Assembly (NCBI GenBank): GCA_023129325.1 | Contig: JAGMCI010000017.1 | Span: forward strand, 13,252-77,251 | DNA from: a candidate division WOR-3 bacterium | GTDB lineage: Bacteria > Hydrothermota > UBA3073 > JACQXS01 > JAGMCI01 | Direction: 5' to 3' | Length of the DNA stretch: 64,000 nucleotides | Shown: piece by piece, positions 1 to 64,000 of the stretch | Layout of the letters: the number at the start of each line of letters is the position of its first letter | Position numbering within the stretch: position 1 is the stretch's first letter | The notes under the pieces: generated by a model | Databases searched by the model: none | What the model was told of the DNA's origin: nothing | The model's input: the letters and a program-made list of their open reading frames with translations, nothing else | Program-made: the position numbers and the translations under genes

Positions 1-1676
1 CCGTGCAAAATTTCGTAAGGAGTACTTAATTTTAGTTCAAGCTTGTAGGGAGGGGAATCTGAAGGTGTTGGCTCCTTGTATTCTATCCATGGAGCTTCTA
101 TTAAACTATCAATATAAAATGCTTTATAATAATCTGCTCCAGACTGTGATTCTGATATTACTTTTATGGTTCCTTGGTCAAGAGTTGATTGTGGGAATTG
201 CTTAGGATAATTTCCAATCCTGCTTATTATTCCTACATAAAAATTCCTCAGGTCTCCGAGTTCAAATCCACATCTGCCTCGAGAATCAGTAAACCTCCAG
301 GTTGTATAGTAAAGATATTCTGGCAAATAATAATATTCAGTAAATACATATACTCTTGCCCCATCCACAGGTAAACCTCGCTTATCAAGAATCTCTACAT
401 GAAGGGAGCAGGAATTAGAATACCTATGAGTAACATCAAATGAATTTCCATCTGACCTCCAATCCCAAACTGATGATATTCTTTTACTACCTCCATATTG
501 TTCGTCGTATCCACATTGAGGTGCATTTATATGTGTGGGACCAAATCCTCTATCAAGCTGGCATTCAAGCCAACCCTTATAATAAAATTCATTCCAAACA
601 TGGTCTTCACATATATCCATAGCACACACATTTGGAATTAAACATGCTCTTGATGCAGCACATGAAAGGTCTTGAAGTTCACCACAATTTCCGTTATGCT
701 CGTGAGCAATGATATTTGGCTGGATTGGGCGATTATCTGTTGCCATAACAGGAACAGTGCGAGTGCCCCAGTTTCCAATTACATCAAGTGCAGTCTGGGT
801 GGAATCAAAATCACGGTCAGCAGGAAAATATTGCGAAGTATCTGTGGCGAGCCATAATATTTTTACTCCTTTTAATTTTTCCGAAAGTAAAGGATAAGAC
901 AAATCTGCTTCATAAAATAGATATTCACGCCAGAATTTATCATAGACCTTTGAATCCATACGAGGCGATTCATCTGAAATTTGAGGATGGACTATATACC
1001 AGTAGTAATATTCTTTCGGCAGTTCATAAAGTATTGTATCCTCATTTTCAATAACTCTATATCTTGTAGTGGAATAATCAGAATAATCTATTATATCAAC
1101 ATAATCAAGTAAAGAATCGTTCTTATACAAGAATTTTACATTTTCAATAATTAAATTTGGGTCAAAAGTTGAGTCAATCAGGGTTTCTACACCAAGTCGT
1201 GCCACACAAAATGCTATTTCATCAAGATAGGGATAAAAAGAGTTCAAAATAAGTTCAGCATACACATTTTGTTTATCGCCTAATCTTATCAAGTTATCCC
1301 TTAATTCATCTTTCAGCCATTCTGGAGAATGTTCTATAGCTTGTTCAGAGAGTGAAGAAAGAAAAGTATCTGGAATAGAAATTATCTCAATTGTATCTAT
1401 GTCAGGATTAAAAGAGATTACAGCTCTTCCAGAAGATGGAATGCGGATAAAAGTAGAAAATGAATCTTTAAGAATCCAGGAAATAGTATCTGCCTGTTTC
1501 CCGATAGAATCGGGATGTGTAATTTTTGAAAACAATGGATAAACTTTCTTTTCCCAGGAAGGTCCAACAGATTCATCTCTCACGCATTTACAGGGACCAA
1601 TTTCAAAAGGAGTAGTAATTTCCCTTCCCTGCGAGCTTATAATAATACCCACAAAGATAACAAAAGCAAATACCAT
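1..1676 (-). CDS. secreted transglutaminase-like cysteine protease domain protein (3-prime end runs off the window)
   Basis: My own minus-strand translation from ATG 1676 (MVFAFVIFVGIIISSQ..., signal-like) stays open to position 1. It has no stop in the window, so it is absent from the ORF track. It contains HEHNGNCGELQDLSCAASRACLIP...EDHVWNEFY, a transglutaminase-like Cys/His core. The short + ORFs at 189..1054 are shadows of it. Confidence 0.7.
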   Translation of the reverse strand, partial: MVFAFVIFVGIIISSQGREITTPFEIGPCKCVRDESVGPSWEKKVYPLFSKITHPDSIGKQADTISWILKDSFSTFIRIPSSGRAVISFNPDIDTIEIISIPDTFLSSLSEQAIEHSPEWLKDELRDNLIRLGDKQNVYAELILNSFYPYLDEIAFCVARLGVETLIDSTFDPNLIIENVKFLYKNDSLLDYVDIIDYSDYSTTRYRVIENEDTILYELPKEYYYWYIVHPQISDESPRMDSKVYDKFWREYLFYEADLSYPLLSEKLKGVKILWLATDTSQYFPADRDFDSTQTALDVIGNWGTRTVPVMATDNRPIQPNIIAHEHNGNCGELQDLSCAASRACLIPNVCAMDICEDHVWNEFYYKGWLECQLDRGFGPTHINAPQCGYDEQYGGSKRISSVWDWRSDGNSFDVTHRYSNSCSLHVEILDKRGLPVDGARVYVFTEYYYLPEYLYYTTWRFTDSRGRCGFELGDLRNFYVGIISRIGNYPKQFPQSTLDQGTIKVISESQSGADYYKAFYIDSLIEAPWIEYKEPTPSDSPPYKLELKLSTPYEILH

Positions 1677-1693
1677 TTTTGTTTAATAGGGAG

Positions 1694-1720
1694 CCGCTGG
1701 GAGATTAAATCTCCCAGCGG
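1694..1720. other. intergenic 11-bp-stem hairpin between two minus-strand genes
   Basis: CCGCTGGGAGA-ttaaa-TCTCCCAGCGG. A T-rich tail follows only on the + strand, so terminator function for the minus-strand genes is doubtful. Confidence 0.5.
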
Positions 1721-1744
1721 TTTCTTTCAAACTTGCTTAAAGTT

Positions 1745-4700
1745 TTATTTCAGCAAGATGATTTTCCTTGTGGCAACAAAAGACCCAGCACTAAGACGAT
1801 AGAAGTAAATTCCATTAGCTACTTTTTCACCATTTGAATTCCGAGCATCCCAGGTTGCAGTATAGCTGCTTGGCTTGCGAATTCCATTGACAAGTGTAGT
1901 AACAAGTCTTCCAGTAAGGTCATAGACTTTAAGAGTAACCTTGGCAGTCTTGGGAATTGAATACTGAATAGCAATTGTCCTGTTCATAGGATTAGGATAG
2001 CCCTGGGATAAAGCAAATACATTTGGACTTGTAGATATTTCCTCAACTCCGGATGCGTTAAAGGAATAGAAATTGGAAATAGTATCTGCATTTGCTGGGT
2101 CTGTTGCTTGATTTGTAGGATTGGCACCATCAAAAGCTTCATAATAATATCTAATTACCGATGCACTGTCTATTTTGGGAATATCATTTTCATATATATC
2201 ACCATAATGTGGCATCGTTATACATATCCAACCACTATCATGAGTTACACGGAAGTAATGTAAGAAAGCTGAATCTACACCAGATGGGTCTTGAACTATG
2301 GTGGAACAGGGAAACGGCCCTTTAGAGTCTGTGTCAGTCCAAATCATGCTTTCAGAGAAAGTTGGTCCTTCGTTATCATTAGCACAAATTGTGAAAAGAC
2401 TGAAACTTTCAATTTTACCCGTTACCTTATTTTGAGCTGTGTCAACCGTGCTCTCAATCTCTTTCCATGTTGGGTCATCATATTTATATATTGAAATAGA
2501 AGATTCGTTATATCCAGCTGCATCCTGGTCTCTGTAGCAAAAAGTTAAATCTATGCTGTCTGCAAGTGCGATATCAGATGCTATATTAACTGCAAATTCA
2601 AGCCATTCCTCAGGTAAGCTATCTAACATTGAAGGTGTAGGATTTAATTCCTGGTCTATACCTATCTTTGCATTTGTTGAAAGAGCGCCGTCTGGAATTG
2701 ATAACCCTATCTTTCTTCCACCATTTTTAGTTCCTGTGGTAATTATATCAAAAGAATACTCTCCTGTATCTGCTAAAGTAACTACCCATTCTTCATCTGC
2801 AAATTCACTTTCCTGGCCCTCATCACTATAAGCAGTGCAAGTTATATATTTGTATTCTCTAAGACCAGGTGCCCCTAAAGTTTCAAGGTCATATTTAGTT
2901 ACATTTCCTACATTAACACTATCTGAATAACCTTTTCTGGTTGAGTTTCCATAGAATAATTTATAGCCCGAAATATTAGGTTCAGGATTTGGATTCCATA
3001 CAAGCTCACTATCTGATGCGAAATTCCAGGCAAGTCCAGTTGGCTTTGAAGGTGCTGCTCCAAATATGAGTGTGAGCCTTGAGTAAGTCCCATATCCAAA
3101 TGTCCCATCTCCTACTGTGTAATAGGCAGTAGGCTCATATTCCACGCCAAGACTATCCTCCCAGATTTTAAAGTGCATTGTATCTCCAACTGTATAACCA
3201 TCTTTCTCTGGTGTATTAGGGTCATCTTTCCAGACAAGGAAATCAGTAAATCCCCACCAGTAATTAGATGCTCCAACGCAAACGCCATCTGTAGTAAACA
3301 CACCTATGGCGTCGTCTATATCAAGTTCAAATGTATCAATGGAAGCAGAATCAATTACTATAGTATAAAAACTATCAGTTTGAGTAAAAGTATAATGTGG
3401 GTCAGGCTCCCAATGCCCTTCTGTATCTAAGCTATCTACTTCTACCATATAATTCCATTGCACATGGTCGCTCCACATAGAAGGGGGTGTTACGGTAATT
3501 CTTGCTGGGTCTGGCACTGTATAACCAATGTAAATTGTTCCAGGATTTCCAACTGAAGATGCCTGACGAGCCATATGGGGAGTCTGTTCAGGGATTTCTA
3601 CTGTCTTAACTATTGTTGTAGGATAACCCCAGGTACGTCCAGAATCAAGTGAAACAGAAGCATAAATATCCTGATAGTAATAAGGTTCTCCTATTGTTGC
3701 GTTATACTGACTCTCTATCAAATCGGTATGAGGTCTGTCTATCCAGGCGGCATAAAGTCTTCCATGGTCATCAAATGATATATCAACTTCATTTAAATTT
3801 TCAATCTGTCCAGCCTCATCTCCCACAAACCATCCATTATTAAAGGCTATTCTTGATGCTTTCCAGGTAGCTCCTAAGTCTATTGAGTATATACAATAAA
3901 TACCTTCATGTTGAGGTAAAGGATAATAATAACCACCACCAACATCTTCTCCATGTATAATTGTAGCTCCAAAATAAATAGCATTAGTTTCATCATTTAT
4001 GTTAGCACTTTGAGCCCAGGTAAAGCCACCAACATTTACGCCTGAAATTTCATTTGGGATACCAATGTCAGATGGCTTGATATGTTTAACCTCAGACCAG
4101 GTTTCTCCATAATCATTTGTAGTACTGTAAATAACCCAGAAGTCACTAAATTCAGGTGTATGTCCTGTGCACATCCAGATTCCAAATCCATCTTTTCCAT
4201 AAACAAATTGAGGAACATTCATTTCAGGGATATCAGATGGTGTAATGTCCAATTCAGGGACATTCCATGTCCAGTTAATACCATCAGGAGAAGTTCCATG
4301 AATAAATGTATAATATCCTTCATTTAACTCTCTTTCCCACAAACCACCAATATGCCATAAAGTATCGCCAGCCAATACCATATCCACCATCCCGAGCCAG
4401 AGGGAATGAATGACCCCCGGGTCACCGTTTTGAGCCATATCCTCAGGTATAGTCCAGAAACCCTCACACCAGCCCTCCTCGTCTAACGACATATAAGCTC
4501 CAGCTACAGTTTTTTGCTTACTAAAATATTCAGTCCAAAATGCATAGGGATAGTTTGGAGTAGCACAAGCGGCTGGATATCTACCACTTCCCACACAAGG
4601 GGTTGTATTTATATTTCCATGAACGCATCTATTATGCAGTTCCCCCATTGTTTCCCAAGCAGCAGCTCCAATTTCACCACTTGTTGATTCATTAAACTTT

Positions 4701-5032
4701 CTATAAACTGCTAAAAGCCACCCTGCTGGAGTATAAGCTACTGGGGTAGTAGCTCCTTGATACCATCCATATCCATTATTTGATGAATCAAAAAGCTCTG
4801 GTTCAAATTTAAGCTCCATTCCAAGATAAGGATGAATTCCCGGCTTACCTGTCGGGAGTCCTTCTACTTTTTCAAACAAACTCAATGGTGCTTGCTTCAG
4901 GATTCCTTCCACTTCTACCTTTGGTTGAAGCAGAGGCTTCAACCTACCCTTACCCTCTTGTTGTACGTTCTTTGCAAAAAGCACAGATACTATCACCAAG
5001 CAGAGTGATATTAAAACACTTCGTCTAAACAT
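1745..5032 (-). CDS. secreted BNR/Asp-box repeat (sialidase-like propeller) protein with FN3 and a T9SS type-A C-terminal sorting domain
   Basis: ORF track 1745..5053. I moved the start to ATG 5032 (AGGAGG 8 nt upstream; MFRRSVLISLCLVIVSVLFA signal). Asp-boxes DYGETWS, DLGATWK and SLDSGRTW are present. FN3-like PSKPTGLAWN...YKLFYG. C-terminus YPNPMN...KVYDLTGRLVTTLVNG...GIYFYRL. Confidence 0.75.
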   Translation of the reverse strand: MFRRSVLISLCLVIVSVLFAKNVQQEGKGRLKPLLQPKVEVEGILKQAPLSLFEKVEGLPTGKPGIHPYLGMELKFEPELFDSSNNGYGWYQGATTPVAYTPAGWLLAVYRKFNESTSGEIGAAAWETMGELHNRCVHGNINTTPCVGSGRYPAACATPNYPYAFWTEYFSKQKTVAGAYMSLDEEGWCEGFWTIPEDMAQNGDPGVIHSLWLGMVDMVLAGDTLWHIGGLWERELNEGYYTFIHGTSPDGINWTWNVPELDITPSDIPEMNVPQFVYGKDGFGIWMCTGHTPEFSDFWVIYSTTNDYGETWSEVKHIKPSDIGIPNEISGVNVGGFTWAQSANINDETNAIYFGATIIHGEDVGGGYYYPLPQHEGIYCIYSIDLGATWKASRIAFNNGWFVGDEAGQIENLNEVDISFDDHGRLYAAWIDRPHTDLIESQYNATIGEPYYYQDIYASVSLDSGRTWGYPTTIVKTVEIPEQTPHMARQASSVGNPGTIYIGYTVPDPARITVTPPSMWSDHVQWNYMVEVDSLDTEGHWEPDPHYTFTQTDSFYTIVIDSASIDTFELDIDDAIGVFTTDGVCVGASNYWWGFTDFLVWKDDPNTPEKDGYTVGDTMHFKIWEDSLGVEYEPTAYYTVGDGTFGYGTYSRLTLIFGAAPSKPTGLAWNFASDSELVWNPNPEPNISGYKLFYGNSTRKGYSDSVNVGNVTKYDLETLGAPGLREYKYITCTAYSDEGQESEFADEEWVVTLADTGEYSFDIITTGTKNGGRKIGLSIPDGALSTNAKIGIDQELNPTPSMLDSLPEEWLEFAVNIASDIALADSIDLTFCYRDQDAAGYNESSISIYKYDDPTWKEIESTVDTAQNKVTGKIESFSLFTICANDNEGPTFSESMIWTDTDSKGPFPCSTIVQDPSGVDSAFLHYFRVTHDSGWICITMPHYGDIYENDIPKIDSASVIRYYYEAFDGANPTNQATDPANADTISNFYSFNASGVEEISTSPNVFALSQGYPNPMNRTIAIQYSIPKTAKVTLKVYDLTGRLVTTLVNGIRKPSSYTATWDARNSNGEKVANGIYFYRLSAGSFVATRKIILLK

Positions 5033-5060
5033 TTTACACCTCCTTTCCGTCATCCGTCTC

Positions 5061-5089
5061 CGTTAGCTAACGAATAACGAATAACGAAC
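5061..5089. repeat. CGTTAGCTAACG palindrome plus (CGAATAA)~2.7
   Basis: The same 12-nt palindrome forms the loop of hairpin 1 in leader copy A (8741-8756). Confidence 0.7.
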
Positions 5090-8000
5090 TATCGAATTAA
5101 AAGCATCTTCTTTGTTTGAACAAAGCTTCCTGCTTCTAAACGATAGAAATATAAACCACAAACTACCTTTTCTCCCCTTTTGTTTTTTCCATTCCATACT
5201 ACATTATAATGTCCAGGTTGCTGTCTTTCGTTCACAAGAGTAGTAACAAGTCTTCCAGTAAGGTCATAAATCTTTAAAGAAACTTCACACGGACACGAAC
5301 ACGTATAACGAATCACGGTTCTCTGAGTAAATGGATTTGGATAGCTCTGAGATAAGGCAAAGGTCTTTGGAATATCTGTTGCTTCTTCAATCCCGACTTT
5401 CAGGTTAAAAGAATAGAAAGAGTTAGGTGCATTTTGAGGGTCAGTACTCGTATTTGGAGGGGATGCTTTATCAACTGCAGACAGATAGTAATTTATTTTT
5501 GTATCTAATGGTTGTTCTGGAATTTCTGCAGAATAACCATCGGTGCCAGCAATGGTATCCATAGGGATAGAAATCCATGGGGAATCTACATTTGTTCTAT
5601 ACCAAAGAGTAGCGGATTCAACGCCCGAGTAGTCTGTAATTGTTGAATTTATGAGAAAGGGTCCTACAAAACTTGTATCAGGCCATAGTGTGGTTTCAGA
5701 AAAACTTGGTCCTTGAGTATCTATACCTCCAGTTATAGAGACATCTTCATAATTTCCTGTCCGATACGGATTTCCGCGATACATATTCCAGTAAACACTG
5801 CTATTCCAGGGGTCTTTGTAATCAATTACTTGCATTCCATTTGAGTTACCAACTGCAATTTCAAGGTCTCCATCTCCATCTAAATCCCTGATACAGGGCG
5901 AAGATTCAATTGAACCATTAGTATTTATGGGAAACCCTGTTACGAGTGAGCCATTGGTATTAAGTGCATATAATTTCCCATCATTTGAACCAACTATAAT
6001 CTCAGGCTCCCAATCACAGTCAATATCAGCATATACTGGAGATGATTCTATACTGCCACCAGTGATATAAGGGAATCCAGAGATTAAATTGGCATTAGCA
6101 TCAATTCCATAAATATTATTATCACTGGACCCAAAGAAAATTTCTGGAATACTGTCTCCATCAATATCACAAAATGAGGGTGAACTCCTTATTTTATCAC
6201 CTGCTGTAAAAATGCCTACTGTGTCACCTTTATAATCAAAGATATAAAGTTTTCCATCATCACAACCACACACAATTTCCAATTTTCCGTCTTTGTCTAA
6301 ATCTGCTAATGCAGGAGCACTCTTGATTGTTCCTCCAATTAGTTGAGGCCAACCAGGTAGTATACTGTTATCTTTTGAAATAACATAGAGCTCTTTGTCG
6401 TATGTTCCTACTACTATATCAAGAGTTCCGTTTCCATCAACATCTCCAATTGCGGCTCCAGACCAAATTTTAGTGCCCAAATTACGAGGGAAAGTTCCAA
6501 AGTTTGTAGAGTCATAATTTATCACATAAAGGTTTCCTGAATAATCACCAAATATTATTTCTAATGTATCGTCATTATTTAAATCAGCTAATGCAGGAGT
6601 GGAAAGAATATAGCCTTGAGTTTCATATTTTAAAAGTAAAGAATCATCATTGTTTATAATATATAAGTTCTTATCTTTTGAACCAAATACAATCTCAAGG
6701 TCTCCATCTGCATTGACATCTCCAATTGCTGGGGCGCCCCAAATTTCATTTCCAACCACCATTGGGAACCCAGGTTTTGTAGTTGCTATTGGGTCCCATG
6801 CCCATAAATTATTATTAAAATCACCAGCAATAACTTCAAGTTCACTATCATTATCAATGTCAATAATAATTGGAGGCGACTTTACTTTTGCTCCTAAATT
6901 AATGGGCCAATGCTTTTGGTTAAGGGTTGACTCAATTTCAAATGCAAATGTATCTGAATATGGATGTTGACTTCCCAAGTTGGCAGAAATGACTATATTA
7001 AAATGGATTATACTTGGTGGAAAATCTAAAATCTTGACTTTAAAACCTTTAAAATTCACTGCTACAGACCCACCGTTAATTTTACCAAAAGAGGAACTTG
7101 AATTTATAATTGTGATTTGTGAATCTGGAGAAGATAAAGTACCTACTGCATCATTTGCAGTTCCCCACCCGGATTCATTTTTTATCACTACATGAATATT
7201 TATTATTTCTCCTGGATTTATAAGGGAATCACCATCTCCAATTAATTCTTGTGCGATATATGATTGATAAATTAACTCAGGGTAAAGGCGATGTATAAAT
7301 GTATTGTAAATATTTATTCTACCTGCTCCTAAGAATCCCTTGTAAAAAGGATTAATATCATCAATATTATCACATCCAGTAAGTATTTCTTGTTCAAGCC
7401 AGATATTAGACGAGTCAGGATAAACTGATTTAAGTAGTGCGAAACAACCTGATGCTATAGGAGCCGAACCAGAAGTTCCATCCCAAGAAACTTCTCCTCC
7501 AATCTCAAGATAAGCAGTGCCCCAGATTCCTGATGCAGGAGCGCAGCAATCAACCCAGGAGCCATATTGAGAGCCTCCCCATTTATAGTCCCCAGGAGAT
7601 GTCCCTGCAATTGCCATGCAATTATAATAAGCTGCTGGATAATTAGGTTCTGAAGTTCCATCATTTCCAGCTGAGGCACAAATTACAGCACCATAAACAT
7701 TATAAGCCACATTAATTACAGATTGCCCTGCTGAGCTACCATACTCACCACCCCAACTACAATTTATAATATCAGCTCCATTTTCAGCTGCATATCTAAT
7801 ACCTGAATAGCCATCCGAGACATGCTGGGGGTCATCATCTTCACAACATTTAATAGGCATTATTCTTACTTTCCAAGGAACAGATGCAATATATAAGTTA
7901 TTATTAGTTCTTGCATCTGCTATTCCAGCAGTCCAGGTCCCGTGCATACAATAATCCCAGGGGTCTGTATCTGGATTTCGGGGAGGTCCTTCAGGATTAT

Positions 8001-8679
8001 TATCACTTTCTCCAAAATCCCACCCAATGAGGTCATCTATATAACCATTATAATCATCGTCAACTCCATTTAAGTCGTCTGGGTCAAGAACCCAGCTTTC
8101 ATCAATATATTCAATTGTATGTCCATCTCCATCAGCATCTTCGCCAAGATTCTGCCATATATTATCAATTAAATCAGGATGGTCCCAATCAACACCTGAG
8201 TCAGTTATCCCAATAATTATGGTTGTATCACTGGGTGGTTCATCTGGCTCAAATAAGGTCCAGGCTTCAGGTGCATGGACTGCAAATAGATGCCATTGGT
8301 CTGGAAAACGAGGGTCATTTGGAGAGTCATTTTGAGGATTAAAAAATTCGGCCCTAGGTTCAAATTCAGCAAAGATTAAGTTCTTATCATCTGAAAATTT
8401 AGTAACAGCTTCCTCAATATTTTCTTTTAACTTTAATCTATAAATCTTTGTTAGATAGATATCGCCATCTTTATCTTTCTCTTTTGCATCAGAAAGCCAG
8501 CGTTCCATTTCATAGACCTTATGCTTTTGGGCGAGTTTGTCGAAAGAGGGAAGTTTAGTAGTTATATATTCACCCTTCTTACTAATTTCAGGTTTTATAT
8601 TAGGTTTAAAACAAACAAGCAATTTACCCGGGTAATAACCATTTCCCGCAATTATTATAAACCATAATAATACTTGCAT
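5089..8679 (-). CDS. subtilisin-like S8 serine protease fused to a 7-repeat FG-GAP/VCBS propeller and a T9SS C-terminal sorting domain
   Basis: Catalytic triad motifs GITDSGVDWDHPDL, HGTWTAGIA and GTSGSAPIASG. Repeats of type GDVNADGDLEIVFG, ADLDKDGKLEIVCG and RDLDGDGDLEIAVG. C-terminus YPNPFTQ...KIYDLTGRLVTTLVN...GLYFYRL. SD GGAGGT lies before ATG 8679. Confidence 0.85.
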   Translation of the reverse strand: MQVLLWFIIIAGNGYYPGKLLVCFKPNIKPEISKKGEYITTKLPSFDKLAQKHKVYEMERWLSDAKEKDKDGDIYLTKIYRLKLKENIEEAVTKFSDDKNLIFAEFEPRAEFFNPQNDSPNDPRFPDQWHLFAVHAPEAWTLFEPDEPPSDTTIIIGITDSGVDWDHPDLIDNIWQNLGEDADGDGHTIEYIDESWVLDPDDLNGVDDDYNGYIDDLIGWDFGESDNNPEGPPRNPDTDPWDYCMHGTWTAGIADARTNNNLYIASVPWKVRIMPIKCCEDDDPQHVSDGYSGIRYAAENGADIINCSWGGEYGSSAGQSVINVAYNVYGAVICASAGNDGTSEPNYPAAYYNCMAIAGTSPGDYKWGGSQYGSWVDCCAPASGIWGTAYLEIGGEVSWDGTSGSAPIASGCFALLKSVYPDSSNIWLEQEILTGCDNIDDINPFYKGFLGAGRINIYNTFIHRLYPELIYQSYIAQELIGDGDSLINPGEIINIHVVIKNESGWGTANDAVGTLSSPDSQITIINSSSSFGKINGGSVAVNFKGFKVKILDFPPSIIHFNIVISANLGSQHPYSDTFAFEIESTLNQKHWPINLGAKVKSPPIIIDIDNDSELEVIAGDFNNNLWAWDPIATTKPGFPMVVGNEIWGAPAIGDVNADGDLEIVFGSKDKNLYIINNDDSLLLKYETQGYILSTPALADLNNDDTLEIIFGDYSGNLYVINYDSTNFGTFPRNLGTKIWSGAAIGDVDGNGTLDIVVGTYDKELYVISKDNSILPGWPQLIGGTIKSAPALADLDKDGKLEIVCGCDDGKLYIFDYKGDTVGIFTAGDKIRSSPSFCDIDGDSIPEIFFGSSDNNIYGIDANANLISGFPYITGGSIESSPVYADIDCDWEPEIIVGSNDGKLYALNTNGSLVTGFPINTNGSIESSPCIRDLDGDGDLEIAVGNSNGMQVIDYKDPWNSSVYWNMYRGNPYRTGNYEDVSITGGIDTQGPSFSETTLWPDTSFVGPFLINSTITDYSGVESATLWYRTNVDSPWISIPMDTIAGTDGYSAEIPEQPLDTKINYYLSAVDKASPPNTSTDPQNAPNSFYSFNLKVGIEEATDIPKTFALSQSYPNPFTQRTVIRYTCSCPCEVSLKIYDLTGRLVTTLVNERQQPGHYNVVWNGKNKRGEKVVCGLYFYRLEAGSFVQTKKMLLIR

Positions 8680-8680
8680 A

Positions 8681-8761
8681 TTCTACCTCCTTTTCCACCG
8701 TTCTTATTAGTTTATTTGCCAGAACGGTGAGAATCCCGCACCCGTTAGCTAACGGGTGCGG
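8681..8761 (-). repeat. two-hairpin leader element plus SD, copy A (diverged), upstream of the S8 protease gene
   Basis: Sense: CCGCACCCGTTAGCTAACGGGTGCGG...CACCGTTCT-loop-AGAACGGTG-GAAAAGGAGGT-ATG. Confidence 0.8.
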
Positions 8762-8766
8762 AGTAA

Positions 8767-11550
8767 TTACTTTAAAATTATCAACTTTTTTGTAGCCTTA
8801 AAATTATCAGTCTCTATTTTTGCAAAATAAATTCCTGGAGCAGTTCCTGATGCATCCCAGTTTACAGTATACTGACCAGCTTCTTTTCTTGCATTAACTA
8901 ATGTTTTTACCAATCTGCCAGTCACATCGTAAATTTTTAAAGAGACCTTACTAATGGTTGGTAGTTGATACCTAATAGCTGTTGTAAAACTAAACGGATT
9001 TGGATAGTTTTGAAACAAGAAATAAGTTTCTGGAGTTTTCTGTTCTTCCCCTCCAGTTTTACCAGAAGCTGTATCAACAAAAGTTCTAATCATCAAATCA
9101 TAATTTAATCCAAGTTCTGTGAATTTACCCCATTCTCCATTTACGCAATACCAGGCTCTATCGTCAATTGGTAAGGTGGCATCTATCCCTATTGAAGGAG
9201 TTGATGGTAATTCTTGCAGTCCAACATAGAAATCTCCAGAACTAAGCACAATATTTTCAGGCTCTACCTCAAGTTCATTCCAGCCTTCTATTACAGATAC
9301 AGTGTCTGAATAAAGTTCATTCAGGGGTGCTTTCTCACTGGAATTCCAGACTTTGGCAATGAAATCGCCTTCTCCTGTATTAACATAATATTCAAGGACA
9401 ATAAGCTTTGTAGGATATTTATCAGGGGTAAATCTCGCTGCCATATAATGAGAAGTTCCAACATTATAACCAGCATAAGGATTACCGGCATCGTATTTGA
9501 TTTCATAAACTGTAGGTGGATTTGGCATAACTTCAATAGGATAACAATAGCGACTTTCGCCTTTTTGATAAACAGCACTAACCGCATAATAATAGCGTTG
9601 CCGATTTACTACATTAGTATCGAGATAAAAGGTATCGGTAAGTCCTTTTACAAAAGGAGCTCCAAATGATGTTCCCTTCTCTCGTTTGTATAAATTATAA
9701 CTTAATGGAGTAGGTATAGTTGTATCTATTTCCTCAATTTCAGCCCTAATCATCATATTCATAGTAGTAAAAATTGCCCATCCATTATCCCAGCAATAGC
9801 TCCTATACACAGCTGAGCCATCATCCAGCGCTGGACCCCATTGACCACTTCCCATATTATCTATTCCAATATAAAAGTCTCCTGAATCTATTTCAATTCC
9901 ATAAGAAGATAAATCTATTTCATCACATTCCGTATTAGAGGCACGGCTTGGCATTAATTTTTCAATAGTTAGAAGTTTATGCCAGGGAGCTCCAGCACTA
10001 TCATCCCAGATTACAAGGTCGTAAGTTTCATTAAATGTTTCACTTACAGAGATAAAATTAATTATTGCTCTTGAAAGTTTAGCTGGATGGTCTAATGTGA
10101 ACCTGACAGCATAAGGTTGAAGAGTATTATCTACATAATACAGGGTGTCGCTAGTTTTATCTTTATCATAAAAAAGAATCTTAAAAGTTGGGCTCCAGGT
10201 TAATTTAGCTTGATTATCTCCAGTTTCTGCGTGAAGGTTAGATGGAGGATGAAGTTCACGCTCAGTGAGAATTACAAAATCATCCATAAACATACCATCT
10301 CCTAATGGCTCTCCATACGATACGACGATGATTCTAAATTGGATTTTTCTCCCAGCATATTTTGTTATATCAAGTTTTATATCAGGGTACATACTAAAAG
10401 AATACCATATATCATCTTGAAGGATAAAAACATAAGGAGTCGGATTTTCCCAGGGACCTCCATCTATTGAAATTTCTGGATAAAAATAATCAGCATACTG
10501 GTCCGGGACATGGTGTAAGTGTCCTTTCATCGAGAAATCCCATGTTACTTTTGGTTCATCCGGGACTATAATTATAGGTGATATAATAGCATCTTTTAAA
10601 AATGCCTTATAAGTAGTATCAGTGATACAGCATCGTGCACAATGTGTTGGTGAAGGAGCATCTGTTGCTTCTTCCAGATGCCATATATCACTACCAGTAG
10701 CTGATATAGAGGCAGTGGTAAACTCAAGTGTATCGTCCCCTTCGGCATTGCTTGTAAATACATGAGCTACATCAATATTATCTATTTGCCAGCCAATTAA
10801 ATCAGGATTGTATCCTCCTTGTTGGTCATAAGTACAATATGCTGGGTCTGAAGCAAATGCCCACCTGATTTTTACAGTATCTCCAGCATAAGAACTTAAA
10901 TTGACAGTAACATTTTCCCATCCGTCAGAACTTCCACCCCAACCAGGTATTCCTGGTCCTTCACCATGTTCGTATCCAAAACTATAGAAACTCCTACAAT
11001 TGTAGGCGGGACTTACATATGGAGTGTCTAAAACTGTCCAGGTAGCTCCTCCATCAGTCGAGATTCTCACATTACAGCCATCCCAACTATCATAAGGAGG
11101 CTCGGCACCAGCTGGGTCTTCCATTTTCCTATTCTGAACAAATGTAAGTGTGCAAGAGGTGGAAGGTAAAACAATTTCACGGGTATCTAAAACTTGATAC
11201 CAGTGGTTTAAATAACCACGAATAGTATCACCAAGTTCTTCTATATAAATATAATCTCCCATCCACCATGATTTTCCAGTCCCTTCATAGGCTTGAAATG
11301 TATCTGGGTGCCATACAGGAGGATAAGGCACATTTAAGTCCTTATGAGCCCATCTCATTCCTGACTCAAAATTTTCAAGATAAAAAGTATCCAGTCTTGT
11401 AATGTAAAAATCTTTACTTTTAGAAACCTCGTGAATTGTTTTTTCCAGAGATTGCTGAGAGATAGTCTTTATTCCAGAGGGGGGAGGATGTTTCTTTACT
11501 TGCTTAATATTATAAGAACTCGTTGCTAAAATTATAAATAACCATAACAT
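8767..11550 (-). CDS. large secreted protein with FN3-like segment and a T9SS C-terminal sorting domain; catalytic function unknown
   Basis: 927-aa ORF with SD AAAGGAGGT before the ATG. N-terminal hydrophobic MLWLFIILATSS. Contains PPSNLHAETGDNQAKLTWSP. C-terminus FQNYPNPFSF...KIYDVTGRLVKTLVN...GIYFAKI. Confidence 0.7.
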   Translation of the reverse strand: MLWLFIILATSSYNIKQVKKHPPPSGIKTISQQSLEKTIHEVSKSKDFYITRLDTFYLENFESGMRWAHKDLNVPYPPVWHPDTFQAYEGTGKSWWMGDYIYIEELGDTIRGYLNHWYQVLDTREIVLPSTSCTLTFVQNRKMEDPAGAEPPYDSWDGCNVRISTDGGATWTVLDTPYVSPAYNCRSFYSFGYEHGEGPGIPGWGGSSDGWENVTVNLSSYAGDTVKIRWAFASDPAYCTYDQQGGYNPDLIGWQIDNIDVAHVFTSNAEGDDTLEFTTASISATGSDIWHLEEATDAPSPTHCARCCITDTTYKAFLKDAIISPIIIVPDEPKVTWDFSMKGHLHHVPDQYADYFYPEISIDGGPWENPTPYVFILQDDIWYSFSMYPDIKLDITKYAGRKIQFRIIVVSYGEPLGDGMFMDDFVILTERELHPPSNLHAETGDNQAKLTWSPTFKILFYDKDKTSDTLYYVDNTLQPYAVRFTLDHPAKLSRAIINFISVSETFNETYDLVIWDDSAGAPWHKLLTIEKLMPSRASNTECDEIDLSSYGIEIDSGDFYIGIDNMGSGQWGPALDDGSAVYRSYCWDNGWAIFTTMNMMIRAEIEEIDTTIPTPLSYNLYKREKGTSFGAPFVKGLTDTFYLDTNVVNRQRYYYAVSAVYQKGESRYCYPIEVMPNPPTVYEIKYDAGNPYAGYNVGTSHYMAARFTPDKYPTKLIVLEYYVNTGEGDFIAKVWNSSEKAPLNELYSDTVSVIEGWNELEVEPENIVLSSGDFYVGLQELPSTPSIGIDATLPIDDRAWYCVNGEWGKFTELGLNYDLMIRTFVDTASGKTGGEEQKTPETYFLFQNYPNPFSFTTAIRYQLPTISKVSLKIYDVTGRLVKTLVNARKEAGQYTVNWDASGTAPGIYFAKIETDNFKATKKLIILK

Positions 11551-11562
11551 ATTTACCTCCTT

Positions 11563-11581
11563 TACAGGCTGGAAGCCTGTA
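11563..11581. repeat. 8-bp hairpin immediately 5-prime of the SD of the 8767..11550 gene
   Basis: TACAGGCT-gga-AGCCTGTA followed (sense strand) by AAGGAGGT. Confidence 0.7.
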
Positions 11582-11595
11582 CCACCAGTAAGTTA

Positions 11596-12645
11596 TCACA
11601 TAGAAAAGCCAAGTGATATTCTATGAATTCCTGAAAGGTACTGGTGATTTTCGTAACTGTAATCTACAATAATTTGTCCGACTATTGCTACTGGAGTCAT
11701 TATTCCAAATCCAGCGCTTAAGCCACGATTATTTTTCTTTGTATATCCGAGACGGGCAAAGTATTTACTGTTCAAACAATACTCTATCCCTAAAGCATAA
11801 GTTGCTTCTTGGTCAGAAGGGTGAACTAAATCACTAATTAAAGTAAGTTTATAAAGAGAAGTAGATAATAAATCAACTGCAATTCCAAGCTGAAAATTAA
11901 GAGGTAGCGGATAGGACTCAGATTTATAAGTTGCAGTATGTCCTCCAATAATTGTATCCAGCGTCTCACCTGAATAAGCCATATCTGCTCCAAAATTTTG
12001 AATCATGAATCCAAATCTAAGATTCTTAAGTTTAGTATTATAGATTCCACCTATGTCGAATACTATTCCATTAGCCATTAATTTAGCAATATTTTGATTA
12101 ATTCCCTTCACAGTGAAGCCAGCGTTAAACTTATCTGTTAGCATCCTTGAATACGAAATCCCAACTGCAAAATCATTTGCAGAAAAATAATCTCCTGTTC
12201 CTTCCCAGTTGTCCATAGTTGTTTCTTCAATTTTTCCTGACAAAAGAGCAATAGCACTTATTCCTATAGCCCCATCCTTAATTGGAATAACGATGCCAAT
12301 ATTTTCCTCGCTCATTCCAGCAAACAAATTTACATGTGAGAAACTGGCTGATGTGCGTCTAATCTTTGCTAATCCAGCTGGGTTCCAGTAAATTGCATCT
12401 ACTCCTTCTGCAAAAGCAGAATAAGCTCCTCCCAATGATAAAGCTCTTGCTCCTCCACCAATGGACAGGAAACTTGCCCCACATCCTCCAAGTCTTGCAA
12501 AAGCTAAAGTAGGCAGAAAGAAGTAAGAAGTGAGAAGTAAGAAGTAGGAAGTGAGAAGAAAACAGTTTTTAAAAAGGGTTCGAGGGAAAACAAACCGTTG
12601 TGCTCCTAACATTTCACCTTTCACATTTAACATTTCGTCTTTCAT
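11596..12645 (-). CDS. PorV/PorQ-family outer-membrane beta-barrel protein
   Basis: GGGARALSLGGAYSAFAEGVDAIYWNPAGLA near the N-terminus and alternating beta-strand pattern to the C-terminal ...ISLGFSM, as I recall for the PorV/PorQ (UPF0164-like) family. Strong SD AGGAGG. It sits among T9SS cargo genes. Confidence 0.6.
   Translation of the reverse strand: MKDEMLNVKGEMLGAQRFVFPRTLFKNCFLLTSYFLLLTSYFFLPTLAFARLGGCGASFLSIGGGARALSLGGAYSAFAEGVDAIYWNPAGLAKIRRTSASFSHVNLFAGMSEENIGIVIPIKDGAIGISAIALLSGKIEETTMDNWEGTGDYFSANDFAVGISYSRMLTDKFNAGFTVKGINQNIAKLMANGIVFDIGGIYNTKLKNLRFGFMIQNFGADMAYSGETLDTIIGGHTATYKSESYPLPLNFQLGIAVDLLSTSLYKLTLISDLVHPSDQEATYALGIEYCLNSKYFARLGYTKKNNRGLSAGFGIMTPVAIVGQIIVDYSYENHQYLSGIHRISLGFSM
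12520..12558 (-). repeat. heptamer array (GAAGTRR)x5.5, ACTTC family, encoding the PorV-like signal-peptide core
   Basis: GAAGTAA GAAGTGA GAAGTAA GAAGTAG GAAGTGA GAAG encodes LLTSYFLLLTSYFF. Confidence 0.85.
12608..12645. repeat. AACATTT-type heptamer run over the first codons of the PorV-like gene
   Basis: AACATTTCACCTTTCACATTTAACATTTCGTCTTTCAT. Confidence 0.65.
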
Positions 12646-12653
12646 ATTGCCTC

Positions 12654-14408
12654 CTATTTAAATTTCTGAATTTTATTGTTAGCTGAATCCACTATGTAAA
12701 TAAAACCATCTTGAGAAATTCCTATACCAATAGGAGTATCAAATTGTCCCCAATCAGTGCCTAACATTCCCCACCTGTCAACAAATGTCCCATCAGTCGT
12801 AAACTTCTGGATTCTGTTATTTTCCGTATCAACAACATAAATATAATTACCTAAAATTGCTATATCGTGAGGTAAATCAAATTGTCCTTCAGTGCCTCCT
12901 TGACTTCCCCATTCACTCACATAAGTACCATCTTTAGTAAATTTTTGAATTCGTGCGTTTCTTTTATCAACAACATAAGCATAGCTTTCATCTACTGCTA
13001 TTCCACAAGGGGAATGGAACTCTCCTTGCCAGTCCCCTGTTTTCCCCCATTCTAATTCATACTTACCGTTTTTTGTCAGTTTTTGAATTCTATCTCCGCC
13101 TTCCTCTGCTATATAGACATAATCATTATCAACTGCTATTCCCCAGGGATATCTGAACTCTACCTCTCCATACCCTTCTTTGCCCCATATTGTATCCAGG
13201 TCTCCGGTTTTTGTGAATTTGAAAACTTGATGACTGTCAGGAGAGGTAACATAAACATAATCAGAGCCAACTGCTATTCCCCAAGGGTGATACAATTTGC
13301 CAGAAGCGTTAAATTGAGTCCATACTCCACTACTGTATTTTTGAATTCTGTTATTGCCATAATCAGTTACATAGATATCACCATTTGCATCTATTGCTAT
13401 ATCCTTAGAAAATTCAAAATCTCCGTCTACATAAGATATAAAATTTTTCTTTATTTTTACTTCCCAGGGTAAAGACCATTCAGTAGAATCTTCATATTGG
13501 TCTCTTGCCTTAACTCTTACTTCAAAAGTTCCTTCAGTTGAACAAGCATGAAAAGCAAAGAAAGGACCTATTCCATAATAATCCCAATCTTTAAAGGTTC
13601 CGTCACCCCAGTCAAATTTGCAATCAAATGCAGAATCACTTAAATCAGGGTCATGTACATAAGCTCCAAAAGAATATTCGGTGCGAGTGTATCCAGAGTC
13701 TGGGCGGTCATATACATCTTTAATTATACTTACTGAATCAGGAGCACGATTTATTATCCAGATTGTATCAGAACTCCACCCAGAAACACTGCCATGTATA
13801 TCACAGGCTTGTGCCTTTATTATGTAAAATGTGTCTGCTGTGACATAACTATGAGACCTTGCCTGTGGAGTTCCGCTTGGAACGAATTGAGTCCATACAA
13901 GTCCACTTGTATCTTCATCTCCCCACTCGTTTCTGTATCTAATTGAGTCTCCAGCAGTATCAATAGCTGAGAATGTAAATGAGTAATGCATTCCTGCGTA
14001 TCCAGAATCGGGTCCTATTATAGAGGGAGATTCAGGGGGAGGAGATTTAGAAGATATTATTAGAGTATGAGGACCAGACCACTCTGACTCATGATTGTGG
14101 ATATCCTTAGCTTGGGACTTTATTTTATATGTGCCAGCTGTTGTATAAACATGCTGCATAGTAACATGGGTACCTGAGGAGATAAATCCACTCCATCCAG
14201 ATATTCCATCTCCCCAATTAAATCTTATTGCTACATCCTCATCCTCAGGGTCGTAAGCTATTGAATAAAATGCATAAGTTGTGTCAGTCCAGCCTGATGA
14301 AGTTCCAAAAGGGATTTTAGGCTCTTTAGGCGAAGCATTTTTCTTGCAACCCACCCAATAACTAATACCAACCAAAATTAAAAAGATAAATAAGAACTTT
14401 TTCTTCAT
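12654..14408 (-). CDS. lipoprotein with PKD-like repeats and a C-terminal NHL-repeat beta-propeller
   Basis: Lipobox MKKKFLFIFLILVGISYWVGC. Three WGDG-type PKD motifs (RFNWGDGISGW, NEWGDEDTSG, KFDWGDGTFKDW). Six NHL-like blades ending NNRIQKY, GDRIQKL, NARIQKF, NNRIQKF and NNKIQKF. Confidence 0.75.
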   Translation of the reverse strand: MKKKFLFIFLILVGISYWVGCKKNASPKEPKIPFGTSSGWTDTTYAFYSIAYDPEDEDVAIRFNWGDGISGWSGFISSGTHVTMQHVYTTAGTYKIKSQAKDIHNHESEWSGPHTLIISSKSPPPESPSIIGPDSGYAGMHYSFTFSAIDTAGDSIRYRNEWGDEDTSGLVWTQFVPSGTPQARSHSYVTADTFYIIKAQACDIHGSVSGWSSDTIWIINRAPDSVSIIKDVYDRPDSGYTRTEYSFGAYVHDPDLSDSAFDCKFDWGDGTFKDWDYYGIGPFFAFHACSTEGTFEVRVKARDQYEDSTEWSLPWEVKIKKNFISYVDGDFEFSKDIAIDANGDIYVTDYGNNRIQKYSSGVWTQFNASGKLYHPWGIAVGSDYVYVTSPDSHQVFKFTKTGDLDTIWGKEGYGEVEFRYPWGIAVDNDYVYIAEEGGDRIQKLTKNGKYELEWGKTGDWQGEFHSPCGIAVDESYAYVVDKRNARIQKFTKDGTYVSEWGSQGGTEGQFDLPHDIAILGNYIYVVDTENNRIQKFTTDGTFVDRWGMLGTDWGQFDTPIGIGISQDGFIYIVDSANNKIQKFK

Positions 14409-14420
14409 TTTATCCTCCTA

Positions 14421-14512
14421 TTTGCATTGTTAATTGCTAATTGTTAAATGTTTTATGTTCCCACTGCTTTTTGCATTTAACATTTCACATAAAACATTCC
14501 ACATCTCACATG
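14421..14512. repeat. intergenic heptamer arrays (GTTAATT/GCTAATT, then ACATNNN) with an internal inverted repeat
   Basis: GTTAATTGCTAATTGTTAA (19 nt) is identical to 22029-22047. AATGTTTTATGT / ACATAAAACATT form an inverted pair. Confidence 0.8.
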
Positions 14513-14513
14513 C

Positions 14514-17500
14514 TTAACGGATTATAGCAAATTTTCCTACTTTATCCTTTCCATCAGATGTTACAACTTGGTAAATATATAAACCACTTACTGTTTCAAG
14601 TCCTTCTTTGGTTAATAAGTCCCAGGCATGAGTTCCGCTAAATCCTGTTTCATTTTGAGCGCTTGTTTTAAATACAGGACCTGAAGTTTCATCATGTTCA
14701 ATTGTTTTAATTAAAAGACCCGCCACATTAAATATTCTAATAGTACATTTTGAAGGGAGGTTGGCGAAATATATCTTGCGTTCCATTTCTCCTTCCCAAC
14801 CAGCTTTCACATAGTATGGATTAGGAACCACCCTTACATTGTCTAATTTATAGTCGGTCTTTTCAGTTGTTGCACTAACAGTCTCAATTTTATAAGAATC
14901 CACAACTTTACTTGGGTAAAGTAATTTGACATAATAAATATCATCTTTTTCGGGTGCTATTATATTTGCTGTATCTACCATTACTTCCAAAGCATACATA
15001 TATTTGTTCTTTACAGTATCTCCGGGAGCATAGAAGTAAATTTTATCTCCCTTGTTAAATATACTATCCGCTTTGTTTGGGTGTTCGCCTGGGTTATTAT
15101 CATCAAAGAAAAAGCGAGCAGCCCCCCATTTTTTGTTAATCACTGTAATTGGAGACATACACTCAAAGCTGTCAGGAGTCCATGTTTCAAAGCTACCCGG
15201 TATTTCTACTACTTTTACATCAAATTCATGACGTTTGATATTCGTATCTTTTTGTGTTGTAATAAAGAATTCGTAATTAGACTCTCCTTTTTCCCATTTA
15301 CTATAAGTTGCATCTATTACTTTTTCTGTGTCTAATACTGTCTCAGTATATGTATTCATTATTACAGAAAATCCGTCAGTCACAGGAATATTTTGCTCTC
15401 CATGAAAAGCAGTTACAGAATCAAGCACGATAGTATCTTTTGTCTCATCTGTTAGTCTCCAGTATCCAACTTCTTCTTTGCCCGGTGAAACAGGAAGAAA
15501 ACTTATTTTATACTCATCTCCAGTTAATGCAGATGGGTCAACAATTATAACCTCTACTTTTGAGTCTCCTTCTCCACTAATCCGTGTTACTTTACAGCTT
15601 GGCAATTCAAAATTAACAGGGTCCTTTCTTGGAATTGCCCAATATGTCTTACCAGATAGTCCACTTTCTAAACCTGTAATACCTAATAAAGGACGCTCAC
15701 AGGAATAAGAAGTCACTGAATAATAATAAGTTATCCCATTTGTTAAGCCCTCATCAATGTAATAATGCTTTATTCCTTTTTGTCCACCAATTGATTTTCC
15801 TTTAAAGTTTTGGACTGTAAATACATCGCCTGCAGTTGGAAATCGCTGAATGCCTGGGTTTTCATTATCATAAACTGCATCTGTAATAGATATAAATATT
15901 CCATCAAAATAAATTTCTCTTCCCGAAAGATACCCAGTGTTTGTTGGATAAGCAGAATCAGGATTTACCATTATACAATAACCCCCGCCATCTGCTATTG
16001 CATTTCTATTGTATTCATATATCTCTCCGTCAGCTGAATCATTTTGAAGTATAAATTCTTTTGAACTAAGGAATCGGATACTATATTTATCTTCATTTAA
16101 AACAGAGTCTTTTAAAAATCTAACAAAAGATATATTAGCCTTTGATATTCCTTTTGGATGGTCAACAAGAACAGTGTCTTTTGTAGAGTCAGACTGAATA
16201 TCATAATCAGCAAGTAAGTCCCATTTTCCCGGTAGCCCAGAACTACTTCTATATACCCGATAACCTGCAAATGTTGAACTATCATGCGTCATTTTACAAA
16301 CATACTTCTCAGGTTTGTTATCCCAGGAAAGATAGACTTTCCTATCGCTTGGAACAATAGAAAGTTGAGGAGAGGGAGGTGGAGCAAAACCAAGATAGCC
16401 TGATTTAAATTGCTCTAATGCATATCCTGCCCGAGTTTTAAGTTCAGCGAGAGTATAAGCTACTACCACAGCTATGGTAAAAGATATTTCTGAGTCTGGA
16501 AGTAAAGTAACATAAGGTCCAGAACAAGACAATTGACGCACATCATTAGGCACAGTAGTTCTCTGGAATGTATCTATATTGGCTCTTGCAGTTGATAAAG
16601 CCACATATTTTAAAGAATCTTGCCCATCATCATCTATAAGCATGCCAAATTCTCCTGTCCTTGTCCAGGTTTGGAAACCTGTCATTCCAAGATTCCCTGG
16701 AGTCTTACACATAATACACCCAATAAATCCAGCTGGAGTTTCCCAGCCAGGTTCATAACTGTCTGCATCATAAGAGTAGCCAAGATTAAGTGAGCGGTCA
16801 TAATCAATTAAATCATCTTCTGCTGCTTGCCCTTCTGCAGACACTCCAGACCCAATGTCATTATCCATAAAATAGCCTACATAAATATCTTTTAATGGGA
16901 ATGAGTTCATATTTTTTATTTTCCAATTAAAATAAATATAAGCATTATTATATTCGTAATTCCATGAATAAGTACGTTGTTCAATTCTTATGCCAAGTCC
17001 CCAGACATCGTAAGGACCTGTATCTCTTATCCATATACAGCTTGCATCGTTCTTCGGTATCCAGTCACCTGCACATGCATAACTATCTTCCATAGATATT
17101 ATATCACCATTCGTGGTGTCAACATGGGTAGTGCTATCTTCTCTTCTCACATTTATATCCATATCTGCAAATGGCCAAAGTGCTTGATAATCTTCCTGCT
17201 CTGCTCCATATTGTTTAAAAACAAACTGACCTTCATGGGAATAACCATAACCAATTGGCAGTATCTGATTGCTAAAGGATAATCCTGTTCCTGATATATC
17301 GCCTGCCTCTCCTGCACTCGTAAGTTCTGGTAAATTCATAGCCCCCAGGTCCGAATAATAAGCACCTTTTGATACCCTTGGTTGCCAGGTCGTATCTGGT
17401 CCCTCAATCTTGTCAGGATACTTTGCTCCTACCCATACTCCAGATGCCCAGTTATAAAATTGATTTGTCCCTGCTGGATATTCACCACAAAGGCCATGCA

Positions 17501-17819
17501 TATTGGCACTCAACATATCTAATGATAGCCAGACACAATTCCACGTCCCATCAAAATATCTACATCCTTGTGGGCAGGGGAAATATCCTCCTTGCAGAGT
17601 ATTACTCACAGTCCAGTCTGTTAAATTACCTATACCAGTCCAGTGAACCCACCAGAAATCAGCTGCCTTATCTTGTGGCTTAAATGGTTTTGAGATACCT
17701 CTCTGGGTCTGGACTTCAGGTGTCTGATAATAAGCAAATCCCTGCACCCCAATAAAAACTCCCATTAAAAAAATGATAATTGCTAATTGATAATTGCTAA
17801 TTGATAATTTATTCCTCAT
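14514..17819 (-). CDS. large secreted protein with C-terminal Ig-like (T9SS/FlgD-Ig-like) sorting domain, immediately downstream of the TonB-dependent receptor
   Basis: 1101-aa ORF with SD AGGAGG. Signal MRNKLSISNYQLAIIIFLMGVFIGVQGFA. C-terminus VVPNPYYV...CTIRIFNVAGLLIKTIEHD...GLYIYQVVTSDGKDKVGKFAIIR. Confidence 0.65.
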   Translation of the reverse strand: MRNKLSISNYQLAIIIFLMGVFIGVQGFAYYQTPEVQTQRGISKPFKPQDKAADFWWVHWTGIGNLTDWTVSNTLQGGYFPCPQGCRYFDGTWNCVWLSLDMLSANMHGLCGEYPAGTNQFYNWASGVWVGAKYPDKIEGPDTTWQPRVSKGAYYSDLGAMNLPELTSAGEAGDISGTGLSFSNQILPIGYGYSHEGQFVFKQYGAEQEDYQALWPFADMDINVRREDSTTHVDTTNGDIISMEDSYACAGDWIPKNDASCIWIRDTGPYDVWGLGIRIEQRTYSWNYEYNNAYIYFNWKIKNMNSFPLKDIYVGYFMDNDIGSGVSAEGQAAEDDLIDYDRSLNLGYSYDADSYEPGWETPAGFIGCIMCKTPGNLGMTGFQTWTRTGEFGMLIDDDGQDSLKYVALSTARANIDTFQRTTVPNDVRQLSCSGPYVTLLPDSEISFTIAVVVAYTLAELKTRAGYALEQFKSGYLGFAPPPSPQLSIVPSDRKVYLSWDNKPEKYVCKMTHDSSTFAGYRVYRSSSGLPGKWDLLADYDIQSDSTKDTVLVDHPKGISKANISFVRFLKDSVLNEDKYSIRFLSSKEFILQNDSADGEIYEYNRNAIADGGGYCIMVNPDSAYPTNTGYLSGREIYFDGIFISITDAVYDNENPGIQRFPTAGDVFTVQNFKGKSIGGQKGIKHYYIDEGLTNGITYYYSVTSYSCERPLLGITGLESGLSGKTYWAIPRKDPVNFELPSCKVTRISGEGDSKVEVIIVDPSALTGDEYKISFLPVSPGKEEVGYWRLTDETKDTIVLDSVTAFHGEQNIPVTDGFSVIMNTYTETVLDTEKVIDATYSKWEKGESNYEFFITTQKDTNIKRHEFDVKVVEIPGSFETWTPDSFECMSPITVINKKWGAARFFFDDNNPGEHPNKADSIFNKGDKIYFYAPGDTVKNKYMYALEVMVDTANIIAPEKDDIYYVKLLYPSKVVDSYKIETVSATTEKTDYKLDNVRVVPNPYYVKAGWEGEMERKIYFANLPSKCTIRIFNVAGLLIKTIEHDETSGPVFKTSAQNETGFSGTHAWDLLTKEGLETVSGLYIYQVVTSDGKDKVGKFAIIR
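17775..17809 (-). repeat. heptamer array (GATAATT GCTAATT)x2.5 encoding the signal-peptide start of the 1101-aa protein
   Basis: It encodes KLSISNYQLAII. Confidence 0.85.
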
Positions 17820-17831
17820 CTTTCCTCCTGT

Positions 17832-20800
17832 TTAAAATTTAATTTCTATGCCAAAACGAATTATCCTTGGATTACTGTAATTTGTTGGGTCATTATAATA
17901 TCGTTCCCAATTAGCAAGGTCATCTAAATACATATCCCAACCACTTTTATAATTCTTGCCATGCCTTGCGTTATAATCTTCATACTGACTCTCATAATTT
18001 TCTTTTATCCATTTTGGTGGGTCTCCATTATCATCTGGTTTCCCAGTTCTTGAGTATATATCTACAACATTCTTTGTGTTAAGTAAATTCCTGACATCTG
18101 CAAAAAATCCAATATCAAGACCTCTGAATTTAAATCCTTTATCAATTCTTAAGTCAATATTGCTTATGGCGGGCATTCGTTTTGAGCCAACTTCTTGGGG
18201 CCTGCCCTTTGAATCAGTTGGCGTGTAAGGAGCCCCTGACATAAATACAAATTGAAGGTTAGCATTTAAATTTGATAGAGGCTGTATCTTCAGGGCAAAT
18301 GGTCCCCATTTCTCTGGAATGTTAAAATTTAATCCAGTCTTAATCGTATGAGTTATGTCAAACTCAAGTGGGTATTCCTTTTTTGGTAGAGATATCCCTG
18401 TGTTCATATACCTGTAATAATACTCTCTTGACGAAGAGCCAGTGCCTTTTGCATCCTGGTATGAATATGATATCGTGCCTGATAAAAATCTTCTCGCCCT
18501 TTTTGTAAATATCACATCTATGCCCTTGACTGTTGCAAAATCTTGTAGCTGGTAAATTGTGTATGGAGCAAGTTTGCCCTTGAATATAGTGCGCTTCTCA
18601 CGAGTCGAAAGAAGTGTCTTGACATCTTTAAAATAAGCCGAAATCTCACCAGCCATGTCCGGAGTAAATGCATACCTGAACCCTCCCTCATACATAATCT
18701 CCTTTTGTGGGGGAAGATTCGGATTCCCGATTATCGGAAGTCCATTTGTTATATCAGCATCTAAATTTTGATAAATGTCTGCAAAATTTAATGGTTGGAA
18801 AAAATGACCATAATTTGCATACATTACAGATTTATCAGTCATCGCATAAGAAATGCCAAATCTTGGTGAAAATTGAATCTTTGCCTCTGCTTCTGCCTGA
18901 CCAGCAGATAATGAATCTAAATTAATATAAAAATCAGATTTCGGGTTAAAGTAATCATATCTTAAACCAGCCTTTAAAACCATATCTTCATATTCAATCT
19001 TGTCTGAAAGATATGCTGATGCTGTAAGTGGCTTCTTATCATAATGGTCCATATACGGATTCTTATTTACAAATTGAAGATATGTGAGGTCAAGATCATG
19101 TTTCTCAATATCAGCACCTGCCTTAATCTCATTGTATTTATTTACCTGGGAAATGAGATGAAAACTTGCAGAAAGTCGGGTCGTGTTCCTATCATGCCAC
19201 ATAGGATAGAAATAATAGCAAAATCTCCCAAATTCGTCCCTGTTATATCTTGTCATATACAACCCTCCCGATGGTTCTATTGAATCTTCTGGGAAATCCG
19301 TATTAATATACTTCCTAACATCGTTAATGTATTTGTCAAGACTAAATGTATGATAATATATATATAAAGTCTCCCCATCTTCCACTCCCGTATATACAAG
19401 TTTGTCTCCGCCAGGCACAGAACCTCCCTTTAAATAAGTCCCCGTTTGATAATATCTGTAATTCAAGGCATCAACAATTTCGTTGAAATCTGTCTCGTCT
19501 CCCCATTCCCATTCCCCTGTCGATGAGTTCCATTGTCCTAAATGTCGCACATTCTCATAATACCACATCCATGCCCTGTCTTCCGACCATCCCTCCTCCC
19601 ATGTCCCGTATTCAGGATTATACCAGCCAGAATCCCTTGCCACTGCTACCCAGGATAACCTCGTTCCAATTTCCTTGAAATCATTATAATCCTTACCATC
19701 CTGAGAGCTATACTTATGATAAGTGTTAAATCTCCCGATATTTAATGTGTAAAAAGTCTTCGATGACACAGAATGCGTTAGCTTTAAATTGATTTGTGAG
19801 TTCCCTCGCTGATACAGAGGTAATTCATCTATCCATTTTCCTCTTGAATATGAATGCCAGTACCCATGATACCTTCTATATGCATAATTACTTGATAAAG
19901 TTGCCTTAAATGCATTACTCAATCTCCACGCTAATTTCAATGTCCCTTTCCCTTCTATCCCATCGCTGTGCGGAAGATAAGAATCATACCCCCTGAGACC
20001 CCCAGAGAGGAAAAAACTACTCCTCTTAAGATAGGGAATAGGCCCACCCAGTGTAATGCTTCCATCATTAACCCCAAAATTATATCCCTGGTTAAATAAT
20101 TTACCCTGTTTATACAAATTAGAACTCTTCTTGAAAATATTATCCGTCGTGTATTTTATTCCACCACTATACTTTGTCCCCCCTTCCCTCGTCACCACAT
20201 TTACAACCCCAGACATAGCCCTCCCATACTCAGCATCAAATCCACCCGAAATTATAAGCATCTCCGAAATCGCATTGTTGTCAAGAATAGCCCCAGAAGT
20301 CCCATAAACAGGGTCAGTTGTGTTGATACCATCAACAATGTATACAACCTCATCTGACCTTCCACCTCTAATATGTAATCCACCCGAACTACCACGCCCA
20401 GTCTCAACCGAGCCCGCTTGCAAAGCAACTACATCCTCATAATTCGTTACAGGCATCTTAGATATCTCTTTCCCAGAAGTGCGCTTTGACGATGATGTTA
20501 CATCCCGCTCAATTATAGGCCTCTTGGCAGTCACTATAACCTCTTCTCCTTTTATTACAGTGGGCTCAAGTCTGAAGTTGACAGTGGTAGTCATATCAGT
20601 GGATACTTTTACATTCTTAACTTTCACAGCCTTGTAACCAATCATAGTAGCCTTTACTGTATAAATACCTACAGGAACATTAACAATAAAAAAATCTCCT
20701 AATTTATCCGTTGCTGCTCCCATAGTCGTTCCCTCAATAATGACATTAACAAAAGGAAGTGGCTCTCTTGTCCCTGTATCAATAACTTTCCCCGCAATCT

Positions 20801-20912
20801 TGCCCGTTATCCCTGCAAATAAAGCAGTAGGCAGTAGGCAGTAAGTAGTAAGTAGTAAGAAAATTGAAAATTGAAAATTGAAAATTGAAAATTTATATAA
20901 TTTATTACGCAT
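17832..20912 (-). CDS. TonB-dependent receptor with N-terminal carboxypeptidase-regulatory-like domain (SusC-like architecture)
   Basis: Start moved to ATG 20912 (AGGAGGT upstream); the 21 upstream codons of the track ORF lie in a repeat element. GKVIDTGTREPLPFVNVIIEGT...GIYTVKATMIGY (CarbopepD_reg-like). Plug GGLHIRGGRSDEVVYIVDGINTTDP. C-terminal ...RIIRFGIEIKF. Confidence 0.85.
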   Translation of the reverse strand: MRNKLYKFSIFNFQFSIFLLLTTYCLLPTALFAGITGKIAGKVIDTGTREPLPFVNVIIEGTTMGAATDKLGDFFIVNVPVGIYTVKATMIGYKAVKVKNVKVSTDMTTTVNFRLEPTVIKGEEVIVTAKRPIIERDVTSSSKRTSGKEISKMPVTNYEDVVALQAGSVETGRGSSGGLHIRGGRSDEVVYIVDGINTTDPVYGTSGAILDNNAISEMLIISGGFDAEYGRAMSGVVNVVTREGGTKYSGGIKYTTDNIFKKSSNLYKQGKLFNQGYNFGVNDGSITLGGPIPYLKRSSFFLSGGLRGYDSYLPHSDGIEGKGTLKLAWRLSNAFKATLSSNYAYRRYHGYWHSYSRGKWIDELPLYQRGNSQINLKLTHSVSSKTFYTLNIGRFNTYHKYSSQDGKDYNDFKEIGTRLSWVAVARDSGWYNPEYGTWEEGWSEDRAWMWYYENVRHLGQWNSSTGEWEWGDETDFNEIVDALNYRYYQTGTYLKGGSVPGGDKLVYTGVEDGETLYIYYHTFSLDKYINDVRKYINTDFPEDSIEPSGGLYMTRYNRDEFGRFCYYFYPMWHDRNTTRLSASFHLISQVNKYNEIKAGADIEKHDLDLTYLQFVNKNPYMDHYDKKPLTASAYLSDKIEYEDMVLKAGLRYDYFNPKSDFYINLDSLSAGQAEAEAKIQFSPRFGISYAMTDKSVMYANYGHFFQPLNFADIYQNLDADITNGLPIIGNPNLPPQKEIMYEGGFRYAFTPDMAGEISAYFKDVKTLLSTREKRTIFKGKLAPYTIYQLQDFATVKGIDVIFTKRARRFLSGTISYSYQDAKGTGSSSREYYYRYMNTGISLPKKEYPLEFDITHTIKTGLNFNIPEKWGPFALKIQPLSNLNANLQFVFMSGAPYTPTDSKGRPQEVGSKRMPAISNIDLRIDKGFKFRGLDIGFFADVRNLLNTKNVVDIYSRTGKPDDNGDPPKWIKENYESQYEDYNARHGKNYKSGWDMYLDDLANWERYYNDPTNYSNPRIIRFGIEIKF
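20824..20893 (-). repeat. ten heptamers (5x GYAGTAR, then 5x GAAAATT) encoding the TBDR signal peptide
   Basis: It encodes KFSIFNFQFSIFLLLTTYCLLPTA. Confidence 0.9.
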
Positions 20913-20990
20913 CTTTACCTCCTGCCGTCCGTTCTTGTAAACTTGTTTACTCAGAACGGCGAGCATCCCGCACATAAATTATGTGCGGGA
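20913..20990 (-). repeat. two-hairpin leader element plus SD, copy B, upstream of the TonB-dependent receptor gene
   Basis: Sense: TCCCGCACATAATTTATGTGCGGGA-TGCTCG-CCGTTCT-loop-AGAACGG-ACGGCAGGAGGT-ATG. Confidence 0.85.
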
Positions 20991-21090
20991 TAGCCCATGG
21001 TTTTTGTTTTTTGCCACAAAGGCTTTGCTGTTGACTGCAGCACCGCACATAAACTGTCATGCTGAACTTGTTTCAGCATCTCAACACACT

Positions 21091-21105
21091 CCGCCTAAGG
21101 CGGAT
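21091..21105. repeat. 15-nt perfect palindrome TCCGCCTNAGGCGGA
   Basis: TCCGCCTAAGGCGGA. Confidence 0.9.
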
Positions 21106-21116
21106 TGGTTAATATG

Positions 21117-21147
21117 TAGGGGCAGACCTTGCGTCTGCCTAAACTCC
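21117..21147. repeat. GTAGGGGC-family element (short form)
   Basis: GTAGGGGCAGACCTTGCGTCTGCCTAAACTC with hairpin GGCAGAC/GTCTGCC. Confidence 0.85.
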
Positions 21148-21168
21148 TTTAAATCATTATCCATCTTT

Positions 21169-21217
21169 TGGTTAATTGGTTAATTGGTTAATTAACCACT
21201 CACCATTTAACCAATCG
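21169..21217. repeat. (GGTTAAT)x3 plus CTCACCATTTAACCA module
   Basis: An inverted copy of this module lies at 25305..25361. Confidence 0.8.
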
Positions 21218-21270
21218 GCATTGGGTGACGAAAGCCGTAACCGAACTACGAAACGGGCTTCCTCACCTAT
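21213..21270. repeat. modular GGTGACGAAAGCCGTAACCGAACTACGAAACGGGCTTCCTCACC element
   Basis: It shares CCGTAACCGAACTACGAAACGGGCTTCCTCACCTAT with 22968..23028. Confidence 0.85.
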
Positions 21271-21283
21271 AACCTTTTAATTT

Positions 21284-21378
21284 CCCACTTCTAACTTCCC
21301 CACTTCTAACTTCCCACTTCTCCACTTCTAACTTCCCACTTCCCACTTCTCCACTTCCTACTTCTCCACTTCCCACTT
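21284..21378. repeat. ~13-unit degenerate heptamer array (CYNACTT, ACTTC family) directly after the tonB stop
   Basis: CCCACTT CTAACTT CCCCACTT CTAACTT CCCACTT CTCCACTT .... Confidence 0.9.
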
Positions 21379-21978
21379 CTATTCTTTAAGTCTAAATCTC
21401 ACTGGCTGATGAACTTTTACGCATACCGGTCTATCCCTTTGTTGGGCAGGTGAAAATTTCCATTTCCTTGCTGCCCTCATAGCCGCTTGGTCACATAATT
21501 CATTTAAAGATTGTAAAACCTTGACATTTATAACTCTTCCACTCGTGTCTATTATAAGTTCTAAGTAAACAGTGCCCTCAATCTCAGCTTTCCTCGCTAA
21601 CTCCGGATATTCTGGCTCTACATAAAGCTTAAGTTGTGGCTTGACTTCAACTGCCCAAAACTCATAAACCTCCGGAGTAGTGAGCTTTGGAGGTCGCTTC
21701 TCAAAACCAAAATCAGTCCTGTCAATAGTAGATGCTTCTATTTCTTTTTCACTCTCCGCAGCAACTGGCATCTTTGGCTTTGGAGGAGGAGGGGGTTCCT
21801 TTAATTGTTGCATCTGGGGTGGAAGTTGTATGGCTCGTACAACTGCATCAACTTTTGGCTCCCATTTCCTGGGTCTCGTTTTGGGAATAAATAAACAAGC
21901 TAAAATGCAGGCAATAATGGCTATGAGGAAAGAAAGTTTATTATGAAATGGTAACCGCTCCTTTAAATCATTATTCAT
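21379..21978 (-). CDS. tonB: energy transducer TonB
   Basis: TM anchor, Pro-rich PPQMQQLKEPPPPPKPKMP and C-terminal YPELARKAEIEGTVYLELIIDTSGRVINVKVLQS...ARKWKFSPA. Start set to ATG 21978 because the 14 upstream codons are encoded by a GTAGGGGC repeat copy. Confidence 0.75.
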   Translation of the reverse strand: MNNDLKERLPFHNKLSFLIAIIACILACLFIPKTRPRKWEPKVDAVVRAIQLPPQMQQLKEPPPPPKPKMPVAAESEKEIEASTIDRTDFGFEKRPPKLTTPEVYEFWAVEVKPQLKLYVEPEYPELARKAEIEGTVYLELIIDTSGRVINVKVLQSLNELCDQAAMRAARKWKFSPAQQRDRPVCVKVHQPVRFRLKE

Positions 21979-21987
21979 AAATATTAT

Positions 21988-22018
21988 GTAGGGGCAGACC
22001 TTGCGTCTGCCTAAACTC
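21988..22018. repeat. GTAGGGGC-family element, identical copy directly upstream of tonB
   Basis: The same 31 nt as 21117..21147. Confidence 0.85.
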
Positions 22019-22028
22019 ACTAATTTCC

Positions 22029-22063
22029 GTTAATTGCTAATTGTTAATTTTGCATTGTTTATT
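22029..22063. repeat. GNTAATT heptamer array between tonB and exbD
   Basis: GTTAATT GCTAATT GTTAATT TTGCATT GTTTATT. Confidence 0.8.
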
Positions 22064-22066
22064 TTT

Positions 22067-22477
22067 CTACCCTCCCTTTTCTTTTAAAGTTGAAAAGGAT
22101 ACTTTTAATGCCTTCGCGTCTTTAAATTGGTCAAGAATATCTGAAAGAACGCCATATTCCCCATCTTTGTCCATGACAATGGAAACAATGAGATTTGGGT
22201 TTATGCTTACCTTTCTCCCCATTATTGGGCCCACATAATCAGTGGTTACTATATTGTCATCTATTGATATTGCTCCTTCTGATGAAACCCAAATATGAGT
22301 TATGTTCTTCTTAGGTAGCTTTTTTGTCGCTTTTGCAGCAGGAATAGTTACACGAATCCCACGCTCTGCTACAAAAACCGTTGTTAACATGAAAAAAATG
22401 ATGAGTAAAAAAGCAATATCAGCCATCGAGCAAGTTGGTATCTCTGGACCCTTTTTGGGTGCTGTTTTAAGCTTCAT
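22067..22477 (-). CDS. exbD: ExbD/TolR biopolymer transport protein
   Basis: EIPTCSMADIAFLLIIFFMLTTVF single TM followed by a periplasmic domain, typical ExbD/TolR layout. Confidence 0.85.
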   Translation of the reverse strand: MKLKTAPKKGPEIPTCSMADIAFLLIIFFMLTTVFVAERGIRVTIPAAKATKKLPKKNITHIWVSSEGAISIDDNIVTTDYVGPIMGRKVSINPNLIVSIVMDKDGEYGVLSDILDQFKDAKALKVSFSTLKEKGG

Positions 22478-22486
22478 AATCCTTTT

Positions 22487-22541
22487 CCTACACCCTACAC
22501 CCTACACCCTACACCCTACACCCTATTATACCCTACACCCT
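22487..22541. repeat. (CCTACAC)x4 perfect plus degenerate units between the two exbD genes
   Basis: Four perfect units at 22487-22514. Confidence 0.9.
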
Positions 22542-22542
22542 G

Positions 22543-22941
22543 TCACTTTGGCGGTGCAAATGCTATCCGCTGGGCTTTAGCAAGCCGTAATTCGTCAAAT
22601 ACCTTTATTACTTTGTTATATTTGCATTTGCGGTCTATGGTCAAGGAAAATACAAGTGAATCATTAACCGTAAGTAACTGATGAGCTTTCTCTTTTATGT
22701 CCGGAAGTGGAATCTCTTCTTCCCCTATCTTTACCTGTCCCTTGGCATTTACAAATACATTCGCAATATTTGTCTTCTTGATTTTAACTTCTTCCCCCTT
22801 CTCTGGTAGTACTATTTGAAGTCCCTTCTCCGTCGCAAATACAGTAGTAAGCATAAAGAAAACTATTAAAAGAAATGCAATATCAGCCATCGAGGCTGTT
22901 GGAATTTCTGCTGCCCTCGTTATCCTCCTGCCTAATTTCAT
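22543..22941 (-). CDS. exbD: ExbD/TolR biopolymer transport protein (second paralog)
   Basis: EIPTASMADIAFLLIVFFMLTTVF. The track start 22947 is TTG; I used the ATG at 22941. Confidence 0.85.
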   Translation of the reverse strand: MKLGRRITRAAEIPTASMADIAFLLIVFFMLTTVFATEKGLQIVLPEKGEEVKIKKTNIANVFVNAKGQVKIGEEEIPLPDIKEKAHQLLTVNDSLVFSLTIDRKCKYNKVIKVFDELRLAKAQRIAFAPPK

Positions 22942-22967
22942 AATCAAGAAATAAATCCCAAATTAAA

Positions 22968-23028
22968 TCGTCAATCGGTTACGGTGACGAGACCCGTAAC
23001 CGAACTACGAAACGGGCTTCCTCACCTA
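22968..23028. repeat. same modular family, between exbD and exbB
   Basis: TCGTCAATCGGTTACGGTGACGAGACCCGTAACCGAACTACGAAACGGGCTTCCTCACCTA. Confidence 0.85.
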
Positions 23029-23043
23029 TCCGCCTAAGGCGGA
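23029..23043. repeat. 15-nt palindrome TCCGCCTNAGGCGGA
   Basis: TCCGCCTAAGGCGGA, 1 nt before the exbB stop. Confidence 0.9.
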
Positions 23044-23044
23044 C

Positions 23045-23665
23045 TCATGGTTTCTCTTCTACTAAAAATATAACTAACTCCGTAGCGGCTGATTCCATCA
23101 TCCTCGTATAACCGTTGCTTCTTGTCGTGAAATAAACATGAAAAGCAACAACCGGAAAAGCAATCGAAAGTCCTGTGGCTGTCGTTACCAATGCTTCTTG
23201 AATTCCTGTTGCTACAAGTGTTGGCTCTACTTCACCCGCTATCGCTATCGCCTGAAATGCATGAATCATCCCCATGACTGTGCCAAGAAAACCAATTATC
23301 GGTGCTATCGTGCTTACTGCAGCTAAAACAGGTAAACCCCTGTCAAGAAATGCTAATTCCGTAGTCCCAGCATTAGAAATTGCCTCCTCAATGGCATCCT
23401 TTTGTGGACCCACTTTCTTATAAGTGGCAAGAGCTGCCTCGGTAATCCTCGCTACAGGTGATTTGTTGGATTTGCAATACTCAATCCCCTTTTCTACTCC
23501 TCCTTCTTTTTTTAGACTTGTCTTTAAATCAGCCATAAACTTCTTAATATCAATCCTTGCTAATGCATAGGATATAAATCTCTCAATTATAAATGCCGCA
23601 CCCACTAAAATGCATCCTAAAAGTGGCCACATATAAATCCCTCCAATTTTGAAATAAGCTACCAT
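23045..23665 (-). CDS. exbB: MotA/TolQ/ExbB proton channel protein
   Basis: IAPIIGFLGTVMGMIHAFQAIA...IQEALVTTATGLSIAFPV, the conserved ExbB/TolQ C-terminal TM pair. SD GGAGGT. Confidence 0.85.
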   Translation of the reverse strand: MVAYFKIGGIYMWPLLGCILVGAAFIIERFISYALARIDIKKFMADLKTSLKKEGGVEKGIEYCKSNKSPVARITEAALATYKKVGPQKDAIEEAISNAGTTELAFLDRGLPVLAAVSTIAPIIGFLGTVMGMIHAFQAIAIAGEVEPTLVATGIQEALVTTATGLSIAFPVVAFHVYFTTRSNGYTRMMESAATELVIFLVEEKP

Positions 23666-23696
23666 TTTACCTCCTTTTTTAAAATATAATCAAGAT

Positions 23697-24530
23697 TTAA
23701 AAAATGTCAAGTCTTTTTTTAAAAAAATTCCACTCTTTTGTTGAATACTTCTTTAGTAATTTATCTGTAAGCTCTCTTTCCTCATTTGTAAAAGTTCCTT
23801 CAATAATTTTTATCCCGCTTGCTTTAATTCCTTGCTTTAAAGCTATTGTGATTTCCTTGAGCTTGAAGTCACGACCTAAAATTTCTGAAAGACAGGATGT
23901 AGAGCGTCCGTCAACTGATGGATAGGATACGAAATTTGGGGGTGAGATTGGTATAGTTCCTTGTTGAAGGATTGTTCCATTAGCTCTCCTTTGGGCACTT
24001 CCGAGTATCTTTTTTCCATTGACTTGAAGTTCATATCTCATAAAAGAGCTAAAACAAACTGGAATCCGTTCATAGTGATTGGTAGTTCTCACTATCTGTG
24101 TCTGCCTGCTCCGCTCCGACAAGCGAAGCGGGACGGAGCCGGCGAGGCAGGCATCAATATTTAGAGTCTTTAGCCCAAGGGCAAAAATAAGGCTTACCTT
24201 TTTATAACTCTCAAACACAGAGCCTCCGAAAGTTGGATTTGTTTCATTAGTTACGAGTGAGTAAGTGAGGTCGCCATTGTGTACCACTGCTCTGCCTCCA
24301 GTAATTCTGCGTATAATAGGAAACCCATACTTCTTAAGATTCTTTATGTCCCGAATAGATTGCGAGTACCCTATCGTGATAGCAGGTGGCGAAAAAGTAT
24401 AAAATCTTAAAGTAGAATCGTATCCGGCAGTACACAAATTGTTAGATTGTGCTTTCCTGAATAATGCTTCATCTAATGCCATATTATAGAATCCATCTCT
24501 TGCCCAAGTATTTATTAGTCTAAGAATCAT
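23697..24530 (-). CDS. lipoate-protein ligase / octanoyltransferase family protein (BPL/LPL catalytic domain)
   Basis: RRITGGRAVVHNGDLTYSLV and GKKILGSAQRRANGTILQQGTI match my memory of LplA/LipM-type domains. The gene carries an in-frame GC-rich repeat (LAGSVPLRLSERSRQTQ). Confidence 0.65.
   Translation of the reverse strand: MILRLINTWARDGFYNMALDEALFRKAQSNNLCTAGYDSTLRFYTFSPPAITIGYSQSIRDIKNLKKYGFPIIRRITGGRAVVHNGDLTYSLVTNETNPTFGGSVFESYKKVSLIFALGLKTLNIDACLAGSVPLRLSERSRQTQIVRTTNHYERIPVCFSSFMRYELQVNGKKILGSAQRRANGTILQQGTIPISPPNFVSYPSVDGRSTSCLSEILGRDFKLKEITIALKQGIKASGIKIIEGTFTNEERELTDKLLKKYSTKEWNFFKKRLDIF
24102..24152. repeat. CCGCTCCGACAAGCGAAGCGGGACGG-family copy, in frame in the lipoate ligase-like gene
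   Basis: Core at 24111-24138 with CTGCC/GGCAG flanks. Read antisense it gives LAGSVPLRLSERSRQ. Confidence 0.85.
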
Positions 24531-24544
24531 TCAAGACAAGCTCC

Positions 24545-24660
24545 AAATCCCAAGCATCAAATAACAAACAAATCACAAATCACAAATGATTTTGTTTGGG
24601 ATTTTGTTCATTAGGATTTGAATATTGTTTGGAATTTAGTGCTTGATATTTGAAATTTCT
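24545..24660. repeat. inverted CAAAT-rich heptamer arrays (long imperfect hairpin)
   Basis: AAATCCCAA...AAATCACAAATCACAAATG faces TTTGTTTGGGATTTTG...TTTGAAATTT. Confidence 0.7.
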
Positions 24661-24668
24661 GCATAGCT

Positions 24669-25298
24669 TTATATCAGATGCAGCCAGTTATGTAAAAGAA
24701 AATATATTCTTCCAATTAAAAGGGATAACCTTGCCATAACTGTGTATCCAAAACTTGCCCCAAATGATACCATTATGAATGCCATGCCTATTTTAACTGG
24801 AGGTTTTAATAACCCCTTGTGTTCTTTGGAAAAATAAAAAAACAGAAATGTGGTTAACACACCAACAACAAGAATGATATTATTAGCACTTTGTATTAAG
24901 TCTCCCTTAATAAAGAGTGGTAAGAAAGTAGCTTTTGTCTGTGGCAATATATATCCATGAATGCCAGCTACTATCCCTATTCCTGCTCCAATTCCCATAG
25001 TAAAAGCAATAGACCATCTTGAAATCCAGCCAATTTTTGGATGTATACGGAGAAGCATAATTACCCCTAAAAAGGTCGGTATAATTAGTATCCATCTTGC
25101 AAGCCCAGTTTCTGCAATGAATTTATCAATTAACATAGGTTTAATGTTAAAAAAGTAAAAATAAACAAGCATATAGGCCGCAGATGAACCAACATAAAGG
25201 TGTTCAGCAAATTTGTAGAGTGGATTGTCCTTGTAAAGAAATGAAAAAATACAAAGCGTCAAAAAAGCCGCAACCCAAATCCCAATAATTTCAGCCAT
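24669..25298 (-). CDS. polytopic membrane protein, uncharacterised (gene 4 of a 4-gene membrane operon)
   Basis: About six hydrophobic helices. Start set to ATG 25298 (MAEIIGIWVAAFL) because the 14 upstream codons are encoded by a TAACCAA heptamer array. Confidence 0.55.
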   Translation of the reverse strand: MAEIIGIWVAAFLTLCIFSFLYKDNPLYKFAEHLYVGSSAAYMLVYFYFFNIKPMLIDKFIAETGLARWILIIPTFLGVIMLLRIHPKIGWISRWSIAFTMGIGAGIGIVAGIHGYILPQTKATFLPLFIKGDLIQSANNIILVVGVLTTFLFFYFSKEHKGLLKPPVKIGMAFIMVSFGASFGYTVMARLSLLIGRIYFLLHNWLHLI

Positions 25299-25304
25299 AG
25301 TAAT

Positions 25305-25361
25305 GAACGGTGAGTGGTTAAATGGTGAGTAATTAACCAATTAACCAATTAACCATTTAAC
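25305..25361. repeat. (TAACCAAT) array plus GGTGAG module, inverted copy of 21169..21217
   Basis: GAACGGTGAGTGGTTAAATGGTGAGTAATTAACCAATTAACCAATTAACC. Confidence 0.8.
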
Positions 25362-26179
25362 TATTCTTTCTCCCTCTTTTTTAATATAAAGTAACTAAGA
25401 TTACCTAAAATTATGAAAATTATTATTGCTATGTGTCCCGCAGATTGTGCTGTCATCCCAATGATTCCAGCTCCCGGGCATTCAACTAATTTCTCATATT
25501 CTGCTGCCCCCTTTAATCCGCCAATAAGTCCCTCAATCTGTTTGGCTTGAAGATAAGGATAACAATCAGGAGCACAAACAGCAGTACAACCAAGAGTTAT
25601 TTTTTGTCCAAATTGTGCACCAGCAAGTCTAACCCAGTAGTCGCCAGTTGCTCCTGCTTCAAATCCAATAAGTAAAGTAATATCTCCATAATTATGAACT
25701 CCTTTCATTATATCAAGTGAATCAACAGGAGTCCCAGCATAATCAGAAGCAAAAAAATCTCTTATTTCTCTACCTATCCCAAGCATAATAGCTGACATCC
25801 CTGGGCGATAACCAAGATTGACATAATCTTGACCATATTTTTTGTCATATTCTTTAGCTGTTACCATCAGTGCATCTTGCCCTAAAGGAAAACCAAGAGG
25901 CCAATGACACATCATAATGACTTTCAAATTCTTCTTAAAAGCATGCCTCAAGACAGCAATTAACATTGGTTGCAGTTCTGGTTGAGAAGCAGGGTCATAA
26001 TCAACAGAAAAAAGAACGCAAGAACCCGACTCAAGTTTCTCCAGCGCCTTATAAGCTGATTTCACCGGGGCACTAACCCTAATTTCAAGAACTGTTTTTG
26101 TTAAAAATGGTATTATGATACAAAGAACAATAACAATAAAAATAATCCTTCTATCTATATTTGCTATTTTTTTCAACAT
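25361..26179 (-). CDS. bitopic membrane protein with a large soluble domain, uncharacterised (gene 3)
   Basis: N-terminal TM (IIFIVIVLCIIIPFL) and C-terminal TM (IAIIIFIILGNLSYFIL) flank a ~210-aa domain. By eye the domain looks distantly similar to the C-domain of the 26903..28015 product. Confidence 0.55.
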   Translation of the reverse strand: MLKKIANIDRRIIFIVIVLCIIIPFLTKTVLEIRVSAPVKSAYKALEKLESGSCVLFSVDYDPASQPELQPMLIAVLRHAFKKNLKVIMMCHWPLGFPLGQDALMVTAKEYDKKYGQDYVNLGYRPGMSAIMLGIGREIRDFFASDYAGTPVDSLDIMKGVHNYGDITLLIGFEAGATGDYWVRLAGAQFGQKITLGCTAVCAPDCYPYLQAKQIEGLIGGLKGAAEYEKLVECPGAGIIGMTAQSAGHIAIIIFIILGNLSYFILKKREKE

Positions 26180-26183
26180 CTCA

Positions 26184-26213
26184 CTTCCTACTGCTTACTG
26201 CCTACTCCCTACT
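26184..26213. repeat. heptamer array CTTCCTA CTGCTTA CTGCCTA CTCCCTA
   Basis: It is the reverse complement of the GCAGTAG family seen at 20824. Confidence 0.8.
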
Positions 26214-26846
26214 TTATTTTAAGTATGTTCTTTCAATCCCAAGTATAATTCTAAGAGAAGTAGCAATCATTCCAAGAGCAACGCCAATAAGTATTCCCCG
26301 CTTAGCCGCAAGTTGAGGTATATTCATAATCCATTCAGCAATAATAGGTAATTTGTTCCATATCAGATTACCTACTGGGACTCTTCCAATCATAACTAAT
26401 ACACCTGCAATTAGCAATAGTGTGGCTTCAATAGTTCTGGCTCTAAAAGCTCTATAAGCAGCACTTGCAATAAAGAAAGCAAGCAAAGAAAACATAGTAG
26501 CCGAAAGAGGAACAAGAATATTATTATAATACCACATAAAAGGAGTCCCGAGTTCAAACAGCCCTTTATATTTTATACCTGAATAAAAGCCAACAACCAG
26601 AGTCCCAAGCATAGCACCAATTAAAATAACTGAATACCCAAATCCTTGAGTGCGTTTAACAATTCTTCTTGTATGAATTCTGGTTAATGTCATAAGACCT
26701 AAAACCATAGTGAAACCAGCAATAATGGCATACCATTGCAAGAACATAGATTGAAGTCCACCGATTGGGTCATGAGGGATAAAGAAACCAATGATGAGGA
26801 GGAACCCTGTAATAAAGGTAATAGCTAAAGGAACTTCTCTTCTCAT
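26214..26846 (-). CDS. polytopic membrane protein, uncharacterised (gene 2)
   Basis: Five to six hydrophobic helices. Start set to ATG 26846 (MRREVPLAITF) because the upstream MRDSLRKE codons overlap the TCCCGCAC hairpin repeat. Confidence 0.55.
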   Translation of the reverse strand: MRREVPLAITFITGFLLIIGFFIPHDPIGGLQSMFLQWYAIIAGFTMVLGLMTLTRIHTRRIVKRTQGFGYSVILIGAMLGTLVVGFYSGIKYKGLFELGTPFMWYYNNILVPLSATMFSLLAFFIASAAYRAFRARTIEATLLLIAGVLVMIGRVPVGNLIWNKLPIIAEWIMNIPQLAAKRGILIGVALGMIATSLRIILGIERTYLK

Positions 26847-26862
26847 TTCTTTACGAAGGCTA

Positions 26863-26887
26863 TCCCGCACATAAATTATGTGCGGGA
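26863..26887. repeat. solitary TCCCGCAC...GTGCGGGA hairpin
   Basis: TCCCGCACATAAATTATGTGCGGGA, identical to hairpin 1 of leader copy B. It lies between two genes of the membrane operon. Confidence 0.85.
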
Positions 26888-26902
26888 CGGCTACAGACCA
26901 TA

Positions 26903-28015
26903 TTAAAAGCCACTAAACCAGTTAATAAAATTAGAAGCTGATGTTTTTAAAATTCCAAAACTACTTAAGCTTGCTAATAATATTCCGATACTTATAACTA
27001 TGATAATAATAAGTTTAACGAAATCCTCTCCTTTTATGCTTCCGAGCAAAGTTGGTTCTTTTGATAAATATGATGAAGCGGCATACATTTCTTCCCCAAT
27101 AAGAGTGTAATCACATGCGGCAACAAAGAATGGCAGTTGAGTGGTAGCTGGAGTTCCTGCAATTTGGATAGCGCCAATAGAATTTCCTGTTTCAGCTAAC
27201 AATAATGATTCAGCAAAAAAATAGCCTTGCAAGAAGACGGCGCCAGGCTTTTCTCTAAGCATAATACCATTAACTCCAGCGGCATAGCCAAATTGGTCAG
27301 CAGTGAGGTAAAATATTTTTGATTCATTATAAGTATCAGGTCTTCCGGCTTCCATATGAGCTTGTTTAACGACTTCTTGGGCTGCACTCATAACAATTGG
27401 GTCATAACAAGGGACTAACAAAGGGGTTCCATAGGTAGCTGCTCTTTTAGCCACTCTTCCAAGTATTGACAAACTTGCAATTGTGGCGACATCGCTCATA
27501 TCAGAGAGTCCTGTGAGATAAAGAATAGGTTTTCCTGATTCTGTAGCTCTTCCGACGGCATCATCAACAGCCTCAAGCCCTGAAATTTTGCGTATAAAAA
27601 GAGACCCACCGTGTTTAGCTTTCTTTATATACCAAAGCACTAAACCACAAAAAACAATCCCTAAGATTAATGCGTTCCATCTTTTATGGTGGAACCATTG
27701 AGCATAAGATATCACTGGACCAAGTGGTTCAGAATCTGCAAAGTCTGTAGGTGAGACCGCCCTAACTTTATACCAATATTTTTCCCCATCTTGTGTAGAG
27801 TCATCAAATTTATTTAACCCTCTTAAAACGATACCTCTTGAATAATATTCGTGTTTTTTATCTGTAGTTCTAAAAACTTCATAATAAGAAAGTACGGAAT
27901 CATCAGGAGAAAGCTTCCACTTTATAGAGATAGATTTTCCTTTGTCGTTAGGAGTATCAAATACTTGAACATTGAGAGGAGGGGAGAGTTGGAGTAAAAA
28001 AATCAATAAAAACAT
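26903..28015 (-). CDS. membrane protein: signal/FN3-like ectodomain, TM, ~200-aa domain, C-terminal TM; uncharacterised (gene 1)
   Basis: MFLLIFLLQL signal. FN3-like KGKSISIKWKLSPDDSVLSYYEVFRT...YWYKVRAV. TM ALILGIVFCGLVLWYI. C-terminal TM LIIIIVISIGILLASL. Confidence 0.6.
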   Translation of the reverse strand: MFLLIFLLQLSPPLNVQVFDTPNDKGKSISIKWKLSPDDSVLSYYEVFRTTDKKHEYYSRGIVLRGLNKFDDSTQDGEKYWYKVRAVSPTDFADSEPLGPVISYAQWFHHKRWNALILGIVFCGLVLWYIKKAKHGGSLFIRKISGLEAVDDAVGRATESGKPILYLTGLSDMSDVATIASLSILGRVAKRAATYGTPLLVPCYDPIVMSAAQEVVKQAHMEAGRPDTYNESKIFYLTADQFGYAAGVNGIMLREKPGAVFLQGYFFAESLLLAETGNSIGAIQIAGTPATTQLPFFVAACDYTLIGEEMYAASSYLSKEPTLLGSIKGEDFVKLIIIIVISIGILLASLSSFGILKTSASNFINWFSGF

Positions 28016-28060
28016 TACTCCAAATATACAATATTTTATTCAGGTGTCAAGATTTTTTTG

Positions 28061-28089
28061 TTGACAAATGACATTTTTAATAATATCAT
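28061..28089 (+). promoter_or_regulatory. sigma70-like promoter TTGACA-17-TATCAT; ATG 8 nt downstream of the -10 (leaderless)
   Basis: TTGACA at 28061-28066, TATCAT at 28084-28089, ATG at 28097. No SD lies in between. Confidence 0.55.
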
Positions 28090-28096
28090 TATTAAG

Positions 28097-28540
28097 ATGA
28101 TAATAATTTGTTTTTTTCTTCTATTGCAAGCACAACAGCCCGAGGGAGCTAAATATTATGTCTATTTGGGGGAGATAGGCGAGCTTCAGATAAAGGTTTC
28201 TATTTGGGGAGAGATTAAGTCTCCTGGACTTTATTCTATTCCTGAGGGGATGGATTTAGCTACATTTCTGACATTAGCTGGGGGCTTATTAAAGGGAGCA
28301 GATATGTCTGGGATTAAAGTGGTGAGGTCTTTTCCAGAAGCAAAAGTATTTAGTGTAAATCTCAGTAAATTTTTCAAGACAGGGAGGCGGGAAGACGTTC
28401 CTGTGTTGAATCCGGGAGATATGATATATATAAAAGGTAATTTTTATTCAAGGATTAAAGAATTTACTCATTTTTTAACGGAGACTACTTTTTTGATAGG
28501 GGCGTATTACGGAATATATCGGTTAATAAGAGGGGAGTGA
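28097..28540 (+). CDS. polysaccharide export protein with SLBB (Wza-like soluble ligand-binding beta-grasp) domain
   Basis: VSIWGEIKSPGLYSIPEGMDLATFLTLAGGL...LNPGDMIYI resembles SLBB domains. Start set to ATG 28097, 8 nt after a TTGACA-17-TATCAT promoter. Confidence 0.6.
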   Translation: MIIICFFLLLQAQQPEGAKYYVYLGEIGELQIKVSIWGEIKSPGLYSIPEGMDLATFLTLAGGLLKGADMSGIKVVRSFPEAKVFSVNLSKFFKTGRREDVPVLNPGDMIYIKGNFYSRIKEFTHFLTETTFLIGAYYGIYRLIRGE

Positions 28541-28556
28541 AATGTGGGAGGATATT

Positions 28557-28591
28557 AAACATAAAACATTTAACAATTAACATTTAACAAT
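28557..28591. repeat. AACATTT/TAACAAT heptamer array upstream of the Wzc-like gene
   Basis: AAACATA AAACATT TAACAAT TAACATT TAACAAT. Confidence 0.8.
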
Positions 28592-28598
28592 AAGAGAG

Positions 28599-30668
28599 AT
28601 GGAAGGTGAAATAGATATAAGAAGATATTTAAGTGTTTTTTTACGGAGGAAATGGGCATTTATGAGTGTTTTTTTAGGGGTAATTCTTATTACAGGAGTT
28701 AAAATTCGCCTAACTCCTAAAACTTATGTTACTTATTCGAGGGTGCTAATAAAAAGAGCATCTGTTTTTCTTGGCAGAGGCGAATTAGTAGAAGAAACTT
28801 TTGGCATTGAGACGAACTGCGAGATTCTGAGGTCAAAAGGTTTTATGAGAAAGGTAATTGATTATATGAAAGAGCAGGGGATGAAGATAGGATTTTTAAA
28901 CTTAGCTAACGCTCCCGACATACTTCTTGAGATAACAACAATAACTCCATTGAGGAATTCGGATATTATTCAGATTGGAGTCGTAGGCGAGAATCCTGAA
29001 GAAATTGCTACTATATGCAATAGCATAACTGAGACTTTTAAAAATTATTCTGTCAAGATTGCAAGGGCTAAGGTAACAGAGATAAAAAAGTTTATTGAGA
29101 ACCAACTTCCTGAAGCTGAAGGGATGCTACGAAATGCAGAGATGGATTTACAAGCATTTAAGGAAAGAGAGAAACTAATTTCAGTATCAGCTGGTGGAGA
29201 GATATTACAAGAGCAATTTGCGGAACTTCAAGCAGAATATAATGCACTTTTATCTGAAATTGATGTAAATGAAAAATCAACTGTATATTTAAAGGAAGAA
29301 TTAAAGAGAGAGAACGAGCGACTTGTTGAAGAAATTGTTAAGGTAGGAAATCCATCAATCTCAAATTTAAGGAACCAACTCTTGCAGCTTGAAAGGGAGC
29401 GTTCATCATATATTCTTGCTGGTATGTCCGAGGACCACGCTAAATTGGTAAGTTTAGAAGAAAAGATAAAAGTAGTTAAACAAGCGTTAACAGATGTAAT
29501 AAAGAATAGGTCAGCCGATGAAACGATTCTTATAGACCCTCTTTCTTATTCAGAGGAGTTATCAAGAAAGATATTAAATAAGCGCTCTGAACTTCTTACG
29601 CTTCAGATAAAGAAAGAAGTTTTAGGGGAAAGAATAGAGAAACAAAAAGTTCGTGTTCGTCGTTTTCCTGCCAAGGAGTATGAGCTTGCAGGGTTTCAAC
29701 GGGTTTACGAATTTAATGCTAATATTTATAAGAGATTAGTAGACCGGTATGAGGAGGCAAAGATAACTGAGATGGGAGAAATTGGGAATGTTGTTATTGT
29801 GGAACACGCCAAACCACCTAATATTCCTATTTCTCCAAAACCTAAACGTAGTATGACTCTTGCCTTAATTTTTGGTCTTGGACTTGGAATTGGAGCTGTG
29901 CTTTTTAAAGAATATTTAGATACCTCCCTTAAAGATGCAGAAGATATAAAGAGATTGGACATTCCAATAATTGGCGCTATCCCGATACATACACAGGGAA
30001 TTATTGAAGACCAGTTATCGCCAGCAGCTGAAACATATAAAAAATTACGGATAAATTTAAAATTTTCAAAATCAGGCGACACTAAGTTAAAAACTTTGCT
30101 TGTCTCAAGTTGTATAGCAAAAGAAGGAAAGTCAACCTTTGTTTGTAATCTTGCAATAACTTACGCCAAGGCAGGTGTAAAAACTATTATCTTAGGAGCT
30201 GACCTCCGTAAACCAAATATTTATAAGATTTTGAGAGTTACTTCTAAATTCGGACTCTCAAATTTGCTTATCGGGGAAGTAAAAAAAGAAGATGTAATAC
30301 TTCCTACTGAAATAAATAATTTATGGGTCATCCCAGCAGGCCATATACCGCCAAATCCAGGAGAAATTATTGATTCTCAAACAATGCAGACTCTCTTTTC
30401 TGAACTTAGGGAAAGTTTTGATATGGTAATAGTTGATTCGCCGCCTCTTATTGTCTGTGCAGATGGACTTTTGTTAGGAAATATGGTCGATGGTGTGGTA
30501 TTAGTTGTGGAATTGGGAAGAGCCCAGAAAGATGAGGTCTTGCAAACAATTTCTAATTTCAAGTCCACAGGAGCTTCCTTCTTGGGTGTAGTTATCAATA
30601 AGGTAAAAAAAGGTATATACTATAGGTATCATTATTATTATAAATATTATACCCCAAAATCCATTTAA
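28599..30668 (+). CDS. polysaccharide biosynthesis tyrosine autokinase (Wzz/GumC chain-length domain plus CpsD/CapB-type P-loop ATPase)
   Basis: N-terminal TM, long coiled-coil periplasmic region and a second TM. Walker A-like SSCIAKEGKSTFVCNLA, then VIVDSPPL. Tyr-rich tail YYRYHYYYKYY. Confidence 0.8.
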   Translation: MEGEIDIRRYLSVFLRRKWAFMSVFLGVILITGVKIRLTPKTYVTYSRVLIKRASVFLGRGELVEETFGIETNCEILRSKGFMRKVIDYMKEQGMKIGFLNLANAPDILLEITTITPLRNSDIIQIGVVGENPEEIATICNSITETFKNYSVKIARAKVTEIKKFIENQLPEAEGMLRNAEMDLQAFKEREKLISVSAGGEILQEQFAELQAEYNALLSEIDVNEKSTVYLKEELKRENERLVEEIVKVGNPSISNLRNQLLQLERERSSYILAGMSEDHAKLVSLEEKIKVVKQALTDVIKNRSADETILIDPLSYSEELSRKILNKRSELLTLQIKKEVLGERIEKQKVRVRRFPAKEYELAGFQRVYEFNANIYKRLVDRYEEAKITEMGEIGNVVIVEHAKPPNIPISPKPKRSMTLALIFGLGLGIGAVLFKEYLDTSLKDAEDIKRLDIPIIGAIPIHTQGIIEDQLSPAAETYKKLRINLKFSKSGDTKLKTLLVSSCIAKEGKSTFVCNLAITYAKAGVKTIILGADLRKPNIYKILRVTSKFGLSNLLIGEVKKEDVILPTEINNLWVIPAGHIPPNPGEIIDSQTMQTLFSELRESFDMVIVDSPPLIVCADGLLLGNMVDGVVLVVELGRAQKDEVLQTISNFKSTGASFLGVVINKVKKGIYYRYHYYYKYYTPKSI

Positions 30669-30708
30669 TGTGGACCTGAGATGCGCCAGAAGCCAGAAAG
30701 AGTAAGGG

Positions 30709-30745
30709 TCCCGCACATAATCCGCCTGAGGCGGAATGTGCGGGA
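30709..30745. repeat. TCCCGCAC hairpin with a TCCGCCTGAGGCGGA palindrome nested in its loop
   Basis: TCCCGCACATAA-TCCGCCTGAGGCGGA-ATGTGCGGGA. Confidence 0.85.
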
Positions 30746-30806
30746 TAATACGCCCCTGCAAGGGCAGAATTTGTGTTTCCTGCCTCGCCTGCGAGTCAAG
30801 GCGGGT

Positions 30807-31862
30807 GTGTTTTTTGTAATACTTAGTATTTCTACACTCCCCGTGCGAGCAAGATGTGAATTTAAGTCTCAGTCGGAGTTGATTGATAGTCCAACAGCGC
30901 ATGTTTCTGATGATTGGTTTGCTCTTGGAATGACCTTTTCTATTACAACTAAAGATGACCCTCACTGGGCTGTTGGTAATGCCTATTTGAAAGTCCAGAT
31001 TCCTGGGAAATTATTCCTTGGATTGTCAATTTTTAATCTTAGAGAAGCCTTGGTAGCATTTGATGCTGGATGGAAGGTAAATAAGGAAACTCAAAATATG
31101 CCAGCTATTATGTTGGGATGTTTATACCTTTCTCCTTATCGCTGGATTTCTCCAGTTGGTCATGATAGTACTGTCGGCTGGGCAGATGACCAAACTTATG
31201 ATACGAAAAGGAATTCAGAACAATTTTCTGCTTTTGTTGTTGCTACAAAAGATTTTGGACCTTATGGACTTTATAATGTTGGAATAGGAAGGGGTTCGCT
31301 GGTTGGCTATGGACCAAGGTCTCATCTCTTTAATACTGATATGTTTATGAGAGACCATCATAACGACGCTGTAGGAATTATTTGGGGTGGCGAGGTAAAT
31401 ATTAGAAAAAATATATTTGGAGTGCTTGACTTTGATGGAAGGGATTTTAATGTTGGAATTAAGATTAAAGGTAAATGGTATCAAATAGGAATCGCCGCAG
31501 CTAAACTTGAACACCGATTAGGAGGTTCTCCAATACTTTATCCTCGTTTTGCAGCAGGGTTTATAATAAATTCACATATATTAAAAAAATTGCCTCCCAA
31601 AATTCCAAAAATTGGAGCTGTTGCCGGAGTAGTACGGGATAAAAATACCCTGCAACCGTTAGTTGCTAAACTCGTGTTTACCGAAACTACCCTTCTTCCA
31701 GTAGCCACTGACAGTAACGGAAAATATACTGTTTCTATTATGCCTGGAACTTACAGGGTGAGGGCTGTTGTTTCAGGATATTATTGGCTTGAGAAAAAAA
31801 TTTATGTCGCTCCTCAAATGACAACAATATGTAACTTTGAATTAACGCCAAAGCCAAAATGA
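30807..31862 (+). CDS. putative outer-membrane protein with C-terminal carboxypeptidase-regulatory-like domain
   Basis: Track ORF 30681..31862. The first ~40 codons are repeat DNA, so I propose the in-frame GTG at 30807 (FFVILSISTLPVRA signal-like). C-terminus GVVRDKNTLQPLVAKLVF...GKYTVSIMPGTYRVRAVVSGY. The start is uncertain. Confidence 0.45.
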   Translation: MFFVILSISTLPVRARCEFKSQSELIDSPTAHVSDDWFALGMTFSITTKDDPHWAVGNAYLKVQIPGKLFLGLSIFNLREALVAFDAGWKVNKETQNMPAIMLGCLYLSPYRWISPVGHDSTVGWADDQTYDTKRNSEQFSAFVVATKDFGPYGLYNVGIGRGSLVGYGPRSHLFNTDMFMRDHHNDAVGIIWGGEVNIRKNIFGVLDFDGRDFNVGIKIKGKWYQIGIAAAKLEHRLGGSPILYPRFAAGFIINSHILKKLPPKIPKIGAVAGVVRDKNTLQPLVAKLVFTETTLLPVATDSNGKYTVSIMPGTYRVRAVVSGYYWLEKKIYVAPQMTTICNFELTPKPK

Positions 31863-31911
31863 AAAATCAAAAATTAAAATGTAAAAATCAAAATCACAAA
31901 TTAAAAATTGA
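31863..31911. repeat. A-rich heptamer array (AAAATCA AAAATTA AAATGTA ...)
   Basis: AAAATTAAAATG[C/T]AAAAATCAAAAT recurs at 37868-37895. A related run lies at 44064-44097. Confidence 0.8.
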
Positions 31912-31926
31912 AGTAAAAGGTTATAG

Positions 31927-31951
31927 GTAGGGGCAACCCTTGCGGTTGCCC
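31927..31951. repeat. GTAGGGGC-family element (variant)
   Basis: GTAGGGGCAACCCTTGCGGTTGCCC. Confidence 0.8.
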
Positions 31952-31957
31952 AAAATA

Positions 31958-32027
31958 AGTAGTTCGGTTACGGCTTTCGTCACCCAAAGCCGATTGACGA
32001 AACGGGTCTCGTCACCGTAACCATTTA
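31958..32027. repeat. same modular family, inverted and module-shuffled, upstream of leuS
   Basis: AGTAGTTCGGTTACGGCTTTCGTCACCC...CCGATTGACGAAACGGGTCTCGTCACCGTAACC. Confidence 0.8.
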
Positions 32028-32042
32028 TCCGCCTCAGGCGGA
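32028..32042. repeat. 15-nt palindrome TCCGCCTNAGGCGGA
   Basis: TCCGCCTCAGGCGGA, 12 nt before the leuS ATG. Confidence 0.9.
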
Positions 32043-32053
32043 TTAACCAAAAG

Positions 32054-34732
32054 ATGACTTATAATTTTAAAGATATTGAGGCAAGACAACAAAAGTATTG
32101 GGACCATATTGGGCTCCCTGCTCCTCCTAAAGTTCCACACAAAAAATATTATATCTTAGAGATGTATCCTTATCCTTCAGGTGACCTTCATATGGGGCAT
32201 CTTAAAAATTATGTGATAGGAGATACATTAACAAGATATAAACTAATGTGTGGATATGATATACTTCATCCTATAGGCTGGGATGCCTTTGGTCTACCTG
32301 CAGAAGAGTGTGCGATTGAGCAAGGCGTGGACCCGGAAAAATGGACTCTCCATAATATTCAAGTTTCTCGCTCAACATTCCGCCTTATGGGTATGTTATA
32401 TGATTGGGATAGAGAGATTACTACTTGCCTTCCAGATTATTATAAATGGACACAATGGTTATTTCTAAAATTATATGAACATGGCTTGGTATATCGTAAA
32501 AAAGCGTTCCAAAATTGGTGCCCTCACTGTCAGACAGTGCTTGCAAATGAACAAGTTGAGGCTGGAAGATGCTGGAGATGCGAAACCCCAGTGAGGAGAA
32601 AAGAACTAAAACAATGGTTCTTTAAAATTACCCAGTATGCTGAAAGATTGTTGACAGATATAAATAAACTCAACGGCTGGCCTGAACGAGTTAAGACACT
32701 GCAAAAAAATTGGATTGGTAAATCTGAAGGCTTGGAAATAGATTTCTCTTTACCTGCCCCGCTCCGACAAGCGAAGCGGGACGGAGATGGCAAGAAGATA
32801 CCAATATTTACTACAAGACCTGATACAATTTATGGAGTAACATTTATAGCAATTGCTCCAGAAAACGAACTTGCAAAGAGCCTTGGTAGAAACTCAAATT
32901 CAAAAAAAGAAGTCTTAAAATACATTGAAAATTCACTAAAACGAACAGAGATTGAAAGAACTTCATCAACCCGAGTTAAAGATGGAGTGAATACAGGCAA
33001 ATATGTGATTAATCCATTATCAGGTAAAAAAGCCGAAATATGGATTGCTGATTATGTCCTACCCTCCTATGGAACTGGCGTTGTAATGGGTGTCCCTGCT
33101 CACGACCAGAGAGATTTTGAATTTGCAAAGAAATACAAGATACCAATTGAAGTTGTTATTCAACCTAAAGGAGTAGGGGCGCATAGCGGCTCGACTGAGG
33201 CTTCCGTTGAGTCAGCCGAAACGCTCGCGACTCGACTGAGGCTTCCGTTGAGTCAGCCGAAACGCTCGTCGAAGCCCGAAGTCAATACGCCCCTACAAAA
33301 TATAAAACAGGCTTATGCCGAACCAGGAGTGATGATAAATTCGGGTCAGTTTAACGGTCTGGATTCAGTCAAAGGAGTAGAAAAAATAATTAAATTTGTG
33401 ACCCAAAACGGAATTGGAAGACGAAAAGTAAATTATAGGTTAAGAGATTGGTTAATATCACGCCAAAGATATTGGGGAGCACCTATTCCAATGATTCATT
33501 GTAAAAAGTGTGGAGTTGTTCCTGTTCCCTTTCATAACCTTCCAGTATACCTTCCAAAACAGGGAATCGATTTCACTCCAAAGGGAAAGTCTCCTCTTTC
33601 TTCAGTCCCTGATTTTATCAACACTAAGTGCCCAAAGTGCGGAAACCCTGCAACCCGAGACCCCGATACTATGGATACCTTTGTGGACTCTGCTTGGTAT
33701 GAGATTAGATACTTAGACCCCAAAAATGAACAAGCTCTTGTCTCAAAAAAGGAAGCCGAAAAATGGCTCCCAGTTGATCAATATATTGGAGGAGTGGAAT
33801 ATGCAACTACCCATCTCCTTTATTTTCGGTTTATCACAAAGTTTCTCTATGATATTGGAGTCCTCCCAGTAGATGAGCCAGTTGAAAATCTCTTTAATCA
33901 GGGGTTGATAAAAGATGAAACCGGGCAAAAGATGTCGAAATCAAAAGGCAATGCTGTCCCAGTAGGCCCATTTCTTAAAGAATGGGGGGCAGATATAGCA
34001 AGACTTACCATTTTATTCCTGGGACCTCCTTCTAAAGATGGAATATGGTCAGTAAAGGGCATACAAGGAGTAAGTAGATTTCTAAATAGAGTATATAAGC
34101 TTGTAAATGAAAATGCTTCTGTAGGGGCGTATGGCGACTCGACTGAGGCTTCCGTTGAGTCAGCCGAAACGCTCGCGACTCGACTGAGGCTTCCGTTGAG
34201 TCAGCCGAAACGCTCGTCGAAGTCCGAAGTCAATATGCCCCTACAAGAGGAGGAAAATTTTAAAAATACACCACTTTATAGGAAGCTTAATCTTACAATA
34301 TCAAAAGTGGAAGAGGACCTCAACTCTTTTGGATATAATACTGCTATAGCATCGCTTATGGAATTTACAAATGAACTTTATAAAACTCAAGAAAGAGGTT
34401 CCATTTTTGGGTACTCTTTAGGAGTGCTAATAAAACTACTCGCCCCATTTGCTCCCCATCTGTCTGAAGAGCTATGGCATGAGCTCGCCCATACGGGTTC
34501 AGTATTTAAATCCTGCTGGCCTGGTTGGAAAGAGGTAGAGGCAAAAAAAGTCACATTAGTGATTGAAATTAATGGAAAGCCAAGAGCTACAGTTGAGATT
34601 CCTTATGATTTAGGAGAGGAAGAAGTGAAAAAAGTTTGCTTGCATAATACTCGTATAGAAGGAAGAATTAAAGGAAAAAATATTAAAAAAATTATATTTG
34701 TTCAAAACAAGCTTATTAATTTTGTAATGTAA
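32054..34732 (+). CDS. leuS: leucine--tRNA ligase
   Basis: HIGH motif PYPSGDLHMGHLKNY, KMSKS motif QKMSKSKGN, and TTRPDTIYGVTF at the editing-domain entry. The ORF is intact despite three in-frame repeat insertions. Confidence 0.95.
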   Translation: MTYNFKDIEARQQKYWDHIGLPAPPKVPHKKYYILEMYPYPSGDLHMGHLKNYVIGDTLTRYKLMCGYDILHPIGWDAFGLPAEECAIEQGVDPEKWTLHNIQVSRSTFRLMGMLYDWDREITTCLPDYYKWTQWLFLKLYEHGLVYRKKAFQNWCPHCQTVLANEQVEAGRCWRCETPVRRKELKQWFFKITQYAERLLTDINKLNGWPERVKTLQKNWIGKSEGLEIDFSLPAPLRQAKRDGDGKKIPIFTTRPDTIYGVTFIAIAPENELAKSLGRNSNSKKEVLKYIENSLKRTEIERTSSTRVKDGVNTGKYVINPLSGKKAEIWIADYVLPSYGTGVVMGVPAHDQRDFEFAKKYKIPIEVVIQPKGVGAHSGSTEASVESAETLATRLRLPLSQPKRSSKPEVNTPLQNIKQAYAEPGVMINSGQFNGLDSVKGVEKIIKFVTQNGIGRRKVNYRLRDWLISRQRYWGAPIPMIHCKKCGVVPVPFHNLPVYLPKQGIDFTPKGKSPLSSVPDFINTKCPKCGNPATRDPDTMDTFVDSAWYEIRYLDPKNEQALVSKKEAEKWLPVDQYIGGVEYATTHLLYFRFITKFLYDIGVLPVDEPVENLFNQGLIKDETGQKMSKSKGNAVPVGPFLKEWGADIARLTILFLGPPSKDGIWSVKGIQGVSRFLNRVYKLVNENASVGAYGDSTEASVESAETLATRLRLPLSQPKRSSKSEVNMPLQEEENFKNTPLYRKLNLTISKVEEDLNSFGYNTAIASLMEFTNELYKTQERGSIFGYSLGVLIKLLAPFAPHLSEELWHELAHTGSVFKSCWPGWKEVEAKKVTLVIEINGKPRATVEIPYDLGEEEVKKVCLHNTRIEGRIKGKNIKKIIFVQNKLINFVM
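32751..32794. repeat. same family, in frame in leuS
   Basis: TACCTGCCCCGCTCCGACAAGCGAAGCGGGACGGAG encodes LPAPLRQAKRDGDGK. Confidence 0.85.
33173..33296 (+). repeat. 124-nt GTAGGGGCG...CGCCCCTAC element in frame in leuS (copy 1)
   Basis: Inverted termini GTAGGGGCGCAT / AATACGCCCCTAC. Internal 41-nt unit (CTCGACTGAGGCTTCCGTTGAGTCAGCCGAAACGCTCG plus 3 nt) present twice. Confidence 0.9.
34121..34244 (+). repeat. 124-nt GTAGGGGCG...GCCCCTAC element in frame in leuS (copy 2)
   Basis: By my alignment it differs from copy 1 at 5 of 124 positions. Same orientation and same reading frame. Confidence 0.9.
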
Positions 34733-34771
34733 ATAAAGGAAACGGATTGATATTTAATATTTAATTTTATT

Positions 34772-35851
34772 ATGGAGTTTGTGGTAAATAAGATTGAAGA
34801 TTTAGATAAAAATTTACCCTCCAATGTGAAAAGAGTTAGAATAAACCTTCCTAATCTTGACTCAGCTGATATTGTTAATTTTGTTTCTAAGTACTTATCT
34901 TGTCTGTCTGCCCGACGTCCTGCAGGCGGGCAGGCGGGCAGGCGGGCAGGCGGGCGAATTAAAGCAAATATATCTGAACAGTCCCGACTTCAGTCGGGAT
35001 TAAGAGAGGACAGGACAATTCAGGAAGTGTGGTTAAAAAGTGATAAGTTTCCTATACTTTTAAAAAATGGGTATTTAATATTCTTCTCCAAAGGCGGGTC
35101 CCTGTCCGACAGATGGCTCGCCTCGCTGAAGCTTTGGCGAAGCGGGCAGGCGGGCGCCTCTGGCGGAAAAAACCACTCCAATGAGGTTAAGACTGGTGGG
35201 AAAAGAGGATTAGATATTTTTATAAGTAGTTTGATGCTTGGCATTTCTTTTCCTATTTTGCTTGTGAGTTCTATTCTTATAAAACTTACTTCTAAGGGGC
35301 CAGTCTTGTTCCGTCAATCCCGGATTGGCGTTAATGGAAAGTTATTTAATTTTTATAAATTTAGGACGATGCATTGTTCTAATCCATTAACCGATAGAGA
35401 TATACATCGCAATTATATAAAAAAATCTATACTTGGTAGCAATTCAGGACAATCTGTCTCTCAAACTCTTGATAAAACCAGAGCGGCAAACAAGAGAGTT
35501 TACAAATTGACCAATGACCCCAGAATAACCCCCGTTGGGAGATGGCTGAGAAAACTATCAATAGATGAACTTCCACAATTGATAAATGTCTTAAAAGGTG
35601 ATATGAGTCTCATAGGACCTCGGCCTCCAATACCTTACGAAGTTAAATTATACAGTGATTGGCACTATGTTAGGCTAATTGCCCGTCCTGGCATAACCGG
35701 GCTCTGGCAAGTTATGGGGAGAAGTCTTATTCCCTTTAATCAGATGGTATTACTTGACTTTTACTATGCAGTAAATCAATCATTTTGGTTAGACTTGAGA
35801 ATATTTTTACGCACTATCCCAATGGTCTTGTCATTGAAAGGAGCGTATTAA
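34772..35851 (+). CDS. bacterial sugar transferase (polyprenyl-phosphate sugar-1-phosphate transferase family) with repeat-rich N-terminal extension
   Basis: KRGLDIFISSLMLGISFPILLVSSILIKLTSKGPVLFRQSRIG...FYKFRTM...DPRITPVGRWLRKLSIDELPQLINVLKGDMSLIGPRPP. Confidence 0.8.
   Translation: MEFVVNKIEDLDKNLPSNVKRVRINLPNLDSADIVNFVSKYLSCLSARRPAGGQAGRRAGGRIKANISEQSRLQSGLREDRTIQEVWLKSDKFPILLKNGYLIFFSKGGSLSDRWLASLKLWRSGQAGASGGKNHSNEVKTGGKRGLDIFISSLMLGISFPILLVSSILIKLTSKGPVLFRQSRIGVNGKLFNFYKFRTMHCSNPLTDRDIHRNYIKKSILGSNSGQSVSQTLDKTRAANKRVYKLTNDPRITPVGRWLRKLSIDELPQLINVLKGDMSLIGPRPPIPYEVKLYSDWHYVRLIARPGITGLWQVMGRSLIPFNQMVLLDFYYAVNQSFWLDLRIFLRTIPMVLSLKGAY
34908..34954. repeat. CTGCCCGACGTCCTGCAGGCGGG element followed by (CAGGCGGG)x4 perfect octamer tandem, in frame in the sugar transferase
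   Basis: Four perfect octamer units at 34923-34954. It encodes SARRPAGGQAGRRAGGR. Confidence 0.85.
34982..34999. repeat. 7-bp-stem hairpin in frame in the sugar transferase
   Basis: TCCCGAC-TTCA-GTCGGGA. Confidence 0.6.
35117..35156. repeat. GCCCGCTTCGCC / CAGCGAGGCGAG-family element in frame in the sugar transferase
   Basis: CTCGCCTCGCTGAAGCTTTGGCGAAGCGGGCAGGCGGGCG encodes ASLKLWRSGQAGA. Confidence 0.8.
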
Positions 35852-36523
35852 ATGGCAGTGAGGATTGGAAAATCAGTAAAAATATATCCGGGAGTGAAAT
35901 TAGGGAACGGTTGTGTAATTTATGATTTTGTTGTTCTTGGTTTTCCACCACGAAATAAAATGGTAGGGGCGTATAGCGATACGTCCCTACAGATTGGGGA
36001 AAATGCTATTATACGACCATTTACCACTATATATGCGGGTAACCGTATAGGTGACAACTTCCAGAGCGGACAAGGAACAAGTATTAGAGAGGATAATATA
36101 ATTGGCAATAATGTGAGCGTAGGTAGCAATACTACACTTGAATTCGGAAACCGTATTGGTTCAGGGACAAGAATTCACTCTTTGTGCTTCCTTGAGCTTG
36201 TTAATGTAGGGGAAAATGTTTTTATTGGTCCAGGTACAGTTTTTCTTGATGACCCTCATCCTATGAATTGTCCCAGATATCGTGAATGTCTGGGAGGTGC
36301 AAAAGTTAAGAAACTTGTTAAGATTGGTGGAGGATGTATTATCCTTCCAGGAATTACTATTGGAGAAGCTGCTCTTATAGGAGCTGGAACTTGTGTGACT
36401 AAAGATGTTCCAAAAGGAGTAGTTGTTGTTGGACATCCAGGCAAGTTTGTTAAGAAGATTGAAGAACTTAAGTGCTATCCAGGGTTTTTTAAACGTCCTT
36501 ACCTTTGGAAGCCATATATATAA
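35852..36523 (+). CDS. left-handed beta-helix (hexapeptide repeat) sugar N-acetyltransferase
   Basis: Imperfect hexapeptide repeats run through most of the protein (IGDNFQSGQGTSIREDNIIGNNVSVGSNTTLE...). The ATG directly follows the upstream stop. Confidence 0.75.
   Translation: MAVRIGKSVKIYPGVKLGNGCVIYDFVVLGFPPRNKMVGAYSDTSLQIGENAIIRPFTTIYAGNRIGDNFQSGQGTSIREDNIIGNNVSVGSNTTLEFGNRIGSGTRIHSLCFLELVNVGENVFIGPGTVFLDDPHPMNCPRYRECLGGAKVKKLVKIGGGCIILPGITIGEAALIGAGTCVTKDVPKGVVVVGHPGKFVKKIEELKCYPGFFKRPYLWKPYI
35963..35990. repeat. minimal GTAGGGGC element (termini only) in frame in the acetyltransferase gene
   Basis: GTAGGGGCGTAT-AGCG-ATACGTCCCTAC encodes VGAYSDTSLQ. Confidence 0.8.
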
Positions 36524-36530
36524 TTCCTCA

Positions 36531-36555
36531 AAAACACGGAAAACCACGGAAATCC
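36531..36555. repeat. 2x 10-nt AAAMCACGGA units
   Basis: AAAACACGGA AAACCACGGA AATCC, related to 55108-55140. Confidence 0.6.
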
Positions 36556-36556
36556 C

Positions 36557-36622
36557 TACCTGCCCCGCTCCGACAAGCGAAGCGGGACGGAGACGGCAGG
36601 CAGGTATTTTTTTCTTTTTTTT
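36557..36622 (+). terminator. Rho-independent terminator built from a CCGCTCCGACAAGCGAAGCGGGACGG-family repeat copy
   Basis: Outer stem TACCTGCC / GGCAGGTA encloses the repeat core and is followed by TTTTTTTCTTTTTTTT. It lies 34 nt after the acetyltransferase stop. Confidence 0.7.
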
Positions 36623-36631
36623 AAAAAAAAG

Positions 36632-36659
36632 TTGACAACAGATTTAATTATGCTATCAT
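36632..36659 (+). promoter_or_regulatory. sigma70-like promoter TTGACA-16-TATCAT; ATG 8 nt downstream (leaderless)
   Basis: TTGACA at 36632-36637, TATCAT at 36654-36659, ATG at 36667. It directly follows the terminator-like repeat. Confidence 0.55.
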
Positions 36660-36666
36660 TGATAGC

Positions 36667-37698
36667 ATGATAACAACAGCTATTATTGGATGTGGGTATT
36701 GGGGATTAAATATAGTAAGGACTTTATATGAGAACCCTAATTGCATATTGAAATATTGTTGTGATATAGATGAAAAAAAACTTGCTAATATTCTGAGTCA
36801 ATATCCAGAAGTAAGAATAACCAGATATAGCGAAGAAGTGTTTAATGATAAAGGTGTTCAAGCTGTATTTATAGCAACTCCGCTTAGCTGGCATTATCCA
36901 TTGGCGAAAGAAGGGCTACTTGCTAAAAAAGCTATCTTTGTTGAGAAACCTTTTGTTATGAATGTTGAACAAGGGAAAAAACTTGTCAAATTATCAGAGC
37001 AAAACAAAGTTCCTCTTGCAGTGGGCCACATTTTTGAATATGCTCCTCCCGTTATAAAAATTAAAGAACTCTTGGATAAAGATGAAATAGGGGATATCTA
37101 TTATATTTCTTCTACCAGAGTAAATCTTGGAATTCATCGAAAAGATGGGTCTGTTGTCTGGGACCTTGCTTCTCACGACCTCTCCATGATTTTTTATTGG
37201 CTTGAAGAAGAGCCAATATCAATTCAAGTTACAGGGAAAGAGTCCATAATAAAAGGAAAGCCAGATATAGCTTTTCTTACACTAAGATTCCCATCAGATA
37301 TACTTGTCAATATACAAGTTTCATGGCTTGCACCAAGTAAATTAAGAAATACTGTAATTGTGGGTTCAAAAAAGATGATTATCTATGATGATACAAATCA
37401 ACTTGAAAAAGTAAAAATTTTTGATAAGGGAATTTCTAAGCTTGAACATTCAAGTTTTGGAGAATTTCAGTTATCTTATCGCACAGGAGATATTACAGTT
37501 CCAGTTTTATCCAATGCAGAACCTCTTAGACAAGAAATTAATCATTTCTTGAAATGTGTTGAATTTAATCAGACTCCCAAAACTGATGGGAATTCAGGTA
37601 TAAGAGTTGTTAAATATCTTGAGCTTGCCGAACAATCTTTAAAAAGTAACGGAAAAACAATTACTGTCAACTCAAAAAACAAATGCCTACCTGCCTGA
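36667..37698 (+). CDS. Gfo/Idh/MocA family NAD(P)-dependent oxidoreductase (nucleotide-sugar dehydrogenase-like)
   Basis: N-terminal Rossmann AIIGCGYWGLNIVR and EKP motif FVEKPF. It sits in a sugar-modification context. Confidence 0.8.
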   Translation: MITTAIIGCGYWGLNIVRTLYENPNCILKYCCDIDEKKLANILSQYPEVRITRYSEEVFNDKGVQAVFIATPLSWHYPLAKEGLLAKKAIFVEKPFVMNVEQGKKLVKLSEQNKVPLAVGHIFEYAPPVIKIKELLDKDEIGDIYYISSTRVNLGIHRKDGSVVWDLASHDLSMIFYWLEEEPISIQVTGKESIIKGKPDIAFLTLRFPSDILVNIQVSWLAPSKLRNTVIVGSKKMIIYDDTNQLEKVKIFDKGISKLEHSSFGEFQLSYRTGDITVPVLSNAEPLRQEINHFLKCVEFNQTPKTDGNSGIRVVKYLELAEQSLKSNGKTITVNSKNKCLPA

Positions 37699-37722
37699 CG
37701 GTGAGTAGGAAAGTCTAAAATT

Positions 37723-37763
37723 CCTAAATGCTTAAAATTCAGGCATTTAGGTATTTTTCTTTT
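37723..37763 (+). terminator. Rho-independent terminator after the oxidoreductase gene
   Basis: Stem CCTAAATGC (37723-31) / GCATTTAGG (37743-51) followed by TATTTTTCTTTT. Confidence 0.7.
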
Positions 37764-37765
37764 AT

Positions 37766-37855
37766 GGAGAGGTGTCCGAGTTGGTTTAAGGAGCACGATT
37801 GGAAATCGTGTGGCCTCAGAAATGGGGCTCGCGGGTTCGAATCCCGCCCTCTCCG
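37766..37855 (+). tRNA. tRNA-Ser (anticodon GGA), type II with long variable arm
   Basis: Hand-folded. Acceptor GGAGAGG/CCTCTCC, D-arm TCC...GGA, anticodon stem CACGA/TCGTG with loop TTGGAAA, long variable arm TGGCCTCAGAAATGGGGCTC, T-arm GCGGG-TTCGAAT-CCCGC, discriminator G. No encoded CCA. Confidence 0.9.
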
Positions 37856-37863
37856 TTTTTAAT

Positions 37864-37996
37864 ATCAAAAATTAAAATGCAAAAATCAAAATTATTGTAG
37901 GCACGATTTCAAATCGCACAGGCAATTTATGATTAAGATTAAAAAAGTTTTGCTTTTTAATATGTGATTTTGATATTTGATTTTTGATATTTAATA
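37864..37996. repeat. inverted ATCAAAA / TTTTGAT heptamer arrays flanking the TGTAGGCAC hairpin
   Basis: Left array at 37864-37891 and right array at 37948-37996. Confidence 0.75.
37896..37924. repeat. TGTAGGCAC-family hairpin (short)
   Basis: TGTAGGCACGATTTCAAATCGCACAGGCA, flanked by inverted ATCAAAA / TTTTGAT arrays. Confidence 0.8.
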
Positions 37997-38006
37997 TTCT
38001 TTAATT

Positions 38007-39428
38007 ATGCTCTCAACTATAAAGGCTCAACTTAAGCCCTTTATGCCATTGTTACTTAAAGCAAAGGAACCATGGCTTGTTGGGGGTGCAATTAGAGATG
38101 CTATCATTACTTCCCACTTCTCACTTCCTACTTCCCACTTCAAAGATTTTGATTTTGCCATCAAAGGTTCAGGAATAGAATTTGCACGCTGGTTTGCACA
38201 TAAGATTTGTGCCGGAGACACATCCGCCTCCGGCATAAAGGGAAGCTTTGTTTTACTTGATTCTGAAAATGACGAAGCAAGAGTCGTGGTAAAAATCAGA
38301 AATCAGAAGTCAGAAGTCAGAAATCTTACTTTTGATTTTAATGGAATGAAGTCTATTGAGGAAGACCTTTCCCGGCGCGATTTTAGACTAAATGCCATGG
38401 CAGCAAAATTACCTGAATTTAAAATACTTGACCCATTTAAGGGCATAGAGGATATAAAGAAAAAGAGACTCAGAATGGTTTCTGAAAAATGCTTTAAAGA
38501 AGATGCACTGAGAATACTTAGAGGATTTAGATTAGAAGCAACACTTGGCTTTAAAATAACTCCTAAAACTCTTGAAGTCATGAGACTTCATAAAAATTTA
38601 CTCTTCAAAATTGCACCTGAAAGAATAAGAGAAGAGCTTTTCCTTCTTCTTAAAGCTAAGAATTGTTACAGAACCTTACGACATATGGCCAGACTTGAAA
38701 TACTTGATGTCATAATTCCGGAGACCACTCCTATGAGAGAGGTACCATCCCGATTTATCGGGAGTGGCAACTTGCTTGACCATTCAATGTTAACTGTTAA
38801 AAAGGTTGAGGACTTAGAAGCATCTGAGGACTTTAGCCCTTGGTTTAGTGAATATCTTAGAAAAAAATTACCTGTCCTAAAGTTAGCTGCTTTATTGCAC
38901 GATATTGGTAAACCATATTGCTATACTAAGAATGAATCAGGAAAAGTGCACTTTTATGGTCATGAAAAAAAGGGGATAGAACTTCTCGTAGGAATTCGTG
39001 ACCGTCTTAGATTGAGCCATAAGGAATTTAAGACCCTTCAGTTGCTTATTCATTATCATATGCGACCTCATCTTTTAGCCAGAGAGCGTTATCCAACTGA
39101 CAAAGCAATATGGAAATTTATAAGAGATGGCGGTGAAGAAGCGCAAGGCATTCTTTTGCTCGCTTATGCGGATGCCTTGGCATCTGGAAGAAGAGGAAGG
39201 AAAGGGCTTCTTAAATTACTTGATAGAGGGATAAAGATGCAAGCAGAATTCAATCGTCCTAAATTCAAACCTTTATTAACAGGTAATGATTTGATCTCTC
39301 TTGGACTCAAGCCAGGTCCCAAGTTTAAGGAAATTCTACAGATAGTAGGAGAGATGCAAGTGAGTGGCGAACTCCATACTACCAATCAAGCCCTACAATT
39401 TGTTAAGAAAAACTTCCTCGCCTCGTAA
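38007..39428 (+). CDS. cca: CCA-adding enzyme / poly(A) polymerase family nucleotidyltransferase with HD domain
   Basis: LVGGAIRD...DFDFAI (GGxxRD / DxD head domain), RRDFRLNAMA, and HD region LHDIGKP...YGHEKKG. Confidence 0.8.
   Translation: MLSTIKAQLKPFMPLLLKAKEPWLVGGAIRDAIITSHFSLPTSHFKDFDFAIKGSGIEFARWFAHKICAGDTSASGIKGSFVLLDSENDEARVVVKIRNQKSEVRNLTFDFNGMKSIEEDLSRRDFRLNAMAAKLPEFKILDPFKGIEDIKKKRLRMVSEKCFKEDALRILRGFRLEATLGFKITPKTLEVMRLHKNLLFKIAPERIREELFLLLKAKNCYRTLRHMARLEILDVIIPETTPMREVPSRFIGSGNLLDHSMLTVKKVEDLEASEDFSPWFSEYLRKKLPVLKLAALLHDIGKPYCYTKNESGKVHFYGHEKKGIELLVGIRDRLRLSHKEFKTLQLLIHYHMRPHLLARERYPTDKAIWKFIRDGGEEAQGILLLAYADALASGRRGRKGLLKLLDRGIKMQAEFNRPKFKPLLTGNDLISLGLKPGPKFKEILQIVGEMQVSGELHTTNQALQFVKKNFLAS
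38110..38141 (+). repeat. ACTTC-family heptamers in frame in cca between GGxxRD and DxD
   Basis: TTCCCACTTCTCACTTCCTACTTCCCACTTC encodes TSHFSLPTSHF. Confidence 0.85.
38293..38324 (+). repeat. (AATCAGA/AGTCAGA)x4 heptamers in frame in cca
   Basis: It encodes IRNQKSEVRN. Confidence 0.85.
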
Positions 39429-39437
39429 CTGAAAATC

Positions 39438-40208
39438 TTATTCGTTAGTCAATGGATGGGGTCGGTATTTTACCCCTTTAAGATATAGTCCTTGTGGGGG
39501 GGCAGAGAGCCATTTCTTCCCCTGGAGTTCAAGGGCTAATTTAACATCGTATTCCTTAATTTTGCCTCTTCCTAACTCAGTAAGGGTGCCGATAATCATG
39601 CGTACCATTCGCTGTAGGAATCTGTTAGCTTCGATTTTAAAAACAAATTCTTTCACACATTTTTTACGTTCCGATGTAATCGGGACGGCTACATTGGGGC
39701 GAACAAGTTCAAATCTTTTTATTTTACATTCTCCTGAGGCACGATAAGAAAATAAATCAAATCTGTGTATTCCCAAAAATAGGTTAAGTGCTTTCTTAAT
39801 TTTATCTATATCAATCGGCCAGGGATATTCCCATACCCTATTTCTTAATAGCGGCATTCTGCCAAGCCATAGCCGATATAAATATACTCTTGAAGTAGCA
39901 TCTTTTCTGGCGTTGAATTGTAAGTCCACAGGGGCAACATTCTTTACATAAATGTCTCTTGGCAAACCAAGTAGTGCATTCTTGATTTTAGAAGTTGCAA
40001 GGGGATTTTCGGTTTTAAAATTCGCAACCTGGCACAAGGCGTGCACTCCAGCATCGGTTCTGGATGCACTTGTTAGTTTAATTGGTTCTTGAAGTAGTCC
40101 GCCTAAGGCGGATTCAATTTCACCTCTTATAGTTCGTTTCCCTGGTTGAATTTCCCACCCGGCGAAATGAGTTCCATCATATTCAATTTCAAGTTTAATG
40201 TTTCGCAT
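39438..40208 (-). CDS. truA: tRNA pseudouridine(38-40) synthase TruA
   Basis: MRNIKLEIEYDGTHFAGWEIQ...SASRTDAGVHA (catalytic Asp motif). Confidence 0.9.
   Translation of the reverse strand: MRNIKLEIEYDGTHFAGWEIQPGKRTIRGEIESALGGLLQEPIKLTSASRTDAGVHALCQVANFKTENPLATSKIKNALLGLPRDIYVKNVAPVDLQFNARKDATSRVYLYRLWLGRMPLLRNRVWEYPWPIDIDKIKKALNLFLGIHRFDLFSYRASGECKIKRFELVRPNVAVPITSERKKCVKEFVFKIEANRFLQRMVRMIIGTLTELGRGKIKEYDVKLALELQGKKWLSAPPQGLYLKGVKYRPHPLTNE
40098..40112. repeat. 15-nt palindrome TCCGCCTNAGGCGGA inside truA
   Basis: TCCGCCTAAGGCGGA encodes SALGG. Confidence 0.85.
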
Positions 40209-40809
40209 TTCCTGCCCGACGGACGATAGGCGGGAGAGACTCAGCGAAAGCCTGGCTCCTCTTTATAGCCTGTTTTAAGATAGTAGCCGAACCCTTTAGA
40301 GTTCGTGATTTATGTCGTTTAGCCTCATCTTTAATCAGCCGTATAAAGTTTAAAGCAATAAGTGTAGTTTCGCCTAATTTAAGTTTGCGATGTGTGAGCC
40401 AATCCAGTGTATGGGCTAACTCGAGTGAGCCAGTGGATGCAATAAAGATAAGCGAAAAGGCAGTGGCTAATAAAGCTCGGGTTCCAAGAATCAGACTTTT
40501 ATATAGTCCCTCATAACTTATCCCGCCAAGCAAAGCGGGACGGATTCCCGGGACAACTATTTCCCCCTTGATAGCCCAGAGTGGAAAACCGTAAATTATC
40601 AGCAGGAATGGTAAAAACCATACAAATCGGTGTATAAAAATCTTCTTATTTTTTAGCAAAATGAATTCTGTTAAAAAGATGACAAAAAGAATAGCAAAGA
40701 CCTGCAAGTTTTTAGCAATTCCGCAGCTAACAAGGAGTAATATAGTAAGAATAAGCTTTAATTTTGCCCCGTCAGATAGTAAACATCTAACGGGGCGGGG
40801 CATAAGCAT
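40195..40809 (-). CDS. EcfT/CbiQ-like energy-coupling-factor transporter transmembrane protein (short, possibly degenerate)
   Basis: Multi-TM protein with LIALNFIRLIKDEAKRHKSR, resembling the ECF-T coupling-helix region. ecfT directly upstream of truA is a gene order I recall from Firmicutes. No ecfA is nearby. The C-terminus is encoded by a repeat. Confidence 0.4.
   Translation of the reverse strand: MLMPRPVRCLLSDGAKLKLILTILLLVSCGIAKNLQVFAILFVIFLTEFILLKNKKIFIHRFVWFLPFLLIIYGFPLWAIKGEIVVPGIRPALLGGISYEGLYKSLILGTRALLATAFSLIFIASTGSLELAHTLDWLTHRKLKLGETTLIALNFIRLIKDEAKRHKSRTLKGSATILKQAIKRSQAFAESLPPIVRRAGNAKH
40211..40235. repeat. related CCTGCCCGAC...GGCGGGA element at the ecfT-like C-terminus / truA start overlap
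   Basis: CCTGCCCGACGGACGATAGGCGGGA encodes PPIVRRAGN. Confidence 0.6.
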
Positions 40810-40851
40810 ATCAAAAATTAAATATCAAATATCAATTTGAATTTCTTCTAC

Positions 40852-42462
40852 TCATTTTTGTTTTTTCAGATATTCTTCATATTCTTTTTTTTCTGCGGCT
40901 TTATAGTAATCTTTTTCAGACAAAATGACCTTTCGTTGTTCCGCATCTATTTCAAGGAACTTAAGATTAAGTTCCTCACCAATTTTATATTTATTCTCTA
41001 TTTTTCGTAAATCTGGTTTGGCAAGATGAGAGACAGGGATGAAGCCTTCTACCTTGTGCTTATTTACTTTGAGTTTTACTACTACACCTTTATCTACGAT
41101 TTCCTTAATTATTCCTTTTACGGGCTTATCGATTAATTTTTCAAGTGTAAGGAGAGGATTTTGTTCGAGCTGTTTTAATCCGAAAGTGATACGCTGATGT
41201 TCGGCGTCAAGGGATAGGACTGAGCATTTGATTCGTTTTCCTTTTTTCAAGATATCACTTGGATGTTCGATGTGTTCGGTCCAAGATAAATCCCGAATAT
41301 GAAGCAAGCCTTCAATTCCGTCCTTAAGTTCGACAAAGGCACCAAAAGGAGAGAATGCCTTTACGGTACCTGAGACTATTGAGCCTTCGGGATAATTTTT
41401 TGTTGCGTTTTTCCAGGGATTTGCTTGAATCTGTCTAATGCCAAGTGAGATTTTGTTTTCGTCTTTATTGATATTTAAGATTACTGCTTGGACTGTTTCT
41501 CCCACAGCCAAGATTTGAGATGGGTGTCGGATTCGTTGGGTCCAGGACATTTCTGAGATATGGATAAGTCCTTCGACTCCTGGTTCAAGTTCAACGAAAG
41601 CACCAAAATCAGCGAGTGAAGTAACCTTAACTTTAACTTTAGAAGCTACTGGATAGCGCTCTTCGATTCCATCCCAGGGACATTGGGTGAGTTGTTTTAT
41701 TCCGAGAGCTACATGATGAGTTTCTCTATCGATACTAAGGATTTTTACTTTAACTTTATCTCCTTGCTGGAGGACTTCAGAGGGGTGGTTTATGCGACTC
41801 CAGGATAAATCTGTTATATGCACCAATCCATCGACACCACCGATATCCACAAAGGCACCAAAATCTGCTATATTTTTTACTACACCGTCTAATATTAGTT
41901 CCTCTTTTGCGGTTTCCCAGAATTTTTCACGTTTTGCCTTAAGCTCTTTTTCTATAAAAGCTCTTCTTGACAAGACTATACTTTCTCTTAATTTATCGAA
42001 CTTTGTTACCTTGAAGTTAAAGGTTTCGCCGACCAACTTACTTGTATCTTTAATTTCTACCACATCGAATTGTGAATTTGGGAGGAAGCATTCTATTCCT
42101 TTAGCATTCACGACGAAGCCACCTTTCACTGTCATACTTATTTTTCCCTCGATTGGCGTTCCATTTTTATAACTATCTTCTATGCTTTCCCAGACTCTCA
42201 TAGAGTCAGCTTTGCTTTTTGAGAGGACAACAGAGCCCTTTTCTCCCTCAATATTTTCAATAAAGACTTCAAATTTATCCCCGAGCTTGAGTTTAGAAGG
42301 GTCGTCAAATTCTGATAATGGAATTACGCCTTCTGATTTAAGTCCTACATCGACGATTACTTCTTTAGGAGACAAATTTACAATTTTACCTTCTACTATT
42401 TCACCTTCCTTTATTTTAGAAAGGGACTCATCAATTAACTTGAGCATTTCTTCTTTTTTCAT
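40852..42462 (-). CDS. rpsA: 30S ribosomal protein S1
   Basis: Six S1 OB-fold repeats (G.V....FGAFV.L..G.EGL.HIS..SW). SD GGGAGGT. Confidence 0.9.
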   Translation of the reverse strand: MKKEEMLKLIDESLSKIKEGEIVEGKIVNLSPKEVIVDVGLKSEGVIPLSEFDDPSKLKLGDKFEVFIENIEGEKGSVVLSKSKADSMRVWESIEDSYKNGTPIEGKISMTVKGGFVVNAKGIECFLPNSQFDVVEIKDTSKLVGETFNFKVTKFDKLRESIVLSRRAFIEKELKAKREKFWETAKEELILDGVVKNIADFGAFVDIGGVDGLVHITDLSWSRINHPSEVLQQGDKVKVKILSIDRETHHVALGIKQLTQCPWDGIEERYPVASKVKVKVTSLADFGAFVELEPGVEGLIHISEMSWTQRIRHPSQILAVGETVQAVILNINKDENKISLGIRQIQANPWKNATKNYPEGSIVSGTVKAFSPFGAFVELKDGIEGLLHIRDLSWTEHIEHPSDILKKGKRIKCSVLSLDAEHQRITFGLKQLEQNPLLTLEKLIDKPVKGIIKEIVDKGVVVKLKVNKHKVEGFIPVSHLAKPDLRKIENKYKIGEELNLKFLEIDAEQRKVILSEKDYYKAAEKKEYEEYLKKQK

Positions 42463-42485
42463 TTTACCTCCCTTGCATCATTGAT

Positions 42486-43343
42486 TTAAACTGAATTTTC
42501 TCTGTTTACCTCAATGAACTTTATTATTTCCTTAATTATCCAATCTGGGGTTGAAGTTCCGGCTGTTACACCGATACTTGATTTTGTTTTGAACCACTGG
42601 GGTTTAAGTTCAGCCTTTGTTTCTATATGATAAGTTTCACAACCTTGGTCTCGACTTAGTTCAGCGAGTCGCGTTGTATTGGCTGAATTATGACCTCCAA
42701 CGACAATCATTAAATCTACCTTTTTAGCAAGTTCAATTGTATGTTGTTGTCGTAAACTTACGACCTCACAAATTGTATTATAGATATGTAATTCTTTAGT
42801 GGTTTGTAGGAGATGAGATACCACTTCTGCGAATGTAGATGAGGCTAAAGTTGTTTGTGCGATAACGCCTATTTTATCAAACTTTCCACTTTCCACTTTC
42901 CACTTCCCACTTCCTGTTGGGTCTATGACTTGAGCCCGATTCTGAGTATGTCCGACTATGCTTTGAACTTCAGGGTGGTCAGGCTTACCGACCACAAAAG
43001 CTTGGTATTCGGCATCACAGAGAGCCTTAGCATAATTTTGTGCCTTTTTTACAAATGGACAGGTTGCGTCTATTATTTTAAACCCGAGTTTCAGGGCTTC
43101 ATCAATTACTGAATCTGGTGCACCATGGGACCTTATAATTAGTTTACCTATTTTAACCTTAGATAGTGATTTAATAGGACATAGTCCTAAAGTCTCAAGT
43201 TGCTTAACTACTTGTGGGTTGTGGATTACAGGGCCGTAAGAATAGACAGGCAATTTAGATTCTGTAAGAGTTTTATTGGCTATATCTATTGACCTCTTTA
43301 CTCCGAAACAAAAACCAGAATTTGGTATCTCAAATACTTTCAT
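42486..43343 (-). CDS. ispH: 4-hydroxy-3-methylbut-2-enyl diphosphate reductase
   Basis: GFCFGVKRSI, ATCPFVKK, AQTT and GGHNSANTTRLAE are IspH/LytB hallmarks including the Fe-S cysteines. Confidence 0.9.
   Translation of the reverse strand: MKVFEIPNSGFCFGVKRSIDIANKTLTESKLPVYSYGPVIHNPQVVKQLETLGLCPIKSLSKVKIGKLIIRSHGAPDSVIDEALKLGFKIIDATCPFVKKAQNYAKALCDAEYQAFVVGKPDHPEVQSIVGHTQNRAQVIDPTGSGKWKVESGKFDKIGVIAQTTLASSTFAEVVSHLLQTTKELHIYNTICEVVSLRQQHTIELAKKVDLMIVVGGHNSANTTRLAELSRDQGCETYHIETKAELKPQWFKTKSSIGVTAGTSTPDWIIKEIIKFIEVNRENSV
42882..42914. repeat. ACTTC-family heptamers in frame in ispH
   Basis: CCACTTT CCACTTT CCACTTC CCACTTC encodes GSGKWKVESGK. Confidence 0.85.
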
Positions 43344-44068
43344 TAGTTACCCACCTTCCTGCTGTCTCCGTCCCGCTTCGCTTGTCGGAGCAGGGGGCAA
43401 GGCAGGTTTGTTACTGACAGGTTTTTGATTCTACGCTCTACTTCTTTAGAAATTATGGCACGAGCTTCTCTGGGTAACTTCGCTTGCCTGCCTGCAGACA
43501 GGTCTCTGAGAAGAGAGTCATAAATAACAGGTTTCCCGAATCGAACACATACTTTTTCTTTCCGAATAAATTGTTTAATGAGTGGAGTATTAGTCCCTTT
43601 TACAAGAGTTGGTACCACAGGCACCTCGCATCTTAAAGCCAACCAGGCTACACCGGGATGAAATTCTAAAAAATGTCCTGATAGACTGCGTGTGCCCTCA
43701 GGGAAAAACATAATAGCTAAACCATTTTTTAATAATTTCTCTGTGTGCTTGAGCGCCGTTTTGTTCAGTCCTTTTGTGTTAACTTCATAAGCATTAAAAG
43801 CCTTGATTAACCAAGTATAAAATTTATTGATCACAAATAGTTCTTGTTTAGTAAAAAGATAACACTCCCTGAACCACACAGCTGCCCCAACCAATGGGGG
43901 GTCAAAGTTTGATAAATGGTTAGGTGCGATAATGACACCTCCTTTTTTAGGAATGTTTTCCCATCCCTCAATTTTAAAGCCAAATAATAATTTCCAGGTC
44001 CAATAAATTATCCTTATTGCTATCCTGTATCTTAACTTCATCACACCAAATTTAGAATTAAATATCAA
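43343..44068 (-). CDS. plsC: 1-acyl-sn-glycerol-3-phosphate acyltransferase
   Basis: HX4D motif APNHLSNFDPP and FPEGTRS. The start could instead be the internal MKLRYRI. The C-terminal ~25 aa are repeat-encoded. Confidence 0.8.
   Translation of the reverse strand: MIFNSKFGVMKLRYRIAIRIIYWTWKLLFGFKIEGWENIPKKGGVIIAPNHLSNFDPPLVGAAVWFRECYLFTKQELFVINKFYTWLIKAFNAYEVNTKGLNKTALKHTEKLLKNGLAIMFFPEGTRSLSGHFLEFHPGVAWLALRCEVPVVPTLVKGTNTPLIKQFIRKEKVCVRFGKPVIYDSLLRDLSAGRQAKLPREARAIISKEVERRIKNLSVTNLPCPLLRQAKRDGDSRKVGN
43358..43406. repeat. same family, forming the C-terminus of plsC
   Basis: The reverse complement of the core lies at 43366-43391. It encodes PCPLLRQAKRDGDSRKVGN*. Confidence 0.85.
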
Positions 44069-44224
44069 AAATCAAAATTACATATTAAAATGCAAAAATT
44101 ACAACAACAGACTGAAGACCGAAGACATAAGACTGACGACAAAAAAGTCTACGGTCTCTGGTCTTAAGTCTATAGCCTTTCTTTTTAATTTTTGATTTGT
44201 CATTTTGATATTTGATTTTTAATG
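44064..44224. repeat. nested inverted heptamer arrays between cmk and plsC
   Basis: The outer pair is ATCAAAA (44064-97) / TTTTGAT (44183-224; it encodes the cmk C-terminus). The inner pair is AGACNNA x4 (44109-40) / NNNGTCT (44147-71), separated by AAAAAA. Confidence 0.8.
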
Positions 44225-44880
44225 GTTGATATTTTTTTTATCACTTTTTCCACTTGTTCTTCAATTGATAAGTTTGTTGTATTAATAATTACTGCTCCCA
44301 AAGGAACCTTTAAAGGTGAGAGTTGTCTTAATTTGTCTTGAATATCTCTTGATTTTAAATCACGAGATATTTCTTCAAACTTTGCAGAGACTCTTTTTTC
44401 CCTTAATTCTTTTAACCTTCTTGCTGTTCTTATGTGATGGTCAGCATCCATATAAATTTTAACTTCAGCTTCTGGGAAAACCACTGTTCCAATATCCCTA
44501 CCTTCACAGACAATCCCGCACTTATGCATAAGTGCGGGACCAGATGCCATACGTCTCTGTAACTTAACCATATTTTCGCGTACTCCTTTATATTTGGAAC
44601 AAAGAGAAGCCAATTTACCTATCTCCTCTGTTCTAATGGCTTGGGTCACATCTTCATCATTTAAGAATATTTTTTCATCCCTAAAACTAATATCCAGTTC
44701 AGAAGAAAGGGCTGTAACTTTTTTCCTATTAGTTGGCTCTATTTTATTTTGTTTAACTGAAAGAGCAACGGCCCGATAAGTTGCGCCAGTATCAATATAT
44801 TTATAGCCTAATCTTTTAGCTACTAATTTAGCAGTAGTTGACTTTCCTGAGCCAGCTGTTCCATCAATTGTAACAATCAT
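44200..44880 (-). CDS. cmk: cytidylate kinase
   Basis: IVTIDGTAGSGKSTTAK P-loop and GRDIGTVVFPEA. ATGA overlap with the thiL stop. Confidence 0.9.
   Translation of the reverse strand: MIVTIDGTAGSGKSTTAKLVAKRLGYKYIDTGATYRAVALSVKQNKIEPTNRKKVTALSSELDISFRDEKIFLNDEDVTQAIRTEEIGKLASLCSKYKGVRENMVKLQRRMASGPALMHKCGIVCEGRDIGTVVFPEAEVKIYMDADHHIRTARRLKELREKRVSAKFEEISRDLKSRDIQDKLRQLSPLKVPLGAVIINTTNLSIEEQVEKVIKKISTIKNQISK
44524..44549. repeat. TCCCGCAC hairpin inside cmk, in frame
   Basis: TCCCGCACTTATGCATAAGTGCGGGA encodes GPALMHKCGI just before the GRDIGT motif. Confidence 0.8.
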
Positions 44881-45836
44881 ATTTTAAAATGGTCAAATCC
44901 CTTCACAGGAATCTCGTTTCCCTCCTCATCTATAATTTTTACTTCCCACTTCCCACTTCCCACTCCGTGGTGAAGGTCGTGGCGAACCACTTCCCACTTT
45001 TCTATTATCTCTCCTACTTCTGTAAATTCAACCCTTTTTTTAGCCTGCGTAGTATAAATTTTGGGAATTGTAAAAAGTAATTCAAATTCCTCACCTCCAT
45101 TTAAGGCACAAGAGATTGGCGAAAGAGAAAATTTACTTGTTATCTTTCTTGTTTCATTATTTATAGGGAGATTATTTCTCCATATTTTTGCCCCTACTTT
45201 TGATTCATCAAGAATATGAGAAAGGTCAATTGTGAAGCCGTCGGAAATATCTATCATTGATGTAACATAATTACTGAGCTCTTTTCCTTCCTTAATCCTG
45301 GGTAATGGATTAAGATGCTGTCTTATCAAAGGACTTTTAATTCCATTTTGAAGTGCTAAAAGTCCAGCAAAAGAGTTTCCAAGCTTGCCTGTAACACAAA
45401 TTAAATCCCCAATTTTAGCACCCGACCTTTTTATTATTTTCTTTACTTCACCAATAACACAGATAGTTATTGAAATAATTTTTGATTTTGTAAGTTCGCC
45501 ACCAATTATTTCCATATTAAACAATTTTGCTATTTCTCTTACACCACGATAAAAATCTTTTATAAACTTAAGGTCGCCAGTTGGGAGGCCAACTGAAATA
45601 AGAGCATATCTTGGTATCCCACCGCAAGCAGCAATGTCAGACATTGAAGCCGAAAGGCTCTTGTAGCCAACATCATAAGGTGTGAAATAAGCAGTATCAA
45701 AATGAACTTTCTCTATAAAAGAATCAATTGTCACAAGTGGTATAAGTCCTGGAGAAATATTAAAAGCTTCAGCATCGTCACCAATTCTTGGGAATACTTT
45801 TCTTATTTCTTTTATGAGTTCAAATTCACTTGTCAT
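44877..45836 (-). CDS. thiL: thiamine-monophosphate kinase
   Basis: AIR-synthase-related fold motifs: GDDAEAF..., DSFIEKVHF, MSDIAACGG and DISDGF. Confidence 0.8.
   Translation of the reverse strand: MTSEFELIKEIRKVFPRIGDDAEAFNISPGLIPLVTIDSFIEKVHFDTAYFTPYDVGYKSLSASMSDIAACGGIPRYALISVGLPTGDLKFIKDFYRGVREIAKLFNMEIIGGELTKSKIISITICVIGEVKKIIKRSGAKIGDLICVTGKLGNSFAGLLALQNGIKSPLIRQHLNPLPRIKEGKELSNYVTSMIDISDGFTIDLSHILDESKVGAKIWRNNLPINNETRKITSKFSLSPISCALNGGEEFELLFTIPKIYTTQAKKRVEFTEVGEIIEKWEVVRHDLHHGVGSGKWEVKIIDEEGNEIPVKGFDHFKI
44941..44959. repeat. (ACTTCCC)x2.7 in frame in thiL
   Basis: It encodes SGKWEVK. It abuts the 31-nt CCACTCCGTGG element. Confidence 0.8.
44960..44990. repeat. CCACTCCGTGGTGAAGGTCGTGGYGAACCAC element in frame in thiL
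   Basis: Read antisense it gives VVRHDLHHGVG. It is adjacent to an ACTTCCC heptamer run. Confidence 0.85.
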
Positions 45837-45870
45837 TCTACCCCACTTTAGTGGAGGGTTAATTTATATT

Positions 45871-46722
45871 TCAGATATAGTCTCTTTTCTTTCTCCCAAA
45901 ATACTCTATCCAAATATTTATCTTTTCAAGCTCTTCTCTGACCATATGTATTACATTTTCTTCGGCGGGAAACAGTCTTTTTTCAACTTCTTCTTTATAT
46001 TTAGTAATCGCCTGATAGGTCATATCTTGGTAATTGTGATACCATTTTGCATGCTTAAGCTTACGAGGCGTTATTCCCAACATATCATTAACTACTAAAA
46101 CTTGTCCATCACAGAATCTACCTGCGGCAATGCCAATTGTGGGAATACTTATTTTTTCTGTTATTATCTTTGCTATCTCTTCAGGAACTAATTCAATAAA
46201 AATAATTATTATACCGGCTTTTTCTAAGATTAATGCGTCTTCAATCAACTCTTTTGCACTTTCAAAAGTTTTGCCTTGAATTGACTTTATTACATGAGTT
46301 TGAGGATTTAAGCCTATGTGGCCGGCAACTTCAATGCCATGCTTTACTAAATATTTTATAACTTTTTCTTTTGCCCCTTCTAATTTGATTCCATCAGCAC
46401 CATTTGATATAAATATATTTGTGTTTTTTAGTGCTTGTTCAGGAGTTTCATAGGATTTATATGGCATATCAACAAGCAGATATGCATCAGTTACTCCCCG
46501 ACGGACAGCTTTCAGATGGTGAATCATATCATCCATTGTTACCTCAATTTCACTTTTATAACCTAAAACATTTGGACCAACACTATCACCAACAAAAATT
46601 ATATCAATTCCAGCTTTATCTTCTAAAACAGCAGTAGGATAGTCATAACAGGTCAATACAGTAACCTTCTGTTGATTATGCTTTTTTGAAATTAAAAACT
46701 TACTATCTTTTTTCATATTCAC
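45871..46722 (-). CDS. panB: 3-methyl-2-oxobutanoate hydroxymethyltransferase
   Basis: VLTCYDYPTA, VGDSVG, VDMPY and DGIKLEGA. Confidence 0.85.
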   Translation of the reverse strand: MNMKKDSKFLISKKHNQQKVTVLTCYDYPTAVLEDKAGIDIIFVGDSVGPNVLGYKSEIEVTMDDMIHHLKAVRRGVTDAYLLVDMPYKSYETPEQALKNTNIFISNGADGIKLEGAKEKVIKYLVKHGIEVAGHIGLNPQTHVIKSIQGKTFESAKELIEDALILEKAGIIIIFIELVPEEIAKIITEKISIPTIGIAAGRFCDGQVLVVNDMLGITPRKLKHAKWYHNYQDMTYQAITKYKEEVEKRLFPAEENVIHMVREELEKINIWIEYFGRKKRDYI

Positions 46723-46779
46723 CTTTTACCTTTAAACTCTTTTAGAAATTTTAAAGTTATCTTTTCTGTTTTTTGCATC

Positions 46780-47079
46780 TTATTTTGTCTTAGGCGGATT
46801 ACTTTTTAATTTAACATAAGTTAATTTAAGATTGCTAATCATACCTTCAAGTAATTCTTGTTCTTCTTTATTCAGGTTGCCTTTTGTCTTTTTCTTTAAC
46901 ATATCAAGAGTATCAATGCTATACTTAGCTAACTCAAGATTAGGCTCTACTTTGTCAGTGAGTGGATTTTTGACAAGCCCAAGATGTTGCGATGCTATGG
47001 TTGTGAGAAAAAGAATAAGTGATAAAAAAGATGCTTCTGGTGGTTCACCACGACCTTCACCACGGAGTGGTTTTTCCAT
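46780..47079 (-). CDS. DUF1844-like small protein
   Basis: FLSLILFLTTIASQHLGLVKNP...NLELAKYSIDTLDMLKKKTKGNLNKEEQELLE matches my memory of DUF1844. The N-terminal EKPLRGEGRGEPP is repeat-encoded. Confidence 0.55.
   Translation of the reverse strand: MEKPLRGEGRGEPPEASFLSLILFLTTIASQHLGLVKNPLTDKVEPNLELAKYSIDTLDMLKKKTKGNLNKEEQELLEGMISNLKLTYVKLKSNPPKTK
47040..47072. repeat. same 31-33-nt element, opposite orientation, in frame at the DUF1844 N-terminus
   Basis: It encodes KPLRGEGRGEP. Confidence 0.85.
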
Positions 47080-48416
47080 TATACCTCCTGCCGTCCGTTC
47101 TTATCAACTCGACTTGTTGATTTAGAACAGCGAGCATCCCGCACCGTATGGTGCGGGAATTCATTCTTAGTTGTATCTATTAGTAAAGATTTTACTCCAC
47201 AAGGTTTGCCATTATTGATGTAAATACGCGGGACCCTTGGACATATATTGGTAAGTATTTCATAACTAATAGTTCCTGCAAGTTTAGCAACTTCATCGCA
47301 ACTTATACCATTGCCAATAAGAGTAACTTTGTCACCTATTTTTACATCAGGAATATGAGTTACATCAACCATAGTAAGGTCCATACACACAGCCCCAACA
47401 ACTTTAGCCCGTTTACTCTTTATAACAACAATTCCCTTATTTGAAAGGCTCCGTGGATAGCCATCTCCATAACCAACAGATAAGGTGGCAATTTTGCTTG
47501 ATTCATTAGTAATGTAGGTTCTGCCATAAGAAATTGGAGTCCCCGGAGGAACTAACTTTAACTGGCAAACCCGGGTATAAAGATTTAAAATTGGTTTTAC
47601 CTCAATTGAGCTTGTGTGCACTGATGGATATAAGCCATAGAGCAAAAGTCCTGGTCTTATCATATTAAAATAAGAATCGGGAAATCCAAGTATAGCCGCA
47701 GAGTTCGCAGTATGAACCAAAGGCACTTGAATTCCCTTATTTTGTAATTCCTGAATTAAAGCATTAAATTTTTCAAGTTGATTAAGTGTAAAATTTTTAT
47801 CTCCCCCGCCTGCAGGATGTCGGGCAGGTCTTTCTGTTTCAGCAAAATGAGTAAACAGACCGTCTAACTTAAGATTCTTTAATTCAAGCACCTTAAGGAT
47901 AAAATCTATGGCTTCAGTGTAAGGGGTCCCAGTCCTGCCCATTCCAGTATCAACCTCAATATTGATTTTGATAATTTTACCCGCTTCTTTGGCACGCTTA
48001 TTAAGTTCAATAGCAAAAGGATAATATGTAACTGTTGGTATAAAGTCATTAGATACCTGCCCGCTCGCCTCGCTCTCGCTCCGGCGAAGCGGGCTGCTCT
48101 GCTTTGGCAGGCGGGTAAGTTTTGGCACATCGCTTACTAAAATGGGTGAAAGAATTACTATTGGTAAACCTATTTCGGCTAACTCACAAGCCTCATCAAT
48201 TGAGGCTACTCCCAACATATCAATTCCTTCCTCTTTTAATGTTTTTGATATTTCTCGTGCCCCATGTCCATAAGCGGCAGCTTTAACAGCTGCTAAAATC
48301 CTCACCTTACTATTTGATTTGTTAATAGTTTGATAGCTTGAAAGCCTTTCTTTTAGAGCTTTTACATTAGACTTTAACTTATCTAAGTCCACTACTGCCC
48401 AAGTTCTGCCATCCAT
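47079..48416 (-). CDS. alr: alanine racemase
   Basis: PLP-lysine motif AAVKAAAYGHG, HFA and YGDGYPR. Two in-frame repeat insertions, plus a C-terminal extension read through the downstream leader element. Confidence 0.85.
   Translation of the reverse strand: MDGRTWAVVDLDKLKSNVKALKERLSSYQTINKSNSKVRILAAVKAAAYGHGAREISKTLKEEGIDMLGVASIDEACELAEIGLPIVILSPILVSDVPKLTRLPKQSSPLRRSESEASGQVSNDFIPTVTYYPFAIELNKRAKEAGKIIKINIEVDTGMGRTGTPYTEAIDFILKVLELKNLKLDGLFTHFAETERPARHPAGGGDKNFTLNQLEKFNALIQELQNKGIQVPLVHTANSAAILGFPDSYFNMIRPGLLLYGLYPSVHTSSIEVKPILNLYTRVCQLKLVPPGTPISYGRTYITNESSKIATLSVGYGDGYPRSLSNKGIVVIKSKRAKVVGAVCMDLTMVDVTHIPDVKIGDKVTLIGNGISCDEVAKLAGTISYEILTNICPRVPRIYINNGKPCGVKSLLIDTTKNEFPHHTVRDARCSKSTSRVDKNGRQEV
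47080..47158 (-). repeat. two-hairpin leader element plus SD, copy C, upstream of the DUF1844 gene (also read as the alr C-terminus)
   Basis: It shares ACCTCCTGCCGTCCGTTCTT and GCGAGCATCCCGCAC with copy B. The loops differ. Confidence 0.85.
47805..47827. repeat. reverse-complement copy of CTGCCCGACRTCCTGCAGGCGGG in frame in alr
   Basis: One mismatch to 34908-34930. It encodes RPARHPAGGG. Confidence 0.8.
48056..48115. repeat. same family, in frame in alr
   Basis: CCTGCCCGCTCGCCTCGCTCTCGCTCCGGCGAAGCGGGCTG...GGCAGGCGGG encodes LPKQSSPLRRSESEASGQV. Confidence 0.8.
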
Positions 48417-48464
48417 TTAAATTAATTATATTATATTTTTTAAAAATTGCAAGTTTTTTTCTTC

Positions 48465-48492
48465 TTGACTTTTTACCTTTTGAATTTATGAT
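48465..48492 (+). promoter_or_regulatory. possible promoter TTGACT-16-TATGAT overlapping the first ATGs
   Basis: TTGACT at 48465-48470 and TATGAT at 48487-48492. In-frame ATGs at 48497 and 48500 would then be leaderless starts. Confidence 0.35.
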
Positions 48493-49333
48493 GAAAATGA
48501 TGAAGTTATTATTTGGCACTGCTGGTGTTCCTTTATCAGCTACTTCAAGGACCACGGAGAGCGGTATCCAAAAAATAAATGAATTAGGACTCGATTGCAT
48601 GGAACTTGAATTTGTAAGGGGTGTGAAGATGGGGTCCGAAAAGGCGCAAGTTGTGAGGAAAATAGCTGATAATCTTGGAGTCCAGCTTACAGTCCATAGT
48701 CCTTATTATATAAATCTGAATTCAAAAGAACCTGATAAAGTTAAAGCTTCTAAACAACGAATCCTTGATTCAGCTAAAATAGGTGCACTTGCTGGGGCAC
48801 ACTCAGTTACTTTCCATGCCGCTTATTATATGGGAATGAATCCTAAAGAAGTGTATCAAATAGTGAAAGATGCTCTTCTTGAGATTATGGAAAACTTAAA
48901 TCAAACTAACATACGCATTGATATAAGTCCTGAGACTACAGGCAAGCTTTCACAATTTGGGACTCTTGAGGAAATTATTAGTTTAGCTAAAGAGATTCCA
49001 GGAGTCAAGCCATGTATTGATTTTGCCCATCTCCATGCGAGAGGAGGCGGAAAGCCAAATTCGTATAACGAATTTATGAAAATTATTGAATTAGTGAAGG
49101 AAGAACTTGGCTCATTTGCCCTAAAAGATATGCATCTCCATATATCTGGGATACATTATGGACCAAAAGGTGAACTTAATCACCTTACATTTGAGGACCC
49201 AGAGTCCAAATTCAGATACAAGGAACTGTTACAGGTTTTAAAGGATGAAAATGTAAGTGGATTTTTAATTTGCGAGTCTCCAACACTTGAAATCGATGCC
49301 CTCCTTATCAAAAATATTTACCGAAACCTTTAA
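48488..49333 (+). CDS. endonuclease IV-like (AP endonuclease family 2, xylose-isomerase-like TIM barrel) protein
   Basis: HSPYYINLNS, SPETTG and IDFAHLHARGG resemble Nfo motifs HAPYLINL / E..AG / DTCH. The real start may be ATG 48500 (leaderless). Confidence 0.6.
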   Translation: MMKMMKLLFGTAGVPLSATSRTTESGIQKINELGLDCMELEFVRGVKMGSEKAQVVRKIADNLGVQLTVHSPYYINLNSKEPDKVKASKQRILDSAKIGALAGAHSVTFHAAYYMGMNPKEVYQIVKDALLEIMENLNQTNIRIDISPETTGKLSQFGTLEEIISLAKEIPGVKPCIDFAHLHARGGGKPNSYNEFMKIIELVKEELGSFALKDMHLHISGIHYGPKGELNHLTFEDPESKFRYKELLQVLKDENVSGFLICESPTLEIDALLIKNIYRNL

Positions 49334-49367
49334 AATTTTTCAGGTAGTTATAATTCCAAATAGTTAT

Positions 49368-49420
49368 TGTAGGCACGATTTCCTTCGGGCCGAGTCTCAG
49401 GACGAGGTCAAATCGTGCAG
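49368..49420. repeat. TGTAGGCAC-family hairpin with 28-nt cargo
   Basis: TGTAG-GCACGATTT-(28 nt)-AAATCGTGC, with perfect 9-bp arms. Confidence 0.85.
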
Positions 49421-49481
49421 ATAGTCTAAAGCTTGTGGATAGACTCTTTCGCAGTATATCTGCAGTTTTGCACATAATTAG

Positions 49482-49510
49482 TTGACAGCTTAACTTTTTT
49501 AAGATATAAT
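49482..49510 (+). promoter_or_regulatory. consensus sigma70 promoter TTGACA-17-TATAAT; nfi ATG 7 nt downstream (leaderless)
   Basis: TTGACA at 49482-49487, TATAAT at 49505-49510, ATG at 49517. Confidence 0.65.
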
Positions 49511-49516
49511 TAAACT

Positions 49517-50209
49517 ATGGATTGGAGTCTTTCATCCGTTAGCCCGCTTCGCCGAAGCTTCAGCGAGGCGAGCCGGCGGAAAGCATTTAAAATGCAGGAA
49601 GAACTTAGTCAGAAATTAATTTTGGAACCTGTAACCTACAATTTTAAATCTATTTGTGGAACAGATGTTGCTTTCACTACCAATAATAGTGGGATAGCTT
49701 ATGCTGTTTGTTGTTTATTTTCATTTCCTGAGTTAAAGTTAATTGAAGAGTCAAGGGCAACTATGCCTATAAATTATCCTTATATACCAGGGCTTTTTGC
49801 CTTTAGAGAGGGTCCTATTTTACTTAAAGTAATTAAGAAGCTCCACGTTGAACCTGATATTATTTTGTTTGATGGGCACGGTATTGCTCATCCAAGGGGA
49901 TTTGGGTTAGCATCACATCTTGGTTATTTACTCAGTAAACCAACAATTGGCTGTGCTAAGACAAGATTGGTTGGAGAATATAAAGAGCCTGGAGCGAAAC
50001 AAGGTTCCTCGTCACTGCTTACTTTAAACAAAAAAATTATTGGAGCGGCGGTAAGGACAAAAGATGGGATAAAACCTGTCTTTATCTCGCCTGGTAATTT
50101 AATCGACCTTGAAACATCTATAAAAATAATTCTCTCTGTTTCTCAAGGTTATAGGATTCCTGAGCCCTTAAGACTTGCACATATAAAAAGTCGTAAAATT
50201 GCTTTGTAA
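49517..50209 (+). CDS. nfi: endonuclease V (deoxyinosine 3-prime endonuclease)
   Basis: GTDVAF, YIPGLFAFREGP and DGHGIAHPRGFGLASHLG. The N-terminal SPLRRSFSEASRRK is repeat-encoded. Confidence 0.85.
   Translation: MDWSLSSVSPLRRSFSEASRRKAFKMQEELSQKLILEPVTYNFKSICGTDVAFTTNNSGIAYAVCCLFSFPELKLIEESRATMPINYPYIPGLFAFREGPILLKVIKKLHVEPDIILFDGHGIAHPRGFGLASHLGYLLSKPTIGCAKTRLVGEYKEPGAKQGSSSLLTLNKKIIGAAVRTKDGIKPVFISPGNLIDLETSIKIILSVSQGYRIPEPLRLAHIKSRKIAL
49542..49579. repeat. same family, in the nfi N-terminus
   Basis: GCCCGCTTCGCCGAAGCTTCAGCGAGGCGAGCCGGCGG encodes SPLRRSFSEASRR. Confidence 0.8.
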
Positions 50210-50223
50210 GTGAAGGAGGTAAA

Positions 50224-51525
50224 ATGATATATGCACTTTTGTTTCTTATTGGCTGGTCAAACTGGCTTGGAATATATCTTAAAGGTGAGAAGGTCGGATA
50301 TACGCAGGTATTAACCGAGAAGATAGCCGATGGCTATAAAATATCCGAACTAACTCATATGAAGCTCTCAATGATGGGTATGGAAAGAGAATTGAAATCC
50401 ATTTCCCAGTATGAGGTAGCACCTGATTTTAGCCTTAAATCCTTTACTTTTGAGCTTGAAACCGAAGCCCAAAAGATTTTAACAAGGGGAGAGATAAAAG
50501 ATAGTGAACTTAAAATACTTATAAAAACTGGTGGCACGACTCAAACTAAGTCTATCTCTTTTAAAAAAAAGGTTTTTCCTGTTACTGCCCTGCCTATGTT
50601 AGCTCCTAAATTTACAAAATCCTCTAAAAAAATAGAAGTCTTTGACCCATCAATTCAAGCTATAAATCCAGCAACCTGTAAATTACTTGAAACTCGACGT
50701 GATTCAATTAAAGTTAAGATTACTATACTTGGAGCTTCATCAATAGCCTGGGTTAGACACAATGGTATCCTTTTATCTGAAAGTCAGCCGATGGGAATTT
50801 TTACTAAAAAAGAATCCAAAGAAGAGGCAATAAAAATTGGTGAAATATCACCTGAAGTGCTTACCCTTTTTGGCATTCCATCAAATGTTGAAATTAAAAA
50901 TCCAAGACAGGTAAAAAATTTAAAACTCATTGTTAAGGGTAAATTTCTTGAAAATGAGAGACAAAAAAGATTTGGTGACACCCTTATAATTCAAGTTCTA
51001 GGACCAAAGCCCAAAGCTGGTGGTTGTTGGGCACGAATAAGCACAGGACCAAAAGAATATTTAAAACCAACGCCATTTATTCAATGCAAAGATAAAAGAA
51101 TTGTGGATTTGGCTCATCGCATTATTGGCAAAACTCGCAATCCATGGGACAAAGTCAAAAAACTTATAAATTGGGTCTCAGACAATATCCGGGATATGCC
51201 AACTGTCACTATTCCGTCAGCATTAGATGTTCTCGAAACTATGGAAGGCGACTGTGGTGAACACTCTATACTCTTTGTGGCTCTTGTAAGGGCTTGTAAA
51301 ATACCGGCTCGTGTAGTTGTGGGGCTTGTTTACACAGGAGACGGTTTTTATTATCATGCTTGGGCAAAAGTATGGGTTGGGAGATGGGTTGAAGTTGACC
51401 CTACATTCAGGGAGTCGATTGCTGACGCAACCCATATTGCGCTTGCTGAAGGCGGACTTGAGGAACAAGCAAAAATTATGGACCTTGTTGACAAAATTAA
51501 AATCAAAGTTATTGAATATAATTAA
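50224..51525 (+). CDS. transglutaminase-like domain protein
   Basis: C-terminal GDCGEHSILFVALVRACKIPARVVVGLVY...YHAWAKVWVGRWVEVDPT (Cys-His-Asp core). SD GGAGGT. Confidence 0.7.
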   Translation: MIYALLFLIGWSNWLGIYLKGEKVGYTQVLTEKIADGYKISELTHMKLSMMGMERELKSISQYEVAPDFSLKSFTFELETEAQKILTRGEIKDSELKILIKTGGTTQTKSISFKKKVFPVTALPMLAPKFTKSSKKIEVFDPSIQAINPATCKLLETRRDSIKVKITILGASSIAWVRHNGILLSESQPMGIFTKKESKEEAIKIGEISPEVLTLFGIPSNVEIKNPRQVKNLKLIVKGKFLENERQKRFGDTLIIQVLGPKPKAGGCWARISTGPKEYLKPTPFIQCKDKRIVDLAHRIIGKTRNPWDKVKKLINWVSDNIRDMPTVTIPSALDVLETMEGDCGEHSILFVALVRACKIPARVVVGLVYTGDGFYYHAWAKVWVGRWVEVDPTFRESIADATHIALAEGGLEEQAKIMDLVDKIKIKVIEYN

Positions 51526-51635
51526 TAAGACTTTTCTGCTCTCTTTGACCTTTTCTCTTTTCTCTTTTCTTTAATTGATTTTTTAGGGCTCTTTTTAACC
51601 TTTTTATCTTTAGCACCCTTATCTTTTCTACCCAT
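51522..51635 (-). CDS. 37-aa lysine/arginine-rich small protein (not in the ORF track)
   Basis: My own translation gives MGRKDKGAKDKKVKKSPKKSIKEKRKEKRSKRAEKSY*. GGAGGA lies 7 nt upstream of the ATG, preceded by TTGACT-16-TATATA. Confidence 0.4.
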   Translation of the reverse strand: MGRKDKGAKDKKVKKSPKKSIKEKRKEKRSKRAEKSY

Positions 51636-51658
51636 AATTTGTCCTCCTTTTTATAATT

Positions 51659-51686
51659 TATATATCACAAGACCAACAGAAGTCAA
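51659..51686 (-). promoter_or_regulatory. divergent promoter TTGACT-16-TATATA for the 37-aa basic ORF
   Basis: Minus-strand read: TTGACT (51686-51681), TATATA (51664-51659), then GGAGGA and ATG 51635. Confidence 0.45.
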
Positions 51687-51694
51687 TAAAAAAC

Positions 51695-51722
51695 TTGACA
51701 AGTAAAAGAAAAAAGATATAAT
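51695..51722 (+). promoter_or_regulatory. promoter TTGACA-16-TATAAT; TTG/ATG start 8-11 nt downstream (leaderless)
   Basis: TTGACA at 51695-51700, TATAAT at 51717-51722, TTG at 51730 and ATG at 51733. Confidence 0.55.
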
Positions 51723-51729
51723 CTTAAAA

Positions 51730-53010
51730 TTGATGAGTATTTTTTTGTTCATTTTCCTTCAAGTTAAGCCTCCTGCACTTGAACTGCCAAAAGTAGTTAT
51801 ATACGGACAAAGAGAGGTAAGGTTAAAAATTATAAAAGGCGAACTTATCCCGGATACTATACCAAGCTATGAACTTCCCGTCCTTAGTCAAGCAAAATTA
51901 GAATCTAAAAAATCTCATTGTCCTGTAAGTTATAAAGGACTTAGTTCTATAATCAGATTTAAAGGCTGTCTGGGAAGAGAAGGAAGCTCAGGAGAAATTG
52001 AGGGATTTTACGGAAAGGAAAATTACTCATTAACTCTTTCATATCTTAAAGATATAGAGAGGCTAAAAGGCGGTCTGCACTTAAAATTAGGAGGAGGTTT
52101 TAAGAATACTTCATTCGGTGCTTGTTATGAGATTAAGGATTATATAGAAAGAGGAAAATATAGTGTATTTAAGATGAACTTAAGCTACACTTTGCCTACT
52201 TTTTTTATAAAAACTGACGCTTTTTGGGGAGAGCTAGAGAAAGAAAAAAAAGAGCTCTTTTTTACCACTTATGGTAATTTTTCTATACCCTTGAAAGCTT
52301 CGGATTTATCAATTATTTTTTGTGCAATGTGGGATAGTCTACCACTCTTTAGCTTGGGTGGGAAAGTTAGGTACAATCTTGAAACCTGGGGCATTGAACC
52401 TGGGGTTAAGATTCTTTCAGAAAAACCATATCTATTACCTCATTTAAAGTTAGGAAACAATAAAATATGGCTTGAATATTTACCGTTTTTTAAACTTAGA
52501 ACAAGAGATGAAGCCTTAAGATATAATAGATTTGTAAACTCTAAAATACACATAGATAAAAGAAAGATACTCAGAGCAGGAGGACAATTTTTAGATTACA
52601 AATTAAATTTTGAATGGATAGAAGATTATCCGTATTTTTTTAAATCCGATTCTTCATATTTACAGGGAGATACCACAATTCTGGCAATTGAAGCTTTGAT
52701 GTGCCAAAAATTAGGAACTAATGAGTCGCCGAAGGCAACTATAAAATTAAGATATAATCTAACCGGGACTCCAGAATATATTCCAAGGTTCATTGGCAGT
52801 TTAAATGTAAACTGGATCCCTCTTACTTTTAATCTTGATTATGGGTGCAGGGATTATAATTACCTGGATTTTAAAATTACTTGGGCTATTCTCAATAATC
52901 TTTCTTTGTTTTTAGATGTTAGGAATCTATTTAATGAAGGAGAAGAAATATTTAAGGTATATTACGAACCAGAGCAAAAGATTTTATTTGGCTTAAATTT
53001 AAAGCTCTAA
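51730..53010 (+). CDS. putative outer-membrane beta-barrel protein
   Basis: Alternating-strand pattern. C-terminus ...LSLFLDVRNLFNEGEEIFKVYYEPEQKILFGLNLKL resembles the TBDR terminal strands (compare DVRNLLNT in the 17832 gene). No plug motif seen. Confidence 0.4.
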   Translation: MMSIFLFIFLQVKPPALELPKVVIYGQREVRLKIIKGELIPDTIPSYELPVLSQAKLESKKSHCPVSYKGLSSIIRFKGCLGREGSSGEIEGFYGKENYSLTLSYLKDIERLKGGLHLKLGGGFKNTSFGACYEIKDYIERGKYSVFKMNLSYTLPTFFIKTDAFWGELEKEKKELFFTTYGNFSIPLKASDLSIIFCAMWDSLPLFSLGGKVRYNLETWGIEPGVKILSEKPYLLPHLKLGNNKIWLEYLPFFKLRTRDEALRYNRFVNSKIHIDKRKILRAGGQFLDYKLNFEWIEDYPYFFKSDSSYLQGDTTILAIEALMCQKLGTNESPKATIKLRYNLTGTPEYIPRFIGSLNVNWIPLTFNLDYGCRDYNYLDFKITWAILNNLSLFLDVRNLFNEGEEIFKVYYEPEQKILFGLNLKL

Positions 53011-53020
53011 GTTAGTTTAC

Positions 53021-53101
53021 CCAGCACATAACTTATGTGCTGGATGCTCGCCGTTCTGAGTCCGTCAGCTGACGGATAAGAACGGACGGCAGGAGGGAGA
53101 A
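53021..53101 (+). repeat. two-hairpin leader element plus SD, copy D, upstream of the second exbB
   Basis: CCAGCACATAACTTATGTGCTGG-ATGCTCG-CCGTTCT-loop(TCCGTCAGCTGACGGA)-AGAACGG-ACGGCAGGAGGG-ATG. Hairpin 1 carries a compensatory C:G to A:T change. Confidence 0.85.
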
Positions 53102-53680
53102 ATGACTTTTTTAAACATTTTAGTCAAAGGCAGTTGGTTAATGATTCCTATTGCCATTTGTTCAGTTATTGCTATTATCATTATTATTGAGCGTTTTTTA
53201 GTTTTATCTCATACAAATTTGCCTTCTGATTTTATTGAACGCTGCAAAGCTATGTTGCAAAAGGGAGACAAGGAAGGGGTCATTAAACTATGTGAAGCTT
53301 ACGACTCACCTATTGCCAGAGTTATAAAGGAAGGCATTGTCAATGGGGAGGAAGCTTTATCTATTAAGGCAAATGAGGAGATTGCAAGTCTTGAGCGTTA
53401 TTTTACTGGTTTAGCCACAATAGTTGGTATTGCCCCTTTACTTGGTTTTCTCGGCACAGTGACAGGAATGATAAGTGCTTTTATGCGAGTTCAGCAACTT
53501 GGCGGAAATGTAAATGCGAGTGTGTTGGCAGGTGGTATTTGGGAAGCATTAGTCACAACAGCAGCTGGACTCGGAGTTGGGATAATCAGTTATATATTTT
53601 ATAATTATTTAGTGGGCAGAGTAAAAAAGATTGCTCAAGTTATGCAAAGTCAAGGATATGAGGTCCTAAAATGCAGATAA
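53102..53680 (+). CDS. exbB: MotA/TolQ/ExbB proton channel protein (second copy)
   Basis: IAPLLGFLGTVTGMISAF...IWEALVTTAAGLGVGI. Confidence 0.85.
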   Translation: MTFLNILVKGSWLMIPIAICSVIAIIIIIERFLVLSHTNLPSDFIERCKAMLQKGDKEGVIKLCEAYDSPIARVIKEGIVNGEEALSIKANEEIASLERYFTGLATIVGIAPLLGFLGTVTGMISAFMRVQQLGGNVNASVLAGGIWEALVTTAAGLGVGIISYIFYNYLVGRVKKIAQVMQSQGYEVLKCR

Positions 53681-54072
53681 AAGCTCGTCACGAACTACTT
53701 TCAAGTTTAAATCCTATATCAATAGCAGATATAGTTCTATTACTACTAATCTTCTTTCTCCTCACTTCAACCTATGTTCTTGAACCCGGCATCAGAGTTA
53801 AGCTTCCAGCATCAACATCAGCTGAGGTCGTATCCAAAAAGGAAATTGTGGTAACAATTACTAAAGAAGGCGAACTCTTCTTGGGAGACAAAAAAGTTGG
53901 ACTGCCTGAATTTGCTACCCTATTAGAAGCAGAGCTGAAGGAATCAGAGCAAAAATTGATAATCATAAGAACAGATAAAGAAGTAGAAGTTGATAGACTT
54001 GTAAGGATAATGGACCTCTCAAGGAGTGCTGGGGGAGAGAAATTCTTCATCGCCACCCGAAGAGCAGAATAA
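53671..54072 (+). CDS. exbD: ExbD/TolR protein (third copy)
   Basis: LNPISIADIVLLLLIFFLLTSTYV TM plus a periplasmic domain. Overlaps the exbB stop. Confidence 0.85.
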   Translation: MQIKARHELLSSLNPISIADIVLLLLIFFLLTSTYVLEPGIRVKLPASTSAEVVSKKEIVVTITKEGELFLGDKKVGLPEFATLLEAELKESEQKLIIIRTDKEVEVDRLVRIMDLSRSAGGEKFFIATRRAE

Positions 54073-54119
54073 TCAACCACACCTGCCCCGATACATCCGG
54101 GGAAGACACAGAGAAAACG

Positions 54120-54152
54120 AACCACTCCGTGGTGAAGGTCGTGGTGAACCAC
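54120..54152. repeat. same element, intergenic (exbD to deacetylase)
   Basis: AACCACTCCGTGGTGAAGGTCGTGGTGAACCAC. Confidence 0.85.
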
Positions 54153-54170
54153 GAAGTGCACGAATAAAAA

Positions 54171-55103
54171 ATGATTAAAATTATTTTTTCTAAAAGATGT
54201 CTTGAATATGAATCTCCGGGACATCCTGAATCACCAAAGAGGGTTAAGATAATATATGACTTCTTGAAATCAAAAAGATATAAATTTATTGAGCCTGAAG
54301 AGTGTAATGAGAAAGACATTTTATTCGTTCATAGTCAGGAGTTATTAAATAAAGTAAAGCAAGGTAATTTCTTTGACCCTGATACCCCATCACTTCCTAA
54401 AATTTATGAATATGCAAAGCTTTCAGTTGAGGATGCAATAAAAGCAATGCAAGTCTCCCTTGAGGGAGACATAGGCTTTTCTATTATGAGGCCACCTGGA
54501 CATCATGCAAATCGGGATTCGCTTGGCGGGTTTTGTTACTTTAATAATATTGCAATTGCAATTGAGCACTTTGTAGGCACAAATTCAATTTGTGCTAAGT
54601 TTGTAGGCGAACCCTTTTCCGCAAAAGGCGGATGTGCCTCTGGCACAAGGGTTCGGAGGGCTGCAATTCTTGATATAGATTGCCATCACGGGAATGGGAC
54701 ACAGGATATATTTTTAGGAAGAAAGGATGTTTTATATGTCTCACTTCACAGGTTTGCTGCCTTTTATCCAGGGACAGGTGGAAAGTCTATTAAAAATGCA
54801 ATAAATTATCCTCTTAAATTTGGGATAGGTGAAAGTGAATATCTTGCAACTCTTGAAAATGCACTTAAAGGAATCAAGAAATTCAATCCCTCAATAATTG
54901 GAGTATCAGTCGGTTTTGATACTTACAAGTTTGACCCTATTGGGGGACTCGGACTTGAAATAAGTTCTTATAGGAAGATTGGGACACTTATCTCAGAACT
55001 AAATATCCCAACTTTTTATGTCCTTGAAGGCGGCTACAGTGACGACCTTCCCAAATGCGTTCTTGAATTTTTGCTTGGAATAAATAAACACAAAATCCTA
55101 TGA
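54171..55103 (+). CDS. histone deacetylase / acetoin-utilisation (arginase-deacetylase fold) family deacetylase
   Basis: RPPGHHA, GFCYFNNIAIA, DIDCHHGNGTQDIF and LEGGY. Confidence 0.8.
   Translation: MIKIIFSKRCLEYESPGHPESPKRVKIIYDFLKSKRYKFIEPEECNEKDILFVHSQELLNKVKQGNFFDPDTPSLPKIYEYAKLSVEDAIKAMQVSLEGDIGFSIMRPPGHHANRDSLGGFCYFNNIAIAIEHFVGTNSICAKFVGEPFSAKGGCASGTRVRRAAILDIDCHHGNGTQDIFLGRKDVLYVSLHRFAAFYPGTGGKSIKNAINYPLKFGIGESEYLATLENALKGIKKFNPSIIGVSVGFDTYKFDPIGGLGLEISSYRKIGTLISELNIPTFYVLEGGYSDDLPKCVLEFLLGINKHKIL
54572..54658. repeat. two tandem TGTAGGC-family hairpins in frame in the deacetylase gene
   Basis: TGTAG-GCACAAATT-c-AATTTGTGC, then TTTGTAGGC-GAACCCTT-(nested hairpins)-AAGGGTTC. It encodes VGTNSICAKFVGEPFSAKGGCASGTRVR. 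Confidence 0.8.
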
Positions 55104-55107
55104 AACC

Positions 55108-55140
55108 ACGGATTTCACGGATTATACTGATTTCACTGAT
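55108..55140. repeat. 9-nt-period CACGGAT/CACTGAT units after the deacetylase stop
   Basis: CACGGAT TTCACGGAT TATACTGAT TTCACTGAT. Confidence 0.7.
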
Positions 55141-55156
55141 TAAAAATCTGTGTAAT

Positions 55157-55196
55157 CCGTCTCCGCCTGAGGCGGATGACGGAGTGGCTATTTTTT
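55157..55196 (+). terminator. possible terminator after the deacetylase gene: nested hairpin plus T-run
   Basis: CCGTC-TCCGCCTGAGGCGGA-TGACGG, then 8 nt, then TTTTTT (55191-96). Confidence 0.35.
55162..55176. repeat. 15-nt palindrome TCCGCCTNAGGCGGA nested in a CCGTC/GACGG stem
   Basis: TCCGCCTGAGGCGGA. Confidence 0.9.
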
Positions 55197-55199
55197 GTC

Positions 55200-55227
55200 T
55201 TGACAAAGTGAATTTTGGGGTTATATT
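55200..55227 (+). promoter_or_regulatory. promoter TTGACA-16-TATATT ahead of the 17-aa ORF and the hypothetical block
   Basis: TTGACA at 55200-55205 and TATATT at 55222-55227. Confidence 0.5.
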
Positions 55228-55249
55228 ACTAACAAATCAAAGGAGAAAA

Positions 55250-55303
55250 GTGAGTTATTTCATAACATATCCCAGTTGGATGGAGGTATGTTATAAAACC
55301 TAA
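55250..55303 (+). CDS. possible 17-aa aromatic-rich peptide (GTG start)
   Basis: AGGAG lies 4 nt upstream of GTG. Sequence (M)SYFITYPSWMEVCYKT*. It is downstream of a TTGACA-16-TATATT promoter and is followed by hairpin AAGCCAgaatTGGCTT and the next gene. This call is speculative. Confidence 0.25.
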   Translation: MSYFITYPSWMEVCYKT

Positions 55304-55330
55304 GCCAGAATTGGCTTGAAAGAAGGAAAA

Positions 55331-56065
55331 ATGAAAAAGGAGAAAATTAACGAGATTTTGCAAGATATAAGGGATCCTGATAGACTATTAGAAGCATGCA
55401 AAAGGTACCATAATGAAGTAGAAAAAAGAGGTATTGCATACGCTGTTTCTAAATATATAATATCCAAGGAACCGAGTAATTATAATTATATTTTGGCTAG
55501 TATAAAATTGATTCTTATAACATGGAATGCCGTGCGATTCCAAAGATTAAAAAAGAGGGTGCAAATAAAAATAGACGATAACATTTTAGGAGCTTATAAA
55601 TATTGTGAAAAAGACTTAAATAAACTAAAAGAGGAAAAATTGGAAAGTATAGACTTGAATGTTTACGGAGAAAAAATTAAGAAAGTATTTAAGAGTTTCT
55701 CTGAGAAAAAGTCTATAGGCTACACTGGGGCATCTAAAGCGTTACACCTCATTAATCCCGAGTTGTTTATGATGCGAGATGATTCCATTACAAAAGCCTA
55801 TCACATTCTTTCTCCCAATTATAGAAAGAGGAAAATAAAACATGAGGAATCTTATTTAGAATTTATGGAAGTTTCTCAAAGAATTGCTAAAGAGCTTTTG
55901 AAAAAAACAAGCAAAGAAGAAATTTGGAAGAAACATTGGGATTCTATGGACAAAGAGTTCATGAGAGCATTTTATTATAAAGAGACTCTTCCAAAAATGA
56001 TGGATGAGTATAACTATGTTAAAATTACAAAAGCCGATATTAAAAAAACAAGAAAGAAAAAGTAA
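55331..56065 (+). CDS. hypothetical cytoplasmic protein
   Basis: ATG 55331 with GAAGGA SD (the track start 55316 is TTG). IGYTGASKALHLINPELFMMRDDSI faintly recalls the S-K-x-L-H...P..F motif of OGG-fold-like proteins, which is weak evidence. Confidence 0.5.
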   Translation: MKKEKINEILQDIRDPDRLLEACKRYHNEVEKRGIAYAVSKYIISKEPSNYNYILASIKLILITWNAVRFQRLKKRVQIKIDDNILGAYKYCEKDLNKLKEEKLESIDLNVYGEKIKKVFKSFSEKKSIGYTGASKALHLINPELFMMRDDSITKAYHILSPNYRKRKIKHEESYLEFMEVSQRIAKELLKKTSKEEIWKKHWDSMDKEFMRAFYYKETLPKMMDEYNYVKITKADIKKTRKKK

Positions 56066-56078
56066 AGAAGGGAAAAGG

Positions 56079-57461
56079 ATGTATAGAATATCTGTTTTGT
56101 GGGTTATGGCCACATTTATATTCACAGGGTGTGCCACACGACAAATTGGGACACAAAAGAGAATAAACCTTTCTACTAAAATCATAAAACGAGAATCGCT
56201 CATCCTAGAGAAGGAAACTCCCACACCTATTAACCCATATTTTATACTACAGGGAGTAGAAAAATGGCATGAAAAAGAAAAGGGAGCGATTGAAACTACT
56301 TATAAAACAGGTTTCACAAAGAAAACTAAAAATTACATCGAGAATAATCCATCTAGTGTAGGATTAGGTTGCTTAGGGAGCCTATTTATAGTCGGTGGCT
56401 TGCTTTCAGTAATTGATACAAGCTTGGTTAAATGGGGTATATTGGGTGTAGGGATAAGTGGATTAGCTGTTTATCTTATTCCATCTGTACCCGACTATAC
56501 ATACACAAAAAAAGTAGGATATGTAGATACATTGATTGATTATGTTCCTCTTCCTAATGAAGCTATTGAGATAAAAGCTTTAGATATTGGATATTGTGAT
56601 ACCCTTGAAACTGATGAATGGGGGTTTTTAAAAATAGACACGCGAGAATTTTTAAAGCGTGTTCCTAAGGGTGAAGATTTAGCACTTACAGGAAAATTAT
56701 TTGAAAGAGTTCATGTCCCTCAAACATTTACTATCTCCTCAACCTTCTTTACAGCCTTGCAGGAACATTTGCTTGTCGAGGAGAAGGCTAATAAGATATT
56801 AAAGAAAGCGAACAGATATTACGAACACGGCAATTATTCCCAAGCAAAGAAACTATATTCTGCCATAATTGAAAAATATCATGGCACTCTTGCCTATCAG
56901 CAAGCAAAGAAGGGAATAGAGGATATAAAAGAGAGAAGGGCTGAGAGACTTTTTGAAAAGGCGGAACAATTATTTACTACAGGAAACTATTCAGATGCTT
57001 TCAGCCTTTATTCTAAACTGCAAAAAGAATATAAAGATACTCAAATATATGAAAAGTGGAAAAAAGAAATTAGAAGAGCTAAAATCAAAGCATCCTTAGA
57101 ATCGAGACGAGGATATAATTTATCAAATTTCCTATCTCGGAAAGGATTTGAACAATGGGAGATATCCTATATTCGATATGCATTAGAAAATATAAACATA
57201 GAAAGCGCTTTTCTCATAATGGTGGAAGGACTTGGAATGAGCATCGACGTCTTTGATGCAGCCGCCGAATTTCGCAGGCTTGATGATTATCAGAAATTAT
57301 ATGCTGTAATTTTTGCTTCTAAGAAGCTCGCTTATTTAATAAGTGGACGAGAGAGTGGCTCAGAATTTGAATATATGAAAATAACGCTATTAAAACAATG
57401 GCTTTTTCTGTCTCAATCTGTTCTTTACAAGCTTTCTTCAATTTCACCAAGTACTATGTGA
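56079..57461 (+). CDS. hypothetical lipoprotein/membrane protein with TPR-like repeats
   Basis: Start set to ATG 56079 (MYRISVLWVMATFIFTGC lipobox). Two central TM helices. ANRYYEHGNYSQAKKLYSAIIEKY and AEQLFTTGNYSDAFSLYSKLQKEY resemble YbgF/BamD-type TPRs. Confidence 0.5.
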   Translation: MYRISVLWVMATFIFTGCATRQIGTQKRINLSTKIIKRESLILEKETPTPINPYFILQGVEKWHEKEKGAIETTYKTGFTKKTKNYIENNPSSVGLGCLGSLFIVGGLLSVIDTSLVKWGILGVGISGLAVYLIPSVPDYTYTKKVGYVDTLIDYVPLPNEAIEIKALDIGYCDTLETDEWGFLKIDTREFLKRVPKGEDLALTGKLFERVHVPQTFTISSTFFTALQEHLLVEEKANKILKKANRYYEHGNYSQAKKLYSAIIEKYHGTLAYQQAKKGIEDIKERRAERLFEKAEQLFTTGNYSDAFSLYSKLQKEYKDTQIYEKWKKEIRRAKIKASLESRRGYNLSNFLSRKGFEQWEISYIRYALENINIESAFLIMVEGLGMSIDVFDAAAEFRRLDDYQKLYAVIFASKKLAYLISGRESGSEFEYMKITLLKQWLFLSQSVLYKLSSISPSTM

Positions 57462-57489
57462 AAAAATAATAGAAAAATGGGAGGTAAAA

Positions 57490-58101
57490 ATGCAATATAA
57501 CCGAAAGAGTTACCTGATTATTTTTGTTTTAATCACTGGAATCTTGGGATGTGGGAAATTTGCAGAAGAGAAGTATTTTAAGGAGGCATCAGCACTTTTC
57601 ATTCAATTTAGTAATATAGAAGAAAGATGGAACTCCCATTCAGAGAAGATGAACTCTGAATTACAGGAATGTTTTCGTCATGACCGCTTTACATATCGTA
57701 GAGAAGACTACAAAAAGGCTATGGATCTAATAGGTATGGACAAACAACGATGGGAAGAGGTATACTCAGAGCTTGTACGAGTTTACAATAAATGGGGACA
57801 ACTATCGGTTCCTAAAAAATGGCAACCGTGCCATAAAGCCACAGGTGAAAATATGTTTCGTCGTTTACAAGTATTTCGTAAGTATAAAGAAAAACTATTA
57901 GCCGATGAAGAGATAGTAAAATGCTATCTAAATAGAACTATCCGTTCGTGGGAAGGGATACAAGACCTTACAGAAAAGATTAGCAAAGCAAAGAAAATTC
58001 AACAGGAGATAAACGAAATTCAAGTGGGATGGGAATCTCTTCCTTTGACAAGTGACTGGCAAGAGTATAGAGATAAACTTTTATCAAAAGCAAAAGAATG
58101 A
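57490..58101 (+). CDS. hypothetical lipoprotein
   Basis: MQYNRKSYLIIFVLITGILGC lipobox. SD GGGAGGT. No recognised domain. Confidence 0.5.
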   Translation: MQYNRKSYLIIFVLITGILGCGKFAEEKYFKEASALFIQFSNIEERWNSHSEKMNSELQECFRHDRFTYRREDYKKAMDLIGMDKQRWEEVYSELVRVYNKWGQLSVPKKWQPCHKATGENMFRRLQVFRKYKEKLLADEEIVKCYLNRTIRSWEGIQDLTEKISKAKKIQQEINEIQVGWESLPLTSDWQEYRDKLLSKAKE

Positions 58102-58329
58102 AAGCACCGTGTTTTTGTATTTATAACCTTTAAGACAAGGCAAATGGTTTGAAAGGGGAGGGTAAGACTTGATATCAGTTCTTCGTAAGCCCCTGAAAAT
58201 AAATAAGTTCCACCAATATTTTCCTGTTTCAATCAATAATAAATTACAGATCCGCTCCGTTTTTTTGTTAAGCTTCTTGTCCTAACGATGTGAACACAAT
58301 AAGGAAAGCTGAAAATAATTAGGAGAGAG

Positions 58330-59631
58330 TTATTTTTTACCTGCGACGCTCATATTGTTGAATAAGAGCCATGGTCTGCCATAGAAGTCTAATTCCTTGC
58401 TTATTGAGTGCAAGTTTTGAAAGTTATCATATATATTTCCTGATACCATAGCATCAATAGCACGTCCTTGAATAACTCCATCTTTTACATAATAGCCAAG
58501 CCCTACATTAACTGAAAATTGACCTGCTGGAATGTTGCCAGAATGCGCACCAATAGGAGAATTTAATATTATCCCCTCATCCATAGCTTTTATCTGGTCA
58601 GCAAGTGATAAGTCACCTGGCTTAAAGACCAAATGACAAGGATGAGGGGTAACAGGAGTTGAAATTGAGCCACCCCACATAGTTGTTTTATAGCCATTAC
58701 CTGTTGACTGAGTGCCATATTCTTGAGCAGTCCGTAAATCAAAGATAAAATTCTTGAACACACCATTTTCTATAATGGGAAGCACTTGAGTTTTGACTCC
58801 CTCATCATCAAATGGGCGAGAAGCAGGACAGTTTTTAATATGTGGGTTTTCATAAATACTTACTCGCTCATCAAATATCTTTTTACCAAGCTTGCCTTCA
58901 AGCGGTGAAATATGCTCAAGTAATGAATCTCCGGAAATAGCTTTATATAATCTCCAGTAAATAACATGCATAGCATTGGGAGTGAACATAACCTTCATTG
59001 GTCTTGTAGGAACCTTGCATTCTTTTTGTGCATTTTGGTAAATTTTTAAAAGCTGTTCTAATTTCTTTGTGTCACATTTACGATATGTATACCATTCATC
59101 CTCAATATATGGACCTGAGCCAGAACCTTTCAATATGAGTTCATGCACGCGGACTATCTCTGTCATCTTATGGCTTGCAAAGAGACCTGAAGTGTTCAAA
59201 ATATTTAATTCTTCGGATGCTGCAACCATATAAACATTTACAGGGGTCTTAACGCCTTTATTAGTATACCATTTTATTGCACTGACGCCATCTTCAGCAA
59301 GTTTTTCAATTGGGAAGTTCTCAATTTCAGGGTCATAATTATTATAGCTCTCCTCGCTACTTTCTTTGGGGAACTTGTATTCTATTTTTGGCCCATATTT
59401 AGAAGCAAAAACAGCTTGCTCTACTAATTTTTCTGGCTCTTTTAGAGAAGTGCCAAAACTTGTTCCTAATTTACTATTTCGGATAATTCGCAATCCAATT
59501 TCAATATAATGCTTTAAATTTATATTTTGTAGTTCACCATTTTCAAAAGTGAGTGGGGTAATCTTTACTTTAGAAACATAAACTTCAGACATATCAGATT
59601 GCCTTTTAGCCAATTCTAAAAGCTTTTTCAT
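58330..59631 (-). CDS. pmbA: TldD/PmbA family metallopeptidase (PmbA-like paralog)
   Basis: Paralogous in length and C-terminal pattern to the adjacent TldD. The track start 59646 is TTG; ATGs at 59634 and 59631 follow AGGAGG. Confidence 0.75.
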   Translation of the reverse strand: MKKLLELAKRQSDMSEVYVSKVKITPLTFENGELQNINLKHYIEIGLRIIRNSKLGTSFGTSLKEPEKLVEQAVFASKYGPKIEYKFPKESSEESYNNYDPEIENFPIEKLAEDGVSAIKWYTNKGVKTPVNVYMVAASEELNILNTSGLFASHKMTEIVRVHELILKGSGSGPYIEDEWYTYRKCDTKKLEQLLKIYQNAQKECKVPTRPMKVMFTPNAMHVIYWRLYKAISGDSLLEHISPLEGKLGKKIFDERVSIYENPHIKNCPASRPFDDEGVKTQVLPIIENGVFKNFIFDLRTAQEYGTQSTGNGYKTTMWGGSISTPVTPHPCHLVFKPGDLSLADQIKAMDEGIILNSPIGAHSGNIPAGQFSVNVGLGYYVKDGVIQGRAIDAMVSGNIYDNFQNLHSISKELDFYGRPWLLFNNMSVAGKK

Positions 59632-59708
59632 CATTCCTCCTAACAAATTACATGTTATGCAAAATATCTAACCGCAGAGTTAAAGAAATTCAAAAATCAA
59701 AGACATCA

Positions 59709-59809
59709 GCACGCAGATATTCACAGATAAAACAGATTTGCACAGACATAATTTATTCGCTTTATTCAAATCTGTGCCTATCCTCGCTATCTGTGTGAAT
59801 CTGTGTGCT
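59709..59809. repeat. inverted clusters of CACAGAT / ATCTGTG motifs between tldD and pmbA
   Basis: The left cluster GCACGCAGATATTCACAGATAAAACAGATTTGCACAGAC faces the right cluster AAATCTGTGCC...ATCTGTGTGAATCTGTGTGC. Confidence 0.75.
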
Positions 59810-59871
59810 ATTTTGAGTTTTTATTTATCATGACCTCTGCGTTCATCTGTGGTTTATTCATAAAATTTACA

Positions 59872-61233
59872 TCACCCGATAACAATGTCGTCAATTATAG
59901 TATGCGGACCGCCAAGTCCAGATTGCAGGTTTGTTTGTCCGCCTTTTCCACAACCACCAGATTCAGAAAATTTTAAGTCATTTCCTATGGCTATTATGTT
60001 CTTTAAGGTAGTAAAAAGATTGCCAGACATATTTATACCCCTTAATAACTTACCTAATTTTCCGTCCTTGATTTCATATCCGTATTGGGCGCCAAAAGAG
60101 AACTGGTCGCCCATAGTTTGACCACCCTTTGCATCACAAATATAAAGCCCCTTATCTATTGAGGAAAGCAATTCGTCAAAACTCTTTTCACCCGGCTTTA
60201 TATATATATTTGACATTCTCACAATTGGAGTATATTTCCAGCCAACTGCAATATTATTTCCTGTCAATTCTCCTTCCATAGCCTGAGCAGTTTCCATTGA
60301 ATGCATACGTCCTCGGAGCCAACCATCCTTAATTAAGATTGTCTCTCGTCCTTTAACTCCTTCGTCATCATAAACCCAGAACCCCGGATGTCCATATAGT
60401 GTGGCGTCATCTATTACTGTAAGAAGAGAACCCCCTATTTTAGTATCAAGCTTTAATTTTTCAAGTATTCCTGGATTATCTTTAATAATATCAGCTTCAG
60501 AAAAATGTCCAAATGCCTCATGTATAAATACACCAACCATTGATTGGTTTAAGAGGACACGATAAGTGCCAGGTGTCACCTTTGGAGCTTTTAAAAGGTC
60601 AATTGCAAGCTTGGCTTTTCTTTCAAATACATCTTCACGATTACGAATTTTAGAAAAACTATCATATCCACCTGCCTCTACACGAACATTTTCTGTATGT
60701 GTTCCATCTCCAGCAATAATTTCACCTGATATATAGCAAATGAGTTGTTCCTGGTCAAGTTCAGTGCCAAAAGAGTTTACAAAATATTTATGTTTAACCC
60801 ACTCTTTGTAATAAAGGTCAGTTGACTGTATTTTGTTATACTTTAAAATAAGGTCGTTATAATGCTTTAAAAGAGAAAGTTTTTCTTCCAGAGGAACTTT
60901 TCTTGGGTCCTCTTCTGGAGAAATTGTTACCTTATCTTTAACAGGTGGGGCTTGTTTAAAAGCTATTGGTTTGGTTGTATATTTCCCTCCAATTTTAGCA
61001 GCGGCAACACTTTCTTTAATAGCCTGAGGCATATCTTTAATATCGCTAAAACTATTACTGCCCTCGCCACCGCCTGATAGAATCCTTAAATGGAAACCAG
61101 ATGTTGTGCTATCTGAGATGGTATTAAGTTTTTTGCCTTTTAAGTTAATCAAGATAATTTCATCCGTTTCATGTCTGATATCGGCATATTCTTCCTGGCA
61201 CATAGAAAGTCCTTTTTTTAAAGTTTCAATCAT
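59872..61233 (-). CDS. tldD: TldD family metallopeptidase
   Basis: HExxxH site FIHEAFGHFSEAD and C-terminal GGCGKGGQ. SD GGAGGA. Confidence 0.85.
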   Translation of the reverse strand: MIETLKKGLSMCQEEYADIRHETDEIILINLKGKKLNTISDSTTSGFHLRILSGGGEGSNSFSDIKDMPQAIKESVAAAKIGGKYTTKPIAFKQAPPVKDKVTISPEEDPRKVPLEEKLSLLKHYNDLILKYNKIQSTDLYYKEWVKHKYFVNSFGTELDQEQLICYISGEIIAGDGTHTENVRVEAGGYDSFSKIRNREDVFERKAKLAIDLLKAPKVTPGTYRVLLNQSMVGVFIHEAFGHFSEADIIKDNPGILEKLKLDTKIGGSLLTVIDDATLYGHPGFWVYDDEGVKGRETILIKDGWLRGRMHSMETAQAMEGELTGNNIAVGWKYTPIVRMSNIYIKPGEKSFDELLSSIDKGLYICDAKGGQTMGDQFSFGAQYGYEIKDGKLGKLLRGINMSGNLFTTLKNIIAIGNDLKFSESGGCGKGGQTNLQSGLGGPHTIIDDIVIG

Positions 61234-61616
61234 AAATCCTCCTTTTAAAAATTATAATGACTCTTGCTATACATAACTACAAAATTCAGACCTCAGACGC
61301 CTGGAGCATAGATTTTAAAAACAATGGTTATTGCGACCAAGAGCGAGTCTTTTGTTTTTATCGCTCACATAAGCTATAAAATTAAGACATAGTTCTATAG
61401 ATTTTTTAAATATACCAAATATTCTCTCTTTGTCAAGAAAAAGGTTGATTTTCCCACAAAATTATGGTAAAGTATGATGGTGTTTAGGAATAGAGTCATT
61501 TCATTAGATAGGTTAAATGTGAAAATCTGTGAAATCTTTAGCTTAAGGTAAACAGGAGTGACTAAGGGGGAAATATGATTATTTTTTTACTTTTTGTTTT
61601 ATCAAAAGGAGGGATT

Positions 61617-62189
61617 ATGGAACTTCCGCAACCTGTTCAGATAGGGGAAGTCTCGGTTGAGGAGTGTATTGCAAAAAGAAGGTCAGTTAGGGCTTATTCT
61701 TCAAAACCTCTTACTCTTAAAGAGCTTTCCCAACTTTTATGGGCGGCTCAGGGCATAACTGACCCAAAGGGTTTAAGGACTGCTCCATCAGCTGGTGCCA
61801 CTTATCCTCTTGAAATAAGGGCTGTTACCCGTGAGGGTATTTTTCATTACATTCCAGAAGGGCATAAGCTAATAAAAGAGCAGTCAGGAGATTTAAGGCC
61901 AAAACTTGCTCGTGCTGCTTCAGGGCAGTCTTTTATTAAAGAGGTGCCTTGCAATTTTGTTATATCTTGTGTTTATGAACGAACTACTATGAGATACAAG
62001 GAAAGAGGAATAAGGTATGTTCATATAGAAGCGGGTCATGTGGCAGAGAATATTCATCTCCAGGCAGTAGCTCTTGGCCTTGGTTCTGTTCCTGTGGGTG
62101 CCTTTTGGGATTCTGAAGTAAAGGAACTCTTAAATTTACCCAAAAATGAGGAGCCCATTTACATAATCCCTGTTGGACATCCTAAATAG
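61617..62189 (+). CDS. SagB-type dehydrogenase / nitroreductase family protein
   Basis: RRSVRAYS, RTAPSAGATYPLEI, YKERGIRYVHIEAGHVAENIHLQAVALGLGSVPVGAF. Start at ATG 61617 after AAAGGAGGG. Confidence 0.75.
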   Translation: MELPQPVQIGEVSVEECIAKRRSVRAYSSKPLTLKELSQLLWAAQGITDPKGLRTAPSAGATYPLEIRAVTREGIFHYIPEGHKLIKEQSGDLRPKLARAASGQSFIKEVPCNFVISCVYERTTMRYKERGIRYVHIEAGHVAENIHLQAVALGLGSVPVGAFWDSEVKELLNLPKNEEPIYIIPVGHPK

Positions 62190-62336
62190 CACTATTTGGT
62201 TTTATTCAGACTCAGATTAACACTGATTATATTTGTGAATACGGCATTCATTCCATAGTTGCGCAGGGGTGAACCCTGTCCTCACATTATTGTCCTCTTA
62301 TGCATTAGCAAGTTAATAGACTTTGACAAGATTTTC

Positions 62337-62364
62337 TTGACATTTTTAAAAAGATAATTATAGT
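62337..62364 (+). promoter_or_regulatory. promoter TTGACA-16-TATAGT; ATG 8 nt downstream (leaderless)
   Basis: TTGACA at 62337-62342, TATAGT at 62359-62364, ATG at 62372. Confidence 0.5.
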
Positions 62365-62371
62365 AGTAGAA

Positions 62372-63136
62372 ATGAGTAAAAAATGGTTTTTCGTGATATT
62401 TGTGATTATGACTTTTAAAGCTAATGCATCTCCAATTGTTGGTTCCAGTGCTAACACATTGCCAGAAGGTAAATTTATGTTTGAGGCTCATATTATGTAT
62501 ATGAACTTCACCGAAAGTTATTCTAATGACTGGATTAGGTTTGCAGGAGACTCGTCTTTCAATGTTGTTTTACTGCTTCCACAGTTTTATTACGGGATAA
62601 GAGATTTCTTAACAGTCAGGCTAACTATCCCAATCACGATAAATAACCAGAATTTTGGTGTAAAGAAAAAATCTCAAGGTTTGGGAGATATTGTATTGGA
62701 TACTAAATATAATTTTTACAAAGAACCTAAAATTTCAGGTTTTTTGGGCTTGAGATTTCCTACTGGTGATAAAAATGCAGAGATTTCGCTTGGTGATGGC
62801 TCAACCGATATGGTGGGTGGTGTATTGATAACAAAAAGGGTTGCACCTATAGCCTATCATATTAAGCTTGGATACTGGTTAAATGGTAAAGGATTTGATG
62901 ATAAAATATTTTACAACCTAACTCTTGAAAAGCCTATATTTAACAAATGGGCGATAGTAGGAGAGCTTGATGGTTCCAGACAAGGCGACAAATATATTTT
63001 ACAATTTTGTCCTGGCATTCAATATAAGGGAATTACAGGGCTTACACTTGAAGCCTCATTTGAGATACCAGTTACAGCAAAAGGAGGTTTTAAATATCAA
63101 TACGCTCCCTTTATCGGTTTAATATATATATTTTGA
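62372..63136 (+). CDS. small outer-membrane beta-barrel (MetA-pathway/transporter-like family)
   Basis: Signal MSKKWFFVIFVIMTFKANA, alternating strands, GLGDIVLDTKY and C-terminal FIGLIYIF. Confidence 0.45.
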   Translation: MSKKWFFVIFVIMTFKANASPIVGSSANTLPEGKFMFEAHIMYMNFTESYSNDWIRFAGDSSFNVVLLLPQFYYGIRDFLTVRLTIPITINNQNFGVKKKSQGLGDIVLDTKYNFYKEPKISGFLGLRFPTGDKNAEISLGDGSTDMVGGVLITKRVAPIAYHIKLGYWLNGKGFDDKIFYNLTLEKPIFNKWAIVGELDGSRQGDKYILQFCPGIQYKGITGLTLEASFEIPVTAKGGFKYQYAPFIGLIYIF

Positions 63137-63230
63137 TATGACTTTATTTGGTTGTCCAATAGTTACATTTTTAGCTTATATTGTGGTTTTGTGCTCAGTT
63201 GTGGGTTCAATTATATGGGGGGTGAGAAAA

Positions 63231-63376
63231 CAGTAGATAGTAGTAAGTATTCAGTAGTCAGGGAGAAGATGGATAGGATAAAGGATTTTAGGGAGCTTGA
63301 AGTTAGGGAAAGAATGCTTGCCGGACTTATTCACTCAATTAAGACCTAACTACTTTCTACTAACTACTGGCTACTA
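63231..63376. repeat. inverted AGTAGNN / NNCTACT heptamer arrays upstream of the symporter gene
   Basis: CAGTAGA TAGTAGT AAGTATT CAGTAGT (63231-60) faces CTAACTA CTTTCTA CTAACTA CTGGCTA (63346-76). Confidence 0.75.
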
Positions 63377-63385
63377 TATTCTAAT

Positions 63386-64000
63386 ATGATTTATTGGATT
63401 GTAATCGTTGCTTATTTATTACTTCTTACCTTGATTGGTATTTATTCCAGAAGAGGACTTAAAAAAGTTGAAGATTTTCATATTGGAGGCCGAAAAATTG
63501 GTCCCTGGGTAACTGCCTTTTCATTTGTATCTGCTTATTTCTCATCAGTGGTGATAGTTGGAGGGGGAGGATTTGGTTATAAATTTGGAATGTCAGCTAT
63601 ATGGGTTGGGGCAGCAAATGTATTAGTTGGATGCACACTTTGCTGGATTGTCTTAGGGGAAAGAATAAGAAAGTTTACAGCTAAACTTGGAACTATGACA
63701 ATACCTGGTTTCTTTGGTAAAAGATTTAAATCAAAAGAAGTTAAAATATTTTCAGCAGTGGTAATTGTCATATTTATGATTGTATATAATATTAGTATCC
63801 TTAAAGGTATGGGAAATATGTTTCAAGTATTAATGGGTATGCCTTATGTTTGGGGAGCTTTAATTTCAGGTTTAATAATAATACTTTATGTTGCTATTGG
63901 AGGATATATAGCTGTAGTATGGACTGGTTTTATTCAAGCCTGGATAATGATGTTCGGATTGCTCTTACTTACTTTTGCTGCTCTTCACAAAATTGGTGGC
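63386..64000 (+). CDS. sodium:solute symporter family transporter (5-prime part; runs off the window)
   Basis: My own translation from ATG 63386 gives MIYWIVIVAYLLLLTLIGIYSRRGLKKVEDFHIGGRKIGPWVTAFSFVSAYFSSVVIVGG.... It is open to the window end, so it is absent from the ORF track. Confidence 0.75.
   Translation, partial: MIYWIVIVAYLLLLTLIGIYSRRGLKKVEDFHIGGRKIGPWVTAFSFVSAYFSSVVIVGGGGFGYKFGMSAIWVGAANVLVGCTLCWIVLGERIRKFTAKLGTMTIPGFFGKRFKSKEVKIFSAVVIVIFMIVYNISILKGMGNMFQVLMGMPYVWGALISGLIIILYVAIGGYIAVVWTGFIQAWIMMFGLLLLTFAALHKIGG

Follow-up and report, generated by a model that had tools for sequence, protein, structure and literature searches.

Heptanucleotide arrays in signal-peptide coding sequences of a candidate WOR-3 bacterium: probable by-products of a genome-wide period-7 repeat excess

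The receptor locus and other exported genes

We analyzed a 64,000-nt stretch of a candidate division WOR-3 genome (the window) that encodes a TonB-dependent receptor and other exported proteins (Table 1). The longest open reading frame of the receptor gene begins at an ATG at 20975. This start was rejected in favor of the ATG at 20912, which lies 5 nt downstream of GGAGG and is the true start. From there the sense strand reads ATG CGT AAT AAA TTA TAT AAA, followed by five units of AATTTTC and five of YTACTRC, and the N-terminus is translated as MRNKLYKFSIFNFQFSIFLLLTTYCLLPTALFA followed by GITGKIAGKVID. The perfect array (5.0 units) encodes FSIFNFQFSIF. The degenerate array, which reads GCAGTAG GCAGTAG GCAGTAA GTAGTAA GTAGTAA on the plus strand, encodes LLLTTYCLLPTA, the h-core of the signal peptide. 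The sequence-only reading of this DNA had described ten consecutive heptamers in the receptor leader (20824-20893); TRF and translation of the sense strand locate them there, and the hydrophobic part of the signal peptide is indeed repeat-encoded, within a signal peptide of 33 aa.

The leader has the parts of a Sec-type cleavable signal peptide: MRNKLYK, an h-region, and ALFA directly before GITGKI. Here and below, signal-peptide status and cleavage sites are predictions made by inspection and orthologue alignment. The predicted cleavage site of the receptor follows ALFA and puts the conserved GITGKIAGKVID at the start of the mature protein; a mature start of the form [AGQ][IT]TGKIxGxVxD is common to ~50 receptor orthologues. 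The nearest homologue of the receptor is 67% identical. The clusters of all four window proteins queried were singletons in the database search, and the databases searched contained no strain variants of the proteins encoded in the window.

Leader arrays were also present in two other exported genes. In the PorV/FadL-like protein, 12518..12558 translates to LLTSYFLLLTSYFF, the peptide that had been given earlier for this barrel. For the 1101-aa protein the peptide quoted earlier is correct, but it is not the whole core: the array covers only the n-region and early h-region, and the main hydrophobic core, IIIFLMGVFIGV, lies outside the array and is not repeat-encoded. A TGATAAT unit in this array resembles the Fur-box hexamer GATAAT, a likeness that is likely due to chance in an AT-rich genome.

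Table 1. Genes and heptanucleotide arrays in the window (coordinates are positions in the 64,000-nt stretch; units on the sense strand where so marked).
Feature	Position	Strand	Context
TonB-dependent receptor gene	17832..20912	-	1026 aa; CarboxypepD_reg, Plug and beta-barrel domains
Receptor signal-peptide coding region, 33 codons	20814..20912	-	ATG at 20912 after GGAGG
Perfect array AATTTTC x5, sense (GAAAATT on +)	20859..20893	-	TRF 100% matches, score 70
Degenerate array YTACTRC x5, sense	20824..20859	-	TRF 90% matches
AATTATC/AATTAGC x5 (14-mer x2.6)	17774..17809	-	LSISNYQLAII; 1101-aa exported protein, CDS 14514..17819
ACTTCTY x5-7, sense	12507..12558	-	CFLLTSYFLLLTSYFF, h-core of predicted PorV/FadL-like signal peptide; CDS 11596..12645
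GAAATGT x4, sense	12609..12636	-	N-terminal extension MKDEMLNVKGEML of PorV-like protein
ACTTCCY x4.7, in frame	38109..38141	+	CCA-adding enzyme, between GGAIRD and DFD
AAATCAG x4.7, in frame	38293..38325	+	Second variable loop of CCA-adding enzyme
ACTTTCC (on +), in frame	42881..42912	-	IspH/LytB surface loop, encodes GSGKWKVESGKF
Perfect array ACTTCCC x3.4 (on +), in frame	44941..44964	-	Near C-terminus of AIR-synthase-related (ThiL-like) protein
ACTTCYC-type, ~13.6 units (longest in window)	21282..21380		In 466-nt spacer between tonB and receptor gene
Perfect array CCTACAC x5.6	22487..22525		Most of 65-nt spacer between two exbD genes
ACTGCCT-type x4.4	26183..26213		Fills 34-nt intergenic spacer
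Two arrays, ATTGTTA x3.9 and CATTTCA x5.4	14426..14511		105-nt spacer between 1101-aa gene and NHL lipoprotein gene
TAACGAA x4.1	5068..5097		Fills 35-nt intergenic spacer
ATTTAAC x5.1	28554..28589		Intergenic; ends 10 nt upstream of a start codon
TTTGATA x6.3	37956..37998		Intergenic; ends 9 nt upstream of CCA-enzyme start codon

Period-7 arrays in the window and in related lineages

Period-7 arrays are not specific to signal peptides; they are a mutational feature of the genome as a whole, and one particular to certain lineages. A strict scan of the 64-kb window found ten arrays at period 7 and three at period 8. The same scan detected no arrays at periods 4, 5, 6 or 9-12, and shuffled sequence gave none at any period. 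The number of period-7 arrays reported by TRF ranged from 21 (score ≥40) to 29 (score ≥30). Eleven of the 21 are intergenic, compared with ~10% of the window as a whole, and period-7 periodic bases make up 4.8% of intergenic sequence versus 0.24% of ordinary CDS. Arrays occur at 4.6 per kb in signal-peptide-coding DNA (1,083 nt in all; the numbers are small), 1.45 per kb in intergenic DNA and 0.09 per kb in other CDS; for arrays in coding DNA, the enrichment in signal peptides has P = 6e-7. More than 20 different heptamer units are present, in both orientations relative to transcription. Many intergenic arrays are no more than ~20 nt from a start codon. Because the spacers within operons are very short, any intergenic array is necessarily near a start codon.

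Arrays were also found in frame inside enzyme genes. The first of the two in the CCA-adding enzyme (ACTTCCY) accounts for a net gain of 7 aa (21 nt, 3 units) relative to the orthologues. Three orthologues have, within the conserved GGACTTCCTGTT, a single ACTTCCT that is replaced by the array in the window, and this comparison points to local seeding, in which the array grew from one ancestral ACTTCCT. The second variable loop of the same enzyme, which has AAATCAG units in the window, has an AAAATGC x5 array in the P0127 lineage.

Comparison with other WOR-3 lineages related the arrays to the form of the signal peptides. Array density was 2.5-6 per 10 kb in the window and in L003, L015, L020 and L021, where signal peptides are periodic and lengthened, and 0-0.44 per 10 kb in L018, L006 and L012, where signal peptides are ordinary. 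The signal peptide is 33 aa here versus ~18-26 aa in orthologues from array-poor lineages. The sequence-only reading had named, as part of what would refute it, orthologues that keep the same signal-peptide sequence where the genome has no heptamer repeats; the opposite was found, as the signal peptides of repeat-free orthologues are shorter and different. The orthologous receptor signal peptide is built from AATTTTC and YTACTRC here, from GGTCTTT x5.7 in L011, L013 and L020, and from CTCTACT in L003. Unlike heptamers at the same position indicate that leader arrays have had recurrent, independent origins. Arrays invariably lie upstream of the conserved mature N-termini. L003, L015 and L011 have CTACTGC and CTGCTTA, members of the YTACTRC family, in the signal peptides of further genes, and the ACTKCYY, AAAATGC and GAYTCAC families reappear at loci unrelated to one another and in WOR-3 lineages that are only distantly related.

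Whole units are gained or lost between relatives. A single CAAAATG unit is the sole indel that separates L008 from L014 over 7.8 kb at 98.1% identity. Between L003 and L015 (~96% identical), six of the eight indels of at least 5 nt are multiples of 7 (7, 7, 14, 14, 21 and 21 nt), versus 4 of 30 in control pairs from array-poor lineages. Length differences among relatives are 7 or 14 nt between genes and 21 or 42 nt (3n units) within genes. For example, the receptor signal peptides of L003 and L015 differ by 14 aa (33 versus 19 aa; 21 + 21 nt), and a GAYTCAC coding array differs by 42 nt between P0128 and P0131. Copy number was equal in L011, L013 and L020 (99.5-99.8% identical) and in L029 and L030 (99.9% identical). 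The signal-peptide arrays were in frame in all of at least nine gene-by-lineage cases, with no out-of-frame allele among them. Lineages with DNA differences of at least 22% have one leader array in common, which has decayed and kept its length. Two other length differences were considered as array polymorphisms and rejected: ExbD of 101 versus 136 aa in L015 and L016 reflects a T8/T9 homopolymer indel, and 1086 versus 1094 aa in L018 and L019 is purely a difference in start calling.

Origin and maintenance of the leader arrays

We consider it probable, at roughly 0.72, that the heptamers in signal peptides are the coding part of the genome-wide, lineage-specific excess of 7-nt tandem repeats, and that they are tolerated by-products and not switches. 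The arrays are most likely kept through sequence tolerance rather than on/off switching. Slippage-type events evidently amplify a local 7-mer, after which whole units are gained or lost; heptanucleotides are described as the most abundant class of long SSRs in many prokaryotes, with polymerase slippage as the proposed cause (Mrazek 2007, as cited in PMC4679880 and PMC4692102). Arrays build up where constraint is low, in short spacers, in the cleaved signal peptide and in variable surface loops of enzymes. Within genes, selection evidently lets through only net changes that preserve the frame, in whole steps of three units (21 nt, 7 aa), by which a protein gains a 7-residue periodic segment. 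In signal peptides only stop-free, pyrimidine-rich units would survive, presumably because such units, whichever of the three frames they are read in, code for hydrophobic residues that carry no charge (F, L, S, I, T, Y, C, P). The outcome is longer, repeat-built signal peptides, and since these are removed on export, the mature protein would be unaffected. A slip of one unit in either direction would knock out the gene, but in arrays of 5-6 units slips of this kind are apparently rare and purged by selection. The suggestion that repeats are simply a cheap source of hydrophobic leader sequence came close to these data, but missed the cause, namely genome-wide period-7 arrays for which the signal peptide is one of few tolerant coding sites.

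The sequence-only reading had offered phase-variable contingency loci as one of two possible readings. Slipped-strand mispairing would then alter unit number, shift the frame after the start and switch the receptor and neighboring outer-membrane proteins stochastically ON and OFF, on the model of Neisseria opa or E. coli neuO, with a benefit such as escape from phages that use the TonB-dependent receptor. The frameshift design is real. A non-triplet repeat directly follows the start codon, and the arithmetic holds in simulation: when either receptor array is changed by ±1 or ±2 units, a stop follows within 30-47 codons, so that slipped alleles are truncated, and no alternative start rescues the frame. 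In addition, the GAAAATT x5 array is perfect, unit slippage does happen in this phylum, the array genes encode surface-exposed proteins, and consecutive exported genes of the operon bear arrays, both here and in L003 and L015.

Apart from this design, however, we found none of the features that a contingency locus should have. The arrays have 5-6 units (5.0 perfect and 5 degenerate here, at most 6 in relatives) versus 3-53 units, commonly ~20, in neuO, and the leader arrays of the window are not long, near-perfect hypermutable tracts. Copy number is fixed in the three 99.5-99.8% identical strains and in L029 and L030, with no unit-number polymorphism involving OFF alleles among close strains. 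At 4-11% divergence the differences are solely of 3n units, and the decayed leader array is stable in length at far greater distance. If OFF alleles were as frequent as in neuO (65.6%), finding none in nine cases would have a probability of ~7e-5. Identical types of array are present in essential enzymes and intergenic DNA; the arrays are not peculiar to surface genes, as those in the CCA-adding enzyme, IspH, the ThiL-like protein and spacers are of the same types. Because the CCA-adding enzyme and IspH are essential and single-copy, array switching there would be lethal. It seems unlikely that the leader arrays serve as contingency loci.

A related and similarly doubtful idea is that heptamer slippage is a working source of protein novelty combined with low-rate switching at the WOR-3 cell surface. 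Signal peptides could be assembled from two arrays, with AAAATGC supplying the n-region (MQNAKCK) and CTACTGC the h-region (LLPTAYC), and a heptamer array gives the same 7-aa peptide whatever the frame. Arrays that bear ATG supply starts in several frames and thus could buffer some ±1-unit slips while others silence the gene. In simulations of a 1130-aa gene of L003, loss of one unit or gain of two was rescued by the third ATG of an ATG-containing array. A frame-robust leader, with alternative starts that rescue ±1-unit slips, was rejected for all three window genes, in which slips left no start, an SD-less TTG or a truncated signal peptide. If this idea were true, phage-exposed outer-membrane proteins of a free-living uncultured phylum would have graded, reversible ON/OFF control, and the unit families that recur across loci and lineages would reflect a dedicated mechanism and not chance.

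By analogy with the TAACTGA repeats of Beggiatoaceae, the arrays might be functional cis-elements, with a protein that binds the 7-nt unit and sites around start codons that tune translation or mRNA stability. The signal-peptide arrays would then be such elements reaching into permissive coding sequence. A translational or mRNA role has been proposed for TAACTGA repeats, with cold-shock-domain or S1-like RNA binders as candidates, and CspB binds heptamer repeats (PMC4679880). Many of our arrays are close to start codons (0-20 nt upstream or 10-150 nt downstream), a placement similar to that of the TAACTGA repeats, and ATG-containing arrays (AAAATGC, GAAATGT) are located at start codons in several lineages. 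The recurrence of a limited set of unit families is not predicted by purely random local slippage and hints at sequence preference, ectopic conversion or function. However, the units are so diverse that they fit poorly with one sequence-specific binder. Arrays have both orientations relative to transcription, are found deep within the CCA-enzyme, IspH and ThiL-like genes, and consist of unrelated units at orthologous sites. That they lie near start codons may simply reflect the shortness of operon spacers, and there is no one favored forward heptamer a few nucleotides upstream of starts, as described for TAACTGA (MacGregor 2015). Folding of the array-containing leader RNAs gave MFE z-scores of -1.5 to +1.25, with no departure from shuffles or from array-free orthologous leaders. 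Among Rfam families, tRNA alone scored above gathering thresholds in the window, and none matched the arrays. We give cis-element function about the same low odds as phase variation.

Adaptive lengthening seems still less probable. Longer or more hydrophobic signal peptides might be selected, for the targeting route or for slower cleavage, and heptamer slippage would merely be the means. The density of arrays in signal-peptide DNA is at least that of intergenic DNA and, if anything, higher, which could mean positive selection over mere tolerance, and lengthened leaders persist over divergent lineages. Against this, signal peptides of 19-20 aa suffice for the same mature proteins in close relatives, the same signal peptide differs by 14 aa between L003 and L015, and enzyme loops, for which no comparable advantage is evident, receive inserted segments by the same process. 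Finally, an assembly artefact (chimeric or collapsed repeats) is hardly credible: contigs of k-mer assemblers do break in arrays, and the Logan contig L024 stops inside the perfect array after 4 GAAAATT units, as expected for a k=31 graph, but the ENA scaffold, NCBI MAG and Logan contig (from three assemblers, although probably from the same sample) are identical in sequence, the reading frame is intact through each coding array, and analogous arrays are present in independent samples, studies and lineages.

Implications and comparison with known repeat systems

Under the favored reading, of slippage at a tolerant site, excess 7-nt slippage in certain lineages leaves a visible mark on proteins, which carry 7-residue periodic segments and whose surviving changes come in 21-nt steps. 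L003 and L015 provide a natural experiment on the tolerance of Sec signal peptides, with 33 versus 19 aa on the same mature protein at ~96% DNA identity. The leaders also suggest a concrete route by which signal peptides are built and rebuilt from repeats and then decay to ordinary-looking ones. For annotation, a non-triplet repeat after a start codon is insufficient to call a gene phase variable, and heptamer arrays interrupt short-read assembly and can lead to wrong start-codon calls in MAGs.

The arrays have the properties of heptanucleotide LSSRs and STRR-like repeats: an excess at period 7, dispersed and mainly non-coding loci, and unit-number differences between relatives. Known examples are the STRR of cyanobacteria, GGGAATC/GGGGAYT of Xanthomonas and Nostoc (PMC4692102), and TAACTGA of Beggiatoaceae, Cyanobacteria and Bacteroidetes (PMC4679880). 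As in those systems, the arrays are short, mostly intergenic, often just upstream of starts, and lineage-specific in abundance; they vary in length between relatives, and slippage is presumed. In contrast to them, there are many AT-rich and pyrimidine-rich units here with no single dominant heptamer, and a sizeable share is in frame, in signal peptides and enzyme loops, with steps of three units (7 aa). In the cited work, heptamers are essentially non-coding and coding repeats are usually multiples of three (PMC4692102, PMC4679880). No relevant account of heptamer repeats, whether from signal peptides or from WOR-3, turned up in our literature searches.

The closest coding heptamer is that of neuO in E. 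coli K1, where AAGACTC repeats in the 5' coding region have the unit numbers given above and are OFF in 65.6% of genomes (PMC13001214). The gene is in frame when the unit number is divisible by three. Unit number varies between nearly all strains, subpopulations differing by ±1 unit arise in culture, and a longer repeat raises enzyme activity (PMC13001214). The two systems share the position of the heptamer array within the 5' coding region, the need to keep the frame for a full-length product, and the addition of a 7-aa repeat by every three units. Unlike neuO, the arrays here have at most 6 units, are always in frame and are unchanged at 99.5-99.9% strain identity. The neuO repeat stays in the N-terminus of the enzyme, whereas the arrays here lie in a signal peptide that is predicted to be cleaved.

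In Neisseria opa, CTCTT pentamers lie in the coding sequence of the leader peptide, switching occurs at ~1e-3 per cell per generation, and most copies per genome are OFF at any time (PMC3745409). The likeness is structural: both systems have outer-membrane proteins whose signal-peptide hydrophobic core comes from a pyrimidine-rich repeat of non-triplet length, and a change in unit number shifts the frame. The opa repeats are a dedicated system of a host-adapted pathogen, whereas those described here are short and stable, are spread over the whole genome and belong to a free-living environmental lineage.

Period-7 arrays in the window

Tandem Repeats Finder detected about 29 period-7 arrays at a score of at least 30 in the 64 kb, and 21 at a score of at least 40. 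A strict scan gave 10 arrays at period 7 and three at period 8, with none at periods 4, 5, 6 or 9-12 in the window and none in shuffled sequence. About half of the period-7 arrays are intergenic, often occupying most of a short intra-operon spacer. The number of arrays per kb was 4.6 in signal-peptide-coding DNA (1,083 nt from 15 genes), 1.45 in intergenic DNA and 0.09 in other coding DNA (signal-peptide excess among coding arrays, P = 6e-7). In array density, signal-peptide DNA resembles non-coding DNA, and the phenomenon is not confined to signal peptides.

Arrays and other repeated elements in the window and in relative loci (L numbers)
Feature	Position (strand)	Context
GCAGTAG GCAGTAG GCAGTAA GTAGTAA GTAGTAA	20824..20859 (+)	receptor signal peptide
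GAAAATT x5, zero mismatches	20859..20893 (+)	receptor signal peptide
Heptamer array	12520..12558	PorV-like barrel
TGATAAT/TGCTAAT	17774-17809	1101-aa secreted protein; between TonB-dependent receptor gene and next gene
ACTTCCY x4.7		CCA-adding enzyme, between GGAIRD and DFD motifs; in frame
AAATCAG x4.7		CCA-adding enzyme, second loop; in frame
Heptamer array		IspH surface loop; in frame
Heptamer array		ThiL-like protein, near C-terminus; in frame
Period-8 TTGGTTAA x3.2; reverse complement AATTAACC x3.9; GCAGGCGG x4.2	among 21168-21193, 25331-25361, 34922-34955	first two in intergenic/start regions; GCAGGCGG in frame in sugar-transferase gene, encoding PAGGQAGRRAGG
Recurring leader element	20913-20995 (-), 53011-53101 (+), 8680-8766 (-), 26871-26902 (-)	directly 5' of receptor, MotA/ExbB-like and S8-peptidase genes
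Dispersed ~60-nt element GGTTATAGGTGAGGAAGCCCGTTTCGTAGTTCGGTTACGGCTTTCGTCACCC...CCGATTG	~21200-21270 (-), 22948-23044 (-), ~31930-32010 (+)	three intergenic regions, both orientations
41-nt unit GCGACTCGACTGAGGCTTCCGTTGAGTCAGCCGAAACGCTC, tandem duplications ~950 nt apart (TRF 97-100% matches)	33186-33268, 34134-34216	both inside 892-aa ORF 32054..34732
AAAATGC/CAGATTG-type arrays	L003:14128-14156, L015:11984-12012, L014:8538-8578, L009:5859-5897 and 6031-6069, L027 (P0127 loop)	start codons, intergenic DNA, CCA-enzyme loop

The sequence-only reading had described ten heptamers in the signal peptide of a TonB-dependent receptor (domains CarboxypepD_reg, Plug and barrel), and these are present as claimed, five of GYAGTAR type and five perfect. 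The gene is on the minus strand, and its real start is not that of the longest ORF (20975) but the ATG at 20912, 5 nt downstream of GGAGG, giving an N-terminus of MRNKLYKFSIFNFQFSIFLLLTTYCLLPTALFA followed, after the predicted cleavage site, by GITGKIAGKVID. Because the mature start [AGQ][IT]TGKIxGxVxD is common to about 50 orthologues, the array-encoded residues lie wholly within the cleaved leader. The arrays and peptides quoted for the PorV-like and 1101-aa proteins were also found, but in the latter the array does not form the entire hydrophobic core; it covers the n-region and early h-region only, with the main core outside it. The unit of this last array resembles the Fur-box hexamer GATAAT, which may be chance in a genome of 37% GC.

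Other elements were seen in the window. In the recurring leader element, a perfect hairpin (CCCGCACATAATTTATGTGCGGG or a variant) precedes GATGCTCGCCGTTCTGAGT...AAGAACGGACGGCAGGAGG, and within the element CCGTTCT can pair with AGAACGG immediately beside the Shine-Dalgarno sequence. The element may be REP-like or a conserved regulatory leader at the 5' end, and it had no match in Rfam. The dispersed element looks like a MITE or REP.

Orthologous loci in array-rich and array-poor lineages

We compared orthologous operons from eight genomes and four metagenome contigs, with extra loci from exact-protein look-ups. Heptamer array density is lineage-specific: there were 3.3 arrays per 10 kb in the window and 2.5-6 in relative loci L003, L015, L020 and L021, and at most 0.44 in L018, L004, L006 and L012. 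The comparison agrees with the proposal of repeat-born signal peptides. Array-rich lineages have longer, repeat-built signal peptides with a 7-aa periodicity; in array-poor lineages all four exported operon proteins have ordinary ones of about 18-26 aa, including the closest receptor relative (P0005 in L018, 67% identity; MLRKILFFILSFGIFCNIFG).

In the receptor signal peptide the sense-strand unit is GGTCTTT (x5.7, perfect) in L011, L013 and L020, CTCTACT in L003, and AATTTTC plus YTACTRC in the window. In L003 and L015, four exported genes in a row have arrays in their signal peptides. Among relatives of the CCA-adding (CCA) enzyme, P0127 has AAAATGC x5 at the loop of the window's second array, and another loop holds about 12 GAYTCAC units in P0128 and about six in P0131. 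At the same permissive positions, the receptor signal peptide and the CCA-enzyme loops, arrays have arisen more than once. Two other relatives, P0132 and P0135, have Lys/Asn/Gln-rich low-complexity insertions of about 20-35 aa between GGAIRD and DFD (alignment A2 columns 70-105), the exact loop of a window array and an insertion hotspot adjoining the catalytic carboxylates.

Unit slippage, with phase variation and regulation as possible readings

In the mechanism that we propose, slippage adds or removes whole 7-nt units and the reading frame filters such changes inside genes, as the following comparisons show. L008 and L014 (98.1% identity over 7.8 kb) have a single indel between them, a CAAAATG unit of an intergenic array. 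Between L003 and L015 (~96% identity), six of eight indels of at least 5 nt are multiples of 7 (7, 7, 14, 14, 21, 21), against 4 of 30 in array-poor pairs, close to the chance expectation of 1/7. Unit changes between relatives number one or two in intergenic DNA and three or six in coding DNA. Two separate blocks of 21 nt (CAAAATG-CAGATTG-CAGATTA and ATCAACT-CTCTACT-CTTTACT) are present in the receptor signal peptide of L003 and missing from that of L015 (33 vs 19 aa), 42 nt separate P0128 from P0131, and the window CCA enzyme has a net gain of 7 aa over its orthologues. Its ACTTCCY array stands where there was one ancestral ACTTCCT, the Leu-Pro of a conserved "GLP" (GGACTTCCTGTT in three orthologues), and local seeding is therefore shown.

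Since a period of 7 has no factor in common with the codon length of 3, translation passes through every frame of an array and yields a peptide repeat of seven residues. Units in signal peptides contain no stops and are rich in pyrimidines on the sense strand and so encode F, L, S, I, T, Y, C and P, from which we infer selection for h-region compatibility. Separately, 10 substitutions in 4,141 nt distinguish L020 from L011; two residues differ between their receptor signal peptides (SVIGLWSLDFGLWS, P0006, and SVFGLWSLVFGLWS), inside the 40-nt GGTCTTT array, which points to relaxed constraint or faster substitution there. Two assemblies of one lineage, L015 and L016, differ solely by a T8/T9 homopolymer indel in an exbD gene (L015:7481, L016:4163), which truncates the called protein from 136 to 101 aa; it may reflect an error of sequencing or assembly, or a homopolymer frameshift polymorphism.

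The receptor arrays had also been read as a possible phase-variation switch. The frameshift architecture is real: simulating ±1 or ±2 units in either array ended the reading frame at a stop within 30-47 codons, with no start codon able to rescue it. The other hallmarks of a switch are absent. Of the proven switches, opa has a CTCTT repeat in its leader and switches at ~1e-3 per cell per generation (PMC3745409). In neuO, the AAGACTC heptamer tract ranges from 3 to 53 units, 65.6% of 64 genomes carry it out of frame, and cultures contain ±1-unit subpopulations (PMC13001214). In contrast to neuO, signal-peptide arrays here have six units or fewer and are in frame, behind SD and ATG, in all of nine or more gene-by-lineage cases. 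Three strains (99.5-99.8% identity) have an identical 5.7 units, even with two in-array point substitutions in one, and L029 and L030 (99.9% identity) have equal GAYTCAC counts. L003, L015, L004 and L011, whose DNA differs by at least 22%, share a decayed but length-conserved h-region array in the 1101-aa orthologue. Arrays of equal size occur in essential single-copy enzymes, so the arrays are not very unstable. The window's protein clusters are singletons, and other assemblies are identical in sequence. A low-rate switch is possible but unsupported.

Many arrays are close to start codons, like the TAACTGA repeats of Beggiatoaceae (PMC4679880), and could be read as cis-regulatory elements, but with such short spacers this proximity is unavoidable. 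The units are also highly diverse, lie in either orientation and are not the same at orthologous sites. Array-bearing leaders fold indistinguishably from shuffles and array-free orthologous leaders, and no Rfam family matched. A small number of unit families (ACTKCYY, AAAATGC/CAGATTG, GAYTCAC) turn up again at unrelated loci and in distant WOR-3 lineages, which suggests that the amplification process has a sequence preference, or something more specific. AAAATGC/CAGATTG-type arrays occur in lineages with receptors only ~48% identical; each unit holds ATG, offering start codons in all three frames, and in L009 a ~170-nt segment containing them is duplicated.

Comparison with known heptamer repeats

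We did not find described in the literature a heptamer excess in WOR-3, a large in-frame fraction of heptamer arrays, or the repeated building and lengthening, 7 aa at a time, of signal peptides and enzyme loops. These aspects are apparently new; heptamer excess itself is known. The arrays are a clear example of mutational bias shaping protein sequence at the sites of lowest constraint, and a caution that repeat architecture alone is insufficient for calling phase variation. An excess of heptanucleotide long SSRs is established in several phyla, and polymerase slippage has been put forward as its cause (Mrazek 2007, as described in PMC4692102 and PMC4679880), with heptamer repeats in Xanthomonas and Nostoc (PMC4692102) and the TAACTGA repeat (PMC4679880) as examples. 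Like those repeats, the period-7 arrays of the window are over-represented, dispersed and variable, the features taken as defining them.

Follow-up and report, generated by a model that had tools for sequence, protein, structure and literature searches.

Heptanucleotide tandem arrays in the spacers and genes of an uncultured WOR-3-related bacterium

The window, by which we mean the whole 64,000-nt stretch of DNA analysed here, contains a tonB/exb/TonB-dependent receptor region with several short tandem arrays. The tonB gene (21379-22020, minus strand; Pfam TonB_C) is followed by the largest of them (21282-21380, minus strand; 13.6 copies by Tandem Repeats Finder, TRF), which on the sense strand resolves into 13 units of the form GAAGTNN(N) (7 nt in nine of them, 8 nt in four) and is without C; it begins at the tonB stop codon, as the sequence-only reading had described for an array of about 13 units. 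The TonB-dependent receptor gene starts with an ATG at 20912 preceded by an AGGAGG Shine-Dalgarno (SD) site, in agreement with the called 1026-aa gene, and two arrays lie in its signal-peptide coding region (both minus strand): five perfect copies of GAAAATT (sense AATTTTC) at 20859-20893, encoding KFSIFNFQFSIF, and 5.4 copies of AAGCAGT/AGGCAGT/AAGTAGT (sense TTACTRC) at 20822-20859, encoding LLLTTYCLLPTA. In addition, there are 2.7 copies of TAATTGC in the exbD2-tonB spacer (22031-22049, minus strand), 5.6 perfect copies of CCTACAC (sense GGGTGTA) in the exbD1-exbD2 spacer (22487-22525, minus strand), and a period-8 array of 3.2 copies of TTGGTTAA, together with its own imperfect complement, at 21168-21217 (minus strand), which has an inverted copy at 25312-25361.

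Por_Secre_tail domains (T9SS cargo) are encoded in the window, and the best protein matches, among the matches listed, are to WOR-3, Ca. Stahlbacteria and Zixibacteria MAGs; the proposal of a T9SS-bearing host of FCB type holds, with WOR-3 and Ca. Stahlbacteria as the closest named relatives. A LeuRS search of genome contigs found relatives with at most 49% identity among the matches listed, and 90% protein clusters contained no close strains of the window organism (seven singletons, and tonB together with the same protein under a shorter start call). The closest MAG among the matches listed, GCA_030018315.1 (loci L082 and L087), shares 63-67% protein identity and the same gene order, and has about 2.4 arrays per 10 kb. 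Arrays are also found in a Stahlbacteria locus (L084), in JGI loci (L089-L092), and in L093 and L094.

Period-7 arrays had been claimed at more than 20 loci, with a TRF comparison against shuffled sequence as the check; run on the window (score cut-off ≥30), it returned 29 period-7 rows, as compared to 1.77 on average and never more than 5 in 30 dinucleotide-preserving shuffles, which bears the claim out. An independent and strict lag-diagonal test counted 18 segments for lag 7, three for lag 8 and seven for lag 14; lags 2-6 and 9-13 had none, and Markov-1 random sequence gave about zero. By these shuffle and Markov controls the arrays are longer than composition predicts, and in this they conform to long simple-sequence repeats (LSSRs) in the sense quoted from Mrazek et al. 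(2007), i.e., tandem repeats of a 5-11 nt unit that are longer than chance predicts. The source is a metagenome-assembled genome, in which repeats may be mis-assembled; but an assembly artefact, or chance low-complexity sequence, is effectively refuted as an explanation and has next to no probability left, given the 29 rows against 1.8 in shuffles, the in-gene arrays that all keep the reading frame and whose protein flanks align with homologs, the 100% identity of the NCBI and Logan assemblies of one relative over its arrays, and the arrays common to the JGI and ENA assemblies of another. Nor do the arrays stop at the window: three more lie in the next 9.1 kb of the contig, and the relatives' independent assemblies have them too. 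The heptamer arrays in the window are real.

At 4.5 TRF period-7 rows per 10 kb, the window falls among values for Aliinostoc (4.9) and Nostoc (3.1 and 2.65), while the median over 81 loci (80 LeuRS loci of other genomes plus one locus from the source contig itself) is 0.45. The arrays occupy 12.8% of intergenic bases, as compared to 0.68% of coding bases, and only 6.9% of the window is intergenic; about 40% of all array bases nevertheless lie in genes. Stop-to-SD spacers within operons are filled by arrays. For example, 4.1 copies of TAACGAA (5068-5097, minus strand) fill the 35-nt spacer between the stop of an S8 protease gene and the next T9SS-cargo gene; 3.9 copies of ATTGTTA and 5.4 copies of CATTTCA, in part complementary to each other (fold z-score -2.8), cover the greater part of the 105 nt that separate the 1101-aa gene from an NHL-repeat gene (14426-14511, minus strand); and 4.4 ACTGCCT-type copies (sense AGTAGGN; 26183-26213, minus strand) take up a whole 34-nt spacer and extend into the start codon. 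Other spacers contain 2.9 copies of ACAAATC upstream of lplA (24568-24587, minus strand), 5.1 copies of ATTTAAC/AACAATT ahead of a Wzz/tyrosine-kinase gene (28554-28589, plus strand), 7.9 AAAATCA-type copies beginning at the stop of a 393-aa gene (31856-31909, plus strand), 3.6 copies of ATATTTA between the leuS stop and a sugar-transferase start (34750-34773, plus strand), four copies of ATATCAA between the S1 and cbiQ genes (40808-40835, minus strand), and three perfect copies of CTTTTCT downstream of a transglutaminase-like gene (51550-51570, plus strand).

The locations given in the sequence-only reading were incomplete, since it overlooked both the in-gene arrays, at least nine of which are in frame inside intact genes, and other repeat families in the same spacers. 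The in-gene sites are signal-peptide cores (of the TonB-dependent receptor and of two envelope proteins encoded nearby, the 1101-aa protein and a FadL-like protein), loops of IspH, ThiL and the CCA-adding enzyme, and the tail of Cmk. In the 1101-aa protein, the N-terminal signal peptide (SISNYQLAIIIF) contains 5.1 copies of TGATAAT/TGCTAAT (17774-17809, minus strand), and the signal-peptide core of the FadL-like outer-membrane protein, LLTSYFLLLTSYFFLPT, is encoded by 7.4 copies of AAGTAAG (sense CTTACTT; 12507-12558, minus strand), with a further four copies of ACATTTC (sense GAAATGT; 12609-12636, minus strand) at the 5′ end of this gene or in its leader. Among the housekeeping enzymes, the CCA-adding enzyme has two in-frame arrays on the plus strand, 4.7 copies of ACTTCCC in the head domain (38109-38141; TSHFSLPTSHF) and 4.7 copies of AAATCAG (38293-38325; KIRNQKSEVRNL). 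The IspH loop (GSGKWKVESGKF) is encoded in frame by 4.6 copies of ACTTTCC (sense GGAAAGT; 42881-42914, minus strand) and is a net 3 aa longer than in 13 homologs; the ThiL loop holds an in-frame GGGAAGT array (44941-45003, minus strand) that is split by a 31-nt dispersed element (44960-44990). Alignments excluded a pure insertion model for the IspH and CCA arrays: the 11-12 array-encoded residues largely take the place of a loop about as long, and the net gain is 3-5 aa.

Some arrays form inverted pairs. Two ATCAAAA-family arrays (37861-37892 and 37949-37998) face each other between tRNA-Ser and cca (37861-37998, plus strand; fold z-score -2.4), and CAGTAGT (63231-63261) is paired with CTAACTA/ACTACTG (63346-63376) at 63231-63376 (plus strand; fold z-score -2.3). 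The cmk-plsC spacer (44049-44237, minus strand) contains nested pairs, ATCAAAA outside and AGACNNA inside, predicted to form one long nested hairpin (-40.6 kcal/mol, z-score -5.7), and the first arm of the outer pair encodes the Cmk tail IKNQISK.

Comparison with the relatives suggests how the arrays change. In the ThiL loop, (AAGTGGG)n in the window stands against (AAATGCA)n at exactly the same site in L082, with conserved flanks. The signal peptide of the TonB-dependent receptor is built from AATTTTC and TTACTRC units in the window, from 5.7 copies of GGTCTTT in L089, L091 and L093, and from 4.3 copies of TTACTGC in L094, so that the TTACTRC family occurs at the same place in that relative; the FadL-like signal peptide has CTTACTT in the window as compared to TTCGTCA at the same place in the L087 ortholog. 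Units are alike within an array while orthologous arrays in related lineages appear to have drifted to other units, and concerted evolution is in this sense evident from the alignments. Orthologous spacers in L087 and the window measure 7 versus 65 nt, 105 versus 466 nt, and an overlap versus 103 nt, the exbD1-exbD2 spacer is 7 nt in L087, and the cmk-plsC orthologs overlap in L082. Since the L087 spacers are short and mostly array-free, the window arrays at these sites are lineage-specific gains.

Two near-identical relatives, L089 and L093, share 99.76% identity over 4141 nt with no gaps, and six of their ten mismatches fall within 83 nt of heptamer arrays (binomial P = 1.3e-8). Half of these six can be read as the gain of one TTATCGG unit together with the loss of one GGTCTTT unit, a combination that leaves the frame intact; of the remaining three substitutions, one falls in a later unit and two fall in the array upstream. 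Read in this way, the compensated gain and loss is a direct sign of unit-wise turnover. In the other comparisons of this kind, the arrays were identical between the JGI samples L089 and L091, and L087 and L088 were 100% identical, with no difference to interpret.

The reading that we consider probable, though by a limited degree, is that the arrays are slippage-driven heptanucleotide LSSRs of the same class as the cyanobacterial short tandemly repeated repetitive (STRR) sequences, tolerated at sites under little constraint. Whole 7-nt units would be added or removed by replication slippage or a comparable misalignment, and this mutational property would belong to the clade around the WOR-3-related organism rather than to a single locus. 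The surviving arrays are restricted to weakly constrained sites, and new ones would persist only there, i.e., in inter-cistron spacers, hydrophobic cores of signal peptides, surface loops of enzymes and C-terminal tails; inside genes, only frame-keeping length changes were observed. Most arrays would probably be individually non-adaptive, with side effects of several kinds: C-free or A/U-rich arrays may provide unstructured leaders just upstream of SD sites, inverted pairs may form long hairpins where genes end, a G-quadruplex motif is predicted for one array, and perfect five-unit arrays in outer-membrane protein genes would raise the frameshift rate, with switching as a possible result.

The last of these effects could itself have been selected. 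Three surface-protein genes carry a 5′-coding repeat with a unit length not divisible by three (the TonB-dependent receptor, 20822-20893; the 1101-aa protein, 17774-17809; the FadL-like porin, 12507-12558), and by analogy with known contingency loci these arrays might be frameshift switches, for example for phage escape, a reading that we regard as unlikely. The precedents are the CTCTT repeat in the leader peptide of Neisseria opa (PMC3960869) and (AACAACC)n at a TonB-dependent receptor gene, or within it, in Haemophilus influenzae (PMC2651432), with which the window arrays share a unit length of this kind, a position where the signal peptides of outer-membrane proteins (a TonB-dependent receptor among them) are encoded, and perfect runs of at least five units. 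Five of about ten in-gene arrays lie in signal-peptide or N-terminal regions, which make up less than 2% of coding DNA; GAAAATT ×5 is perfect; orthologs in four lineages show this pattern with other units, including the perfect GGTCTTT ×5.7 and TTACTGC ×4.3; and a unit gain and loss separates the near-identical strains. However, that difference is frame-neutral, which demonstrates selection for keeping the gene on, and the ON frame is found in every one of the roughly eight orthologs whose sequences were recovered, so that the ON/OFF polymorphism of contingency loci has no counterpart among them. In addition, arrays of this kind occur in IspH, ThiL, CCA and Cmk, essential cytoplasmic enzymes whose loss would harm the cell, and many arrays are degenerate, which lowers slippage. 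T-rich heptamers encode Leu, Phe, Ser, Thr and Tyr in every frame, and the tolerance of signal-peptide cores therefore explains the enrichment. The window organism also differs from the hosts of the known loci in being environmental and not a host-adapted pathogen, and similar arrays run across its housekeeping genes and spacers. We are equally doubtful of a clade-wide form of this idea, in which the signal-peptide cores of an outer-membrane uptake operon (the TonB-dependent receptor, its 1100-aa partner and a FadL-like porin) would be continually rewritten by heptamers as selected opa-like switches in free-living environmental bacteria, probably as phage-receptor bet-hedging, and the same process would remodel the loops of essential enzymes. 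If the signal-peptide arrays do switch, they would represent phase variation in an environmental, non-pathogenic setting.

A selected role at the RNA level has also to be weighed for the intergenic arrays. As parts of polycistronic mRNAs they could act as multivalent sites for S1, cold-shock proteins or CsrA (of the kind proposed for the TAACTGA repeats), as unstructured translation enhancers or standby sites upstream of SD sites, as G-quadruplex regulators, or, when paired, as stabilising or terminating hairpins; taken together, these options seem to us rather improbable. The distance from the end of an array to the following SD site or start codon is 0-17 nt in many cases, with mixed orientation, but arrays near start codons are nearly unavoidable because the spacers are so short. 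The RNA of the tonB array is fully unstructured and has about ten GGA motifs in 95 nt; its minimum free energy is 0 kcal/mol, and that of shuffles likewise (z-score 0.27), which excludes the arrangement of its units as the cause and leaves its composition, the lack of C. On the sense strand, the GGGTGTA ×5.6 array at 22487-22525 is a canonical G3-N4 quadruplex motif on the mRNA, comparable to GGGAATC in Xanthomonas (PMC4692102), and it is the only array in the window predicted as such (at least four G3 tracts with loops of up to 7 nt, as for the GGGNATC type; Rehm, 2015). The inverted pairs fold much better than shuffles (z-scores -5.7, -2.4, -2.3 and -2.8), and the ATCAAAA family recurs across the clade (the window, L087, L084, L090 and L001). 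Against selection on RNA, the 14 co-directional intergenic arrays are inconsistently oriented with respect to transcription (on the sense strand, G exceeds C in seven, C exceeds G in four, and three are tied), the many unrelated unit families argue against one single binding protein, the orthologous spacers of the closest relative work without arrays, and units at the same site differ between lineages. A scan of 20850-22100 found no terminator-like site, including in the tonB-receptor spacer, and its promoter-like matches were at background level; Rfam, at gathering thresholds, matched tRNA-Ser only, so no known RNA family accounts for this structured spacer.

The slippage reading does not by itself explain two features of the arrays, the exclusive preference for 7 nt over 5, 6, 8 or 9 nt and the recurrence of unit families at many loci. 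It also meets the difficulty that an in-frame array is hard to seed in an essential gene, because the intermediate states are frameshifts. That several families exist, as had been noted from the sequence, is real: the families ACTTCCC/GAAGTRR, CAATTAG, ATCAAAA, AGTAGGN and GAAATGT occur at 3-6 loci each, and with units normalised for rotation and strand and one mismatch allowed, 43 array pairs match, as compared to 19 expected from composition (43 was reached in none of 2000 permutations). The 'TAACCAA' family was misjudged, its period being 8 nt and not 7 (TTGGTTAA/AATTAACC). The dispersed copies also stand: the 19-nt GTTAATTGCTAATTGTTAA occurs at 14429 (not 14427, as first given) and 22029, and 21169-21216 matches the inverted segment 25355-25312 with 89.6% identity over 48 nt.

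These recurrences raise the possibility that the arrays spread within small composite elements, REP/BIME- or MITE-like, rather than arising locally by slippage. Besides the family recurrence above composition expectation and the 19-nt and 48-nt array segments shared by distant loci, dispersed hairpin modules adjoin the arrays in several spacers (21110-21146 equals 21982-22018, 21224-21270 equals 22983-23029, and 21212-21249 equals 31959-31996 inverted), and AAGGYTATAGRY stands after three arrays; the position of arrays within larger dispersed modules and this shared sequence hint at copying and not at a purely local origin. The genome also tolerates other small elements in frame, with hairpin-type elements in its housekeeping genes for LeuRS, LplA and PlsC. 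Like the REP/BIME spacers of enterobacteria and those with Rickettsia palindromic elements (RPEs), the window spacers are mosaics of several short dispersed modules, and the in-frame hairpin-type elements resemble the Rickettsia ones; however, REP/BIME and RPE units are palindromic, while the heptamer arrays are tandem and themselves non-palindromic. The window contains no transposase, RAYT-like gene or reverse transcriptase, the flanks of the arrays are without conserved termini or target-site duplications, and a change of unit at one orthologous site is unlike excision followed by reinsertion. The sole strain difference observed is a duplicated local flank heptamer, which points to slippage; spread by copying is accordingly, in our estimate, quite improbable as the general origin of the arrays.

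The slippage reading places the arrays beside repeats already described in many bacteria. Heptanucleotides are the most abundant LSSR class in most prokaryotic genomes, according to Mrazek et al. (2007) as cited in later work (PMC4679880, PMC4692102), and such repeats have been suggested to arise by slippage linked to the polymerase footprint (PMC4679880, PMC4692102). The over-representation of 7 nt, the intergenic bias and the inverted pairs are shared with the window, and the variation in length and sequence among close relatives may be shared as well; the window differs in having multiple unrelated unit families and not one dominant G-rich family. One array, (GGGTGTA)n, resembles the GGGAATC repeats of Xanthomonas (PMC4692102) in being a G-quadruplex motif. 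The TAACTGA repeats known from Beggiatoaceae, Cyanobacteria and five Bacteroidetes (MacGregor, 2015; PMC4679880) may also be comparable in position: within operons they lie a few nt ahead of start codons and overlap the stop codons before them, they occasionally reach the periphery of ORFs, and they are found in FCB-group bacteria beside "other heptamer direct repeats". Strong SD sites after the repeats are rare in the Beggiatoaceae case, though, whereas they follow the arrays here, and the window arrays also occur in internal loops of essential enzymes. Neither a TAACTGA dimer nor GGGAATC is present in the window.

The likeness to STRRs of heterocystous cyanobacteria (Calothrix, Anabaena, Nostoc), suggested in the sequence-only reading, holds for form and density: a 7-nt unit, tandem and often degenerate arrays of 3-14 units, several dispersed families, a mainly intergenic location, occasional inverted pairs, and an equal number of arrays per 10 kb in the TRF comparison. 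It does not extend to the units. STRR1, STRR2 and STRR3 have the units CCCCAGT, TTGGTCA and CAACAGT, and no dimer of any of them (one mismatch allowed) is present in the window, although the same script detects STRR1-3 in the Aliinostoc (L039) and Nostoc (L051) loci; the window arrays are therefore the same kind of repeat, but not the same sequence family. They are also G+C-poor, many are in frame in coding regions, and the host is an FCB/WOR-3-related heterotroph. The premise that such repeats would be new to FCB-type lineages is weakened by earlier descriptions of heptamer arrays in Flexibacter litoralis, Gramella forsetii, Aequorivita, Elizabethkingia and Paludibacter, all five of them Bacteroidetes (PMC4679880); the literature searched contained no report of heptamer repeats in WOR-3 or Stahlbacteria. 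What we describe is a new host lineage with some unusual placements, for a kind of repeat already known from many bacteria, and not a new phenomenon.

STRR-type heptamer richness at Nostoc-like density is thereby extended to an uncultured FCB lineage near WOR-3 and Stahlbacteria. Heptamer arrays were also seen in loci of Syntrophobacteraceae, Thermodesulfobacteriota, Omnitrophota and Nitrospirota, and together these observations support 7-nt slippage as a general mutational mode in bacteria that becomes extreme in scattered lineages. The ThiL loop, made from different heptamers in two lineages, the receptor signal peptide, made from three different heptamers, and the compensated unit swap between near-identical strains would be unusually clear small cases of concerted microsatellite evolution inside bacterial genes. 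Finally, the arrays disturb MAG assembly and gene calling, as seen here in start sites and spurious N-terminal extensions.

We identified a tandem array of period 7 at 21282-21380 (13.6 copies by TRF), confirming as a true array the region 21284-21378 flagged by a sequence-only reading; on the sense (-) strand it comprises 13 GAAGTNN(N) units, of which nine measure 7 nt and the other four 8 nt, and it starts at the stop of a gene that encodes a TonB_C domain (21379-22020). The comparison with shuffled sequence suggested by that reading revealed enrichment: TRF found 29 period-7 rows in the window, whereas 30 dinucleotide-preserving shuffles averaged 1.77 and never exceeded 5. A lag-diagonal test of the window gave 18 high-scoring segments at lag 7, 3 at lag 8, 7 at lag 14 and none at lags 2-6 and 9-13, and Markov-1 random sequence yielded essentially zero under it; the repeat signal is therefore specific to 7 nt. 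The dispersed copies noted earlier were also recovered, namely 19 identical nt at two distant sites (14429, first placed at 14427, and 22029) and an inverted copy (21169-21216 vs inverted 25355-25312, 89.6% match); the proposed heptamer family TAACCAA, in turn, has a true period of 8 nt. Arrays extend beyond this contig to relatives (TRF), for example the closest MAG, GCA_030018315.1, and three further arrays lie within the 9.1 kb that follow the window on the same contig. As a whole, the sequence-only interpretation is partly supported.

The window (G+C about 37%) corresponds to positions 13529-77528 of contig DAOWLA010000007.1 (142.8 kb) in MAG GCA_030643605.1. It encodes T9SS cargo with Por_Secre_tail domains, an ExbB-ExbD-ExbD-TonB-TBDR operon (TBDR, TonB-dependent receptor), and LeuRS, IspH, S1, Cmk, ThiL and others. 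Among the matches listed, the best are MAG proteins (IspH 63%, TBDR 67%), followed by Ca. Stahlbacteria, WOR-3 and Zixibacteria; these nearest matches place the host close to WOR-3, in an uncultured lineage of FCB type. A collection of 15 billion proteins contained no strain at ≥90% protein identity. A 927-aa T9SS-cargo gene (MAM-like domain and Por_Secre_tail; 8767-11550), flanked by the genes for the FadL-like protein and the S8 protease, is missing from the otherwise collinear operon of the closest MAG (locus L087).

Period-7 rows (TRF) number 4.5 per 10 kb in the window vs a median of 0.45 over 81 loci, a convenience sample of 80 LeuRS loci fetched for taxonomy plus the source-contig locus; Nostocales reach 4.9 (Aliinostoc), 3.1 and 2.65 (two Nostoc MAGs). 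Heptamer richness is scattered over phyla, since similar multi-family arrays, frequently with inverted pairs, occur in loci of Syntrophobacteraceae (L055, 4.5 rows per 10 kb), Omnitrophota (L037, 3.6), Thermodesulfobacteriota (L080, 3.1) and Thermodesulfovibrionia (L052, 2.8). The window shares the unit AGGCAGT with L055 and AAAATCY with L055 and Nostoc, and the (CCCTAAA)n-like arrays of L037 have the same unit as plant telomeres. The label "STRR-like", after the cyanobacterial short tandemly repeated repetitive heptamers, is apt in that the arrays agree with published heptanucleotide repeats, but the STRR1-3 units (CCCCAGT, TTGGTCA, CAACAGT), like TAACTGA and GGGAATC, do not occur in the window; the same script detects STRR1-3 in Nostocales loci. 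Among long simple-sequence repeats, those with heptanucleotide units are the commonest class in most prokaryotic genomes, and the footprint of the polymerase has been put forward as the reason (Mrazek et al. 2007, as relayed in PMC4679880 and PMC4692102). In Beggiatoaceae, Cyanobacteria and five Bacteroidetes, intergenic heptamers lie directly upstream of start codons, sometimes at the ORF periphery (PMC4679880); the suggestion that such arrays are undescribed in T9SS-bearing FCB bacteria is therefore incorrect at phylum-group level. Our literature search found no report of heptamer repeats in WOR-3 or Stahlbacteria.

Only 6.9% of the window is intergenic, and arrays cover 12.8% of intergenic vs 0.68% of coding bases. 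Operon arrays occupy the stretch from the upstream stop codon, which they often overlap, to the strong, AGGAGG-like Shine-Dalgarno (SD) site of the next gene. GCA_030018315.1 (loci L082 and L087) preserves the window orders alr-panB-thiL-cmk-plsC-ispH-rpsA-cbiQ-truA and DUF6754-...-lplA-exbB-exbD-exbD-tonB-TBDR-1086aa-NHL-FadL-like-S8, and its spacers are short and mostly array-free (exbD1-exbD2, 7 vs 65 nt in the window; tonB-TBDR, 105 vs 466 nt; cmk/plsC, an overlap vs a 131-nt spacer); therefore, most window arrays are lineage-specific gains. Arrays of its own occur in that genome at about 2.4 per 10 kb, among them one each in the signal peptide of the FadL-like protein (TTCGTCA x4.3), the S8 protease gene (TTACCAA x4.7) and ThiL. 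The ThiL loop, flanked in both genomes by conserved nucleotide stretches GGAGAGATAATAGAA and AATTATAGATGAG, is wholly (AAGTGGG)n in the window vs wholly (AAATGCA)n in GCA_030018315.1, and is the clearest case of different units at the same site. Relative to syntenic L082 we also observed many lineage-specific insertions in alr (47079-48416; +10, +20, +8 and +25 aa), truA (39438-40208; +13), cbiQ (40195-40809) and cmk (44200-44880); the alr C-terminal extension derives from a repeated SD-containing leader element also found in the TBDR leader (20916-20973 = 47082-47144).

The TBDR signal peptide contains AATTTTC x5 and TTACTRC x5.4 in the window, perfect GGTCTTT x5.7 in three loci of other genomes (L089, L091, L093), perfect TTACTGC x4.3 in L094 (where the signal peptide of the following gene also has an array, GTTATTG x4.4), a weak TTTTATT array in L087, and no array in L090 and L092. 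The L089 (JGI) and L093 (ENA) sequences are 99.76% identical over 4141 nt without gaps, and 6 of their 10 mismatches lie within 83 nt of heptamer arrays (P = 1.3e-8): three affect unit 1 of the signal-peptide array, one a later unit of it, and two the array immediately preceding the gene. The first three would fit exactly a gain of one flank heptamer (TTATCGG) and a loss of one GGTCTTT unit, with the frame kept; this pair, from a relative and not the window organism, is the sole direct evidence obtained for unit-wise gain and loss. The arrays are probably heptanucleotide long simple-sequence repeats made and homogenised by slippage, which matches the published repeats: slippage would create arrays and keep their units alike, and arrays would persist at weakly constrained sites and, within genes, only as long as the reading frame is kept.

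At least nine arrays of the window, unexpectedly, are in-frame parts of intact genes, and these, with the clean examples of concerted evolution, are the main interest of the system. Two arrays form the TBDR signal-peptide core (MRNKLYK-FSIFNFQFSIF-LLLTTYCLLPTA-LFA|G); the receptor starts with the ATG at 20912, behind an AGGAGG, in line with the called 1026-aa gene. Others lie in the signal peptide of the neighbouring 1101-aa protein (one), the FadL-like outer-membrane protein (one or two), the CCA-adding enzyme (two), IspH (one), ThiL (one) and Cmk (one), where an ATCAAAA array encodes the C-terminal tail IKNQ(I/T)SK, common to the window and a Stahlbacteria MAG. Alignments with solved structures and 13 homologs showed that the 11-12 array-encoded residues fall in variable loops, with a net length gain of only 3-5 residues. 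Phase variation of outer-membrane proteins through signal-peptide arrays has the right architecture, and precedents in the CTCTT repeat within the opa leader peptide (PMC3960869) and a heptanucleotide repeat at a TonB-dependent receptor of H. influenzae (PMC2651432); we consider it unlikely, because all orthologs seen are ON, the L089/L093 change is frame-neutral, and T-rich heptamers coding hydrophobic residues would simply be tolerated by signal-peptide cores. Heptamer arrays also upset start-site annotation, so that mechanical ORFs, and also some called genes, begin ahead of their likely true starts (11596-12645, 17832-20975, 43343-44068); for example, the N-terminal stretch MKDEMLNVKGEML of the FadL-like gene is array-encoded.

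Arrays standing alone do not complement themselves; the one after tonB lacks C on its sense strand, and its minimum free energy is 0. Several spacers combine an array with its own reverse complement, giving long predicted hairpins: cmk-plsC (-40.6 kcal/mol, z-score -5.7, a second array pair nested within), tRNA-Ser-cca (z-score -2.4), 63228-63377 (-2.3) and 14409-14513 (-2.8). Upstream of exbD2, the mRNA strand carries (GGGTGTA)5.6, a canonical G3-N4 motif for a putative quadruplex. A regulatory RNA role would suit these hairpins and this motif, the position of the arrays and the GGA-rich, unstructured tonB array; however, with mixed orientation, many unrelated unit families and orthologous spacers without arrays, it seems distinctly improbable.

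Slippage does not account for why 7 nt is so exclusive, why unit families recur (43 close pairs vs 19 expected), how in-frame arrays could be seeded within essential genes, or why some arrays are tied to larger dispersed modules and the motif AAGGYTATAGRY; for these reasons we retain, at a very slight likelihood, a copying mechanism that spreads arrays. At the 3′ ends of three genes, the motif directly follows a heptamer array (21265-21276 (-), 31917-31928 (+) and 44168-44179 (-)); all three exact matches in the window adjoin arrays, and with one mismatch permitted there are 9 matches vs 3.0 expected.

Further small dispersed repeats share the spacers and genes of the window, some in frame in housekeeping genes, like Rickettsia palindromic elements (RPE). 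The tonB-cluster spacers and leuS leader are BIME-like mosaics of common hairpin modules (GGCAGACGCAAGGTCTGCC, CCGCCTTAGGCGG, CCCGCACATAATTTATGTGCGGG, GTAGTTCGGTTACGG...TCGTCACC) in varying order (20916-21276, 21982-22018, 22968-23029, 26858-26887, 31917-32045, 53020-53061), and the modules matched no Rfam family. A 31-33-nt element (CCACTCCGTGGTGAAGGTCGTGGTGAACCAC) occurs at 44960-44990, 47040-47072 and 54120-54152, one copy being nested, still in frame, within the ThiL heptamer array. Four copies of a GC-rich hairpin element (CTGCCCCGCTCCGACAAGCGAAGCGGGACGGAG..CAGG) were found, three in frame in coding sequence: 24102-24151 (lplA, inverted), 32751-32810 (leuS, a 9-aa insertion) and 43353-43405 (plsC 3′ end); the intergenic copy (36556-36604) precedes a T-run, in the manner of an intrinsic terminator (predicted -28.6 kcal/mol, z-score -4.3). 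LeuRS carries three in-frame insertions of small dispersed repeats relative to T. thermophilus LeuRS. Its gene (32054-34732, +) contains a 126-nt element twice (33173-33298 and 34121-34246, 96% identical), in frame (42 codons); its ends GTAGGGGCG...CGCCCCTAC are inverted, and its 41-nt core is present twice. By these features, the element is an RPE/MITE-like insertion within the coding sequence of an essential gene. LeuRS residues 374-414 have no T. thermophilus counterpart, and residues 689-735 take the place of 17 aa.
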